A stretch of 44,641 nt of DNA from IMG/VR virus record IMGVR_UViG_3300010046_000001, positions 1 to 44,641 of that record; one strand, 5' to 3'. This document shows, one piece after another, positions 1-44,641 of the stretch (within the stretch, counting starts at the first letter, position 1; every line of letters starts with the position of its first letter). Under the pieces are notes generated by a model, which was not told where the DNA came from, ran no database searches, and saw only the letters and a list, made by a program, of their open reading frames with translations. The position numbers and the translations under genes were made by a program. This stretch comes from a virus.

Positions 1-7394: not shown

Positions 7395-9023
7395 TCAGTG
7401 ATCCCATCGGCGATCGGACGCCGGTAGATAGCGCATCGAGAACCCACGGATGCGGAACGGCGCGACGGTCGCACCCATCTGGAATCGGAAGCGGAAGAAC
7501 TTGCCGCGCAAGCGGACGGGGAGCTCGGAGAGTCCGTTAGTGAGCGTGCCGAGCTTCGTAAAGGTTTGCGGCGTGGTCGCATCTTCTTGCCAGTAGGGCG
7601 ATGCCTGCGGTCCGAGATGGTTCCGGACCGCTGCGTACACGTCCAGCGTGGTCCCTTCCCAATCGAGCTTCAGCCGATCCACATAGCTTTGCCATGCTGG
7701 CGGATCGCCTGGATTCGTCCCGAAGCAGAAATCTTTCGTGTCCACGTAGGCATCGGTTTCCGCGACCGCTTGATTGAGCTGTGCCCACACGTTCCCGGTC
7801 GTCTGATCCATGACCGTGTGCGCCGACGCCCGGGGCCACTGCACGCCGGTCGGAGAGCCCGAATCATAGGGGTACGCCTGCAGCGTGATCGTTCCGTGGA
7901 GCGCTTTGCGCGGATATGTCGACGTGAACGGCAGCTTATGCCGCCAGACTGCCGACGTGCGAAGGTTCATGTTAACGACGTAAGGCGTATTGAGATTCGT
8001 TACTGCCGCCGCATCACTCGCGTTGTCGAAGATGACATTGACCCCCGTCCCGGCTCGCACCGGATCGAGATTCGCAATCAGGTAGGGCGCGATCTGCGGC
8101 GCGAGCAGATTCCCGGAGAAATCCGCGAGCCCCGCCTGCGTCATGTAGATCATGCCCATGTGCGTGAGCGCACCCTCGCCGAGCCCGCCGCGACTCTGCA
8201 GACGGTCCACCGTGAAAGGCGGAATCTGCCGCGTCGTCTGCCCCACGGTGAGTCCGCGCAACATGATGATGACGAAGCCGCCCGAGATCGGACACAGTCC
8301 GACGATCGGACCGCCGCCATCTACCTGAAAGAAATCCGCCGAATTCGAAATATCAGGCGTCCAGGTCGTGAGCGGCGCGGCGCCGCCGTCGGATATCTTG
8401 ATCGTGCGGAAGCCCGTGCCACTCGGAACGTCGGTACCGCGCAGATTGCCGATAATGCCATGCCCGCCTGCTGCGCACGCATGATACCCGCAGATATTCG
8501 GGATGGCAGTCGCGGTGGCGCCATCGTAACGGAGCGCCCCGTTGAGCGAATTGGCTGGGACGCCGGTCAGAATAAGCTGCTGCGATGCGACCGCGCTCGT
8601 CGTCATCGGTGGCGGCATGATTCCGTCCACGTCCACCTCGACCGTGCCGCTTACCCCGTACTGATTGACGACCGGATTCCCCGGAAATTGCGCGTAGGGA
8701 TACTGGACCTGCGCCATGCGCGCGATGTTCGGAATGCCGCTCACTGGATTCGTCGGATACGAAAAGACGAGCATGCCACCGGGCGCGACTTGCATCAGGT
8801 CCGGCACCCAGCCCGCAGCGGTTTGCGGCGGGGGATTCGTACCGTCCGTCAACCACTGCGAGCCGAGCAGATACGACTGCCATGCCGGTGCCGTCATTGC
8901 CTGGTCGCCCTTCGGCATGACAGCATGACAGTTTGTCCACTGGTTATCCTCGATCCGCGCCGGGTCCGCCGCCACGTTCATGCCGCCCCCGAACGACGGC
9001 ACGGGATACCACTGGAACGCCAT
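7395..9023 (-). CDS. tail nozzle / tail tubular protein B-like structural protein (542 aa), putative
   Basis: TGATG coupling to the upstream gene. The N-terminus (PSFGGGMNVAADPARIEDNQ) and C-terminus (RLRGKFFRFRFQ...FRIRGFSMRY) resemble, from memory, T7 gp12 / P22 gp10-type proteins. Confidence 0.5.
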   Translation of the reverse strand: MAFQWYPVPSFGGGMNVAADPARIEDNQWTNCHAVMPKGDQAMTAPAWQSYLLGSQWLTDGTNPPPQTAAGWVPDLMQVAPGGMLVFSYPTNPVSGIPNIARMAQVQYPYAQFPGNPVVNQYGVSGTVEVDVDGIMPPPMTTSAVASQQLILTGVPANSLNGALRYDGATATAIPNICGYHACAAGGHGIIGNLRGTDVPSGTGFRTIKISDGGAAPLTTWTPDISNSADFFQVDGGGPIVGLCPISGGFVIIMLRGLTVGQTTRQIPPFTVDRLQSRGGLGEGALTHMGMIYMTQAGLADFSGNLLAPQIAPYLIANLDPVRAGTGVNVIFDNASDAAAVTNLNTPYVVNMNLRTSAVWRHKLPFTSTYPRKALHGTITLQAYPYDSGSPTGVQWPRASAHTVMDQTTGNVWAQLNQAVAETDAYVDTKDFCFGTNPGDPPAWQSYVDRLKLDWEGTTLDVYAAVRNHLGPQASPYWQEDATTPQTFTKLGTLTNGLSELPVRLRGKFFRFRFQMGATVAPFRIRGFSMRYLPASDRRWDH

Positions 9024-9562
9024 CAGATGAGCTTCCCCACGATCACGAAGGCGTCCAGCAGCGTGCGGCGGGCCGCTCGCGCATCGGCGAGACACCCCGG
9101 ACAGGGAACCAGAAGTCCGGGGCTCTTCTTCCGCCGAAACGAAACGTACCCGCCGCACGCGATGCAGCGCGCATTGACGCTGTAGACACGGCGCTCGTCG
9201 GATGCGCCCATGCGAGCAAGCACCACCGGTCCCCAGTTCTTCCGCAGCGCTTCGTCAAGGACAGCGGTAGCCTTCCTGTTCGTCCGCGTCGCCGCATCAA
9301 GGACGGCCATGTACATGACCTGCGAGACGTCCGGGTAGCGCCACTCGACCGGGAACGCGTTCCCGAGACGTTCGAGCTTGGCAATCTGGCGGGCGCTACA
9401 ATGCCCGTACTCGGCGAGCTCGCGCATCCGGGTCGCGCGCACCTCTTCCGGGCAATCCTCGAGGCAGTTCCGCACCAGATCGGCAGCAGCCCAGAAGCCC
9501 GCGCGCTGTCCGTTCAGGGCATCGACGAAGGACTGCGTGACCTCTTCCCAGCTCTCAGCCAT
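9023..9562 (-). CDS. putative DNA-binding protein with C-terminal zinc ribbon (179 aa)
   Basis: Start 1 nt after the RuvC stop. ARQIAKLERLGNAFP HTH-like segment. CIACG...CPGC. Confidence 0.6.
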   Translation of the reverse strand: MAESWEEVTQSFVDALNGQRAGFWAAADLVRNCLEDCPEEVRATRMRELAEYGHCSARQIAKLERLGNAFPVEWRYPDVSQVMYMAVLDAATRTNRKATAVLDEALRKNWGPVVLARMGASDERRVYSVNARCIACGGYVSFRRKKSPGLLVPCPGCLADARAARRTLLDAFVIVGKLI

Positions 9563-9563
9563 G

Positions 9564-10088
9564 CTAGAAATTCTGCGACCGCCCGTAGGCCGCAATGAGC
9601 AGCGCATCGGCGCGGCCCGTCTGCGCCTTCGATCCGAGCTCCACGGTGGGGAAGGTCGTGGATGCCACAATGCGGCTCGCGCCCTTCTTCGTCTTCAACA
9701 GCCCCGCATGCCTCTTCCACGCTTGAGGGGCGACGAGCCGCACCGGAAGCCCGAGACCAACCGCAATCCCTTCCCACAAGCCCGAACCACGCATCAGGCT
9801 TCCCACGCTCCGGACGCCTTCGCCCGGATGCGGGTGGACGTGCTCGAGCACCACCAGCACTCGAGCAGGGTTCGGCGAGTCTGTCATGGTAGCTATGCTG
9901 ACCAGCTCGCAGAGGACACCGCGCATGTCCCCCGGCGCGTACTGGTTCCGGAGCGTGATCCCCGTCTTCACTTTGACGATCGGAGTATCGCGCACGACGA
10001 CATGATCGAGAGCGGCATCGGAGGGAACGAGAGCGAGCGCCCCGTGGAGTCCGGGGTCAATCCCGAGATACCAGCAGCCGTTCGCCAT
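9564..10088 (-). CDS. ruvC: RuvC-like Holliday junction resolvase (174 aa)
   Basis: N-terminal YLGIDPGLHGALA, the catalytic Asp motif of the RuvC fold. An alternative upstream ATG at 10145 overlaps the previous stop. Confidence 0.75.
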   Translation of the reverse strand: MANGCWYLGIDPGLHGALALVPSDAALDHVVVRDTPIVKVKTGITLRNQYAPGDMRGVLCELVSIATMTDSPNPARVLVVLEHVHPHPGEGVRSVGSLMRGSGLWEGIAVGLGLPVRLVAPQAWKRHAGLLKTKKGASRIVASTTFPTVELGSKAQTGRADALLIAAYGRSQNF

Positions 10089-10137
10089 TGCGGCGCCGTC
10101 CCTTGCCCGAAAAATCAAAATGACGCTAGCCCCTTCC

Positions 10138-10737
10138 TCACGCATCACAGAGCGTCTGACAATGGGCACAGCGCCAGGTCGTCCCGGTGACATCGGGCGT
10201 GATCCGGAAACCATTGCATTTCGGACAGCGCTGGACAGTGGGGTCGTCCGGTCGCGTCGCAGTGTACCGGGGTCGTGCGTGCGCCCGACGTGCCCGATCG
10301 TCTTCGGCCCAGAGCGCATGCAATTTCTCTACCCGTCGCCGTTCAGCATCTTGCGCCGCTTGCCTTTCTGCCTCCTGCTCTGCAGGGGAGAGCGCCGCCC
10401 AGCGGGCGGCTTCAGCATCCGCCGCAGCCGCGACGGCATCTGTCCTCTCTTTGGTCGCTGCGGCGTCCGTGATCGCTCGCGCCATTTCGCTCGGAGCCAT
10501 GAGCAATACCTGTGTCTCGTGCATAGACTGGGCGGCAGCCGTGCGGATTTCGACGGGCTTCGGGAAGAACCGACTGTTCTGCAATAGCTGCCGTACCGCC
10601 GTCCGCACAGCCAAGAGCGGTAGATCATGCAGTACCTCCCAGTAGGCTGCCGCGCGGAGCGCACTCACCCGTTCGTTAAAAACCTCACTCAGGAGAGCAA
10701 GCTGCTCCCCGAAGAATCCCCGGTCGTCCTCCGTCAT
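10138..10737 (-). CDS. putative helicase-loader-like / replication accessory protein (199 aa) with C-terminal zinc ribbon
   Basis: ATGA coupling to the initiator-like gene. The AAYWEVLHDLPLLAV...FFPKPVEI segment is reminiscent of G39P-type loaders (memory only). CPKC...CAHC. Confidence 0.45.
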   Translation of the reverse strand: MTEDDRGFFGEQLALLSEVFNERVSALRAAAYWEVLHDLPLLAVRTAVRQLLQNSRFFPKPVEIRTAAAQSMHETQVLLMAPSEMARAITDAAATKERTDAVAAAADAEAARWAALSPAEQEAERQAAQDAERRRVEKLHALWAEDDRARRAHARPRYTATRPDDPTVQRCPKCNGFRITPDVTGTTWRCAHCQTLCDA

Positions 10738-11522
10738 AGCCTCAATCCTTTCTTGATTGCCTCGAGGTTGCCCGCCGTGCGGCCCGTTACGCCACCGATT
10801 GGTTCGGCGGGCGGGACGTCTTCCCATTGCCGCTGGTTCAAGAACGTCGCCGGGTCTTCGATCCAGCCTGCTTGCCACTGTGCGCTCTGGCGCCAGCGCT
10901 CGACGCCGCGAAGAATCTCCGCCGCATGGCGGTCGCCCTGCGCCTTCTTCCAAGCCCTCAGCGCTGCGGGTCGGTGCCGCTTCTTGGGATAGGTCTCGTA
11001 GAAGCTGCCGAACAAACGGTCGCCCGTTTCTGGCGACCAACTGTTTGGTCTAGCCTCAGACGATTCAATAATCCCCGGAAGAACATCCGGAGAAGAGACC
11101 TCCGGAGTATCTGGCGTGACGAGACGAGACGGGCACGACTTTTGGCGGACAATGTCCGACGGATGGCGGACAATGTCCGGACATTGTCCGGACACGAATG
11201 CGATTCTCTTGCGCTTCAGGTACTTACGCCAACTGTCCGGCGCGTGGTCGTTCAGGTCGTGAATCACGAGCCGGTGGGTTTCACAGCAGCGGTCCAGCCA
11301 GCCGGTATCGACTAGGCATCGGACAAGCTCCTGTGAACCAGCGGGCCATCCGATGCCTTCCGCAATCGCGGCATCGCTATGACGCCCGACATCCCCGGCA
11401 GGCGCATAGTCGAACGTCCAATCCAGCAACGCATCGAGCAGTCCGAGAGCGGCGAAGGGCTCTAGCCCGAGCTGTCGCGCGAGTGCGCGGAGCTTCGGAT
11501 GCCTCACTGTACCGCGCTTCAT
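10734..11522 (-). CDS. putative replication initiator / replisome organizer (262 aa)
   Basis: ATGA coupling upstream. Contains an internal iteron cluster. C-terminal FYETYPKKRHRPAALRAWKKA DnaD/O-like motif (memory only). Confidence 0.5.
   Translation of the reverse strand: MKRGTVRHPKLRALARQLGLEPFAALGLLDALLDWTFDYAPAGDVGRHSDAAIAEGIGWPAGSQELVRCLVDTGWLDRCCETHRLVIHDLNDHAPDSWRKYLKRKRIAFVSGQCPDIVRHPSDIVRQKSCPSRLVTPDTPEVSSPDVLPGIIESSEARPNSWSPETGDRLFGSFYETYPKKRHRPAALRAWKKAQGDRHAAEILRGVERWRQSAQWQAGWIEDPATFLNQRQWEDVPPAEPIGGVTGRTAGNLEAIKKGLRL
11143..11194. repeat. Iteron cluster: TGGCGGACAATGTCCG x2 (11143-11158, 11164-11179) plus inverted GGACATTGTCC (11179-11189) and half-site GGACA
   Basis: Read directly. 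Each unit holds the palindrome GGACA-N-TGTCC. The direct copies are 21 bp apart. Confidence 0.85.
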
Positions 11523-12004
11523 GGCGCCGCCTTGTACCCACCGTGGAGCTGGCGCGGCTGCTGCGCGGTCGCATGGACGTGGCTCGGATAGAGCGCCGGT
11601 CGCCAGCCCTGGTGCTCGAGGCGCTTCCGGACCGCGCCCGGATCGAGTCCGAACGTCTCGCAGATGGAGACGAAAGCGAACGGATGATCCATCTGGTCGG
11701 ACCGAAACCATCGGATCAGGTCAGAGTGCTGCCGTATGACCCTCCAATTGCGTTTGCGGGCCACTGTGACGACGTCCACGGGACCGCTGAGAGGGACGAA
11801 CCGGAGCACCGGACCCCAGAGCTGCAGGTCACGGATCGCCATCTCGAGGACCGCGAGCATGAGCGCTCGCTCGCCCCGAGCAGGCATGTCCCGGACGCTC
11901 CCGTACTGCCCTGGCAGGACTAGATCGGGCTCGAGCAGGTCCGGTCTTGGGTTCGGTTTGCGCTGCTGTCCGACCACTGCCAGCCGACAACCAACCCGTC
12001 GCAT
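11519..12004 (-). CDS. hypothetical protein (161 aa), first gene of the leftward replication operon
   Basis: GGGAGGTGGGG RBS before ATG 12004. Track ORF starts at 12085. Confidence 0.55.
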   Translation of the reverse strand: MRRVGCRLAVVGQQRKPNPRPDLLEPDLVLPGQYGSVRDMPARGERALMLAVLEMAIRDLQLWGPVLRFVPLSGPVDVVTVARKRNWRVIRQHSDLIRWFRSDQMDHPFAFVSICETFGLDPGAVRKRLEHQGWRPALYPSHVHATAQQPRQLHGGYKAAP

Positions 12005-12009
12005 CCCCA

Positions 12010-12395
12010 CCTCCCTGTTCTCACGGAGGCGCCACGTAAGCCTCCGGAACATAAGGCATTCCATGGTATAGCTTCTGACCCGCAATCAGAAGGTCGGAAT
12101 GCCCGTGCCCGCAAACCCGCACTGGACGCAGGTTTGCGTGCGTTCTCACATCTGTTCTCACAAGAATCCGGAAGAATGAGAACAAATGCGAAAAAATCCC
12201 CACGAATGGGGAAGAACCTGCTAGAGCAGGCGGGCGCTAGGGGCGCGTAACTACTCGGATTCCCGAGTGCGCCCAGGCTGATTCGAACAGCCGACCTTCT
12301 GATTCGTAGTTGTAAGGTGATCGAGGCGCAAACGCTTGTGCGTTCAGGGACTTGCGGCGGTTCAGTTGGCCCCGTTCTCACGCCCGTTCTCATGG
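12010..12395 (-). other. attP region with arm-type repeats GTTCTCA
   Basis: GTTCTCA at 12017, 12142, 12154, 12374 and 12386, with the inverted copy TGAGAAC at 12177. These flank the tRNA-like core next to int. Confidence 0.75.
12268..12309 (-). other. attP core: 3' fragment of a tRNA-Arg(ACG) gene (anticodon loop to discriminator), not a complete tRNA
   Basis: Minus strand reads CTACGAA / TCAGA / AGGTC / GGCTG-TTCGAAT-CAGCC / TGGGCGC / A. No D-arm or 5' acceptor strand upstream. Confidence 0.7.
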
Positions 12396-13555
12396 GCGGT
12401 CCCGTTGACCAAGAGCTCGAGCCGATCAGCGGCTCCCGGATCGATGATCCGGATGGTCTTCGCATAGAGCATCGTGGTCGCGATCGAGGCGTGTCCGAGC
12501 TGCTGCTGAACCCACTGGACGGCGTTCACGTTTCTTGCATGGGTCAGATGCAGGCAGGCGAAGGTGTGCCGCAGCGAGTGCGCCGAGAACCCCTGGTCGG
12601 CGAGCCCTGCCTTCTTGAGCACCCAGCCGAATTCCGCCTGCACGTTCCGCTGCCCGTAGGGTGTTCCGTTCCGCGTGATGAAGACCCACGGCGGAGGCTT
12701 CGGCCAGCCCCGCTTGAGCACCAGCGCTGGCCGCGCCGCGATGATCTTCTCGAACGCCTTCCGGAGCCGGTTCGTGACGTCCACCGTCCGAGCTCGCTTG
12801 CCCTTCGTCCGTGACGGCACCTTGCCGGTCTCCGAGAGCTTCCGCTCCACGCGCATGCTGTTCTGCGAAAGCGACAGGTCTGTCAACCAGAGCCCCCGCC
12901 ACTCGCCGATCCGGAGTCCGGCGTCCAGCCCGGTCAGGAATTGGACGTAGAGCGGCGACGCGTTGGCGGCGAACAGGAACTTGTTCGCCTGCTCTTCGGT
13001 CATCGCCTTTCGCACCTCTTCGGTCTCGCCTGCGATCAGCTTCCGGATGCTCTTCGTCTTGACTGCCAAGGGATTCAGCGACAGCACCTCGTCGTCCACC
13101 GCTTCGGTCAGCATGGACGACATGGTCGCCCACATGATGCGGAGCGAGTCCCCCGCGTAGCCATCGGCCCGCTTCGCCGAGAGCAACGCCTTCATGTGCG
13201 CGATCCGGAATTCGACGGGTCGCATGGCGCCGATCGTCGTATGGTCAATCCGGAAATCTAGGACGTGGCGCTCGAGCGTGTCCCGGTAGGAGCGGACCGT
13301 CTTCGGTGCCAGCACCAGCGGGATCACGTCCGAGACCCAGTGCTCCGCGTAGGCGCGGAGGCTCTTCGACTTGTCCGCTGTGAGCGTCGGCTGCAACGTC
13401 GCCTGTTGCGCGAGTGCGCCGCTGGCGAGCCACTTTGCCGCCTGCTCTTCGGTCTCGAAGACCTTCTGCTTGCGGCGTCCGTGCGGGTCTTTCCACTCGA
13501 CTATCGGGACGAGCTTCCCCCGGACCTGCTTCGAGCTGACCCTACCGAACGCCAT
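12362..13555 (-). CDS. int: phage integrase, tyrosine recombinase family (397 aa)
   Basis: LRIGEWRGL (Arg), HSLRHTF (HxxR), LGHASIATTMLY (His...Tyr). Lies between the excisionase-like gene and attP. Confidence 0.92.
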   Translation of the reverse strand: MAFGRVSSKQVRGKLVPIVEWKDPHGRRKQKVFETEEQAAKWLASGALAQQATLQPTLTADKSKSLRAYAEHWVSDVIPLVLAPKTVRSYRDTLERHVLDFRIDHTTIGAMRPVEFRIAHMKALLSAKRADGYAGDSLRIMWATMSSMLTEAVDDEVLSLNPLAVKTKSIRKLIAGETEEVRKAMTEEQANKFLFAANASPLYVQFLTGLDAGLRIGEWRGLWLTDLSLSQNSMRVERKLSETGKVPSRTKGKRARTVDVTNRLRKAFEKIIAARPALVLKRGWPKPPPWVFITRNGTPYGQRNVQAEFGWVLKKAGLADQGFSAHSLRHTFACLHLTHARNVNAVQWVQQQLGHASIATTMLYAKTIRIIDPGAADRLELLVNGTAHENGRENGAN

Positions 13556-13558
13556 GAG

Positions 13559-13876
13559 TTACCTTCCCGTGCGCCTCCGCGACCGCAGCGGGCGTCCGTT
13601 GCCATTCTGAACGGATGGCGTGATCCCACGGCGTTTTCGAGGGAGGGGCACGGGAGGACTATACTCGGGGTCGGTGACGCCGTGCCAGTTCCGACGCTTC
13701 CACCGCTCGAGCTCCATCGGCTCCACGCGCTTGTCCTTCTGGCTCGAGCCAGTCCAGTTGATGCGGCGGGGATCGCCCGGTTTGAGTCGCATCAGGGCTT
13801 TGACGCGGCTCTCAGGCAGATGCAGCACGATGCCTACTTCTGTGGGCGTGAGCAGACGATCCACCGGTAACAGCAT
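13559..13876 (-). CDS. xis: excisionase-like HTH DNA-binding protein (105 aa)
   Basis: LLTPTEVGIVLHLPESRVKALM helix-turn-helix. Sits directly upstream of int. AGGGGGA RBS. Confidence 0.6.
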   Translation of the reverse strand: MLLPVDRLLTPTEVGIVLHLPESRVKALMRLKPGDPRRINWTGSSQKDKRVEPMELERWKRRNWHGVTDPEYSPPVPLPRKRRGITPSVQNGNGRPLRSRRRTGR

Positions 13877-13986
13877 TCACGTTCCCCCTAACCACACCGG
13901 AGGAAGGCAACCTGGAGGGAGACTCCGAGTTATGCTCCCGTCACCTCCCGGTAGTCAAGGGCGGCGTATGCTTCTAGAAAGGCACG

Positions 13987-14002
13987 TCTGATTGCAATCA
14001 GA
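13987..14002. promoter_or_regulatory. Perfect 16-bp palindrome TCTGATTGCAATCAGA in the divergent xis / recombination-module intergenic region
   Basis: Read directly. The AATCAGA half-site recurs in other intergenic regions. Confidence 0.6.
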
Positions 14003-14125
14003 TGTGACCGGGACGGGAACACCTCTCGGTTGGCAGACTTATAGCGTTACGTGGTCGGATTCAATGTCCGGATTCGGTCGCAAGAAAAAATTTGCGTTGT
14101 TCTCAATCGCAGGGTAGGGCGCCGC

Positions 14126-14329
14126 ATGCTCATTGACACGCAGAACCGGAAAACGGTTCTGCACGACTGGTACCTCGAATCGCGGCGGGCCGATGGGCTG
14201 GACGTCATCGCGTGTCGTCGGTGTGGCACGCGGGAGACGCGGCTCTCGCCTCCGGACGAAGGATCAAATCAGCCTCGAGATAATTTCTGGAGGTATGACA
14301 CATGGAAGACGGACCCGGACAAGCCCTGA
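14126..14329 (+). CDS. hypothetical protein (67 aa, CRRC)
   Basis: Internal ATG of ORF 14051..14329 after AGGGTAGGG. GC-rich third codon positions except in the 3' overlap. Confidence 0.35.
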   Translation: MLIDTQNRKTVLHDWYLESRRADGLDVIACRRCGTRETRLSPPDEGSNQPRDNFWRYDTWKTDPDKP

Positions 14330-15234
14330 TCCCGATCGAGCCCGAGCTCGTACCGACGATGGTATCTGACATCGCGTCGGCGAAGGCGCGGCTACAGGAG
14401 CTGCAGGCATTCGTCCGTGAGGTGATGGTCGAAGGGGAAGATTACGGAACGATTCCCGGCACCGAAAAGCCCGCCCTGTATAAGCCCGGAGCCGAAAAGC
14501 TCTGCGAAATCTACGGGCTGGTCCAGCAGCCCACCGTAGTCGCCCGGATCGAGGAGTGGGATCGCCCGTTCTTCCACTACGAGGTGCGCTGCGATCTGGT
14601 CTCGAAGCGGACGGGCCGCACGGTCGGCTGCGGTTTCGGTTCCTGCAATTCCCATGAGACCCGCTACCGCTACCGAATGGCGGATCGCAAATGCCCAGTC
14701 TGCAATCGGGAGACGATCATCCGAGGCAAGGAAGAATTCGGCGGAGGTTGGCTCTGCTTCCGGAAGAAGGGCGGCTGCGGCGCCAAGTTCAACGACGACG
14801 ATCCGACCATCCTCGATCAGCTCGTCGGTCGCGTGGAGAACGAAGAGGTCTGCACGCTGGTCAACACCTTGCTCAAGATGGCGAAGAAGCGCGCGCTCAC
14901 CGATGGCGTGCTCTCCGTCACGCGGAGCTCGGGGCTCTTCACGCAGGACGTCGAAGATTTGGACACGGGAGGAAAACCCGATCCGACACCGACTCCGGAC
15001 CCGCCGAAGCCTGAAACGAAGAAGCCCGGATCGATGGCGAAGCTAGTCACCGATGCACAGCGGACAATCCTCTTACGGCAGGCAGAGGTGGCAGGCATTC
15101 CGCAGCGTGCCTTGATCGACTACATCGGGCGGAGCTTCGGCGTGACCAAGCTAGATGAGCTACCATTCGAGTACGTCAACCACGTCCTGGCGTGGATCAA
15201 GGAATCCCGTGCGGAGCCGGGGAGCCAAGGGTAA
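14302..15234 (+). CDS. putative single-strand annealing protein (ERF/Rad52-like) with inserted zinc ribbon (310 aa)
   Basis: GGAGG 8 nt upstream. KPALYKPGAEKL and LLKMAKKRALTDGVL...FTQDVEDLD motifs. CPVC...C..GGC insertion. Family assignment is from memory. Confidence 0.45.
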   Translation: MEDGPGQALIPIEPELVPTMVSDIASAKARLQELQAFVREVMVEGEDYGTIPGTEKPALYKPGAEKLCEIYGLVQQPTVVARIEEWDRPFFHYEVRCDLVSKRTGRTVGCGFGSCNSHETRYRYRMADRKCPVCNRETIIRGKEEFGGGWLCFRKKGGCGAKFNDDDPTILDQLVGRVENEEVCTLVNTLLKMAKKRALTDGVLSVTRSSGLFTQDVEDLDTGGKPDPTPTPDPPKPETKKPGSMAKLVTDAQRTILLRQAEVAGIPQRALIDYIGRSFGVTKLDELPFEYVNHVLAWIKESRAEPGSQG

Positions 15235-15835
15235 GCCCATCTACGTCCCCGAGTTTGATCCCGGAGCCCATGAGTACCGCTGGGAGGGGAAGGTCTACAT
15301 CGGGGCGACGAAGCTGCTGACCATCACGGGGCTGTGGGAATTCTTCCACGCGGACCCGGTGACGATGGCGGAGGCACTGAAGCGTGGGAAGCTCGTCCAC
15401 GCGGCGACTGTGCAGCGGGACGACGGCGAGCCTGTCACACTCGAGTCCGAGTACATGGGCTACCTGTGCGCCTACGATGCCTTCCGCGAGACGAATAGCT
15501 TCATGGCAAGCCCGAGCTGGACGGAGCTCCCGCTCTGCGATCCGGCGCTCGGGATCGCGGGCACTCCGGATCGTGTCGGCTACTTTGGACCGAAGCTCAC
15601 GGAGGCAGTGCTCGATATCAAGACCGGGGACGTTCATCCCTCGATCGGGATTCAGCTCGCCATCTACCGCCATCTGCTCGCGGTCAATGGCTTCCCCGTC
15701 GTTCACAGGCTCGGACTCCATCTCCGTGCCGACGGCACTTTCCGACTCTACGAATACACGGAACCCGGCGACCACGCCGCGTTCCTCGCAGCACTGGCGA
15801 TATACCGATGGCGACAGAAAGCACAGGCGGCTTGA
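15209..15835 (+). CDS. PD-(D/E)XK family exonuclease (about 208 aa)
   Basis: GTPDRV ... VLDIKTG ... IQLAIYRHLL, i.e. D...(D/E)xK...QxxxY. GTG 15209 is preferred because ATG 15155 would overlap the upstream gene by 80 nt. Confidence 0.65.
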   Translation: MRSRGAKGKPIYVPEFDPGAHEYRWEGKVYIGATKLLTITGLWEFFHADPVTMAEALKRGKLVHAATVQRDDGEPVTLESEYMGYLCAYDAFRETNSFMASPSWTELPLCDPALGIAGTPDRVGYFGPKLTEAVLDIKTGDVHPSIGIQLAIYRHLLAVNGFPVVHRLGLHLRADGTFRLYEYTEPGDHAAFLAALAIYRWRQKAQAA

Positions 15836-16509
15836 GCCTCCCAATACAGGAGCTCGCGACGAAGGCGGCGGAGTGGCCCGCTCGAGCGCGAGCGCTCACG
15901 ATCAACAGCCCGGAGCGCTACAGCGAGGCGGCGCAGCTCCTGACTGGCGTCAAAGCGCTGCTCAAGGAAATCGATGCATCGTGCTCCCCGGTCATCAAGG
16001 CGGCACTCGCCGCGCACCGCGCCGCGCTGGCGCAGAAGAAGCAGCTCGAGGAACCCCTGCTCGAGGCGGAGACGCTTATCAAGCGACTGATGGCGGAGTA
16101 CGTCCGAGCAGAGCAGTTCCGCCGAGAGCAGGAGCATGAGCGGCGCCTAGACGAGATGATCGAGCAGGCACGCGCCCAGCGTGCCCAGCAAGTGCAGGCG
16201 CTAGAAGCGGCAGGGGACACGGACCTAGCTGCCGCCGTCGCGGAGGCTCCGCTCCCGGCGCAACCGCTGGTGGAGGAAGCCCCGCCGACAGCGACAGGTA
16301 TCTCCATCCGGAAGATTTACCGGGCGGAAGTGACTGATTTTGCTGTACTAGTTCGGAGTGTCCATGAGGGACGCTGCCCGCTGAAGGTGCTGAAGGTGGA
16401 CATGACGGTTCTAAACAGCTTTGCTCGAGCCATGGGTCCGACGCTCAATTGGCCTGGTGTGACGGTCCACGAAGACGTCTCGATCAGCGCTCGCGCCGCT
16501 GAAGAGTAG
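15808..16509 (+). CDS. coiled-coil hypothetical protein of the recombination module (233 aa)
   Basis: ORF track. Position after the nuclease. Confidence 0.6.
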   Translation: MATESTGGLSLPIQELATKAAEWPARARALTINSPERYSEAAQLLTGVKALLKEIDASCSPVIKAALAAHRAALAQKKQLEEPLLEAETLIKRLMAEYVRAEQFRREQEHERRLDEMIEQARAQRAQQVQALEAAGDTDLAAAVAEAPLPAQPLVEEAPPTATGISIRKIYRAEVTDFAVLVRSVHEGRCPLKVLKVDMTVLNSFARAMGPTLNWPGVTVHEDVSISARAAEE

Positions 16510-16583
16510 TTGACCGTACCCTCTCGATTCGTCTAAGCGCTATCTAGGAACGGATCGCTAGCCGTTCCTCGTGGGAGGGAGCA

Positions 16584-16925
16584 ATGTGGTTCACTGACAG
16601 CAAGTTTGCCTTCTGTCGTGGTATCGCGAACCATGCGTGGCATTTCCCGCCAACCATGGAGTACCACGGGCGTCAGCTTAGGGTGACGCTCACATGCGAC
16701 CACTGCGGCACGAAGCGCAGAGATGGCGTCTCTGCGTTCAACGGAGAGGTGGCGGCGAGAAGCTATGACTACCCGGATGGGTACCTGCTTGACCTTGGCG
16801 GCAAGCGACGTCCCGAGAAGCACATCTTGAGACGCGACGGGCTGCAGCTTCTGATGGAAGAACTGAACACGCCGAAGCGCGCAATGGTCGTTCCAATGCG
16901 TAGAAAGCGAAGGAAGGTCGCATGA
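16584..16925 (+). CDS. hypothetical protein (113 aa, basic tail)
   Basis: GGGAGGGAG RBS before ATG 16584. Confidence 0.6.
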   Translation: MWFTDSKFAFCRGIANHAWHFPPTMEYHGRQLRVTLTCDHCGTKRRDGVSAFNGEVAARSYDYPDGYLLDLGGKRRPEKHILRRDGLQLLMEELNTPKRAMVVPMRRKRRKVA

Positions 16926-17593
16926 GCGTCAAGAAGATTTTAGTCTGTGATCGGCACGGCGGCGAGCATCCGGCAGTGACCACCGTCTGGATGAAATGGG
17001 CTGGCATGCCACGCATCAGACGTTGGGACGTCTGCGCGGAAGGCTTCGAGCTCATTACCGGCGTTCCCATGAACGGACGTCCGGCACTCCCGGCGCCGCT
17101 TGCGGAGCCATCCGACGCTCGCCGACGCGGGATCGGTACGACCGCTGGGAGCGACACCGCGAAGCTCATGCGTGGCTTCGAAGCGTTCTTGGCGAAGACG
17201 AAGCGTCGTTTCGCATTAGACGAAGCGGCGCAGAGTATCTCCACGGCTGGACTCAAGCATACGAAGAACCCCGGCGACATGCTGAAACGCTTGAACCCGA
17301 TCATCCGCGTGATGATCCGGAACGGCATGGTGGAGCGGCACGGTAACTTCGGTGTCTACTCCGTCAAAGGCACTCCGCCGCCTCCCAAGGTAACGACGCC
17401 TGCCGAGATAGCACAGGTAGTCGCGAAGGAGATTCGAACGATCCCCGGGGTCCGTGTTGCCTACCTGTCGGCACTGCTCGATCTGGAGGCGCCGGTCATC
17501 AAGAAGATCGTCCGGCAGCTCTGCGACATGGGCATGATCCGGACGAAGGGACAACGCTCTTCGAGTCGCGCCTATCCGGTGACGAAGAGCTAG
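16922..17593 (+). CDS. putative DNA-binding protein with winged-helix-like C-terminal half (223 aa)
   Basis: ATGA coupling upstream. N-terminus KKILVCDRHGGEHPAVTTVWMKWAG...WDVCAEGFELI is Lsr2-N-like in pattern. C-terminus PVIKKIVRQLCDMGMIRTKG is wHTH-like. Confidence 0.5.
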   Translation: MSVKKILVCDRHGGEHPAVTTVWMKWAGMPRIRRWDVCAEGFELITGVPMNGRPALPAPLAEPSDARRRGIGTTAGSDTAKLMRGFEAFLAKTKRRFALDEAAQSISTAGLKHTKNPGDMLKRLNPIIRVMIRNGMVERHGNFGVYSVKGTPPPPKVTTPAEIAQVVAKEIRTIPGVRVAYLSALLDLEAPVIKKIVRQLCDMGMIRTKGQRSSSRAYPVTKS

Positions 17594-19080
17594 GGGTTCC
17601 GGTTCAGGAACGCCTGTCCGATCGCTTCGGGGTTGGCTGGCGTCTGATTCATCCCGGCGTGGCTCGCGATCAGCGTCCCGAGCTGTGCGAGTGCTGCTCT
17701 CCCTCCCGGCGTTCGTGCCGCCGTCATGAGTGTATCCGCGTACTGTCCGCCGAGACCGCCGAGTACCGCCATGGCGAGCGTATTGGCGTAGTCGCCCTTC
17801 GTCGCGGTTCCTTCCTTGACACGGGACATGAGCTCGGGACCGCCACCGTAGGTAGCCCCGCTGAGAGCGCCGATAAGCTGCCGCCCACTGAGACCAGCCA
17901 AGGACTGCGGCTTCCGCCACGCAGACACGCGTCCTCTCTGCGTGGTCAGGTCTAGTACCTCCGGAATGCCCTGTCCTTCCTCCGCTAGATTCTCCGCCCG
18001 TCCGGCGAGTGTCGCTGGTGACACGCGGCCCCGAACCATCGGCTGCATGATCTCGCCGCGTGTCGGCGTGACTTTAGTCGCCCAGTCGCGCATGGCGGCA
18101 TCCAGCCGGTGTTCCATGCCGGTGCCTTCGAGTGCGGCACGCTGACCCTTCCGGACGGCTCCGACGGTATCCTCTAATTGCTGCGCGGCGAATTGGTCGG
18201 TGTAGGCGAGCTTCTTCGGATCGGGCATCCCAGTCCGGAGGAAGCGATGATAATCTTCTAGGTCTTCGTAGGGGATCGGCTTGCCGGACTGCAGATCGTT
18301 CCGCAGATTACTCAGGATGCGCGCCTTCTTCGTGGACAGATTCGGTCCTACCATCCTGTTCAGGTCATCGATGTTATCCGCCAGCTCCTGATAGGCTGGA
18401 TGGCTGGGATCGAGTGCGAGCCCTTGATTCTTCGCATCTGTCACCAGATCATCGAAGACCTTCGAGACCTTGCCGCTCTCCGCACCATATGTCGCCTTGG
18501 TTTCACCCTTGAGCCACTTGCTATACTTGGCGAGCCCCTTTTCGGTCCCTGCGTATGCCGCCTTCGCGAGTGGCCCGCCCATCTCGACTACGTTACCGCC
18601 GATCCGTGCCGCCTGCGGACTGGCGCCTGCCGCCTCGAGACCGGCTTGCGTACCGACGCCTGCGAGCGTCCAGCCAGGCGCCACGACCGGTGCCGTAGCC
18701 TGTGCAACGTCCAGTCCTTGCCGAAGGAATTCGCTCGGAATGTTCTTCACCGATAGGCGATCGATGTCCTGCTGGATCGCCGCTCTCCGCTCTTCATCCG
18801 TCCCGAAGAATTCCTTCTTGAGATTGGGCACGTTGAAGAAATCGGACAGCCCTTGCTTGACCGGAGTGATGATCCGCTCGTCTACGGCACGATTGAGCGG
18901 TGCCAGGAACCCGGGTTGGCTGGTCGGCGTCTGCGTCGTGGATGTCTGAACCAGGCTCGAACCCTGCGGCTCGAGCACCTTCCGCACCTCATCGTCGCTG
19001 GTGCCTGCAGGCACCTTCAGGGTCTTCAGCTCGCCATTCGGGTTCTGGAAATCGACGTAGCGCCAGGGTTCATCAGCCAT
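17590..19080 (-). CDS. virion-associated (internal/ejection?) protein (496 aa)
   Basis: Start 1 nt after the stop of the 885-aa gene (TAAGATGGC junction). Last gene of the structural operon. Confidence 0.55.
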   Translation of the reverse strand: MADEPWRYVDFQNPNGELKTLKVPAGTSDDEVRKVLEPQGSSLVQTSTTQTPTSQPGFLAPLNRAVDERIITPVKQGLSDFFNVPNLKKEFFGTDEERRAAIQQDIDRLSVKNIPSEFLRQGLDVAQATAPVVAPGWTLAGVGTQAGLEAAGASPQAARIGGNVVEMGGPLAKAAYAGTEKGLAKYSKWLKGETKATYGAESGKVSKVFDDLVTDAKNQGLALDPSHPAYQELADNIDDLNRMVGPNLSTKKARILSNLRNDLQSGKPIPYEDLEDYHRFLRTGMPDPKKLAYTDQFAAQQLEDTVGAVRKGQRAALEGTGMEHRLDAAMRDWATKVTPTRGEIMQPMVRGRVSPATLAGRAENLAEEGQGIPEVLDLTTQRGRVSAWRKPQSLAGLSGRQLIGALSGATYGGGPELMSRVKEGTATKGDYANTLAMAVLGGLGGQYADTLMTAARTPGGRAALAQLGTLIASHAGMNQTPANPEAIGQAFLNRNP

Positions 19081-19081
19081 C

Positions 19082-21739
19082 TTACTGAGGCTCCATGATT
19101 TCCCAGCCTTCGGGCACATCGACCCCGTGTCGCTGGATATTCTGTTGCCGTTGGTCTTCGGGTGTTCGCGGTCCCTTCTCGTTCCCGCCCTGTGAAATCA
19201 GTTCCCTCTGAATGTTCTGGACGAGCTCCGTCGCCTGCTTCACCTTCACTGCCGCCGACGCGACGGTGTCTTCCCCGGGAATCGGGATCAGACCCTTCAG
19301 ACGCTGTTGCTCCTGCACCGGCACGCGGCCCGTCTCGCCGAGAGCTTTGGCAAGGTTCGTGAGTCCCGCCTGTGCTTGCTCGAGCAGGCTCGCCGCCTCG
19401 TCTCCCGTGCGCCGCTTCCACTCGACATACCCAGCGGAGAAGATCGGAATCGACGCTGCGACGGGATCGGTCGCGAGTGCATCGATCGCGCGCATGGGCG
19501 TCCCGTCCGGGTTGACCTTGTTCTTCGGCTGTCCGGTCCTAGGATCGATCACGTAGTCTGCCGTCTTCGGGTCGATCTGGCGGACGGGTTCGGTCAACCG
19601 CTTCAGCCAGATTTCGGCAATCTTCGCACGGGCGAGCTGCCCGTTCAGTCCCGGGTCGTTCTTGTATTTCTGCAGATAGCGGACGACGTCGTCGGCTTGG
19701 TCACGGGTCAGTTCAGTTCCGGGCTTGTTCCCGGTTGCGTAGATTGCTAGGTCGATCGAGGTCAGGGGGCGCCCGGTAATCTTCTCCTGGCGGACCGCGT
19801 CTTCGGCTTGCTGCAATTGCTCGTTGGTCAGATCGCTGGTCCCGAACATGATCCGACCCTTGGTCATAATCTCCGGGTCGCGCTTCGCGAGCTCGGGATC
19901 GGTGTAGGTGATCTTCCCGGCGCCCGTGTCGATTTCCTTCTTCGTCGGCTGAAGCGCGGTCCCACCACCAGGCGCAGCCTGCGGCACCGCAGTCGCGATC
20001 GGGCGTCCAGCAGCGTCGGTCACAACGCCTGTCTCGGCTTCCGCGTACTGCGGTCCGGGCGGAGGCTGACCCACCATGCCTTCGGGCTGGCGCGCAACTT
20101 GGACCGGTGGCTGGCGCCCCCCGGCACGGTCACCGCGAATGGCGGCAGTGATAGTGGCGCCTTCATTCGCCTGCTTGTGACCCGGGTTCACCTCTCCGTG
20201 TCCGTAGACGGGCACATCGGGATAGTTGTTCGCGATGAACCGGCGCGCAGACGCGATCTGTGCCGGTGTGATATCGCCATCGTCTCGCGCTACCACCTCC
20301 ATGCCGATCGCGTTCTTGTTCGAGAGCCCGGGGGCATCGCCGCCCCATTTGTCGTTCGGCTGGATATGTGACGAGCCTGCTCCGCCATAGGCATAGATCG
20401 TCCCGTCACGGTCCATCAGATACTGCGACCCGAGCCCGCGATCCCTGAGTGTCGCAACGAGCTGATTCAGCGACGTGCCGCCCGAGTGATGGAAGACGAA
20501 GCCTTTAGCACCCTTGTAGATTGGTAGGTCGGATTCGTCTACCTTCTGCAGCACCGGGGTCTGCTGCTGATCCTTGCCCGCGAGAACAGAGCGATACTGC
20601 GCTGCCCGCTGCAGGATCGCCTGTACGGGGTAGTTCGGGTCGCCGCCTCCGTTGTATGCCCGGACTGCGTCGGCCCAGCTCCCAGTCTTCTTGTACAGGT
20701 CCGACAGCATGTGTGCTGTGCCTTCGATGTTCGACCCGGCATCGCCACGATCGACGCCGTACTGCGCCGCCGTCTCCGGTATGAACTGCCCGAGTCCGAA
20801 CGAGTGAGCGGATTGAGCCGATGGATCGAAGCTGGATTCGTGCTCATGTACCGAACGGACGAGCCCGATCGGCACATTCCATTTCTGTTCCGCTGCCGTG
20901 TAGCGAGGATCGTAGGCACTGACCCGTCCAGGCTGCACTGGATCGTCCGGCAGGGACATGCGGCCGAAATGACCGCGTCCGCCCATACCCCCGCCTGGTT
21001 CTGTAGTGCCTCCCGTGCCGCTGCCCGGACCCTGGTCCGGTGCCGGGGGAACCGGTACCTGCTCGTTCGGGTCCGTATGCGTCCGATTCCACTCGAGTGC
21101 CCTATCGTGTGCTTCCTGCTGCTTCGTCCGCTGCGTCACGTCCACGCGGGCACCGGTCTGCGCCCCCGTCATCTCAATCATCTGTTGCTTGATGAAATCG
21201 TATCGCCGGGGGTCATTCTGCCCGTAGCCGCGTCGGTCCGCTTCCGCACCAGCCAGCTCGATCAGATTCTTCGGCGAGCCTGGGAACACCTCATCATACT
21301 TACCGAGCCGTATCTTAGCGGCTTTCTTCACATAGTCCGGGTCATCCTTCGGAATTGTGCTGATAAGCGATTCCCGCGCGGCGCCTTCCTCGAGGTCTTT
21401 TATCTCAGTCGGCCCGAAGCGCGGCGGCTTGACGGGCGCCCCGAGAATGCCCGAGAGCACCGCACCGGTCTTGGACACGCCGGACAGAATCTTGCCCATG
21501 ACGCCCGTGCCGCCGATCGGCTGCGGATTGTCTTCCCCGGGCATGACCGTATTGAGCTGTTCTTCCGGCACGCCCATGGAGCGCGCGACCGCTCGCATCT
21601 GTGCCGTGCCGACGCGGTCCTGGTACGCCTGCTCGGGCGCCTTCATCAGATTGGCGAGTATGGAGAGCCCAAGCTGATCGTCGCTTCCGAGATGCGGAGG
21701 GGAGAGCGAGGGCCAGGAGAAATGGAGCTCGTTCGCCAT
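19082..21739 (-). CDS. internal virion / ejection protein with lytic transglycosylase (SLT) and N-acetylmuramoyl-L-alanine amidase (Amidase_2-like) domains (885 aa)
   Basis: HEHESSFDP...GLGQF...AYNGG (SLT, approx nt 20624-20893). FHHSGG...AIGMEVV...GHGEVNPGHK (amidase-like, approx nt 20159-20512). Confidence 0.85.
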   Translation of the reverse strand: MANELHFSWPSLSPPHLGSDDQLGLSILANLMKAPEQAYQDRVGTAQMRAVARSMGVPEEQLNTVMPGEDNPQPIGGTGVMGKILSGVSKTGAVLSGILGAPVKPPRFGPTEIKDLEEGAARESLISTIPKDDPDYVKKAAKIRLGKYDEVFPGSPKNLIELAGAEADRRGYGQNDPRRYDFIKQQMIEMTGAQTGARVDVTQRTKQQEAHDRALEWNRTHTDPNEQVPVPPAPDQGPGSGTGGTTEPGGGMGGRGHFGRMSLPDDPVQPGRVSAYDPRYTAAEQKWNVPIGLVRSVHEHESSFDPSAQSAHSFGLGQFIPETAAQYGVDRGDAGSNIEGTAHMLSDLYKKTGSWADAVRAYNGGGDPNYPVQAILQRAAQYRSVLAGKDQQQTPVLQKVDESDLPIYKGAKGFVFHHSGGTSLNQLVATLRDRGLGSQYLMDRDGTIYAYGGAGSSHIQPNDKWGGDAPGLSNKNAIGMEVVARDDGDITPAQIASARRFIANNYPDVPVYGHGEVNPGHKQANEGATITAAIRGDRAGGRQPPVQVARQPEGMVGQPPPGPQYAEAETGVVTDAAGRPIATAVPQAAPGGGTALQPTKKEIDTGAGKITYTDPELAKRDPEIMTKGRIMFGTSDLTNEQLQQAEDAVRQEKITGRPLTSIDLAIYATGNKPGTELTRDQADDVVRYLQKYKNDPGLNGQLARAKIAEIWLKRLTEPVRQIDPKTADYVIDPRTGQPKNKVNPDGTPMRAIDALATDPVAASIPIFSAGYVEWKRRTGDEAASLLEQAQAGLTNLAKALGETGRVPVQEQQRLKGLIPIPGEDTVASAAVKVKQATELVQNIQRELISQGGNEKGPRTPEDQRQQNIQRHGVDVPEGWEIMEPQ

Positions 21740-22644
21740 TACATCCCGAGGAAGCCGCTACCCGTTTGCTGCTGCTGACTGTAGGTGCCCTGACCCGCTT
21801 GCTGCGTGTAGAGCCCCAAGATGTTCGCAATCAGGTTGGCGTTCGGGATTCCCTGTTCCATGCTGCCGACTGCTCCGAGAATCTGCCCGAGATTTCCCAT
21901 GCCCTGCGTCGCCTGAATCTGGTTCTGCTGCCCCTGAAGCTGCTGCTGTCCGGCGCCGAGAAACGCCTGCAGTGCCCGGGTCGCGTCGTCGCCCCGTGCC
22001 GTCTGCCCGAGCTGCGAGAGGTACTGCCCAAGCTGCGTATTCATCTGCGCCGTGGCGGTTCCTTCGGCGAGTGCTTCCTGCGCGCTCGTGCCCATCCCGC
22101 CGCCTCCGTAGGTGTTGCGGATATCGGCAAGGTTCTTCGAAAGGTTCTGAGTCGCCGCTGCCTTTGCGGTCTCGAGCGGATTGTCGCCGTACCATTTCTG
22201 CAGGTCGAAGGGCTGACCTTGTCCGTACTGGCTGGTGAGCGCTCCTGAGAAGGTCGGCGGAGGTGGCGGTGCGGCTGCAGGCGTGGTCGGCGGCGCGGCA
22301 GCAGGCGGTTGTCCACCTCCGCCACCTCCACCACTTGGCTTATTGGCGCCCGTCGCTCCCGAACCCTGCGGCGGCGCGGCGGGCTGCTGTGCGCCGCCTC
22401 CGAGCAGATTCGTCGCACGCTGCTGCTGCTGCGGGTTCCCAGCCTGCAGCTTATTGATGTGCTGCTGGACTCCCTGATGCTGTTGCAGGTACTGCTGCTG
22501 GTTCCCGGCAGTGGTCGCTTGCTGTAGCCCCGTTCGTTGCGCTTGCGTGAGCGGCTGAAGGTGCGCCGCCGTAATGGGTTTCGGTGCTGGGGCGGGTCTC
22601 GGTGCTGGTGCTGCTTGCGGTCTTGGCGCGGGTCTCTTCGCCAT
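21739..22644 (-). CDS. low-complexity Q/G/A/P-rich protein (301 aa)
   Basis: TAAGATGGC junction upstream and TAATG overlap downstream. PAPRPQAAPAPRPAPAPKP, then Q/G-rich. Confidence 0.6.
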   Translation of the reverse strand: MAKRPAPRPQAAPAPRPAPAPKPITAAHLQPLTQAQRTGLQQATTAGNQQQYLQQHQGVQQHINKLQAGNPQQQQRATNLLGGGAQQPAAPPQGSGATGANKPSGGGGGGGQPPAAAPPTTPAAAPPPPPTFSGALTSQYGQGQPFDLQKWYGDNPLETAKAAATQNLSKNLADIRNTYGGGGMGTSAQEALAEGTATAQMNTQLGQYLSQLGQTARGDDATRALQAFLGAGQQQLQGQQNQIQATQGMGNLGQILGAVGSMEQGIPNANLIANILGLYTQQAGQGTYSQQQQTGSGFLGM

Positions 22645-22645
22645 C

Positions 22646-23485
22646 TTAGAACCCCTGTCCGCCTCCGCCAGCGAAGGCACGCTGAATCATCTGCATGAGG
22701 TTCTGTTGCTGCTGCTGCGGCATGCCCTGCATAACGCCGCCCATCTGACCAAGCACATTCTGCATGCCCCCGAGCTGTCCTGGCTGCGCCTGATTCCACG
22801 CATTTGCCATGAACTGGGGATTCCGCGCATTCGCCTGTGCCATCTGTTGCGCGGGGCTTCCCTGATAGGCAGCCATTGCTGCTTGCTGGGCTGGGGACAT
22901 TGGCTGCATGGTCGCGGTCTGCATGAGCGGATTGTATCCGCCCTGTTGCGGTTGCTGCGCGCCAGCGGCAACGTTCTGCACGAATCCCGGCTGACCTAAT
23001 TGCGGTTGCTGCTGGACGCCGCCCTGCTGTCCCGCGCCCGTTCCGCTCGTCCAGCCAGGGCCGCTCATTTGCCCACCGTAGCCCGCTCCGCCGCCCGGTT
23101 GTCCGCCGCCCATGCCGCCCGGTCCCATCCCAGTACGGGACTCCATCCCGCCTCCGCCGCCTTGTCCACCAGCCTTCGCCCCTCCCCCGCCCTGCGGTGC
23201 TCCCTGCGCTGGACCACCTCCGGGAGCACCCGGTTGCAGCGGCTGGAACCGTCTCGCGGCATTCGGCGCCATCTGTCCCGCACCGACAAAATTCCCGATG
23301 TTGGTCGCTTGCTGGGAATTGGGGTTCACCTGATTGACCCGTCGCGCGACGTTTGGATGCGCTCCGAGCCACTGTGAACCGCCCCCCGGTTGCTGCGCTG
23401 CCTGCGCGAAGCGGTTCTGCTGCTGGCGATTCAGCCCGAGTCCGAGCCCGAGTCCTTGTCCGCCACCACCTCGAGGTCTAGGCAT
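22646..23485 (-). CDS. low-complexity G/Q-rich protein (279 aa)
   Basis: MPRPRGGGGQGLGLGLGL..., GGQGGGGGM..., QQQQQNLMQMIQ. Tightly packed in the operon. Confidence 0.6.
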   Translation of the reverse strand: MPRPRGGGGQGLGLGLGLNRQQQNRFAQAAQQPGGGSQWLGAHPNVARRVNQVNPNSQQATNIGNFVGAGQMAPNAARRFQPLQPGAPGGGPAQGAPQGGGGAKAGGQGGGGGMESRTGMGPGGMGGGQPGGGAGYGGQMSGPGWTSGTGAGQQGGVQQQPQLGQPGFVQNVAAGAQQPQQGGYNPLMQTATMQPMSPAQQAAMAAYQGSPAQQMAQANARNPQFMANAWNQAQPGQLGGMQNVLGQMGGVMQGMPQQQQQNLMQMIQRAFAGGGGQGF

Positions 23486-23488
23486 CGC

Positions 23489-24199
23489 TCACCCCTGCAT
23501 GTTGAAGGCTTGCATGATCGCAAGCCGTTGCTGATCCGGATCGAGCTGCGGACGGCGGCTAGGTCCGAGCGAGAGTCCCGTCTGCGGCGCCCCAAGCATC
23601 GAGTGCGTCTGAACGGGACCGCCCCCGCCCAAACCGCCCACCATATTGCCGACACCCTTGAGAATACCGCCGATCATGTTCAGCGGCGTTTCATTCTCTC
23701 CAAGGTCAGGCTGCTTCCCCTGCAATTGGTCGAGGCCGCTTTTGATCTTGGTGAGCATCTGCGTAAAGCCGCTTCTGGTGCTGGGCGTAACCGTGCTGAC
23801 CGGCGTATCCGTCCCAACCATCGAAGACGTCTCCGGTGATCCACCAGGCACAAGCAATTGACCCCCAGCTCCGCCTGCTCCCGGCGCACCCGATAGGGCA
23901 TTGGCAGTCGCCAGCGCAGGACTTGATATCGCTGGTGCCGCTGCTGCGGCTGGTGCCGCCGCTGCTGCCGCTGGCGCCGCCATCGCCGCTGGCGCCGCCA
24001 TCGCTTCTGGCGCCATGCTGGCGCCGAGTCCAGCCCCGAGTGTCGCGCCGCCTGCGCCTGCGCCTGCGGCGCCTGCTGCCTCTGCGGCACTCGCGGCGGT
24101 TGCGGCTTCCGCTGCGCCTGCGCCTGCCGCTGCACCGGCGCCTGCTGCACCGGCTGCGCCTGCGCCGCCTGCACCTAGCAATGCTGCGAACCACGGCAT
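23489..24199 (-). CDS. Ala/Gly-rich protein with an ordinary-complexity C-terminal half (236 aa)
   Basis: MPWFAALLGAGGAGAAGAAGAG... . The antisense plus-strand ORF 23901..24353 is the GCN/NGC mirror. Confidence 0.55.
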   Translation of the reverse strand: MPWFAALLGAGGAGAAGAAGAGAAAGAGAAEAATAASAAEAAGAAGAGAGGATLGAGLGASMAPEAMAAPAAMAAPAAAAAAPAAAAAPAISSPALATANALSGAPGAGGAGGQLLVPGGSPETSSMVGTDTPVSTVTPSTRSGFTQMLTKIKSGLDQLQGKQPDLGENETPLNMIGGILKGVGNMVGGLGGGGPVQTHSMLGAPQTGLSLGPSRRPQLDPDQQRLAIMQAFNMQG

Positions 24200-24203
24200 G
24201 GCA

Positions 24204-24836
24204 TCACCTCATGTACGACGGACCCTTGCGGACGTTGTAACGAGCTTGCTGCACAGCTTGCCGCCGTCCTGGTCCCGGCGGATTGGCCGCTCGAGCCGCC
24301 TGTACCGCTTGTTGCATCTGCTGCTTCTGCTGCTGCTGGAACGATTGCTGTAGCGCGGGTCCGCCACCGGGCCGCACGGGTCCGAGCCCGATATCGGCGA
24401 TCTGCTGCGCCGACGGCATGAACTGGAAATACGAGCTACGATCCGGAAGCCCGAGCTGGGCTCTGGTCTGCAGTCCCTGCTGATCCGCTCCCGCCGCCGG
24501 GGTCCAATCCGGACTCGCTCCGCCCGCTCCCGTTCCCGTTACTCCCGCCCCCGGTACTCCACTCCCCGATGGCTGGGACAGGCGTCCCGCTAGAGAGCCC
24601 GTTGCCGACTGCTGCAGCGTCGGCATCATCCCCTGGTAGCTCGAGACCGCTTGCTGCATCGGGACCGATATCGCCGTGTTCGGGGGCTGGACCAGTTGGC
24701 CCACCATCGCTCGGTTCAGCAGGTCCGCCAGCATCTGTTCCCGTCGCGGCGCGGTCGTCTTCTGCATCTGCGTTTGCGTCCCGCGCGCCGACGTCTTCTC
24801 CGATTTGCCGACCAGCAGGTCCGACAATACCGACAT
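24204..24836 (-). CDS. Q/G/P-rich protein (210 aa)
   Basis: GAGGTG RBS 5 nt before ATG 24836. GC-rich third codon positions in this frame. Confidence 0.6.
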   Translation of the reverse strand: MSVLSDLLVGKSEKTSARGTQTQMQKTTAPRREQMLADLLNRAMVGQLVQPPNTAISVPMQQAVSSYQGMMPTLQQSATGSLAGRLSQPSGSGVPGAGVTGTGAGGASPDWTPAAGADQQGLQTRAQLGLPDRSSYFQFMPSAQQIADIGLGPVRPGGGPALQQSFQQQQKQQMQQAVQAARAANPPGPGRRQAVQQARYNVRKGPSYMR

Positions 24837-25299
24837 GCATCACCTCTTCGAGCTGCTTCTCGTAGACGATCGAAGCCATCTCGTATCCGTACCGGCGCAT
24901 GAGCCGCGTGAACGACGACTGCAGGAAGGACCGCCCGAGATACGATCGCTGGCAGCCACGCTCGCGAAAGTAGTCTTCCGCCTGCGAAACCATGTCCCGA
25001 GACACGCGGCACCCGGACCGCGCCCATGCCCATGTGATGCAGCCGTTGCGGCGCTTCCCGTCCACGTAGATTTTCGCCCCGAGCCAGGCAACGAGCTCGC
25101 CATCCTCGAGTGCCAGCAGCAGTCGCCCGTGCGGGGCGATGGCGACGTGGTCCGCAATCTCGTCCCAAATCTCTTCTTGCGTCCGAATGTCGCGCCCGTG
25201 TTCGTGTGCGGACTCGAGGATGGTATCGATGCCGCTGCGAATCTCGTCGGCGTACACCTCGAGCTGGGCAGGAGTCTGGACGACGTAGATACGCTGCAT
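24436..25299 (-). CDS. GNAT-like acetyltransferase-fold protein with a 133-aa out-of-frame overlapping tail (287 aa ORF)
   Basis: TGATG coupling upstream. LLLALEDGELVAWLG...AEDYFRERGCQRSYLG...MRRYGYEMASIVYEKQL follows GNAT topology. No in-frame stop until 24436. Confidence 0.5.
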   Translation of the reverse strand: MQRIYVVQTPAQLEVYADEIRSGIDTILESAHEHGRDIRTQEEIWDEIADHVAIAPHGRLLLALEDGELVAWLGAKIYVDGKRRNGCITWAWARSGCRVSRDMVSQAEDYFRERGCQRSYLGRSFLQSSFTRLMRRYGYEMASIVYEKQLEEVMHVGIVGPAGRQIGEDVGARDANADAEDDRAATGTDAGGPAEPSDGGPTGPAPEHGDIGPDAASGLELPGDDADAAAVGNGLSSGTPVPAIGEWSTGGGSNGNGSGRSESGLDPGGGSGSAGTADQSPARASGS

Positions 25300-25967
25300 C
25301 ACCGACCCCGCGAGTATGCCTTGGCGCCAACACGGGCGCCCTGCTCACGCTTGAAGGCTGCGTCCGTCAATTGGTCGTAGATCGAGCCGACGGCGCCTGC
25401 GAGCTCCACCTCATGCAGATAGAGGTAGGTGAGCTGTAGCGCGCCCCAGAGAACGGCTCGAGGCGAGACACCGATCAGTCCTATCGAATCCGTCGGCTGC
25501 GAGTTATTCGCAGGGTCCGAGTAGTAATCGAGCTGGATGGTGATCGCAGACGACTGTGTCGGCACGATCCAGATTTGGTCCATCCAGAGGTAGTAGGAGA
25601 GCCCGGACGGTGCCGGAACGGGATACGCTTCGTTCCGGTCTTGCATCGTGGATTGCGTCGCCCAGTCGATCCGCCCGCCCGGAAGCCGCCCGATCGGCAT
25701 GATCCATCCCGGGCCAGCCGTCGTCGGCGGATTGTATTGGTAGACCGCTGCCTCCACGACGAAATCCGACGGGAGCGCCGTCCCGAGATAGCTATTGGCC
25801 GCGATCGGAATCTGGACGCTGTTCTCCTGGTAGCGCCAGTCCGATGCCTGCTGCAGTCGCTCGATCGTCGTCGTGACGAATTCGGTGATCTGCGCGTCAC
25901 TCAGATCAGTTTGCACGGAGAGAACGACGTGCGCGCGAATCTGCTGTCGGATATCGTCCAGCGTCAC
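25299..25967 (-). CDS. head-tail adaptor / tail tubular protein A-like (222 aa), putative
   Basis: Position downstream of the capsid genes, size, and the ERLQQASDWRYQENS pattern. Weak. Confidence 0.4.
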   Translation of the reverse strand: MTLDDIRQQIRAHVVLSVQTDLSDAQITEFVTTTIERLQQASDWRYQENSVQIPIAANSYLGTALPSDFVVEAAVYQYNPPTTAGPGWIMPIGRLPGGRIDWATQSTMQDRNEAYPVPAPSGLSYYLWMDQIWIVPTQSSAITIQLDYYSDPANNSQPTDSIGLIGVSPRAVLWGALQLTYLYLHEVELAGAVGSIYDQLTDAAFKREQGARVGAKAYSRGR

Positions 25968-25994
25968 GGCTCATTCCCCCGTGCGGGGCGTCGG

Positions 25995-26180
25995 TTACTT
26001 TGCGTCCGACGCCTTGCCCCCACCACCAGTGATCGGCTTCGTGCGCGACGCTTCGATGTGGAAGCCGCCCTTCGACTTGGTCCAGTCGTCGCCGCCGCCT
26101 TCCGCTCGCTTGTCCTGGTTCGCCTGCGCGCCCTGCACCTTGGGGGGCAATGAGTCTGCGCCGGTGCCGTCCATCTTCAT
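25995..26180 (-). CDS. small basic/Gly-rich protein (61 aa)
   Basis: ATGA coupling to the upstream small ORF. Confidence 0.4.
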   Translation of the reverse strand: MKMDGTGADSLPPKVQGAQANQDKRAEGGGDDWTKSKGGFHIEASRTKPITGGGGKASDAK

Positions 26181-26338
26181 GCGAGGTAGTCCTTCTGCGG
26201 TCCGACCGGGCCGCGTCCTGTTGCTGCTTTCATCTTCGAGCGGAGCCCGCCCTTCAGCCCGCTCTTGATGGAGCCGGGGTTGAGCGGTGGCTTCGGCGTG
26301 CTCTTCAGCTTGCCGGGTTTCGGCACTGGGGGTCGCAT
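26177..26338 (-). CDS. small Lys/Pro/Gly-rich protein (53 aa, MRPPVPKPGKLKSTPKPP...)
   Basis: Hand-translated. Starts 1 nt after the stop at 26340 and ends in an ATGA overlap. Confidence 0.4.
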   Translation of the reverse strand: MRPPVPKPGKLKSTPKPPLNPGSIKSGLKGGLRSKMKAATGRGPVGPQKDYLA

Positions 26339-26339
26339 T

Positions 26340-26789
26340 CTATCCTCCCACTACGATGACGCGGACCAGATCGTTCGCCGCGATATCTGCGCCTGCGATT
26401 TCGGTCAGGGGACCAGCAGCGCCTTTGTACGCGCGCATCGTCCTGTTGATCGCGTCCCATACGATCAGGAACGGCTTCAGCGTCCACGTCTGCGGCGTGC
26501 CGGTTGGCGCTGTTGCCCATGAGATGCCGATCAGACCGTAGATATTCTTCCAACCGATCTGCGGCAGGATCGTCGCGAGACTGACCCCCGTCGCCGTGTA
26601 ATCGGCGGGGCTGACCCGGAGCCCGAGTACCTTGAACCCCATGCCCTTGATGAAGCGGTCTCCCTGTCGGAGTCCGCCCAAGTTCGGATCGGGTGAGAGG
26701 GAGATGGCGAGCTGTTCGGGACCGCCGACCTGCTCTTCCGGAGCTAGCGTCTCTTCCTTGGCTGCCTCTTCGTGCGCGTGCTTCACCAT
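26340..26789 (-). CDS. structural-module hypothetical protein (149 aa)
   Basis: TGATG overlap with the upstream small gene. Track ORF starts at GTG 26792. Confidence 0.6.
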   Translation of the reverse strand: MVKHAHEEAAKEETLAPEEQVGGPEQLAISLSPDPNLGGLRQGDRFIKGMGFKVLGLRVSPADYTATGVSLATILPQIGWKNIYGLIGISWATAPTGTPQTWTLKPFLIVWDAINRTMRAYKGAAGPLTEIAGADIAANDLVRVIVVGG

Positions 26790-26980
26790 CACCGCACCTT
26801 CCCGGGCGGCGGGTTCCCGCGATAGCGTGTCTCGTCGCTCGGAACTGCAGGACCGCCGCGTGCTCCGTAGTTCCCTTGCTTCTCCTTGGTCGTCTTCGGG
26901 ATATCGTCACACGTCCGCTGGACGGTGCGCGAGAGCGCCGTTTCGAGCGCGCTCTTCTTGTCGGTGACGGTTGCGCTCAT
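26789..26980 (-). CDS. small hypothetical protein (63 aa, MSATVTDKKSALETALS...)
   Basis: ATGA overlap with the capsid stop. This is the 3' end of shadow-looking track ORF 26789..28399. Confidence 0.45.
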   Translation of the reverse strand: MSATVTDKKSALETALSRTVQRTCDDIPKTTKEKQGNYGARGGPAVPSDETRYRGNPPPGKVR

Positions 26981-28344
26981 GGTGTGTAATCCGAGACGCC
27001 CTTTAGGCGCCCGTGTGCGCCGGGTCCGGCAGTCCCCGGGAGTCCGCCTGCAGTGGACGGCGAGACGCCTGAGAAGTGGACTTCCAGACCCAGCTCCGTG
27101 ATGAATTCGTCCTTGTTCGAATCGACGCCGTTCGGCTGCACGTTCTGCTTGAACTGAGTGTCGTCCAGAATGCGGAGCTTCAGGAACTGGACGTCCAGCG
27201 CGTAGCCATCTTTTCTCAGGACGGGGTCCATCGAAAGGAGTGGATGCTGCTTGAACAGGAGAGAGCCGAAGGGGGTCAGGTACCGGGTCAGCTTCAGCCC
27301 GTAGGTCTCGTCGGTGGGGACGGCTTCGATCATAAACTTGTTCTTCGCCATCCGGTTCCAAGCGTTCAGGAACGTGGAGCCGCAGAGCACCAGCTTTTCG
27401 CTCGCCCCGTAGCGGAAGACGTTCTCGCACCAGTTGTCCGCCGCCCGCTCGTTCAGCGTGCCGCCGAATGCGGTCCCGATATCCCAGTTGAGCGCTGGCG
27501 TGTTCGGATCGGTCGAAACGGTCGGCAGCCAGTTGAGCACGCCGCGTGTGGTCCGGAGCGGCTTCCCCTGCGACGTGCCGGTCAGATTCCCGGCGCCTCC
27601 GGGAATCGACGTTACCTCCATGCGCTCTCCGAGCAGGATCGCCCGCTCGATATCGAGGGAATGGAGCTGGAACGTCTGCCGCTGCTCTTCCGTGTACGGG
27701 CCGCTCGAGTCGTAGCGGGTCCGTGTGCGGAGCGCGGTCCGCGTGAATTCCATGGTGTTCCGGAATATCTGCGTGAAATTGTAGTGCCGGTAGGGCTGGT
27801 AGGTGACGGCATCCTTCGCGTCCGCGCCTTCCGGCGACCCGTTGCCGACGATCAGGATCGGATCGCCCGAGCCCGTCCCGTCGCCGAGTCCGCTGGACGC
27901 GCCGCCCGTCAATGCCGGGTTCGTCGCGATCTTGTGACCGTGGTCGCGGCGGACGGCGATCGAGCTGTTCGTGGTGCTGATCGAGATGACCAGAAGGTTC
28001 TCTTCTGTCGTCTCGTTCATCAGGATTTGACCCGGCGAGAAGATCGTCGGATCGTCCACCAGGATATACGCCGTCGCGTCGTCGGCTTGCCCCGCTGCGA
28101 TCGTGTCGCCGATGGCGGGCGGGTCGGTCGTCTTCGCGCCGTTCACGTTCGCCCGCTGCAGCGGCATGCCCTTCTCGAACCAGCGGAATTCCGCGTCGTC
28201 GGTCCGCTCGTCCGGCAGCATGCTCAAGATCGCAGTGAGCGGCGTATCCCCGTTCGGGAAGATCAGGTTGATTCCTTGCCGCCAGTTCTTGGGTCGTTCG
28301 TCGTCCGAGAAATTCCCGGTGCCGAACATTCCGAGGATTGCCAT
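26977..28344 (-). CDS. major capsid protein (455 aa)
   Basis: GGAGGGG RBS. Position after scaffold and portal, size, and N-terminus FSDDERPKNWRQGINLIFPNGDTPLTAILS, typical of podovirus HK97-fold capsids (memory). Confidence 0.8.
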   Translation of the reverse strand: MAILGMFGTGNFSDDERPKNWRQGINLIFPNGDTPLTAILSMLPDERTDDAEFRWFEKGMPLQRANVNGAKTTDPPAIGDTIAAGQADDATAYILVDDPTIFSPGQILMNETTEENLLVISISTTNSSIAVRRDHGHKIATNPALTGGASSGLGDGTGSGDPILIVGNGSPEGADAKDAVTYQPYRHYNFTQIFRNTMEFTRTALRTRTRYDSSGPYTEEQRQTFQLHSLDIERAILLGERMEVTSIPGGAGNLTGTSQGKPLRTTRGVLNWLPTVSTDPNTPALNWDIGTAFGGTLNERAADNWCENVFRYGASEKLVLCGSTFLNAWNRMAKNKFMIEAVPTDETYGLKLTRYLTPFGSLLFKQHPLLSMDPVLRKDGYALDVQFLKLRILDDTQFKQNVQPNGVDSNKDEFITELGLEVHFSGVSPSTAGGLPGTAGPGAHGRLKGVSDYTP

Positions 28345-28358
28345 TCAACCCCTCCGTC

Positions 28359-29216
28359 CTAGCGGCGTGCGAGCCGGTAGATCGATTTCTGCACAGCACT
28401 CATGGGCGCGGAGCGACGTCCGAGCCCGGTTCCCATCTCGGCGGCAGCGGGCCGGAACCGATCACGCGCGGACTGCATGGACGTGACGCGCCCGTTCTGG
28501 CGGCGCGGTTCCGGAACATCGATGTTGAACGCTTCGCGGAGCTCGGAGCGCGTCCGGCTGCCGATTTCGTGCAGCACCTGATCCGAGCTGTAGGAACGTC
28601 CCTGCCGCACCTCCGCCGCCACCTCTGCGGCGTGCTGGCGGACCAGACGCTGGTAGGGAAGCAGGTTCTGGTTCTGCTCCCAGAAGGCGCGCTTCATGTC
28701 GTCGCCTTCGCGATCGACCATGCTCTGCTGCTGCTGCGCGTGCATGTGCTGCGCGACCTGTTGCAGCACCGCCTGCTGGTGGTTCTGCGAGAGCTGAGAG
28801 CCGATCAGGATCGCGGACTGCAGGGCATTCGTCGCCATCTCGGCGCCGCGCTCGGGGTCCGCAATCATCTGGTTCCAGGTGTGCGGATCGACGCGGAAGA
28901 GGTTCATCGCCTCCCGGACGGGATCGGCTTGCGGTACCTCTTGTCCCTGGAACTGGCCGCGACGGAGGAATTCGAGCTCGCGCTCCATGCCTTCGCGGCG
29001 CGCGGACTCGGCGGCGAGACGTTCCCGCAAATCGGCGATCGGCTCGGGGATCGTCTGTCGCCCTTCGGGTTCCTCCGGTTCGTCGTCGCGCTCGTCCGGT
29101 CGCTCGAGCGGTGACGGAGGCGGAGCTTCCTGTTCGTCTTCCGGCATGCTCGGCGGACGCGGGCGTTCGACGTGCCCCATCATGTTGCCGAGACCCGTGC
29201 GGTAATCTTGGGCCAT
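28359..29216 (-). CDS. scaffolding protein, putative (285 aa; alternative GTG start 29234)
   Basis: Acidic, helical, Q/E-rich. Located between portal and capsid. Confidence 0.55.
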   Translation of the reverse strand: MAQDYRTGLGNMMGHVERPRPPSMPEDEQEAPPPSPLERPDERDDEPEEPEGRQTIPEPIADLRERLAAESARREGMERELEFLRRGQFQGQEVPQADPVREAMNLFRVDPHTWNQMIADPERGAEMATNALQSAILIGSQLSQNHQQAVLQQVAQHMHAQQQQSMVDREGDDMKRAFWEQNQNLLPYQRLVRQHAAEVAAEVRQGRSYSSDQVLHEIGSRTRSELREAFNIDVPEPRRQNGRVTSMQSARDRFRPAAAEMGTGLGRRSAPMSAVQKSIYRLARR

Positions 29217-29259
29217 AGCGCGCGTGTAGCGCACGCTATAGTATTACGCAAGCATGATA

Positions 29260-29281
29260 CAGAACCAGAAATCTGATTCTG
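29260..29281. promoter_or_regulatory. Inverted repeat CAGAACCAGA-AA-TCTGATTCTG in an AT-rich intergenic gap
   Basis: Read directly. Near-identical copy at 40596-40615. Confidence 0.6.
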
Positions 29282-29596
29282 CTATCGATCCCCGGCAGCT
29301 CTCGCTTGCGGCGCCTGCTGTACCGACACGCCCAGCGCTTCGAACGTGGCGATGACGCGGTCCACCTCGCTCGCCGCGCCGTGGCGCATGTAGAGCATGC
29401 GCTTCTCGGCTTTCGACATGGGCGGATGGTGAATGTAGAAGCGCTCGATCCGCTTCACCAGCGAGTCCCGATGGTCCCGGAGCACGTCCAGGACGATCGC
29501 AAGCGAGCCGTCCTGATGGAGCCGCTGAAAGACCCGCTTGGCGATATCGTCCGGGACTCTATGCGGAACTGTGACCAGTGTTCGACGTTTCACCAT
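29282..29596 (-). CDS. hypothetical protein (104 aa)
   Basis: Internal ATG of ORF 29282..29665. Overlaps the tail of the HTH gene. Confidence 0.45.
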   Translation of the reverse strand: MVKRRTLVTVPHRVPDDIAKRVFQRLHQDGSLAIVLDVLRDHRDSLVKRIERFYIHHPPMSKAEKRMLYMRHGAASEVDRVIATFEALGVSVQQAPQARAAGDR

Positions 29597-29834
29597 GGCG
29601 CAGTGTCTCGAAGAGACCGGGGGAGACGAAATGAATCCCGTACTTTCTCTGGTGCTCAAGCGCACGCTTCGCGACCTGGAGCTCGTCCTGCGAGATACGG
29701 TAGTAGCGTCCCTTCCCGTGCGGGACGTCCGGTGAGGGCTGAAGGCACCCGTTCTCGATCCACCACTGGATGCGGCGCCGGGTCACTCCGAGCAGGAACG
29801 CCGCCTCACCGACGCTGAGTAGCGGTCCGGTCAT
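29559..29834 (-). CDS. MerR/excisionase-type HTH protein (91 aa) inside the structural module
   Basis: ATGA overlap with the portal stop. LSVGEAAFLLGVTRRRIQWWIENG. Confidence 0.6.
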   Translation of the reverse strand: MTGPLLSVGEAAFLLGVTRRRIQWWIENGCLQPSPDVPHGKGRYYRISQDELQVAKRALEHQRKYGIHFVSPGLFETLRHGETSNTGHSSA

Positions 29835-31819
29835 CCAGGCGCCCCGGGCTGCATCTGGCTCGCGCGGCCCGCGCCCGGTCCCTGTCCGACGGGGAACCCA
29901 TCAGACCCCTGTGCCGGGGGCGGCGCCTGCGGTCCGCCGTTCGGGACGATGTTCCCCTGCTGCATCTGCTGCATGGCTTGCTGGTCCGGCATGATCGTCA
30001 CGAAATCCTGCAGGTTTTTGATTCCGCTGATGCGGAGCAATTCGGTGAACACCTCCATCACGTTGATCGTCGCGTTCGGCGGCATGACGATCGAGGGGTT
30101 CTGCATGCACATCTGCAGAATCTCCCGCAGCGTGTTGACCCACATTGCCTTATCGGTCGGAATGCCCTGCTCGAGCATCGGGATTCGGAAATCCCCCTGC
30201 AGGAGCTCGGGTCCGATATGAACCATCGGGTCCGACAGCATTTTCCGATACACATCTAACGTCGGAACTTGCAGGCGTTGAGAGAGGAACATCTTCGTGT
30301 TCTCGAGCATCATCTCCGCCCATTCGGTCATGCCCTGCGAGGCGCAGACGAGCCCGATCAGCTTCATGCGTCCGGAGGCGAGCGACATTTGCGCCTGCAC
30401 CTCCGTTGCCGCGCGCCGTCCGGTGTTACCGAGACCCTGCAGGAGCTTGTTCGCTCCGGTGATGGTCTCGATCAGATTCATCACCACGTCCGCATCCTGA
30501 AGGTGGCCTTGCGTGGTGTCCTGCACGGGCAATGGGAAAACCGCCTCTTTCGCGGCGCCCGTCGTGTAATGCTCCTTGTTGATCCGCCAGATTCCCGACG
30601 GGTTCGGATTCGTCCAGTCGATCGTCTCGATCAGCGACGGGTCCACGATGATCTCGTTGTTCAAGGTCTTCCGGACGGCCGCCATCCTGGCGTTGAAGAG
30701 CCAGGAGAGGTGGTACTGCAGACCCGAGATGGTCTCGACCATGGACGGCGTCGCCGGGGCGTGGACATCGTAGTTGATCTGGATACCGGCAAACGGGAAG
30801 CGGCGACCCGGGAGATTCGCCGCCTCCGCGCGAATGACACGCGCTCCATTCGCCAGCGTGAAGACCCACAGCGACGGCAGGTCATTCGTCCGCTGCGTAG
30901 GGAGCCCGAGCTGATTCGGCTTGCAGAACCACCACATCTCATGGAGCGAGACGTAGCCCTTGTCGTACTGGTCGATCTTCCCGCGCGTCCACTCATACGG
31001 CATGTTGACCGTCTCGCCGAGAGCAGACCGTCCGCCCGAGTAGGTCGTCACGTCCGGGTAGCCATAGCCCCCGGGCCGATACGGGATGAATTCGGTCCCC
31101 GCGTACATGCCTTCCGCCGCCTTGATTTCGATTTCCGTCGGCGAGCGGCGCATACGATGCGCGACGAATTCGCCGCGCTGGAAATCAGCGAGCGGGCGAT
31201 GCGGGTCCGGGAAGAAATCGAAGGGCGAGACGTTCATCGCCTCGTTGCCTTCGTAGGAGACGACGTCCTGCTCGGAGACGTAGTCTTCCGACTGCCCAGT
31301 GCCGAAGATATCGGGGGCGAAGGTGCGAACGAGCTGGGGCCACTCGCGGATCGTCCAGACGTTCTTGATGACGCCCCAGTCGTAGCGCAGCGCATCGAAC
31401 ATCCACTGGATCAGGATCAGGAGTCCGCGTGGACGCATGCGGTCCATCTGGTACTCGAGCAGATGCTCATGGAGCATCGCCGCCTGCACGTAGTCACCGA
31501 CCGGTTCGACCGGGAAGATCGGCTTCCGATCAGTAAAGACCGTGACTAGGAAGGCGAGGATCGATTGAATCTGCGCGTAGGTGTACGGGACGACGATCTT
31601 CTGGACGCCTTCGGTCAAGGCCCGTGCCGACGTCATCTTGTCTTCCTGGTCGGCGTAGCGGAATGAGCGGTAGAGCCGTTCCGACTCTCGCCAGCGGATA
31701 TGCCGCTGCGAGAAGCGCTGTTCAGACGCACGGACACGGTTCCGGATGGCTGTCGAGAGCCGGTCACTCAGAGAGGACGACTCGCGGGACAGCTCGTCCA
31801 CTACCTGTGGGTCCATCAT
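29831..31819 (-). CDS. portal protein (662 aa)
   Basis: ATGA overlap with the TerL stop. Size and position. Confidence 0.8.
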   Translation of the reverse strand: MMDPQVVDELSRESSSLSDRLSTAIRNRVRASEQRFSQRHIRWRESERLYRSFRYADQEDKMTSARALTEGVQKIVVPYTYAQIQSILAFLVTVFTDRKPIFPVEPVGDYVQAAMLHEHLLEYQMDRMRPRGLLILIQWMFDALRYDWGVIKNVWTIREWPQLVRTFAPDIFGTGQSEDYVSEQDVVSYEGNEAMNVSPFDFFPDPHRPLADFQRGEFVAHRMRRSPTEIEIKAAEGMYAGTEFIPYRPGGYGYPDVTTYSGGRSALGETVNMPYEWTRGKIDQYDKGYVSLHEMWWFCKPNQLGLPTQRTNDLPSLWVFTLANGARVIRAEAANLPGRRFPFAGIQINYDVHAPATPSMVETISGLQYHLSWLFNARMAAVRKTLNNEIIVDPSLIETIDWTNPNPSGIWRINKEHYTTGAAKEAVFPLPVQDTTQGHLQDADVVMNLIETITGANKLLQGLGNTGRRAATEVQAQMSLASGRMKLIGLVCASQGMTEWAEMMLENTKMFLSQRLQVPTLDVYRKMLSDPMVHIGPELLQGDFRIPMLEQGIPTDKAMWVNTLREILQMCMQNPSIVMPPNATINVMEVFTELLRISGIKNLQDFVTIMPDQQAMQQMQQGNIVPNGGPQAPPPAQGSDGFPVGQGPGAGRASQMQPGAPG

Positions 31820-33231
31820 ATCTCGACTCGCTGTCCGTAGATGGGTCGCACGTAGGGGCGGTCCTGCGAGGCGGCGAGTGCGACGGGATGGAGAATGTCC
31901 GCGAGCGCATAGCGAAGCGCGTCAACCGCGTGGTCGTAGAGTCCATCCTTTTTCGGAGACTCTAAGCCATCGTTTGCGACGTGGAGGCGATAACCCCCGG
32001 TGAACGCTTCCCGAACCCAGGTACACTCGGCGTGGACGCGGAGTAGTGGGACTCCAAGGTGGGTCCGCGCGATCAGATCGCGTAACGCCTCTATGGTCGG
32101 CCATATCTTGAGCTTCCGGAATCGGGGCGTGATGTTCGACCGGCGAAGAATCTGCACGCAGGAAAAGCCAAGGTCATTCTTCTGTACGCCAGCCGCATCG
32201 CAATAATCCTGAGTAGGCAGATCACCGAACCGCTCCAGCGTCCGCTGCTTCACGCGGCGGGCGAACATCTCGATATCCTCATTCGTCCCTAGGAGCTCAT
32301 CTAGGACGTGGACGTGTCCCGTCGGCAATACCTGCACCCAGACGACGCACGGATGGCGGTAGCCGAAATCCCAGCCCCGAATGACCGTGACGCCTTTTTC
32401 GGGTTGCAGCACCGTGACGTGCCGAGTCTCCGAGAATTCCGGAAAGACCGGTGTGCCGCTCGCAGTGAAGCCCCACTGCCCTTCGAGGAACCGGCGTCGC
32501 CGGTTCTCGGGCATGCGCTTCAGCTCTGCAATGTAGTCGTCATCGATATTGTTATGACCGACGATGCCGTCCACCAGATGATCGATCCGCTTGTGGCAAA
32601 TCTCTTCGTCGCCTTCTGCCAGCTCGTCTTCGGCGCCGGGATGCCGCTTGTAGCAGCGGGACCAGTTATCGAGCGTCGCAAAGTGATGGACGCTCATATT
32701 CTGCTGCTTCTCGAGCACGAAGGCGCGATAGAGCCAGTGATCGCGGTTCGGCGGATTCGTCGCGTAGACCAGTCGGCGCGGCCCGATCTTTCCCGAGAGC
32801 CGCCCCTTCGAGAGCATTGTGTGGTCTTCCTGCGTGAATTCGTAGGCTTCGTCGCCGAAGACGGCATCGAAGGACTGGGAGCCGAGCTTCCGCCAGTCGT
32901 CCAGGCAGCGGGCAATGACCTGCGTGCCGCCCTTCAGGAACACCTCTTCGCGTCCCTCCGTCCGACGCGGCTCTCCCTCGATCAGCTCCGGAGGACACTC
33001 CGCCATGAAATCCCGCCAGGTCGTGTCGCGGAGCGCCGGATACGTCTTCCGGAAGATGGCGAAGCGAGCTCCCGGGTACTCGAGCCCGAGCAGGATCGCC
33101 TCCCAAATCATGGCGACGGATTTTCCCGCGCGCCATGCGCCCAAGAGCAGCCGGAATTTCGCCCCGTCGCCGTGGAAGGCGTTCTGGACGTCGGACGGCT
33201 GATAGGTATCGACGGAGGTCGCTGCAGGCAC
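31816..33231 (-). CDS. terL: terminase large subunit (471 aa)
   Basis: Walker A GAWRAGKS, Walker B AVFGDEAYE, C-terminal nuclease-like GWDFGYRHPCVVW. GTG start in a TAGTG overlap. Confidence 0.92.
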   Translation of the reverse strand: MPAATSVDTYQPSDVQNAFHGDGAKFRLLLGAWRAGKSVAMIWEAILLGLEYPGARFAIFRKTYPALRDTTWRDFMAECPPELIEGEPRRTEGREEVFLKGGTQVIARCLDDWRKLGSQSFDAVFGDEAYEFTQEDHTMLSKGRLSGKIGPRRLVYATNPPNRDHWLYRAFVLEKQQNMSVHHFATLDNWSRCYKRHPGAEDELAEGDEEICHKRIDHLVDGIVGHNNIDDDYIAELKRMPENRRRRFLEGQWGFTASGTPVFPEFSETRHVTVLQPEKGVTVIRGWDFGYRHPCVVWVQVLPTGHVHVLDELLGTNEDIEMFARRVKQRTLERFGDLPTQDYCDAAGVQKNDLGFSCVQILRRSNITPRFRKLKIWPTIEALRDLIARTHLGVPLLRVHAECTWVREAFTGGYRLHVANDGLESPKKDGLYDHAVDALRYALADILHPVALAASQDRPYVRPIYGQRVEI

Positions 33232-33407
33232 TATCGGTTCTTCTTCACCCGTTGCGGGAGTCCGCGTGTCTTCGTTCCGGCGAAATCACGGAGCTGCTTG
33301 GTCGTCATGGTCGAGCCGTCCATGCTGGCCTTGCCGCTCTTCGATTGTTTCGCCTGCGCGTATTTCATGCCCATGAGATGCTGCTGCGCCTTGCTAACCG
33401 ATGGCAT
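33231..33407 (-). CDS. small conserved protein, DUF3008-like (58 aa, MPSVSKAQQHLMGMKYAQAK...QLRDFAGTKTRGLP)
   Basis: AGGAGG RBS. Hand-translated. Coupled to TerL. Family assignment is from memory. Confidence 0.55.
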   Translation of the reverse strand: MPSVSKAQQHLMGMKYAQAKQSKSGKASMDGSTMTTKQLRDFAGTKTRGLPQRVKKNR

Positions 33408-33428
33408 GGTCCTTCCTCCTGTTTTGCT

Positions 33429-33629
33429 TCACACGAGCCCTTTCCCCGCGAGCCATTGGGTCCGACACCCCTTCGTATCGAAGATGTAATCCGGCTTCGT
33501 TTCCTCCGTCATGGGCGCAGGCGGCGTCGGCGTCTGCGGATCGTTGTAAAGGAGCACGATGCGGACAATGTACCAGCCCACCATGTTCGTCTCCGTCTTG
33601 CCACACTGATCGCACTGATAGGTTATCAT
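33429..33629 (-). CDS. zinc-ribbon protein (66 aa, CDQCGK...)
   Basis: Internal ATG of ORF 33429..33671. Confidence 0.5.
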   Translation of the reverse strand: MITYQCDQCGKTETNMVGWYIVRIVLLYNDPQTPTPPAPMTEETKPDYIFDTKGCRTQWLAGKGLV

Positions 33630-33636
33630 GCGTGCC

Positions 33637-34788
33637 TCACGCGAATTCGTAAACCGAGATGTTCGACGCATTGTAGCTACCCGTTCGGTAGGTCTGTGAT
33701 GTGCTCGTCATCCGGACATAGACATCATATGTGTACGTCCCCGCTGGTGGCTTCTCGCAGATAGCACCTACAGCTACCGCGAACGCGTGGTTGAGCGAAC
33801 CCGACGGGATTTCGTACTCGTAGATCCAATCGAAGACGGTCGTCCCGCTCCGCTGGACCTCGACGACGAGAAACTGCACGCCGGTCTGGCCTGGATAGAA
33901 CCGCCCATCGAGGTTGACACAAATCAGGCACAAGCCTCCGGACGTGGTGAGCGAGACGGTCCCGAGTATCCGTACCAGGCTGGTCGAATTGATGTTGGAC
34001 GCGGCGGCATACCGGAAACTGGTTCCGGCACTCGTCCGGTATGTCGCGCCGCCCGCGATCATCGGCAGAGTGACGCTGCTGTTGGCGAGCGTGCAATAGG
34101 TCTTGCCGTCGGCGCCGTTCACATAGAGCGGCGTCGTGTAGCCGCCCGTGTTCGGACCCTGGCGCCAGACTTCGAAGTGGTCCGTGTCGGCACTACACCG
34201 CGTGAACCACGATGGTTTCGCGGCGACATATCCAGCCCCTCCAGCGGCATTCGCCATCACCTGGATTACCGGAGCGCCATTGCTAATGTATTGGCTCAGT
34301 TGACAGCTATTCGGAAGATAGCAAGCAGCGCCGCTGAGTGTGAGGTTGCCCGCGGTGTCGAGCGTGAGTAGGCCAGTATAGGCGCCGCCTGCAGGCTGAC
34401 GTCCCAGGTAGAACCCATCATTCACGCTATCCATCGACATCTGCCACGAAGGCTTTGTCGCATCGTCTTGCGTACCCACCACCGCGTCGCGGTTGGTGGA
34501 GAACACGAGATACGGTGCCGCCGTAGTGTTGTTCGTCTGCAGCCGCGCCTTCGCCGTGTTGGACCCAAGGAGGAATTGCCCGAGCCCGGCACCCGCCGCG
34601 CCACCGGGCACACTGAGAGTCTTGGTCGCATCCGTCGGTAGGAGCGTCCCGCCCGATGCGGTCCAGAGCGAGACCGCCGCGCTCCCGCTCACGATCCACG
34701 CCACGCCATCCCACTGATACGTGACACCGTTCGGCGCCGCGTACTGCTGGTTCAGCGTCGGATTGTTGGGGAAATCGAGTGCCGCCAT
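33637..34788 (-). CDS. tail fibre protein (383 aa)
   Basis: TGATG-coupled start (MAALDFPNNPTLNQQYAAPNGVTYQWDGVAW). Track start is 34812. Confidence 0.7.
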   Translation of the reverse strand: MAALDFPNNPTLNQQYAAPNGVTYQWDGVAWIVSGSAAVSLWTASGGTLLPTDATKTLSVPGGAAGAGLGQFLLGSNTAKARLQTNNTTAAPYLVFSTNRDAVVGTQDDATKPSWQMSMDSVNDGFYLGRQPAGGAYTGLLTLDTAGNLTLSGAACYLPNSCQLSQYISNGAPVIQVMANAAGGAGYVAAKPSWFTRCSADTDHFEVWRQGPNTGGYTTPLYVNGADGKTYCTLANSSVTLPMIAGGATYRTSAGTSFRYAAASNINSTSLVRILGTVSLTTSGGLCLICVNLDGRFYPGQTGVQFLVVEVQRSGTTVFDWIYEYEIPSGSLNHAFAVAVGAICEKPPAGTYTYDVYVRMTSTSQTYRTGSYNASNISVYEFA

Positions 34789-35060
34789 CAGATCGGCATC
34801 ACCGGTACCCATTGCTGCGAGGTACCGTCATCGTACCAGAGCATCATTCGCCCGGTATCGCTGCGCCACCAGAGCTGTCCGACAGTCGGAGCCGTCGGTG
34901 CCGTCGTTCCAATTGAGACGAGAGGACCAACCTTTCTCCAGGCTGTCCCGTCCGAGCTGTAGAGCGATTTATCCGTACTGTTCCAGTAAACATCGCCCGC
35001 CGCACCGACTGCCGGTGCGGTCGCATAGGGCGCCGCATTCGTGATGCCGTAATCCCGCAT
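34788..35060 (-). CDS. small tail-fibre-motif protein (90 aa)
   Basis: TGATG coupling at both ends. GDVYWNSTDKSLYSSDGTAW and GQLWWRSDTGRMMLWYDDGTSQQWV. Confidence 0.6.
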   Translation of the reverse strand: MRDYGITNAAPYATAPAVGAAGDVYWNSTDKSLYSSDGTAWRKVGPLVSIGTTAPTAPTVGQLWWRSDTGRMMLWYDDGTSQQWVPVMPI

Positions 35061-36292
35061 CAGCCAATCACCACGACGCGATACCCCGCGCCCAGATTCG
35101 GATTGTATCTGACCGTCACCGTGTTGACGGTCGCGGCGTCCCAATCGCACAGGACCGCCGTGTAGGGAGACGCCCCGTTGTAAACCGCCACCTGCACGTC
35201 CCTGGTATTGAGATTGTGCGTGATGGTTTCCGAGCCGGTCGTGCCGGTCAGTGCGGTGGCGTATTTCTTCGCCATCCCCGTGACGGCGGTATTGACATAC
35301 GCCTGCGTCGCAATGACGGTCGTATCAACCGCCGTGCTGCCCGCACTCACGACGATGCCGGTGCCCGCGCCGACGGCAAACACATTGCCCGTGAGCGTGA
35401 GACCGTTACCCGCCTGATATGTCCCCTGACCGGCGAACTGGACCCACGTAAGCGCCGTCGTATCGGGCGTGATCGGCGCGTCCGTCGTCATGATCCAGGA
35501 CGTGTTACCGTTCACTGTACCTTCGGAGATGAAACACGCAGCGCCGAGCAACGTCGATTCGCTATTCGCGTCAGTGGTCCGAGTCCACGCGCCCGATGCA
35601 GCGGCGTAAATGCCGTTCTGTGCCGGGGCGGTTTGATTCTTCAGCAGGACGCGGTCGTTCGCGGCGAGCACAACGCCGTCAATCGTCTGCAGTCCGGAGA
35701 GAGTCACATTCCCCGTCGAACCGGCGCGGACCGCATCTTTCCACGAGAGCCCGGCAATGGCGGAATCGACATAGCCCTTGGTCGATGCGTCGGTTGCGGC
35801 GGTCGGCGTGCCGAGGTTCGTGAGCTTAAAACCGCCCCAGGAGACATCGGCGGTCGGCGGAGCGAGCGCTGAGTGATTGATCGCAGCGTGGGCAGCGTTG
35901 TCGTGTGTCGGCGTCCCGTGGACGTGATCGGAGCGCGCGATGGTCGCCGCTACGCCGTCATTCTTCGCCTGCCCGAAAGTGGTCTGTGCGGTGATCACCC
36001 CGAAGGCGGGCATCCCGTGCTTATGATCCTCACGGGCAAAGTTGGTGCTGGTGCCGACGACGGGCGCATCACCAATGGCTTGCGTCGTAACGGTGGCGGC
36101 GGGGATGGCTCCCGCAGCGGCTTTCGCCGCGATCCACTGCGTCCCGTCGTACCAGTAAAGCGTGTTCGCCGTCGTGTCGAAGTACAACTGGCCCTTGACG
36201 GGGCTCGCAGGCGCGGAGCCCAAGTTTTGGACTACGCCGTTCCGCAACTCATTTTTTACCAGATCGAGCGGCCCGTAGACGGTCGGCGGCAT
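35060..36292 (-). CDS. tail fibre protein (410 aa)
   Basis: GQLYFDTTANTLYWYDGTQW, then the repeated EDHKHG / SDHVHG motifs typical of fibres. Confidence 0.75.
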   Translation of the reverse strand: MPPTVYGPLDLVKNELRNGVVQNLGSAPASPVKGQLYFDTTANTLYWYDGTQWIAAKAAAGAIPAATVTTQAIGDAPVVGTSTNFAREDHKHGMPAFGVITAQTTFGQAKNDGVAATIARSDHVHGTPTHDNAAHAAINHSALAPPTADVSWGGFKLTNLGTPTAATDASTKGYVDSAIAGLSWKDAVRAGSTGNVTLSGLQTIDGVVLAANDRVLLKNQTAPAQNGIYAAASGAWTRTTDANSESTLLGAACFISEGTVNGNTSWIMTTDAPITPDTTALTWVQFAGQGTYQAGNGLTLTGNVFAVGAGTGIVVSAGSTAVDTTVIATQAYVNTAVTGMAKKYATALTGTTGSETITHNLNTRDVQVAVYNGASPYTAVLCDWDAATVNTVTVRYNPNLGAGYRVVVIG

Positions 36293-36296
36293 CGGC

Positions 36297-37751
36297 TTAA
36301 CTCAGATAGGCTTCGCCGCCGACGGCAGCGGAGAAGGTCAATTGCACATGGGTCGCATCGGTGTAGTTGATGTCACCGGGCGTGATTTCTCGCCCCGTCG
36401 AATCGACCGCTGTCACGTTCGGACGGAACGCGAGATTGTGTGGAATCGTCCAGGTCGTTGCCGCCGACGCTTGAATGTGTCGATACGCCACGGTTCCCGG
36501 ATCGCCCGGTGGTCCCTGCGGTCCCGGTGGTCCTGTATCGCCTTTCGCGGTCGGCACTGCCGGGACGAATTGCTTCGAATTGCCATCGTCGTAGTAGATA
36601 AAGAGCTCACCGTCCGGATCATTGCGCCACCAGAGAAGCCCCTGGACAGGTCCGTTCGGGGGACTCGGACCGACATTGACCTGCGCCCCGCCGATGATCG
36701 TCTTCCACGCGATGCTCGGACCCGCCTGGACCACCAGCGCTTGCCCGATGTTGCCCGTGGTCGGAATCGGAGAGAGCCAGCAATCGGGGGCACAGAGCGC
36801 ACGGGTCACGTTCCCGTTCGCGATCTTGGCGGTCGTGACAGCAGCGCTAATCAGCTCGTTCGTGCCGATCGAATTCGCCGCCATCTGCTGTTCGGTAATC
36901 GTCCGGTCCGAGATATCCGCCGCCTGAATCGTCCCGTCGGAGATGTTCCCGCTGGAGACGGAATTGAGCGCAAGCTGCTGATTCGTGACGGCACCGTCGG
37001 CGAGCTTCGCTGTCGTGACGCTCTTGTCCGCCAGAATGGACGTGGTGACGGAGAGCGGCGCGAGTTGCGGCGTGCCGACGGCGCCGCTCGAGATATCGAT
37101 GGCTTGAATGGTGCCATCCAGAATCTGCGTCGTGGTGACGCAGCCCGGAGCGAGGTCGGCGGTCTGAATCGAGCCGTCCAGAATCGCGGCACTGGTGACG
37201 GCACCGTTGGCGATGATCGAGCTCGTAACGGCGCCCGGAGCGAGCTTTGGGGTCGTCACCGCGCCATCGGCAAGGAGTGGGGTCGTGATCGAGAGCGGGG
37301 CGATATCGACGGTCTGGATCGTGCCGTCTACGATCTTGGCGGAGGTGACGGAGCTATCAGCGAGCTTCGCCGTGGTGATGCTACCATCGGCGACTGCTGC
37401 TGTGGTGCCGCTCGTAATGAGCTGCCAGCTCGCCCCGATCGACCCCATGAGGGTCGTTGCGGTGACGGTGGCTGCAAGGGTCAGGAGATAGAAGCCATTG
37501 GTCCCGTCGGCGTATTCCGCAATGGCGATTCCTTCGTCGTCGGAGAGCTTCATCGCCATCCAGTCCACGATGTTCGCGCTGTTGGCGACGCTGCCCCAGA
37601 CGGGCGGCACTTGAGAGACGTTCCCGATCTTCGGGACGGCGTAGGGACGATGGGCAAGGAGCGCCCACCAGTCTCCGACGGTCAGGAGCTTCAGCGGCAG
37701 GATCGGGTCGCGGGTCCACTGTTCCCATACCGGCTCAACGGCAGTCGTCAC
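36297..37751 (-). CDS. tail fibre protein with about 11-residue repeats and a collagen-like segment (484 aa)
   Basis: Repeats of type DGAVTTAKLADGAVT; GDTGPPGPQGPPGDPG; GLLWWRNDPDGELFIYYDDGNSKQFV. GTG start in a TAGTG overlap. Confidence 0.8.
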   Translation of the reverse strand: MTTAVEPVWEQWTRDPILPLKLLTVGDWWALLAHRPYAVPKIGNVSQVPPVWGSVANSANIVDWMAMKLSDDEGIAIAEYADGTNGFYLLTLAATVTATTLMGSIGASWQLITSGTTAAVADGSITTAKLADSSVTSAKIVDGTIQTVDIAPLSITTPLLADGAVTTPKLAPGAVTSSIIANGAVTSAAILDGSIQTADLAPGCVTTTQILDGTIQAIDISSGAVGTPQLAPLSVTTSILADKSVTTAKLADGAVTNQQLALNSVSSGNISDGTIQAADISDRTITEQQMAANSIGTNELISAAVTTAKIANGNVTRALCAPDCWLSPIPTTGNIGQALVVQAGPSIAWKTIIGGAQVNVGPSPPNGPVQGLLWWRNDPDGELFIYYDDGNSKQFVPAVPTAKGDTGPPGPQGPPGDPGTVAYRHIQASAATTWTIPHNLAFRPNVTAVDSTGREITPGDINYTDATHVQLTFSAAVGGEAYLS

Positions 37752-38194
37752 TAGCGCACCTCTACGGTGGTGACGTCTTTCGGCTTCCCGTTCCCGGGCC
37801 GCGCGACCAGATTGTTCACGATGACCTGCGTCGGCTTCGCCTCGCCGGACGGCGCCTTCTGCGTCGAGAGGATATGGTTGAAGGCGAGCGAGAACATCTG
37901 GATCGCGACCTTGTCCTCCTTAGATAGGAGGAGCTTCTCGAAGCGGCGCAGTGACCGGGGCTTCAGCAGAATCTCGCCGAGAGCTCGCGCGTTCAGATCG
38001 CGGGCATCTTCTAATGATATAGGCTTCGTACCCGCGACGGCGGAGGGCTTCTCGAGGAGCTTCTCCTGGCGACGGCGCTCGTGCATCGCCAGAATGCGCT
38101 CTCGGGCGGCACGACGGATCGCCATCTCACGCGCGGAGAGCCCGTGCATGTTCGCGATCGGCAATGGCTTCTGCGGCGTCTCGTCGTCCGCCAT
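37751..38194 (-). CDS. hypothetical protein (147 aa), first gene of the long leftward structural operon (possible small terminase, unproven)
   Basis: ORF track and position. N-terminal GLSAREMAIRRAARERI. Confidence 0.5.
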   Translation of the reverse strand: MADDETPQKPLPIANMHGLSAREMAIRRAARERILAMHERRRQEKLLEKPSAVAGTKPISLEDARDLNARALGEILLKPRSLRRFEKLLLSKEDKVAIQMFSLAFNHILSTQKAPSGEAKPTQVIVNNLVARPGNGKPKDVTTVEVR

Positions 38195-38359
38195 TGCGGG
38201 CGCCCCGTAGCACGCAAAATAGAATCGCGAAACCCAGTTCTCGGGTTATGCCGTAGCGTCAAATTCCCTTAGACGACACTCGAGCGACACTTTATCGAAT
38301 GGAATTTTCGCTGATCGCGAAGATTCGCGTACTACGACCCATTGAATCGTTTCGGTTTG

Positions 38360-38384
38360 CATGCCAAGGCGCAGCCTTGGCATG
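38360..38384. promoter_or_regulatory. 10-bp perfect stem-loop CATGCCAAGG-CGCAG-CCTTGGCATG containing both candidate start codons
   Basis: Read directly. ATG 38361 and ATG 38382 sit in opposite arms. Confidence 0.7.
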
Positions 38385-38702
38385 GCTAATGGTGCTCCGC
38401 CGCCACAGGTCGTGATTCCTGGCGCGGGCTGGGTCGATGTTGCGTCGCGAGTCATTGTTCAGGTCGGCTTTCCCGTCGTTGTCGCCGGGGTCTTGCTGTG
38501 GTTCGTGCTCGGAAAGTTCCAGGACACGATGATAACCATCGTGAACCGCATGGCGGCGAACACGGACGCGGCTACGAAGCTCGTCGCGGCGGAGCAACAG
38601 ACCGTCGCGGAGCTGCAGGCACAGACCGTCGAACTGAAGGCGCAGACCGTTGCGATCAACCAGCTCGTGGAGCTCAAACGGCGCGACTTGGAGCGCCACT
38701 AG
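38382..38702 (+). CDS. membrane-anchored coiled-coil protein (106 aa; alternative start 38361)
   Basis: TM segment VQVGFPVVVAGVLLWFVLG, then AELQAQTVELKAQTVAINQL. Confidence 0.55.
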   Translation: MANGAPPPQVVIPGAGWVDVASRVIVQVGFPVVVAGVLLWFVLGKFQDTMITIVNRMAANTDAATKLVAAEQQTVAELQAQTVELKAQTVAINQLVELKRRDLERH

Positions 38703-39269
38703 ATGCCGACCGCCGCCCCCGCGCAGCCGATACCTGTATCTAATGATACGGGAACGATCCCGGTCAGCACGCTCTCTGCAGCGGGCAGCCTGGATGACCG
38801 GCTCTCGAGAGTAGAGACCCGGCTCGAATTCCTCCACAGCTACACGGCGTATCCCTTGACGATGGAGCCAGGTCCGACGCTGTCCAGCTTCACGAATATC
38901 ATACTCGGCGGCATCACGGTTCCCTACTCCAGCCTACGTCCGATCCTGCAGCTCCCCGATGATCGCTGGGATGCGTGGGCTTCCGGCTGGCTCATAAACG
39001 CGAGCGGGCAAGCACTGCTCTCCATCTACTATCAGAAGAACGATGCCAGCACCGTCGTCATGGGATCGACGTCATTCGCCGCGTCGGCGACCTACCGGAA
39101 GGTGATGATTGGCCCGTATCCGGTCCGGGGCACCTACGCGGCGACGAAGGGAGCCCCACAGAACGAGGCGATTCTCTCGTTCGGGCTGATGGGGAACGTC
39201 AGTGCCGGGACGGCGACCTTGCCCCGCTGGACGCTCTGGATTCGCCAGAGCCCACGACGGAGCGCCTAA
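38703..39269 (+). CDS. hypothetical protein (188 aa)
   Basis: ORF track. Starts right after the previous stop. Confidence 0.6.
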   Translation: MPTAAPAQPIPVSNDTGTIPVSTLSAAGSLDDRLSRVETRLEFLHSYTAYPLTMEPGPTLSSFTNIILGGITVPYSSLRPILQLPDDRWDAWASGWLINASGQALLSIYYQKNDASTVVMGSTSFAASATYRKVMIGPYPVRGTYAATKGAPQNEAILSFGLMGNVSAGTATLPRWTLWIRQSPRRSA

Positions 39270-39272
39270 ACG

Positions 39273-39731
39273 ATGGGCTGGCGGATCGCGGAAGCACTCG
39301 GGGGGTCGCCGAAGACGGGCCTACTCGGCGAAATCAACGCCCGGTCGCCGCAACGCTCCCGGGCAAGCGACGGGGGCATCGGGGACCAGCGGCACTCGAG
39401 GGGAGTCTCCGATCACAATCCGTGCAAGTGCTGTTCCGTCGTCTGTGCGCGCGATTTCACTCACGATCCGCCCCAGTTCGACAGCTACGCCTTCGCGGAG
39501 TGGCTGCGGCAACGAGTCCTGGCTGGGAAAGAGCCGCGTGTCCGCTACGTGATTTCGAACGGACGCATCTATTCCGGGATGGGGCAGTCGCATGCGGCAG
39601 GCGAGTGGCGCCCGTACAACGGGAAGAATCCGCACAGGCACCACGTCCATGTGTCCGTCCGTCATGGAGCGGAGCTCTACGACTCGACGGCACCGTGGGG
39701 CTGGCATCCAAAGGAGGGAGAGAGCGCATGA
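39273..39731 (+). CDS. putative LAS/M15-like metallopeptidase, endolysin candidate (152 aa)
   Basis: GDQRHSRGVSDHNP...ARDFTHD and NPHRHHVHVSV His/Asp clusters. Followed by a tiny 2-TM gene. Confidence 0.4.
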   Translation: MGWRIAEALGGSPKTGLLGEINARSPQRSRASDGGIGDQRHSRGVSDHNPCKCCSVVCARDFTHDPPQFDSYAFAEWLRQRVLAGKEPRVRYVISNGRIYSGMGQSHAAGEWRPYNGKNPHRHHVHVSVRHGAELYDSTAPWGWHPKEGESA

Positions 39732-39862
39732 GTCCAGGACACATCTTCGACGTGGTCGCGATCGTCTGCTTCGCCATCGCGGCGATGCCGCTGGTCAGTC
39801 CGCCGGTCAATCTAACCGCGCTTGGGCTCGTCTTCTTCGTGCTCGGGCATCTCTTCCCCTAG
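39728..39862 (+). CDS. holin-like small membrane protein (44 aa, two TM segments)
   Basis: ATGA overlap. MSPGHIFDVVAIVCFAIAAMPLVSPPVNLTALGLVFFVLGHLFP. Confidence 0.45.
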   Translation: MSPGHIFDVVAIVCFAIAAMPLVSPPVNLTALGLVFFVLGHLFP

Positions 39863-39869
39863 GAGGTAA

Positions 39870-40133
39870 ATGATGGGACGGGCACGCGGTAAAAGAGGCT
39901 CGGGACGGGGCGGGTCCACGACGCCGGGAGCGGCGATTCCCGGGGGAGCGGCGAAGGCGCCAGCACCGCCTTCGAAGCCGCCAGTGGCACCATCCAGCAT
40001 GCCGACTGCACCGGACACGGAACCATCGATGGAAGCGCGGGCGATGCGGCCCTCAAAGGCGATTCCGCCCGCACCGGAAGAGAATCCCGATGCGCCTCCG
40101 GTGCCCCCTATGCTGCGGAAGAAAGGATACTAA
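39870..40133 (+). CDS. Pro/Ala-rich basic protein (87 aa)
   Basis: AGGAGG RBS. Confidence 0.5.
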   Translation: MMGRARGKRGSGRGGSTTPGAAIPGGAAKAPAPPSKPPVAPSSMPTAPDTEPSMEARAMRPSKAIPPAPEENPDAPPVPPMLRKKGY

Positions 40134-40324
40134 TGATGGCTCGAGCTCGGAACTGGATGAAGGAAGCGGTCTCGCGGCCCGGCGCCTTCAAGGCGAAGGC
40201 ACAGGCTGCCGGGAAAGGGGTGCAGGAGTACGCGCGGCAGGTCACAAAGGAAGGATCGCAAGCGAGCACCCGGACGAAACGCCAGGCGAATCTCGCAAAG
40301 ACGTTTGCCAAGTATCGTCCGTAG
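40133..40324 (+). CDS. small basic helical protein (63 aa)
   Basis: TAATG overlap with the previous gene. Confidence 0.55.
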   Translation: MMARARNWMKEAVSRPGAFKAKAQAAGKGVQEYARQVTKEGSQASTRTKRQANLAKTFAKYRP

Positions 40325-40335
40325 TTTCTCTTAAC

Positions 40336-40364
40336 TTGACTGCTGGCCGCGTAAACTTTATGAG
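40336..40364 (+). promoter_or_regulatory. sigma70-like promoter TTGACT-17 nt-TATGAG
   Basis: Read directly. Sits just after the stop of gene 40133..40324, at the head of a 300-nt ORF-poor leader. Confidence 0.5.
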
Positions 40365-40413
40365 GCAGCGCAGAGGGGACTACCACCGCTCCCCCTCCCC
40401 CCACCACGCGGGA

Positions 40414-40455
40414 GCCGCCACGTCCGGGACACGGTGATACCGTTGACGTGGCGGC
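40414..40455. other. Strong nested stem-loop (GCCGCCACGTC ... GACGTGGCGGC, 11-bp perfect stem, with inner ACGGT-GAT-ACCGT)
   Basis: Read directly. Confidence 0.75.
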
Positions 40456-40595
40456 GACCGACCCCCGTAGCGCGCCACGCGCTCCATCGGAAGCAGCATC
40501 TGCGCGCACTCGAGGAAGGATTGGGCTTGCGTGACGTCCAGTCGCCGCCGCGTGAGCCCGTCACAAACCCGCCACGGAAGCGTCAAAGGACTAGC

Positions 40596-40615
40596 GAGAA
40601 TCAGAAATCTGGTTT
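40596..40615. promoter_or_regulatory. Second copy of the AGAAYCAGAAATCTGRTT inverted-repeat element
   Basis: 16 of 18 positions identical to 29261-29278. Confidence 0.6.
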
Positions 40616-40663
40616 ATAGCCGCACCGCGTCTCCAACCAAAGGGGGAGAAAAGGGGGGAGCGA

Positions 40664-40897
40664 ATGGCAAAGGTGCCTCTGGTGCGGCCCCGGTTCGTCC
40701 TCGAGGACAAGCCGAAGCTTGGTTGGCGCTCCGTCTTTCTGGTGAACCCACTCGGACAGCTCCTGCACAGCGAGCCGGTCTGTGCCTACCCGGTCGAAGA
40801 GCACGACTGGTTCGGCAAATGGATCGTGGAACAGAAAGTCCCGATCGAGCTCCCGGACGTTGCATCACCGAAGCAAGAAAACGGCAGCAAGAAGTAA
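40664..40897 (+). CDS. hypothetical protein (77 aa)
   Basis: GGGGGGAG RBS. Confidence 0.6.
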   Translation: MAKVPLVRPRFVLEDKPKLGWRSVFLVNPLGQLLHSEPVCAYPVEEHDWFGKWIVEQKVPIELPDVASPKQENGSKK

Positions 40898-40937
40898 GCT
40901 AGCTAGCGACCCGGCTGGTCGCTCATACGGGGGAGGC

Positions 40938-41144
40938 ATGAGCACGTGGACCCATCAGCTCTGCAAGCACTGCTACGAGACACGCCAGCCGGGTCGCACC
41001 CCACATCGCGTGACCGGCGCTCCCGAGACCCGCTGCTGCGCCTGCGGGCTCGGCGCCGCCTACATCCCGTATCGCGACAGCCCGAAAGAGTATAAATACT
41101 GCCAGTTCATCCATCCGGAAGGAGCGGACGACGATGCCGCTTAG
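40938..41144 (+). CDS. Cys-rich hypothetical protein (68 aa, CKHC...CCAC)
   Basis: GGGGGAGG RBS. Internal ATG of ORF 40782..41144. Confidence 0.6.
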   Translation: MSTWTHQLCKHCYETRQPGRTPHRVTGAPETRCCACGLGAAYIPYRDSPKEYKYCQFIHPEGADDDAA

Positions 41145-41400
41145 TGAGAAAGACCCCCACTTTGCGCTCGGAATGGAGCATGGGCACGGAGGCGTCCCAC
41201 GCTACGAATTCGAGGACACGGAGAACCAGCGGCGCTACCTGATGGGCTACGAGCGCGGGCAGATGGAGCGCCGCTTCGTCTCCCGTGACGCCGCAAAGGA
41301 ATCCGTCGCGGCCTTTCAGAAGCTCGCCGAACGGATGACGAATCAACGCCACTGGGACCAGTCGGTGTGGACGAATCGGATCGTCTTCCCGAAGCCGTGA
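41134..41400 (+). CDS. hypothetical protein (88 aa)
   Basis: ORF track. Confidence 0.6.
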   Translation: MPLSEKDPHFALGMEHGHGGVPRYEFEDTENQRRYLMGYERGQMERRFVSRDAAKESVAAFQKLAERMTNQRHWDQSVWTNRIVFPKP

Positions 41401-41402
41401 CG

Positions 41403-41486
41403 ATGAACTGGTTGATCGGGCTTGCGACCGGCTGGTGCCTCCGCATGCTCTGGGAACGCTATCGCCACTACCGCTATCGACCGTGA
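41403..41486 (+). CDS. tiny hydrophobic/basic peptide (27 aa)
   Basis: Hand-translated MNWLIGLATGWCLRMLWERYRHYRYRP. 2 nt after the previous stop. Confidence 0.25.
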   Translation: MNWLIGLATGWCLRMLWERYRHYRYRP

Positions 41487-41542
41487 TCCCGGATTTCACC
41501 GCACTGTTCGCCTTCTGCGACCTGCACGTTAGCCGCTGGCAC

Positions 41543-42010
41543 ATGCGGCGCCAGTCCGACATGAACCGCTTCCGGGTCTCCGACCTGATGCCGCCGATGT
41601 ACTACGACAAGGAAGGCTTCCCGATTCCGGCGAGTGGCGATGGCGACCAGTATTCCGCGACGCTCGCCTGGGCGAAGATGCGTGAGGCAGAAGACGTTCA
41701 TGTCGCACAGGACGATCTGCCAGACGGGAGCTGGCTCTCCACCGTCTGGATCGGACTCGATCACGCCATGGGATTCGGACCACCACTCCTGTACGAGACC
41801 ATGCGGTTCCCGAAAGATAGCGAAGTAGTCCGTTTCATCGGCCCGGATGGCACGCCGCATGAGCTCGAAGGCTTCGCGGAGATGGAATTCCCCGATATCT
41901 TCGGCGAGCCCGGGGAGACCACGACGCAGCTCCGCTACACGACCAAGGAAGAAGCCCTTGCCGCCCACCATGAGATCGTGCGGCGGATTCGCATCCGGGA
42001 GGGCCACTAG
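41543..42010 (+). CDS. hypothetical protein (about 150 aa, STVWIGLDH...LLYETMRF motif)
   Basis: Track ORF 41435..42010. Start is uncertain (41543 or 41561). Confidence 0.6.
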   Translation: MRRQSDMNRFRVSDLMPPMYYDKEGFPIPASGDGDQYSATLAWAKMREAEDVHVAQDDLPDGSWLSTVWIGLDHAMGFGPPLLYETMRFPKDSEVVRFIGPDGTPHELEGFAEMEFPDIFGEPGETTTQLRYTTKEEALAAHHEIVRRIRIREGH

Positions 42011-42011
42011 G

Positions 42012-42248
42012 ATGCCGAACCACCATCCGACGGAGCTCGCCAATATCGTTCAAGCCGAGAACGCCGCACTCCGCTCCGCACTCCAGCAGCTCGTAGACGC
42101 CGCGTCCGCCTTCTTAACCGTCTGCGACACCGAATTCGACCTGGACAATCCCATGGTCGCCGATGCACAGCGCACCGCAGACCAGCTCGAGGATATCCTC
42201 ATGGCATGCCGCCACGTCCTCGAGCCCCAGCCGGGAGTGAAGCCATGA
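42012..42248 (+). CDS. hypothetical protein (78 aa)
   Basis: Internal ATG right after the previous stop. Confidence 0.55.
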   Translation: MPNHHPTELANIVQAENAALRSALQQLVDAASAFLTVCDTEFDLDNPMVADAQRTADQLEDILMACRHVLEPQPGVKP

Positions 42249-42400
42249 TCCGTTCCCACGATCAGGAAGAACAAGACCTGCACGACATTTGGCGATTGAC
42301 CGCACACGTCGTCACAGCCGAACGCGAACGCGACGAAGCGCGGGCGCTGGCGCGGCAGTTGAGAAGATTTGCACCCGGGGGGAGACCCGCCAGGCGATGA
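42245..42400 (+). CDS. hypothetical protein (51 aa)
   Basis: ATGA overlap. Confidence 0.45.
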   Translation: MIRSHDQEEQDLHDIWRLTAHVVTAERERDEARALARQLRRFAPGGRPARR

Positions 42401-42436
42401 GGATTTCGCAGCCATTGCCGCCTTCGACGCCGCGCC

Positions 42437-42685
42437 GTGGAGCACGCCATGACCGAGCCCACCGAACCCGTCCACGTCCGCCTCTTCCTCCACTGCCGCC
42501 AGTGCGGCCTCGAGCTCCCCGCAGACGAATCCATCGAATCCTTCGCCCGCCTCTCCGCTGGTCTCACCTCCGACGGTCAGATCGCCATCCTCTGCGTCCG
42601 CCATCGGCTCGCGGTCGGCAGCTTTCGCCTCCACCCCGATATCGCCCGCCATCTCGACGCACTCGCCTGTGAAAAGGAGCACTGA
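42437..42685 (+). CDS. hypothetical protein (82 aa, CRQC)
   Basis: ORF track. Confidence 0.6.
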   Translation: MEHAMTEPTEPVHVRLFLHCRQCGLELPADESIESFARLSAGLTSDGQIAILCVRHRLAVGSFRLHPDIARHLDALACEKEH

Positions 42686-42877
42686 ATGACCTGTCCGGTC
42701 TGCGGTGCCCAGTGTGTGTGCCGCAACGCCAGCGAGATGTGTTGCTCCTGCCACCACCACAAAGCGCGCAGCCCACTCGCCCGCTTATGGCGTGAGGTAG
42801 CGCATGCCGTTGCCGCCCGGGACGCGAAGGAGAAACAAGCCGATGAACACGCCAGCGAATCGCGAGCAGTACGTTGA
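42686..42877 (+). CDS. Cys-rich hypothetical protein (63 aa)
   Basis: Starts immediately after the previous stop. Confidence 0.5.
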   Translation: MTCPVCGAQCVCRNASEMCCSCHHHKARSPLARLWREVAHAVAARDAKEKQADEHASESRAVR

Positions 42878-43019
42878 GGCACTGCAGCACATCAAAGCCG
42901 CCCGTGACCTGCTCGGCTGGTTCGTCGTCTTCGCCGCCGACGCAGACAAGAACCTCAAGTGGATCGTCTTAAGTCCCGAAACCACGGTGATGCACTCGCC
43001 GCCCGGAGGCTGGCAATGA
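42843..43019 (+). CDS. hypothetical protein (58 aa; alternative start 42804)
   Basis: Track ORF 42804..43019. Confidence 0.45.
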   Translation: MNTPANREQYVEALQHIKAARDLLGWFVVFAADADKNLKWIVLSPETTVMHSPPGGWQ

Positions 43020-43255
43020 ACTGGTATTGGTCGCTCATCTTCCCCATCTTCCAATGGGGCGTCGTCCTCCCCGTCCAGGGCTACCTCGTCTACCGCACCT
43101 GGCGGAACTGGCGTCAATCCGAGCGCGACCGCGACGAAGCCTACGAAAACCTGGTCAAAGCCCGCTCACTCGTCTGGCAATTCCGCGACTGGGCTACTCT
43201 CCACGGCTTCGAGCTTCCCTTCGACGACGACGATCCCGGACCGACCGTGCAGTAA
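43016..43255 (+). CDS. membrane protein (79 aa)
   Basis: ATGA overlap. MNWYWSLIFPIFQWGVVLPVQGYLVY. Confidence 0.55.
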   Translation: MNWYWSLIFPIFQWGVVLPVQGYLVYRTWRNWRQSERDRDEAYENLVKARSLVWQFRDWATLHGFELPFDDDDPGPTVQ

Positions 43256-43271
43256 AAAGGACCACGACACC

Positions 43272-43481
43272 ATGATCGATCCCGAGCAATTCCTCGAAGA
43301 GCTCCAACGTCTCGGCCCAGAAATCGCCAAGAACGCCACCTTCTCCGTCTACGACCGCATCTTCATCAACTTTGCCTGTATGGTCTGCTGGTGGCTCGCC
43401 AAACATGAACCCGAACAGCTTGGACACGCCATCGGTCAACTGAACGCACAGCTCGACTCGATCGGCAAGACTCTCCAGTAA
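43272..43481 (+). CDS. hypothetical protein (69 aa)
   Basis: ORF track. Last gene before the noncoding region. Confidence 0.6.
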   Translation: MIDPEQFLEELQRLGPEIAKNATFSVYDRIFINFACMVCWWLAKHEPEQLGHAIGQLNAQLDSIGKTLQ

Positions 43482-43486
43482 CGCTA

Positions 43487-43557
43487 GGGGCGGGCACGGG
43501 CTGATCCCCCGCGTGGCGCAGTGGTTCAAGTCCCTTCCGCTGCGTCCTGCCCGCCCC
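43487..43557 (+). other. 71-nt structured element closed by a 10-bp GC stem (GGGGCGGGCA...TGCCCGCCCC), possible terminator / tRNA-like fold
   Basis: Begins 6 nt after the last stop codon. Contains GGTTCAAGTCC but no cloverleaf. Followed by GGTTT. Confidence 0.45.
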
Positions 43558-43770
43558 GGTTTCCCCCTCGACTCCTTCCCCCTCCGGGTGTAAGGCCAGC
43601 CCCGGTCGCCTTCTCTCTCTCGGGTCGGCGTGCCTAGCGATCGCGGCGCCTGTTTCGGTGGTCTGCGATGGGAAACAGGCGAAAGGCCCCCGGATCGGCA
43701 GCCGGGGCAGGCGCCGTGGTCACATCCGACCCCCCCGTACAATTCTGTTCCCCGGGAAACCGCCCAGACG

Positions 43771-43865
43771 CCCGTTTTTCCCTACTTTCGCCCTTTCGCG
43801 GCCCGCGATCGTAGGAAATAGCCCGAAATAGCCCCAAATTCGCCCCTTTAGCCCACTTTCGACGC
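43771..43865. repeat. Phased A/T-tract + GCCC array including the perfect tandem GAAATAGCCC x2 (43815-43834)
   Basis: Read directly. About 10-11 bp periodicity. GAAATAGCC recurs at 44501-44509, next to the terminal repeat. Confidence 0.7.
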
Positions 43866-44518
43866 TGCGGGACACGGAAAGTGACCTGATCCGCTCTAAG
43901 AACAGCAGAATCAGGCTCCGAACGACCAGAATCGACGGTTCAACCCTCGATTCCCGTCTCAAAACAGCACAATAGACCCCCTCTACCTTCCTAGCACCCC
44001 CTATAGGAGGTGAAATTGTCTGGACGTGTAGGGCTTGGGGCTAGGGCTGCCCCTTGGGTCGATCGCCCCGGGGCTTTGCCTTAGCATCCGCTCGAGCCTG
44101 AGCCTGAGCATATGCCTAGAAGGTAGGCAAGTGCTCGAGCATATGCCCTAGACTAGCAGGGGGCTGGGGTAGGCAGTGCCGGAAACCCTGATTTCCCCCC
44201 CTGCATACTCTATATGGCAGTGCCTTGCTCCTATGCCTTGGCACGATACTTGTCAGCGTCTATAGAGCCGCCCGTCTCTGAGAGTATACCTCTGAATGGG
44301 TCTCCGGAGCGCTAGGAGCCTGGTAGAGGCGAGCTTAGGGGCGGGGGCATAGGGCCGATGCAGGCATACGCGGCGCGTGCCTGCAATCGGCTCTAATGCA
44401 TTAAGGGGTCTCCGGACTCGAGCTCGAGGGTACCGGTACGGGTGCTCTAGCTGTTCTTGAGCCTATCCGCGTCCCGTAGGTGCCTACTTTGGTTGGCAGT
44501 GAAATAGCCGGGAGGGAG

Positions 44519-44641
44519 GTAGGAACGGTTATCGGTTTGTGGGCGGACGGGAGTCTTAAGAGCCGTCCTACGGTTCTCTGGAGGCTCGAGGTGGCGTGAC
44601 ACAAACACGCCTTGCCAATCGTAGTACGGGTGTAGTATGAA
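44519..44641. repeat. Terminal direct repeat, right copy
   Basis: Identical to 1-123. Indicates a closed or terminally redundant genome. Confidence 0.95.

What the first reader, a model, noticed from the sequence alone, without database searches (positions are those of the whole stretch)
12010..12395. Lambda-style attP built on a 42-nt tRNA-Arg(ACG) 3' fragment with six GTTCTCA arm-type repeats
Directly 3' of the integrase, the minus strand at 12268-12309 reads as the 3' part of a tRNA. The parts are anticodon loop CTACGAA (anticodon ACG), 3' anticodon-stem strand TCAGA, variable loop AGGTC, a perfect T-arm GGCTG-TTCGAAT-CAGCC, acceptor 3' strand TGGGCGC and discriminator A. No D-arm or 5' acceptor strand lies upstream, so it is a fragment and not a gene. 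This is what a phage that integrates into the 3' end of a host tRNA gene carries. Around it the heptamer GTTCTCA occurs at 12017, 12142, 12154, 12374 and 12386, and inverted at 12177. The last two copies sit inside the int 3' end, where they encode ENGRENG. This layout matches arm-type integrase sites on P and P' arms.
Basis: partly seen in the sequence, partly recalled or inferred. Interest (0 to 1): 0.7.

Follow-up and report, generated by a model that had tools for sequence, protein, structure and literature searches.

The report
Phage attachment site on tRNA-Arg fragment
This is the attachment site that a temperate soil phage most likely uses to insert into a bacterial arginine-tRNA gene. 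It is an ordinary kind of site, but relatives keep the same layout while changing the short repeat that the integrase probably reads.

Summary

- **The fragment.** Minus strand 12309->12268 is the last 42 nt of a tRNA-Arg(ACG), starting at the first base of the anticodon loop. No complete tRNA is present. It matches intact tRNA-Arg(ACG) genes in two soil MAGs exactly.
- **The repeats.** Six of the window's seven GTTCTCA copies lie within 376 bp around the fragment. Two of them sit inside the last codons of a 397-aa tyrosine integrase.
- **The genome.** The window is a circularly assembled 44.5-kb tailed-phage genome, so this is an intact attP.
- **Relatives.** At least eleven related elements keep one scaffold. 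The 7-mers lie at about -83/-71, +120 to +126 (inverted), +149/+161 and about +285 from the anticodon loop. The 7-mer itself differs (TGAGAAC, TGCGACG, TGCGGAC, TGCAAGC, TGGGACC), and so does the predicted arm-binding N-domain of Int.
- **tRNA constraint.** The fragment's T-stem changes only by compensatory pairs.
- **Integrated relatives.** Two relatives in bacterial contigs keep the int-side arm and the fragment but lack the distal arm (attR-type junctions).
- **Gaps.** I found no attL, no integrated copy of this phage, and no firm host.

This is a new member of a known kind (lambda/L5-type attP on a tRNA 3' half). One feature is unexplained: a conserved attB-like 12-7-12 palindrome in the distal arm.

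The parts
13559..13876 (-). Candidate excisionase (Xis-like, 105 aa) directly upstream of int
   Evidence: The ORF is conserved upstream of int in the window, L008, L009, L010, L011, L018 and L022. One family member matches HTH_17 (PF12728) at E = 6.7e-4; the window copy itself has no Pfam or PHROG hit. Weak.
12362..13555 (-). Tyrosine integrase, 397 aa, with three predicted domains
   Evidence: PF00589 at E = 2.9e-21. R215, K251, R329, H355 and Y364 are invariant and H326 nearly invariant in 30 homologues. The AF2 model (pLDDT 87.5) has b5-11, b14-22, b28-32 and a36-44 at the N-terminus, and a disordered tail at 386-397. Foldseek places Tn1549 Int first; full-length lambda Int aligns over 369 columns.
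12386..12392 (-). Int-proximal arm-type 7-mer TGAGAAC, position -83
   Evidence: It lies inside the int 3' end. The same position is occupied in all relatives that have sequence there.
12374..12380 (-). Int-proximal arm-type 7-mer TGAGAAC, position -71 (12-bp spacing from the first)
   Evidence: (family D1).
12331..12344 (.). Small palindrome AACGC-ACAA-GCGTT between the int stop codon and the core
   Evidence: Read. Most relatives have an inverted repeat at the same position with a different sequence (AGCGT-N7-ACGCT). Function unknown.
12314..12318 (-). Left core-type half-site (ACCTT), inverted with respect to AAGGT on the right of the loop
   Evidence: The sequence reads ACCTT-ACAA-CTACGAA-TCAG-AAGGT. 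CCTT is kept at this place in 8 of 12 relatives, the rest having CTT or CGTCTT, while the 4 nt next to the loop vary.
12303..12309 (-). Proposed 7-bp overlap (crossover) region, equal to the anticodon loop CTACGAA
   Evidence: In every family member the identity to the tRNA begins at the first loop base; the bases just 5' differ between members. Inference, not mapped.
12268..12309 (-). tRNA-Arg(ACG) 3' fragment, the common core (identity to L003 spans 12266-12310)
   Evidence: The T-stem is paired in 100% of cells across 10 distinct family fragments, and 4 of 5 pairs change on both sides.
12254..12267 (-). Hairpin CTCGG-GAAT-CCGAG directly after the tRNA 3' end, part of a block conserved in the family (+42..+62)
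   Evidence: L002 has 15 of 18 matching bases at the same place after its intact tRNA.
12191..12212 (-). Intrinsic-terminator-like hairpin TCCCCATTCGTGGGGA followed by TTTTTT
   Evidence: Relatives have a hairpin at the same position with compensating stem sequences. A role as terminator of int, or of the rebuilt tRNA, is inferred.
12177..12183 (+). Distal-arm 7-mer TGAGAAC in inverted orientation, position +126
12154..12160 (-). Distal-arm 7-mer TGAGAAC, position +149
12142..12148 (-). Distal-arm 7-mer TGAGAAC, position +161
12110..12138 (.). GC-rich hairpin/palindrome CGCAAACC...GGTTTGCG, conserved in sequence across the different arm classes
   Evidence: (I6). Function unknown.
12067..12097 (.). 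attB-like 12-7-12 palindrome (int-sense CCGACCTTCTGA-TTGCGGG-TCAGAAGCTATA). One half is a 14-nt perfect inverted copy of the core segment AATCAGAAGGTCGG.
   Evidence: I4. An equivalent palindrome with TCTGA-N7-TCAGA or a near variant (TCTAA or TCTTA on the left) at its centre is present in L008, L009, L010, L017, L018, L022, L080 and L082 (two copies), and absent in L011 and L086. Unexplained.
12017..12023 (-). Outermost distal-arm 7-mer TGAGAAC, position +286, just upstream of the Shine-Dalgarno sequence of the next gene
11519..12004 (-). 161-aa gene of unknown function that borders the distal arm (it would sit next to attL in a prophage)
   Evidence: SD GGGAGGTG plus ATG. It is called as a 161-aa gene in the source contig. 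The family is conserved next to attP. No Pfam or PHROG hit.

Best explanation
The stretch 12017-12392 is the attP of a temperate tailed phage, and it works on the lambda/L5 model.

**Proposed mechanism**
1. The 397-aa integrase has two DNA-binding ends. Its N-terminal sheet-plus-helix domain binds the TGAGAAC 7-mers. These comprise two direct copies in the int-proximal arm (-83, -71) and four in the distal arm (+126 inverted, +149, +161, +286).
2. Its core-binding and catalytic domains bind the imperfect inverted repeat ACCTT-N4 / N4-AAGGT. This repeat flanks the 7-bp anticodon-loop sequence CTACGAA.
3. The folded intasome captures the anticodon stem-loop of a host tRNA-Arg(ACG) gene (TCTGA-CTACGAA-TCAGA), which is a natural inverted repeat. 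Strands are exchanged within the loop.
4. The phage-borne 35 nt that follow the loop then replace the host's own 3' part. An intact tRNA-Arg is rebuilt at the distal-arm junction, followed by the phage hairpin and terminator. The host's displaced 3' part is left beside int.
5. The small upstream ORF probably supplies excision directionality.

**Shown here**
- The sequence features and their non-random clustering.
- The fragment's identity to real tRNA genes.
- Conservation of the repeat positions alongside change of the repeat sequence.
- Compensatory changes in the T-stem.
- The predicted three-domain fold of Int.
- attR-type junctions in two integrated relatives.

**Inferred**
- That Int binds the 7-mers.
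- The exact cleavage positions.
- Any role of host bending factors or of Xis.
- The role of the terminator.
For: **The genome is free and circular**
- The window has a 123-nt terminal overlap and encodes TerL, portal and tail-fibre proteins.

**The fragment is a real tRNA part**
- It is identical to intact tRNA-Arg(ACG) genes.

**The repeats are non-random and positionally conserved**
- Six of the seven 7-mer copies cluster around the core.
- The window, L008, L009, L010, L011, L017, L018, L022/L024, L082, L086 and L080 (distal arm only) share the layout. The int stop codon lies at -55 (-52 in L086). The repeats lie at -83/-71, +119 to +126 (inverted), +149/+161 (+139/+150 in L011), and about +285 in all but L086 (inverted in L010 and L022).
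- The 7-mer itself differs: TGAGAAC, TGCGACG, TGCGGAC or TGGGACC.
- L001 and L108 carry TGCAAGC x2 at the same int-side place.
- L115 carries TGTCAGC x2 at -82/-70 from a tRNA-Lys(UUU) loop.

**Int fits the model**
- Its N-terminal residues group by 7-mer class.
- The AF2 N-domain is b-b-b-a, and full-length lambda Int aligns over 369 columns.
- The Int tail encoded by the two int-side repeats is disordered and differs by class: ENGRENG, ATMxAT, ADSRADS.

**The fragment is under tRNA constraint**
- The T-stem is 100% paired. Four of five pairs are compensatory, with a covariation score of 0.907 against 0.209 in shuffles.
- The parts that must pair with the host 5' half never vary.

**Integrated relatives break at the fragment**
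- L001 (1.24-Mb contig) and L108 have int, the int-side arm and the fragment, then bacterial or remnant DNA with no distal arm.
- L001 carries three serial fragments, the usual mark of repeated integration at one tRNA gene.

**Literature**
- Common cores of 30-45 bp covering the tRNA 3' half, with flanking arm-type sites, are the norm for tyrosine-integrase phages (PMC10865867).
- The anticodon loop is one of three recognised crossover sublocations (bioRxiv 10.1101/2020.11.02.365908, citing Williams 2002).
Against: - I found no attL (intact tRNA followed by the distal arm) in JGI metagenome contigs, in IMG/VR, or within 10 kb of the L001 integrase.
- I found no integrated copy of this phage itself.
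- Pfam does not recognise the N-domain as arm-binding (Arm-DNA-bind_4, E = 0.53). That assignment rests on a predicted fold.
- The 7-mers could in principle be read by another protein that co-varies with them.
- The exact 42-mer occurs in only 3 of 185,579 representative genomes. All three loci carry mobile-element traces, so these may be phage-supplied alleles rather than native attB sites.
Confidence: 0.85

Rival explanations
1. It is an attP, but strand exchange occurs elsewhere in the 42-45-bp identity block (the T-loop or the 3' end of the tRNA), not in the anticodon loop.
For: The T-loop and the 3' end are the other two recognised sublocations (bioRxiv 10.1101/2020.11.02.365908). The T-arm is also an inverted repeat. 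No cleavage site was mapped here.
Against: - In every family member the identity starts exactly at the first anticodon-loop base, and the bases just 5' differ between members.
- A phage that crosses over in the T-loop would have no need to carry the loop, the 3' anticodon-stem strand and the variable region unchanged.
- The T-stem differs between members. That is tolerable only if it lies downstream of the exchange.
- A partly conserved inverted repeat (C)CTT-N4 / N4-AAGG brackets the loop.
- L115 keeps the same distance from its repeat pair to the anticodon loop of a different tRNA.
Confidence: 0.1
2. The 7-mers are binding sites for a protein other than the integrase. Candidates are the Xis-like protein, a repressor, or the product of the adjacent 161-aa gene. 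On this reading they are operators or iterons that merely lie near attP.
For: Binding was not tested. One copy lies just upstream of the 161-aa gene's ribosome-binding site. Another lies in the intergenic region upstream of xis. L018 and L022 have their own 7-mer in the equivalent intergenic region.
Against: - The repeats flank the core on both sides at fixed distances, in twelve-base-spaced pairs, as arm-type sites do.
- The int-side pair stays with int in the integrated relatives L001 and L108, whose other genes are unrelated to this phage (Prim-Pol/AAA_25 island).
- L086 and L115 keep the repeat pair in the int 3' end (L086 also keeps the rest of the layout) but have different neighbouring genes.
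- Int is the only protein common to all of these elements.
- The Int N-domain residues differ by 7-mer class.
Confidence: 0.08
3. The fragment is a decaying phage-encoded tRNA gene, or a scar of an old recombination event, and the site no longer functions.
For: No complete tRNA is present. No integrated copy of this phage was found.
Against: - The fragment is 42/42 identical to working tRNA genes.
- Family fragments change only by compensatory T-stem pairs, unlike the displaced, decaying copy in L001, which carries two disruptive changes.
- The int ORF is intact with all catalytic residues.
- The layout is maintained across relatives of 41-86% Int identity.
Confidence: 0.04

Closest known systems
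Bacteriophage lambda Int / attP (POP')
   Same: - Gene order xis, int, then attP downstream of int.
- An integrase with an N-terminal arm-binding domain plus core-binding and catalytic domains. Here this is predicted, and lambda Int chains 1z1b/1z1g align over about 360 columns.
- Arm-type repeats on both sides of a core made of inverted core-type sites around a 7-bp overlap.
- A terminator beyond the core that integration would separate from int. This recalls sib/tI, which I cite from established knowledge.
   Different: - About 17% structure-based identity.
- The core is the anticodon arm of a tRNA gene, not an intergenic 15-bp core.
- The arm motif is a 7-mer, with six copies in a 2 + 4 arrangement.
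- Two arm sites lie inside the int coding sequence.
- Accessory factors are unknown.
Mycobacteriophage L5 and other tyrosine-integrase actinophages that integrate into tRNA genes
   Same: The common core is about 43 bp and consists of the tRNA 3' half, so that the tRNA is rebuilt at one junction. Pairs of arm-type sites flank the core. The Int organisation is lambda-like (PMC10865867).
   Different: - No detectable close sequence relationship. The best GenBank phage integrase is 25% identical.
- The target is tRNA-Arg(ACG).
- The host is an uncultured high-GC soil bacterium.
Anticodon-loop class of tRNA-gene integration sites (Williams 2002, as summarised in bioRxiv 10.1101/2020.11.02.365908; the Islander database, PMC4383910, appeared in the same search but was not read)
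   Same: [quoted passage not shown] The symmetric anticodon stem flanks the proposed crossover. Relatives of one integrase subfamily keep the sublocation while using another tRNA (L115, tRNA-Lys(UUU)).
   Different: Membership rests on sequence boundaries only. No crossover has been mapped for this family.
Tn1549 / Tn916-family integrases
   Same: They are the closest solved structures for the core-binding and catalytic domains (6emy at E = 8e-14 by sequence; 6en2 at Foldseek E = 9e-12, TM 0.76).
   Different: Those are conjugative-transposon integrases with relaxed target choice and no tRNA core. Sequence identity is 17-20%.

Membership tests
Tyrosine recombinases (Phage_integrase, PF00589) | Catalytic domain with the R-K-H-R-H/W-Y residues | tested here: met
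   PF00589 at E = 2.9e-21. R215, K251, R329, H355 and Y364 are invariant and H326 nearly invariant in 30 homologues.
Heterobivalent (lambda-type) integrases | A separate N-terminal arm-binding domain (three-stranded sheet packed on a helix) | tested here: met
   The AF2 model has b5-11, b14-22, b28-32 and a36-44, with pLDDT 71-90. Full-length lambda Int aligns over 369 columns, against about 312 for the 75-356 construct. Pfam Arm-DNA-bind_4 reaches only E = 0.53, so the result rests on a predicted structure.
Heterobivalent (lambda-type) integrases | The N-domain binds the arm-type repeats | not testable with these tools
   Indirect evidence only: the N-domain residues differ by 7-mer class.
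Lambda-style attP | Arm-type repeats, distinct in sequence from the core sites, on both sides of the core | tested here: met
   Two copies on the int side and four on the distal side. The positions are conserved in at least eleven relatives that use five different 7-mers.
Lambda-style attP | Inverted core-type sites around a 6-8-bp overlap region | tested here: inconclusive
   The pattern ACCTT-N4-CTACGAA-N4-AAGGT is present and partly conserved in relatives (CCTT in 8 of 12). Cleavage positions have not been mapped.
Lambda-style attP | An excisionase (recombination directionality factor) encoded next to int | tested here: inconclusive
   A 105-aa ORF is conserved upstream of int. One relative matches HTH_17 at E = 6.7e-4. 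The window copy has no hit.
tRNA-gene-targeting attP (common core = tRNA 3' part) | The phage carries a 3' tRNA segment identical to a bacterial tRNA gene, without the 5' part | tested here: met
   42/42 identity to tRNA-Arg(acg) in L002 and L003. No tRNA is called in the window.
tRNA-gene-targeting attP (common core = tRNA 3' part) | Integrated copies are bounded by an intact tRNA (attL) and a displaced 3' fragment (attR) | tested here: inconclusive
   attR-type junctions were found for two relatives, L001 and L108. I found no attL and no integrated copy of this phage.
Anticodon-loop sublocation class | The identity block begins in the anticodon loop | tested here: met
   The identity starts at loop base 1 in all members, and the 5' neighbours vary.

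The most novel reading that the evidence does not exclude
The conserved 12-7-12 palindrome in the distal arm (window 12067-12097; TCTGA-N7-TCAGA or a near variant at its centre, up to 10/10 identical to the right half of attB in L010) may be a second core-type integrase site. On this reading it is a built-in mimic of the tRNA anticodon arm. It would either take part in assembling the recombination complex or let Int control the adjacent operon.

Taken together with the six interchangeable 7-mers on one fixed scaffold, the family would then be a natural system for reading how arm-binding domains recognise DNA. It would also point to a new regulatory layer in attP.
Probability: 0.15. Interest if true: 0.6.

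Novelty: new member of a known kind. Interest (0 to 1): 0.4.

Why it matters
- **An uncharted family.** It documents a complete integration module (xis-like gene, int, attP) in an uncultured soil phage lineage. Its integrase is at most 25% identical to any GenBank phage integrase.
- **A natural swap experiment.** The family keeps one attP scaffold while using at least five different arm 7-mers, plus a sixth in a relative that targets tRNA-Lys. The Int N-terminal strands change in parallel. This offers a ready-made comparison for working out arm-site recognition and for building orthogonal integrases.
- **Host clues only.** tRNA-Arg(ACG) genes with acceptor GCGCCCA/TGGGCGC occur in Limnocylindria, Binatia and a 'delta proteobacterium' MAG. 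This narrows the host but does not name it.
- **Otherwise textbook.** The site itself behaves as expected for a tRNA-targeting attP.

Tried and rejected
- **Rfam** at E<=10 over 11500-13000 gave no tRNA match and only chance-level hits.
- **blastn of the int-attP region** against 50,697 GenBank phages gave no match. tblastn of Int found at best 25% identity.
- **An attL-specific pattern** (anticodon stem TCTGA + core + family-specific distal flank) in JGI metagenome contigs gave 0 hits.
- **The 161-aa neighbour family.** I searched for it in IMG/VR and in metagenome contigs (64 loci). No locus had a complete tRNA upstream.
- **A full anticodon-arm pattern in IMG/VR** gave 21 loci, all with other acceptor stems. 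None belongs to this family.
- **The L001 integrase with 10-kb flanks** showed no complete tRNA within 10 kb upstream. That element is longer than this and contains a Prim-Pol/AAA_25 gene and a transposase.
- **L083 (40% Int)** has a different layout, with an intact tRNA-Arg convergent with int. No repeat of the tRNA of 12 nt or longer occurs elsewhere in its 21 kb.
- **Contigs for P0121 and P0145** had no DNA available.
- **The second recombinase** has no relatives in IMG/VR with a single-sequence query. I could not test a link between it and the palindrome.
- **GC content** does not discriminate between candidate hosts. The phage is at 62.6% and all candidates at 68-72%.
- **L002 and L003 as attL sites** of family prophages: neither has 7-mers at the family positions, so I rejected that reading.
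- **Contig ends at the block edges** (L007, L080, L111-L113) show that the core is repeated in those communities. I did not accept them as proof of integration.
Full report
**1. What is in the sequence**

The integrase ORF runs 13555->12362 on the minus strand. It is 397 aa and matches PF00589 at E = 2.9e-21.

Fifty-two bases past its stop codon, the minus strand reads CTACGAA TCAGA AGGTC GGCTG TTCGAAT CAGCC TGGGCGC A (12309->12268). This is the anticodon loop, the 3' anticodon-stem strand, the variable loop, the T-arm, the 3' acceptor strand and the discriminator of a tRNA-Arg(ACG).

ARAGORN calls no tRNA in the whole window. Rfam reports no tRNA in the region even at E<=10.

GTTCTCA occurs seven times in the window. 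Shuffles predict 4.42 copies for the whole window, so about 0.04 are expected in 376 bp.

The two copies at 12374 and 12386 lie in the last codons of int, whose product ends ...AHENGRENGAN.

**2. Nature of the window**

The first and last 123 nt of the window are identical. The source is a 44,659-nt contig. Large ORFs match terminase large subunit, portal, tail fibre and a lytic tail protein.

This is therefore a circularly assembled, free tailed-phage genome. The site is an intact attP, not a prophage end.

No GenBank phage resembles it at the DNA level. The best GenBank phage integrase is 25% identical.

**3. Does a bacterial tRNA share the fragment?**

An exact search for the 42-mer in one genome per GTDB species gave three hits.

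- **L002** (Limnocylindria MAG) and **L003** (Binatia MAG) carry it as the 3' part of complete tRNA-Arg(acg) genes. Identity to L003 spans 45 nt. In L002, 15 of the 18 bases after the tRNA also match the phage.
- **L001** (a 'delta proteobacterium' MAG, 1.24-Mb contig) has no complete tRNA at the hit. It has an integrase 41% identical to ours, followed by the fragment.

All three loci carry mobile-element traces:

- L001 has three serial fragments.
- L002 has transposase fragments on both sides of the tRNA.
- L003 has a weak transposase fragment.

So I cannot say whether the 42-mer is the hosts' native allele or one supplied by elements of this family.

**4. The family and its scaffold**

Searches with the integrase and with the 161-aa gene that borders the site recovered relatives from IMG/VR, JGI, ENA, NCBI and Logan assemblies. 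I set position 0 at the first base of the anticodon loop and read in the direction of int.

The following all have an attP with one common geometry: the window, L008, L009, L010, L011, L017, L018, L022/L024, L082, L086, and L080 (distal arm only).

- The int stop codon lies at -55 (-52 in L086).
- Two direct 7-mers lie at -83 and -71.
- The tRNA fragment occupies 0 to +41.
- An inverted 7-mer lies at +119 to +126.
- Two direct 7-mers lie at +149 and +161 (+139 and +150 in L011).
- In all but L086, one more lies near +285, inverted in L010 and L022. In the window it sits just before the ribosome-binding site of the next gene.

The 7-mer itself is not conserved:

| 7-mer | Elements |
|---|---|
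| TGAGAAC | window, L008, L080 |
| TGCGACG | L009, L010, L017, L018, L022, L082 |
| TGCGGAC | L011 |
| TGGGACC | L086 |
| TGCAAGC | L001, L108 |

A more distant relative, L115, has TGTCAGC twice at -82/-70 from the anticodon loop of a tRNA-Lys(UUU) fragment. Fixed positions with a changing sequence is what is expected of sites read by a co-evolving protein domain. It is hard to explain otherwise.

**5. The integrase**

In an alignment of 30 homologues, R215, K251, R329, H355 and Y364 are invariant and H326 is nearly invariant. The AlphaFold model (mean pLDDT 87.5) gives three strands (5-11, 14-22, 28-32) and a helix (36-44), followed by the core-binding and catalytic domains. The last 12 residues are disordered.

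Foldseek ranks Tn1549 Int first (TM 0.76). It aligns full-length lambda Int over 369 columns, against about 312 for lambda Int 75-356. This indicates that the N-domain is matched as well. Pfam does not recognise the N-domain (Arm-DNA-bind_4, E = 0.53).

In the alignment of N-termini, residues in the three strands group by 7-mer class. At positions 15-18, for example:

- LVPI / VTPI go with TGAGAAC.
- VRY(T/L) / VRFC go with TGCGACG and TGCGGAC.
- VRWK / PRWK go with TGCAAGC.

The disordered C-terminal tail is simply the translation of the two int-side sites, and it changes with them: ENGRENG, ATMxAT, ADSRADS.

**6. The fragment is under tRNA constraint**

I compared ten distinct fragments (the family's plus the 3' part of L083's intact tRNA-Arg). 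One loop base varies only in the L083 tRNA and one T-loop base varies. Otherwise the anticodon loop, the 3' anticodon-stem strand, the variable loop, the T-loop and the 3' acceptor strand are invariant.

The T-stem varies, yet every cell still pairs. Four of the five pairs change on both sides. The covariation score is 0.907 against 0.209 in shuffles, and no shuffle reached it.

The invariant parts are the ones that must pair with the host's 5' half after integration. The variable part is a self-contained hairpin. This fits a fragment whose purpose is to rebuild a working tRNA.

**7. Where the exchange probably occurs**

In all members the identity to the tRNA begins at the first loop base. 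The four bases 5' of it differ from the tRNA (TCTGA) and from one another: ACAA, ACGA, CCTG, CCTC, CTAT, CTGT, AGAA, CTTG.

Further out, the left flank keeps CCTT in 8 of 12 members (ACCTT in the window), the inverse of the AAGG(T) on the right. This gives ACCTT-N4-CTACGAA-N4-AAGGT. In the host gene the anticodon stem supplies the equivalent symmetry.

I therefore place the 7-bp overlap in the anticodon loop (12303-12309). This is the 'anticodon-loop sublocation' of tRNA integration sites (bioRxiv 10.1101/2020.11.02.365908). It is an inference from boundaries, not a mapped cleavage.

**8. Integrated relatives**

- **L001.** This lies in a 1.24-Mb contig. It has int, TGCAAGC x2 at -83/-71, and the fragment. 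No further TGCAAGC follows in the next 500 bp. Upstream genes are an HTH protein and a Prim-Pol/AAA_25 protein. Downstream lie two more tRNA-Arg fragments, one of them decaying, then a YoeB/Phd toxin-antitoxin pair and ordinary bacterial genes.
- **L108.** This has the same int-side pair and a fragment with its own T-stem. Within 140 bp, transglutaminase, ATP-grasp and radical-SAM genes follow.

Both are what an attR junction should look like, so relatives do have their junction at the core.

I could not find the matching attL:

- The attL-specific pattern gave no hit in metagenome contigs.
- No locus with the 161-aa gene has a complete tRNA upstream.
- Ten kilobases upstream of the L001 integrase contain no tRNA.

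**9. Other features of the site**

Several other elements are conserved in the family:

- A small palindrome between the int stop codon and the core (12331-12344).
- A block just after the tRNA end that includes the hairpin CTCGG-GAAT-CCGAG (12254-12267).
- A hairpin at 12197-12212. In the window it is followed by TTTTTT and scores as an intrinsic terminator.
- A GC-rich hairpin (12110-12138) whose sequence is kept across the arm classes.

After integration, the terminator would lie downstream of the rebuilt tRNA and would be separated from int. This recalls lambda's sib arrangement, but it is only an inference.

**10. The attB-like palindrome**

The most curious element is a 12-7-12 palindrome at 12067-12097 (int-sense CCGACCTTCTGA-TTGCGGG-TCAGAAGCTATA).

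- One half is a perfect 14-nt inverted copy of the core segment AATCAGAAGGTCGG.
- Equivalent palindromes with TCTGA-N7-TCAGA or a near variant (TCTAA or TCTTA on the left) at the centre occur in L008, L009, L010, L017, L018, L022, L080 and L082 (two copies). They are absent from L011 and L086.
- In L010 the palindrome matches attB at 7/7 bases on the left and 10/10 on the right.
- In L009, L017 and L018, however, the half-site is TCAGA(T/C)GCTCAA. This departs from the AAGGT kept by all core sites, which weakens the idea that Int reads it.

It could be a second core-type Int site, an operator for the adjacent operon, or a simple recombination site for the phage's second tyrosine recombinase (4843-5802). 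I could not decide between these.

**11. Comparison with known systems, and verdict**

The module works like lambda's: xis, int, then attP; a two-ended integrase; arm sites on both sides. It resembles still more closely the mycobacteriophage L5 type. There, a common core of 30-45 bp is the 3' half of a tRNA gene, and pairs of arm-type sites flank it (PMC10865867).

The defining features that can be tested by sequence are met. Protein binding, cleavage positions and a complete attL/attR pair are not established.

This is a new member of a known kind, from an uncharacterised integrase lineage. Interest is moderate. It rests on the family-wide swap of the arm motif on a fixed scaffold, and on the unexplained attB-like palindrome.

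Noticed in passing
window 4843-5802 (+): A second tyrosine recombinase (319 aa; PF00589 at E = 2e-19, PHROG 'integrase'), far from the attP. Its site and role are unknown. It might act on the 12-7-12 palindrome or resolve multimers.
   Followed up: partly
window 12067-12097: A 12-7-12 palindrome that mimics the tRNA-Arg anticodon arm, with a 14-nt perfect inverted copy of part of the core. It is conserved in most relatives but absent in L011 and L086.
   Followed up: partly
window 12110-12138: A GC-rich hairpin/palindrome (CGCAAACC...GGTTTGCG). Its sequence is conserved across relatives with different arm 7-mers, so its reader, if there is one, is common to them all.
   Followed up: no
window 14079-14105: The seventh GTTCTCA copy sits right after a terminator-like hairpin, in the divergent intergenic region upstream of the xis-like gene. 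L018 and L022 have their own 7-mer in the equivalent region; L008, L009 and L010 do not. This may be Int autoregulation or chance.
   Followed up: partly
window 1-123 and 44519-44641: An exact 123-nt terminal overlap, which indicates a circular assembly of about 44.5 kb.
   Followed up: yes
L001 2441-3633 (= L114 11247-12440): Three serial tRNA-Arg(ACG) 3' fragments in one orientation downstream of the integrase. The middle one carries two disruptive T-arm changes. It is preceded by TGGCGAC x2 (12-bp spacing) and a stop codon, apparently the remnant of another element's int 3' end.
   Followed up: partly
L115 7733-7870: A relative (48% identical to the L001 Int) with TGTCAGC x2 in the int 3' end, at -82/-70 from the anticodon loop of a tRNA-Lys(UUU) 3' fragment. 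The scaffold is the same but the target tRNA differs.
   Followed up: partly
L083 11150-11290: A 40%-identical integrase in a 202-kb contig lies convergent with an intact tRNA-Arg(ACG). TTCGCTGACCGG x2 lies within the last codons of int, just short of the tRNA 3' end. This is the opposite orientation of core and int. No second copy of the tRNA part occurs within 21 kb.
   Followed up: partly
L002 2200-2216 and flanks: The 18 nt after the intact Limnocylindria tRNA-Arg match the phage's distal flank at 15 positions. The tRNA lies between a Mutator-transposase fragment and an IstB fragment. This is either a clue to the host lineage or a scar of a family element.
   Followed up: partly
L007, L080, L111, L112, L113 (contig ends): Contigs from four independent assemblies stop at the edges of the tRNA-identity block (positions 0, 0, +16, +28 and +40). 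This is expected if the block is repeated in other contexts in those communities. The L112 start at +16 would fit a competing trailer CTCG, as after L001 fragment 3.
   Followed up: partly
L087, L089, L094, L098, L100, L101, L105 (IMG/VR sample 3300045988): An unrelated group of about 43-45-kb viral contigs carries a different tRNA-Arg(ACG) 3' fragment. Its identity to the tRNA starts in the anticodon stem (ATTCTGA-CTACGAA...), and CGTTGCA repeats lie downstream. The same tRNA type appears to be used by another phage group.
   Followed up: no
window 11519-12004 (-): The 161-aa protein family next to the distal arm has no Pfam or PHROG match. About 100 homologues exist in soil and freshwater metagenomes.
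   Followed up: no

What the first reader, a model, noticed from the sequence alone, without database searches (positions are those of the whole stretch)
21739..24836. Four consecutive genes for G/Q/A/P-rich low-complexity proteins in the virion module
Four tightly packed ORFs lie between the GNAT-like gene and the 885-aa SLT/amidase ejection protein. They are 24204-24836, 23489-24199, 22646-23485 and 21739-22644. Their products are dominated by Gly, Gln, Ala and Pro runs, for example GGGGQGLGLGLGL, AAGAAGAGAAAGAGAA, QQQQQNLMQMIQ and PAPRPQAAPAPRPAPAPKP. In T7-like genomes this position is held by the internal core and ejection proteins (gp13-15). I do not recall a block of about 1,000 residues of prion-like, disordered sequence there in well-studied podoviruses. 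These could be unusually divergent ejectosome or core proteins, DNA-condensing or phase-separating cargo, or periplasm-spanning fillers. Junction patterns (TAAGATGGC twice, TAATG) and GC-rich third codon positions support the minus-strand frames.
Basis: partly seen in the sequence, partly recalled or inferred. Interest (0 to 1): 0.7.

Follow-up and report, generated by a model that had tools for sequence, protein, structure and literature searches.

The report
Low-complexity DNA-ejection proteins of a podovirus
Four real, conserved phage genes encode Gly/Gln/Ala/Pro-rich, mostly disordered proteins that are most likely the small proteins a short-tailed phage shoots into the cell ahead of its DNA, an extreme high-GC version of a bias already seen in proven ejection proteins.

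Summary
Four tightly packed minus-strand genes lie at the stated coordinates: A 24204-24836, B 23489-24199, C 22646-23485 and D 21739-22644. They are the most G/Q/A/P-rich of 162 six-frame ORFs. They keep order and frame in 11 related uncultivated phage contigs, with dN/dS 0.14-0.66.

They belong to a conserved late module: GNAT, A, B, (C), D, E (885 aa, SLT plus amidase), F (496 aa). The phage is temperate, has an SU10-type capsid and has no cultured relative for this module.

The best reading is virion-internal DNA-ejection proteins.
- Relatives of D weakly but consistently hit PHROG 4287, "DNA ejection protein".
- The cultured member of that family, Caulobacter phage Kuura gp019, sits in the same place, directly upstream of the transglycosylase protein.
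- B is the only hydrophobic member and is nearly uncharged. Its size and N-terminus resemble T7 gp14, but no profile match exists.
- C is a lineage-specific paralogue of D.

SU10 gp21 and gp22 (proven ejection proteins), P22 gp7, Kuura gp019 and PaP2 p23 are 65-72% G/Q/A/P/N/S/T. This block is an exaggerated four-gene high-GC version. No virion evidence exists. Interest is moderate.

The parts
24436..25302 (-). GNAT-like acetyltransferase gene. The domain is about residues 1-155 (24838-25299). The ORF has no stop there and runs on for 132 codons in the +1 frame over gene A (24436-24837).
   Evidence: Pfam Acetyltransf_1 E 3.2e-5 and phrog_1249. The domain has dN/dS 0.14-0.22. The run-on is present in all 11 genomes examined. 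The tail frame has pN/pS above 1.5. Its openness is explained by composition.
24204..24836 (-). Gene A, 210 aa, basic (pI 11.1). It has two conserved linear motifs: RAMVGQLVQPPNTAISVPMQQAVSSYQ (24633-24713) and GLQTRAQLGLPDRSSYFQF (24420-24476). A variable G/S/T/A insert separates them. The C-terminus is a basic, Q-rich helical region.
   Evidence: The family has only 55 representatives among 1.84 billion proteins.
23489..24199 (-). Gene B, 236 aa, Ala/Gly-rich and nearly uncharged. It has an N-terminal hydrophobic segment MPWFAALLG... (24125-24199). A low-entropy A/G stretch covers residues 1-123. The C-terminal motif PQLDPDQQRLAIMQAFNMQG (23492-23551) is conserved. B is the candidate membrane-inserting (gp14/gp7-type) ejection protein.
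   Evidence: Profile tests against T7 gp14, P22 gp7 and Pfam were negative.
22646..23485 (-). Gene C, 279 aa, 25% Gly and 19% Gln, with 12 K+R against 1 D+E (pI 12). Its N-terminal module GLNRQQQNRF...QWLGAHPNV (23348-23437) is homologous to the N-terminus of D. Its C-terminal motif ...NLMQMIQRAFAGGGGQGF (22649-22717) resembles the C-terminus of B. C is a lineage-specific paralogue, absent from L006 and L009.
21739..22644 (-). Gene D, 301 aa. It starts with a Pro/Ala-rich N-terminus, followed by a small helical module (residues 32-67, 22444-22551) and a G/P/A linker. The conserved helical C-terminal domain covers residues 128-301 (21742-22263). Its stop overlaps the start of E (TAATG).
   Evidence: Relatives hit phrog_4287 'DNA ejection protein' at E 1.7e-4 to 2e-3, always through this C-terminal domain. 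hhalign against Kuura gp019 gives E 0.01 over the same region.
19082..21739 (-). Gene E, 885 aa. It carries a central SLT transglycosylase (residues 282-366) and an Amidase_2 domain (412-517) between helical N- and C-terminal regions. It is the presumed peptidoglycan-cutting ejection protein.
   Evidence: Pfam SLT E 9e-13 and Amidase_2 E 1.3e-7; phrog_2013 'lytic tail protein' E 1.8e-20. The flanking regions are conserved in relatives, while the enzymatic centre varies.
17590..19080 (-). Gene F, 496 aa, the last gene of the module. Its true start is ATG 19080, directly after the stop of E (TAAGATGGC), not 19119.
   Evidence: the source contig aa. Homologues follow E in L005, L006 and L009. It has no PHROG, Pfam, PDB or phage-database match.

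Best explanation
A, B, C and D are genuine late genes, translated one after another from the virion operon. Together with E (SLT plus amidase) and F, they most likely form the set of proteins that this short-tailed phage packages inside its capsid. On infection the phage would expel them through the portal-tail channel ahead of the DNA, and they would build and clear a passage across the cell envelope.

Shown:
- The genes are real and under purifying selection.
- The module GNAT, A, B, (C), D, E, F is conserved in 11 related uncultivated phage genomes.
- Each protein is a mosaic. Short conserved motifs or helical segments are joined by Gly/Gln/Ala/Pro tracts whose length and sequence vary between relatives.
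- C arose by duplication of the N-terminal module of D.
- AlphaFold gives low confidence for A and D apart from short helices.

Inferred:
- B has an N-terminal hydrophobic helix and a 30-105-residue uncharged Ala/Gly stretch. It inserts into a membrane, as T7 gp14 and P22 gp7 do.
- D is a distant relative of PHROG 4287 'DNA ejection protein' and is translationally coupled to E. D acts with E, which cuts peptidoglycan, and with F, to form the periplasmic part of the conduit.
- A, C and D are basic and acid-poor. They lie against the packaged DNA and, being unfolded, can pass through the narrow channel.
- The extreme composition is the high-GC form (Gly/Ala/Pro in place of Asn/Ser/Thr) of a small-polar-residue bias that proven small ejection proteins already show.
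For: Coding and conservation:
- ORFs and junctions are as described.
- In-frame syntenic orthologues occur in L003-L006. A more distant relative is L009. A further lineage is L014-L019.
- dN/dS is 0.14-0.66.
- The A frame is selected, and the overlapping GNAT-tail frame is not.
- Arg is low and Gln high, unlike spurious ORFs.

Virion context:
- The same-strand operon runs TerL, portal, scaffold, SU10-type capsid protein, phrog_2941 'virion structural protein', GNAT, A-D, the SLT/amidase protein, F.
- No predicted promoter or terminator lies on the coding strand between 17000 and 30000.

Link to ejection proteins:
- Five D-family members from three lineages hit phrog_4287 'DNA ejection protein' at E 1.7e-4 to 2e-3. 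For four of them the D C-terminal domain aligns with profile positions 131-238; the L009 member aligns over positions 56-230.
- Kuura gp019 is a strong member of that family (E 3.9e-21). It lies directly upstream of Kuura's SLT protein, as D does here.
- hhalign of the D profile against Kuura gp019 gives E 0.01 over the same region.

B:
- B is the only protein of the block with hydrophobic segments (Kyte-Doolittle 1.25-1.72 at residues 1-25 across the family). T7 gp14 scores 1.31 at residues 1-19.
- The N-termini are alike: MPW[LFV]AA... in B against MCWAAAIPIAISG in gp14.
- At 236 aa, B falls in the 196-240 aa range given for gp14-like proteins (PMC8954989).

Precedent for number and composition:
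- SU10 releases five ejection proteins, gp20-24, and gp20 is a transglycosylase (PMC9509320).
- SU10 gp21 and gp22 are 67-69% GQAPNST with few charges. P22 gp7 is 65%, Kuura gp019 68% and PaP2 p23 72%. A-D are 64-76%.
- Ejection proteins are routinely assigned by size and synteny because their sequences diverge fast (PMC8954989; bioRxiv 10.1101/2025.06.11.659172).
Against: - There is no virion proteomics, no cultured relative and no host.
- Window D itself does not reach phrog_4287. The link rests on marginal hits of relatives plus synteny.
- B fails every profile test: hhalign against T7 gp14 gives probability 0.4%, Pfam T7_gp14 is hit by none of 12 B sequences, and there is no match to P22 gp7. 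Its hydropathy is only moderate.
- A and C have no link to any known family. PHROGs, Pfam and tblastn against 50,697 phage records were searched for both. PDB sequences were searched for A and D, and PDB folds for D only. All were negative.
- Structure models are low-confidence (pLDDT 50-55), so the fold search is uninformative.
- The presumed tail hub (phrog_3287, 7395-9158) is not in this operon, so the virion map is incomplete.
Confidence: 0.6

Rival explanations
1. Some or all of A-D are assembly factors that are not carried in the mature virion. They would act as scaffold-like or chaperone-like helpers that load E and F or complete the head. P22 gp14 and T7 gp13 are discussed in this way, and they occupy the slot just upstream of the ejection genes.
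For: A consists of two conserved linear motifs plus a basic helix, without a globular fold. That pattern fits a binding adaptor. The scaffold protein of this phage is also partly low-complexity (low-entropy fraction 0.28). Pfam names T7 gp13 a 'probable scaffold protein'.
Against: The four genes sit after head-completion genes and are translationally coupled to the lytic protein E. D's relatives link to a family named 'DNA ejection protein'. SU10 shows that five consecutive proteins at the equivalent place are all ejected (PMC9509320).
Confidence: 0.15
2. The low-complexity tracts have no specific function. They are tolerated linkers that expanded by replication slippage and GC pressure in a 63-69% GC lineage. 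Only the short conserved motifs and helices matter. This explains the composition, not the role of the proteins, and is compatible with the best explanation.
For: - The tracts vary in length and sequence between orthologues, while the motifs are fixed.
- Many A-family members lack the insert altogether and are 146-170 aa long.
- Short imperfect codon-level tandem repeats occur in B.
- Mid- and low-GC counterparts show the same bias with Asn/Ser/Thr in place of Gly/Ala/Pro.
- C is dispensable in two lineages.
Against: - Gln is not a GC-favoured residue, yet it makes up 16-19% of A, C and D. It is also 14-15% in SU10 gp21 and gp22, which suggests a selected property.
- The near absence of acidic residues in C-type proteins holds across lineages: 1-3 D+E.
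- dN/dS stays below 1 over whole genes.
Confidence: 0.4
3. A-D are external tail parts, such as a needle, plug or fibre-like filaments, and not internal proteins.
For: Gly/Ala/Pro-rich proteins can form fibres. No tail needle or plug has been identified in the window. In the distant lineage, tail-fibre-like genes lie just upstream of the GNAT and A genes.
Against: There is no collagen-like or other regular repeat. No beta-rich or trimeric fibre features are predicted; the predicted elements are helices and disorder. The recognisable fibre genes are elsewhere, at 35060-37751. There are no PHROG tail hits.
Confidence: 0.07
4. The region is not translated in these frames. It would be a fast-evolving noncoding stretch, or genes in another frame or on the other strand.
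For: - GC3 periodicity is weak in B and C.
- Long alternative ORFs exist, for example 22041-23372 (443 aa) and the antisense 23901-24353.
- The automatic gene calls on the source contig kept only C-terminal fragments of B, C and D, and none of A.
Against: - Order, frame, starts, ribosome-binding sites and stops are conserved in 11 genomes.
- dN/dS is below 0.7 in the stated frames, with saturated synonymous change.
- The competing frame over A has pN/pS above 1.5.
- The alternative ORFs are Arg-rich, as spurious high-GC ORFs are.
Confidence: 0.02

Closest known systems
Escherichia phage SU10 (Kuravirus) ejection proteins gp20-gp24
   Same: The capsid protein belongs to the same Pfam family (SU10_MCP). 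SU10 has a consecutive block of five proteins shown to leave the head on genome release, and gp20 is a transglycosylase (PMC9509320). gp21 (350 aa) and gp22 (322 aa) are Gln/Gly/Ala/Asn-rich (67-69% GQAPNST), poor in charged residues and paralogous to each other, as C and D are.
   Different: There is no significant sequence or profile similarity to A, B or D (best E 0.037). In SU10 the transglycosylase is small and comes first; here it is an 885-aa protein after the small ones. SU10 is lytic with 43% GC. Its bias uses Asn and Ser where this phage uses Gly, Pro and Ala. The low-entropy fraction is 0.17-0.25 in SU10 against 0.32-0.73 here.
PHROG 4287 'DNA ejection protein' (for example Caulobacter phage Kuura gp019)
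   Same: Kuura has a related capsid protein (28% identity). Its gp019 lies directly upstream of the SLT protein and a large protein, as D does. D-family members hit the profile at E 1.7e-4 to 2e-3 over one consistent region. hhalign gives E 0.01. Composition is similar (68% GQAPNST).
   Different: Window D itself does not reach the family. Kuura has one such protein of 356 aa where this phage has four genes. The function of the family is an annotation and was not tested here. It is distinct from P22 gp7/20/16 and T7 gp13/14/15.
T7 gp14 / P22 gp7 class (outer-membrane ejection protein, about 200-240 aa)
   Same: B is 236 aa, the only hydrophobic member of the block, and lies in the ejection-gene cluster. 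Its N-terminus MPWFAAL... resembles MCWAAAIPIAISG of gp14. P22 gp7 also carries Gly/Ala-zipper-like sequence and is 65% GQAPNST.
   Different: There is no profile match. B has a far longer uncharged Ala/Gly tract (30-105 residues). Two further genes, C and D, lie between B and the large proteins.
T7 gp15/gp16 and Pseudomonas phage Pa223 gp54/gp53 (periplasmic tunnel and inner-membrane ejection proteins)
   Same: E carries a peptidoglycan hydrolase inside a large helical protein, as T7 gp16 does. E and F (885 and 496 aa) fall in the size ranges listed for gp15- and gp16-like proteins. In Pa223 they were likewise assigned by synteny plus virion mass spectrometry (PMC8954989; bioRxiv 10.1101/2025.06.11.659172).
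   Different: In E the SLT domain is central and joined to an amidase, not N-terminal. E's C-terminal region and F find nothing in 50,697 phage records, and F finds nothing in the PDB.

Membership tests
PHROG 4287 'DNA ejection protein' (gene D) | Significant match to the family profile | tested here: inconclusive
   Window D gives no hit at E up to 5. Five relatives (P0013, P0012, L009, L015 and one more) hit at E 1.7e-4 to 2e-3. For four of them the D C-terminal domain aligns with profile positions 131-238; L009 aligns over positions 56-230. hhalign of the D profile against member Kuura gp019 gives E 0.01.
PHROG 4287 'DNA ejection protein' (gene D) | Position directly upstream of the lytic (SLT) internal protein in a podovirus virion operon | tested here: met
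   In Kuura, gp019 (phrog_4287, E 3.9e-21) is followed by gp020 (SLT) and gp021 (1358 aa). In the window, D is followed by E (SLT) and F, with a D/E stop-start overlap.
T7 gp14-like / P22 gp7-like outer-membrane ejection protein (gene B) | Sequence or profile similarity (Pfam PF24072 T7_gp14, T7 gp14, P22 gp7) | tested here: not met
   hhalign of the B alignment against T7 gp14 gives probability 0.4%, and against P22 gp7 0.1%. None of 12 B sequences hits PF24072 at E up to 10.
T7 gp14-like / P22 gp7-like outer-membrane ejection protein (gene B) | Size about 200-240 aa with predicted membrane-spanning helices | tested here: inconclusive
   B is 236 aa. The N-terminal segment has a 19-residue Kyte-Doolittle mean of 1.25 (1.65-1.72 in relatives), against 1.31 for T7 gp14. 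Further moderately hydrophobic Ala/Gly segments follow. [quoted passage not shown] No dedicated transmembrane predictor was available.
Podovirus ejection (internal virion) proteins in general (A-D) | Present inside the mature virion and released on infection | not testable with these tools
   No cultured relative exists. tblastn of A, D, the C-terminal region of E, and F against 50,697 phage records found nothing. A scan of 185,579 species-representative genomes with the A profile found nothing.
Podovirus ejection (internal virion) proteins in general (A-D) | Encoded in the late virion operon, clustered with a peptidoglycan-hydrolase-bearing large protein | tested here: met
   The cluster is conserved in 11 genomes.
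T7-like (Autographiviridae) core gp13-gp16 | Homology of the upstream small gene to gp13, and a T7-type genome | tested here: not met
   hhalign of the GNAT alignment against T7 gp13 gives probability 0.1%. The capsid protein is SU10-type, not T7-type. Integrases are present.
Siphovirus tail chaperone / tape-measure module (alternative reading of GNAT run-on, A-D and E) | Tail tube protein, G/GT frameshift chaperones and a tape measure downstream of the head genes | tested here: not met
   No tail-tube or tape-measure family is hit by any ORF of the operon. The GNAT/A overlap is 194-419 nt of fully overlapping frames, not a short slippery-site overlap, and the tail frame is unconstrained. A phrog_3287 protein shared with podoviruses PaP2 and Kuura is present.
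Prion-like / phase-separating low-complexity domains | Gln/Asn/Gly-rich, charge-poor, low-entropy sequence predicted to be disordered | tested here: inconclusive
   The composition fits for C and D (Gln 18-19%, Gly 15-25%, low-entropy fraction 0.61-0.73). The D model has low pLDDT; C was not modelled. Tyr, Ser and Asn are scarce. Self-association and condensation cannot be tested computationally here.

The most novel reading that the evidence does not exclude
The four proteins are more than divergent conduit subunits. They would be a dedicated charge-biased, Gln/Gly-rich disordered cargo: A, C and D basic, B uncharged. This cargo would form a gel or condensate with the packaged DNA and with the Gln/Gly/Pro-rich C-terminal tail of the portal. 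It would be extruded first and would itself form the envelope-crossing matrix through which DNA passes. In this view an ancestral single ejection protein of about 350 aa (the SU10 gp21/22 or Kuura gp019 type) was split and duplicated into separate membrane, DNA-contact and enzyme-docking polypeptides.
Probability: 0.1. Interest if true: 0.7.

Novelty: new variant of a known kind. Interest (0 to 1): 0.4.

Why it matters
Ejection proteins are the least understood virion parts of short-tailed phages. They diverge so fast that they are usually assigned by size and gene order.

This module gives four things.

(1) It defines a conserved six- or seven-gene ejection-type cluster in a soil-metagenome phage lineage with no cultured member.

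(2) It shows that a bias toward small polar residues, few charges and disorder is a recurring property of small ejection proteins from SU10 and P22 to this lineage. Genome GC decides which residues carry the bias. That property could serve as a composition-based criterion for finding such genes.

(3) It is a natural series for testing whether the tracts matter. C is present or absent, and inserts are present or absent in A.

(4) It is a practical warning. The automatic annotation of the source contig missed A and truncated B, C and D to their ordinary-complexity ends. Such proteins are therefore under-represented and fragmented in protein databases.

Tried and rejected
- PHROGs and Pfam on A-D gave no hits.
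- A blastn search of 19000-26000 against phage records found nothing.
- tblastn of A, the D C-terminal domain, the E C-terminal region and F against 50,697 phage records found nothing, even at E up to 1 for A and D.
- PDB sequence searches with the D and A profiles and with F found nothing.
- AlphaFold2 models of D and A had pLDDT 50 and 55. The Foldseek search of the D model against the PDB gave only noise, best E 2.2.
- A scan of species-representative genomes with the A profile found nothing, so no host was identified. No tRNA is present to hint at an attachment site.
- A homologue search with full-length B was swamped by low-complexity words and returned one hit.
- I recalled that the GNAT might correspond to T7 gp13. 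hhalign gave probability 0.1%, so the idea was dropped. The GNAT also shows no significant similarity to the GNAT of roseophage CRP-810, gp40. Kuura gp018 aligns end to end, but at E 0.13.
- hhalign of the D profile against PaP2 p23, the Desulfofustis 294-aa protein, P22 gp7 and SU10 gp21/gp22 was not significant. Nor was the A profile against SU10 gp22.
- I tested whether the 63-138-codon run-on of the GNAT ORF over gene A is maintained by selection. A first simulation gave P of 0.04-0.2 per genome. With local codon usage over 11 genomes it gave P of 0.27-0.70, Fisher p 0.56. The tail frame has pN/pS above 1.5. The run-on is rejected as a selected overlapping gene; it looks like a by-product of a stop-poor +1 frame.
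- A literature search for low-complexity internal virion proteins returned nothing relevant.

Full report
**What is there.** The window is a 44.6-kb, 63% GC phage genome. It matches a 44,659-nt ENA metagenome contig. On the minus strand one uninterrupted late operon runs through these genes:
- large terminase, 31816-33231
- portal, 29831-31819
- scaffold, 28359-29234
- SU10-type major capsid protein, 26977-28344 (Pfam PF17236, E 3e-36)
- a 150-aa protein
- a 222-aa phrog_2941 'virion structural protein'
- a GNAT-like gene
- the four flagged genes
- an 885-aa protein with SLT and Amidase_2 domains
- a 496-aa protein

No promoter-like or terminator-like site lies on the coding strand between 17000 and 30000. 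Two integrases mark the phage as temperate. No tail-tube or tape-measure gene was found. A 587-aa phrog_3287 protein at 7395-9158 is shared with the podoviruses PaP2 (p21) and Kuura (gp016) and is the likely tail hub.

**Checking the observation.**
- The four ORFs are A 24204-24836 (210 aa), B 23489-24199 (236 aa), C 22646-23485 (279 aa) and D 21739-22644 (301 aa). They exist as described, and all quoted peptides are present.
- G+Q+A+P makes up 48-65% of them, against 22-37% of neighbouring virion proteins.
- Among 162 six-frame ORFs of at least 100 aa they rank 1, 2, 3 and 5 for this measure. They are Arg-poor (2-7%, against a median of 14%), unlike the spurious ORFs of GC-rich DNA.
- The junctions are tight. 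A-B is 4 nt, B-C 3 nt, C-D 1 nt (TAAGATGGC), D-E overlaps as TAATG, and E-F is again TAAGATGGC. That second copy moves the start of F to 19080.
- At the DNA level only short imperfect codon repeats occur, with no long unit.

**Are they genes?** Yes.
- The capsid protein retrieved four IMG/VR contigs with 79-94% capsid identity. All carry the same genes in the same order and frame. Protein identity by tblastn is 50-68% for A, 40-46% for B, 26-38% for C and 55-74% for D.
- Start codons and ribosome-binding sites are conserved.
- dN/dS is 0.27-0.62 (A), 0.14-0.34 (B), 0.33-0.66 (C) and 0.15-0.43 (D). Synonymous change is near saturation.
- A further relative, L009 from an NCBI metagenome assembly, keeps the module. 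So does a more distant lineage, L014-L019, found with the A profile.
- The module is GNAT, A, B, (C), D, a mid-sized protein and a large protein.
- C is missing in L006 and L009.

**Anatomy of the four proteins.** Each is a mosaic of short conserved pieces joined by variable low-complexity tracts.
- **A.** It has two invariant linear motifs...GQxVxPPNTAISVPxQQAVS... and GLQTRxQLGLPDRSSYF. The G/S/T/A insert between them is absent from many relatives of 146-170 aa. The C-terminal helix is basic.
- **B.** It begins MP[WF][LFV]AA and continues with 30-105 residues free of charge, made of Ala, Gly, Ser, Thr and Leu. It ends with the conserved motif [DQ][RK][LF]A[IWF][ML][RQ]AF[NGS][MVL]QG. It is the only member with hydrophobic segments.
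- **D.** It has a small N-terminal helical module, the only confidently modelled part (pLDDT above 80, residues 34-80). A Gly/Pro/Ala linker follows, then a conserved helical C-terminal domain of about 170 residues.
- **C.** It shares the N-terminal module of D. L003 C against L004 D gives E 4e-13, and L004 C against L009 D gives E 4e-8. C is therefore a lineage-specific paralogue. In the window lineage its C-terminus resembles that of B.
- **Charge.** A, C and D are basic (pI 11.1, 12.0 and 9.7). C has 12 K+R and a single acidic residue, a trait kept in distant C-type proteins.

**How rare they are.**
- The D C-terminal domain finds 14 proteins among 5.8 billion, and A finds 26. All are unnamed and have no Pfam domain.
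- An exhaustive HMMER search with the A profile finds 55 representatives among 1.84 billion.
- Nothing is found in 50,697 phage records, in 185,579 species-representative genomes or in the PDB.
- Part of this rarity is an artefact. On the source contig the automatic gene caller took the GNAT run-on ORF instead of A. It kept only the C-terminal 110, 166 and 118 residues of B, C and D.

**What they most likely are.**
- Direct homology searches fail for the window proteins. A scan of the 13 D-family members against PHROGs gave one recurrent family, phrog_4287 'DNA ejection protein'. It was hit by relatives from three lineages at E 1.7e-4 to 2e-3. For four of the five hits listed, the conserved C-terminal domain aligns with profile positions 131-238.
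- The cultured Caulobacter phage Kuura has a capsid protein 28% identical to this one. Its gp019 is a strong member of phrog_4287 (E 3.9e-21) and sits directly upstream of Kuura's SLT protein and a 1358-aa protein, the same position as D.
- hhalign of the D profile against Kuura gp019 gives E 0.01 over the matching region.
- phrog_4287 is distinct from the families of P22 gp7/20/16 and T7 gp13/14/15.
- B resembles T7 gp14 in size, in N-terminal hydrophobicity and in its first residues: MCWAAAIPIAISG against MPWFAALLG or MPWVAAAIPAIAG. It fails all profile tests. The claim is therefore 'works like', not 'is a member of'.

**Comparison with known ejection proteins.**
- The review of ejection proteins notes that gp14-like proteins are about 200-240 aa with predicted transmembrane helices. 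It also notes that gp15- and gp16-like proteins are mostly matched by size and synteny (PMC8954989).
- Pa223's set was assigned in the same way and confirmed by virion mass spectrometry (bioRxiv 10.1101/2025.06.11.659172).
- SU10, the type phage of this capsid family, releases five consecutive gene products, gp20-24, and gp20 is a transglycosylase (PMC9509320).
- I computed the composition of these proteins. G/Q/A/P/N/S/T makes up 69% and 67% of SU10 gp21 and gp22. It makes up 65% of P22 gp7, 54% of T7 gp14, 68% of Kuura gp019 and 72% of PaP2 p23. Their low-entropy fractions are 0.17-0.46.
- A-D score 64-76% with low-entropy fractions of 0.32-0.73.
- The bias toward small polar residues, few charges and partial low complexity is therefore a shared trait of small podovirus ejection proteins. 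This lineage shows the extreme high-GC form, with Gly/Ala/Pro where AT-richer phages use Asn/Ser/Thr. Here the bias is spread over three or four genes instead of one or two.

**Mechanism.** Shown: the proteins are made from one translationally coupled operon together with a peptidoglycan-cutting protein. They are conserved mainly in short motifs and helices, and they are predicted to lack stable monomeric folds. Inferred, with overall confidence about 0.6:
- They are packaged in the head and leave through the portal-tail channel ahead of the DNA. An unfolded, glycine-rich chain makes that passage easy.
- B inserts into a membrane.
- D, E and F form and clear the periplasmic path.
- The basic, acid-poor A, C and D contact DNA in the capsid.

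**Open questions.** Whether the low-complexity tracts have a function of their own (gel, condensate or spacer) or are tolerated slippage products is open. Their variability, and their absence from many A relatives, favour the neutral view. The conserved Gln richness and acid depletion argue for some selected property.

**Verdict.** The claim that nothing like this exists in studied podoviruses is not upheld. This is a new variant of a known kind of system: sequence-novel, compositionally extreme and multi-gene. Interest is moderate, and virion proteomics would decide it.

Noticed in passing
window 24436-24837 (minus strand), and the equivalent places in L003-L006, L009, L014, L015, L017-L019: The GNAT gene has no stop codon at the end of its domain in any of 11 genomes. 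Its ORF runs on for 63-138 codons in the +1 frame over gene A, giving a Gly/Asp/Ala-rich acidic tail (pI 4.1) in the window. Tests show no selection on that frame: pN/pS is above 1.5, and the openness is explained by composition (Fisher p 0.56). Unless translation stops some other way, the enzyme would carry this tail.
   Followed up: yes
source contig ENA ERZ27257195 k141_2682270 (locus L023), equivalent to window 21739-25302: The automatic gene calls on the source contig took the 287-aa GNAT run-on ORF, did not call gene A, and called only the C-terminal 110, 166 and 118 residues of B, C and D. Low-complexity N-termini are being lost from public protein sets, which deflates family sizes.
   Followed up: partly
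window 19076-19119: The mechanical ORF for the 509-aa protein starts at 19119, inside gene E. The real start is almost certainly ATG 19080 (496 aa), one base after the stop of E, in a second copy of TAAGATGGC.
   Followed up: yes
window 29834-30013 (portal C-terminus): The last 60 residues of the portal protein are themselves Gln/Gly/Pro/Ala-rich (65% GQAP, for example GGPQAPPPAQGSDGFPVGQGPGAGRASQMQPGAPG). The composition matches A-D, and this tail should project into the capsid interior, where ejection proteins sit in other phages.
   Followed up: no
window 19082-21739 versus L004 15737-18034, L005 16468-18846, L006 15661-18099: The N- and C-terminal regions of protein E are conserved among relatives, but the central enzymatic part is not. 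The window has SLT plus Amidase_2. The L005 match (residues 1-395) runs through the SLT region and stops before the amidase. The L004 match skips both domains, and L006 carries other sequence there. This suggests cassette exchange of the lytic domain.
   Followed up: partly
window 7395-9158 (minus strand): A 587-aa phrog_3287 'virion structural protein' is shared with PaP2 p21 and Kuura gp016 and is the likely tail hub or nozzle. It lies far from the virion operon, beside a Holliday-junction resolvase (9564-10319) and a replication-initiator gene (10734-11711); one of the two integrases (12362-13555) lies about 3 kb further on. That is an odd place for a tail gene.
   Followed up: partly
window 23901-24353 (plus strand): The strand opposite gene B holds a 150-aa ORF that is also Ala/Pro-rich (55% GQAP, low-entropy fraction 0.88). 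It mirrors the GCN/GGN codon repeats of B. There is no evidence that it is coding.
   Followed up: no
L007 15016-15441 (Kuura gp018) and L002 17095-17553 (CRP-810 gp40): Distant cultured phages with related capsids also carry a protein of about 140-155 aa just before their presumed ejection genes. In CRP-810 it is annotated as a GNAT. In Kuura it aligns end to end with the GNAT found here, but not significantly (E 0.13). A small acetyltransferase-like gene may be a regular companion of these modules.
   Followed up: partly
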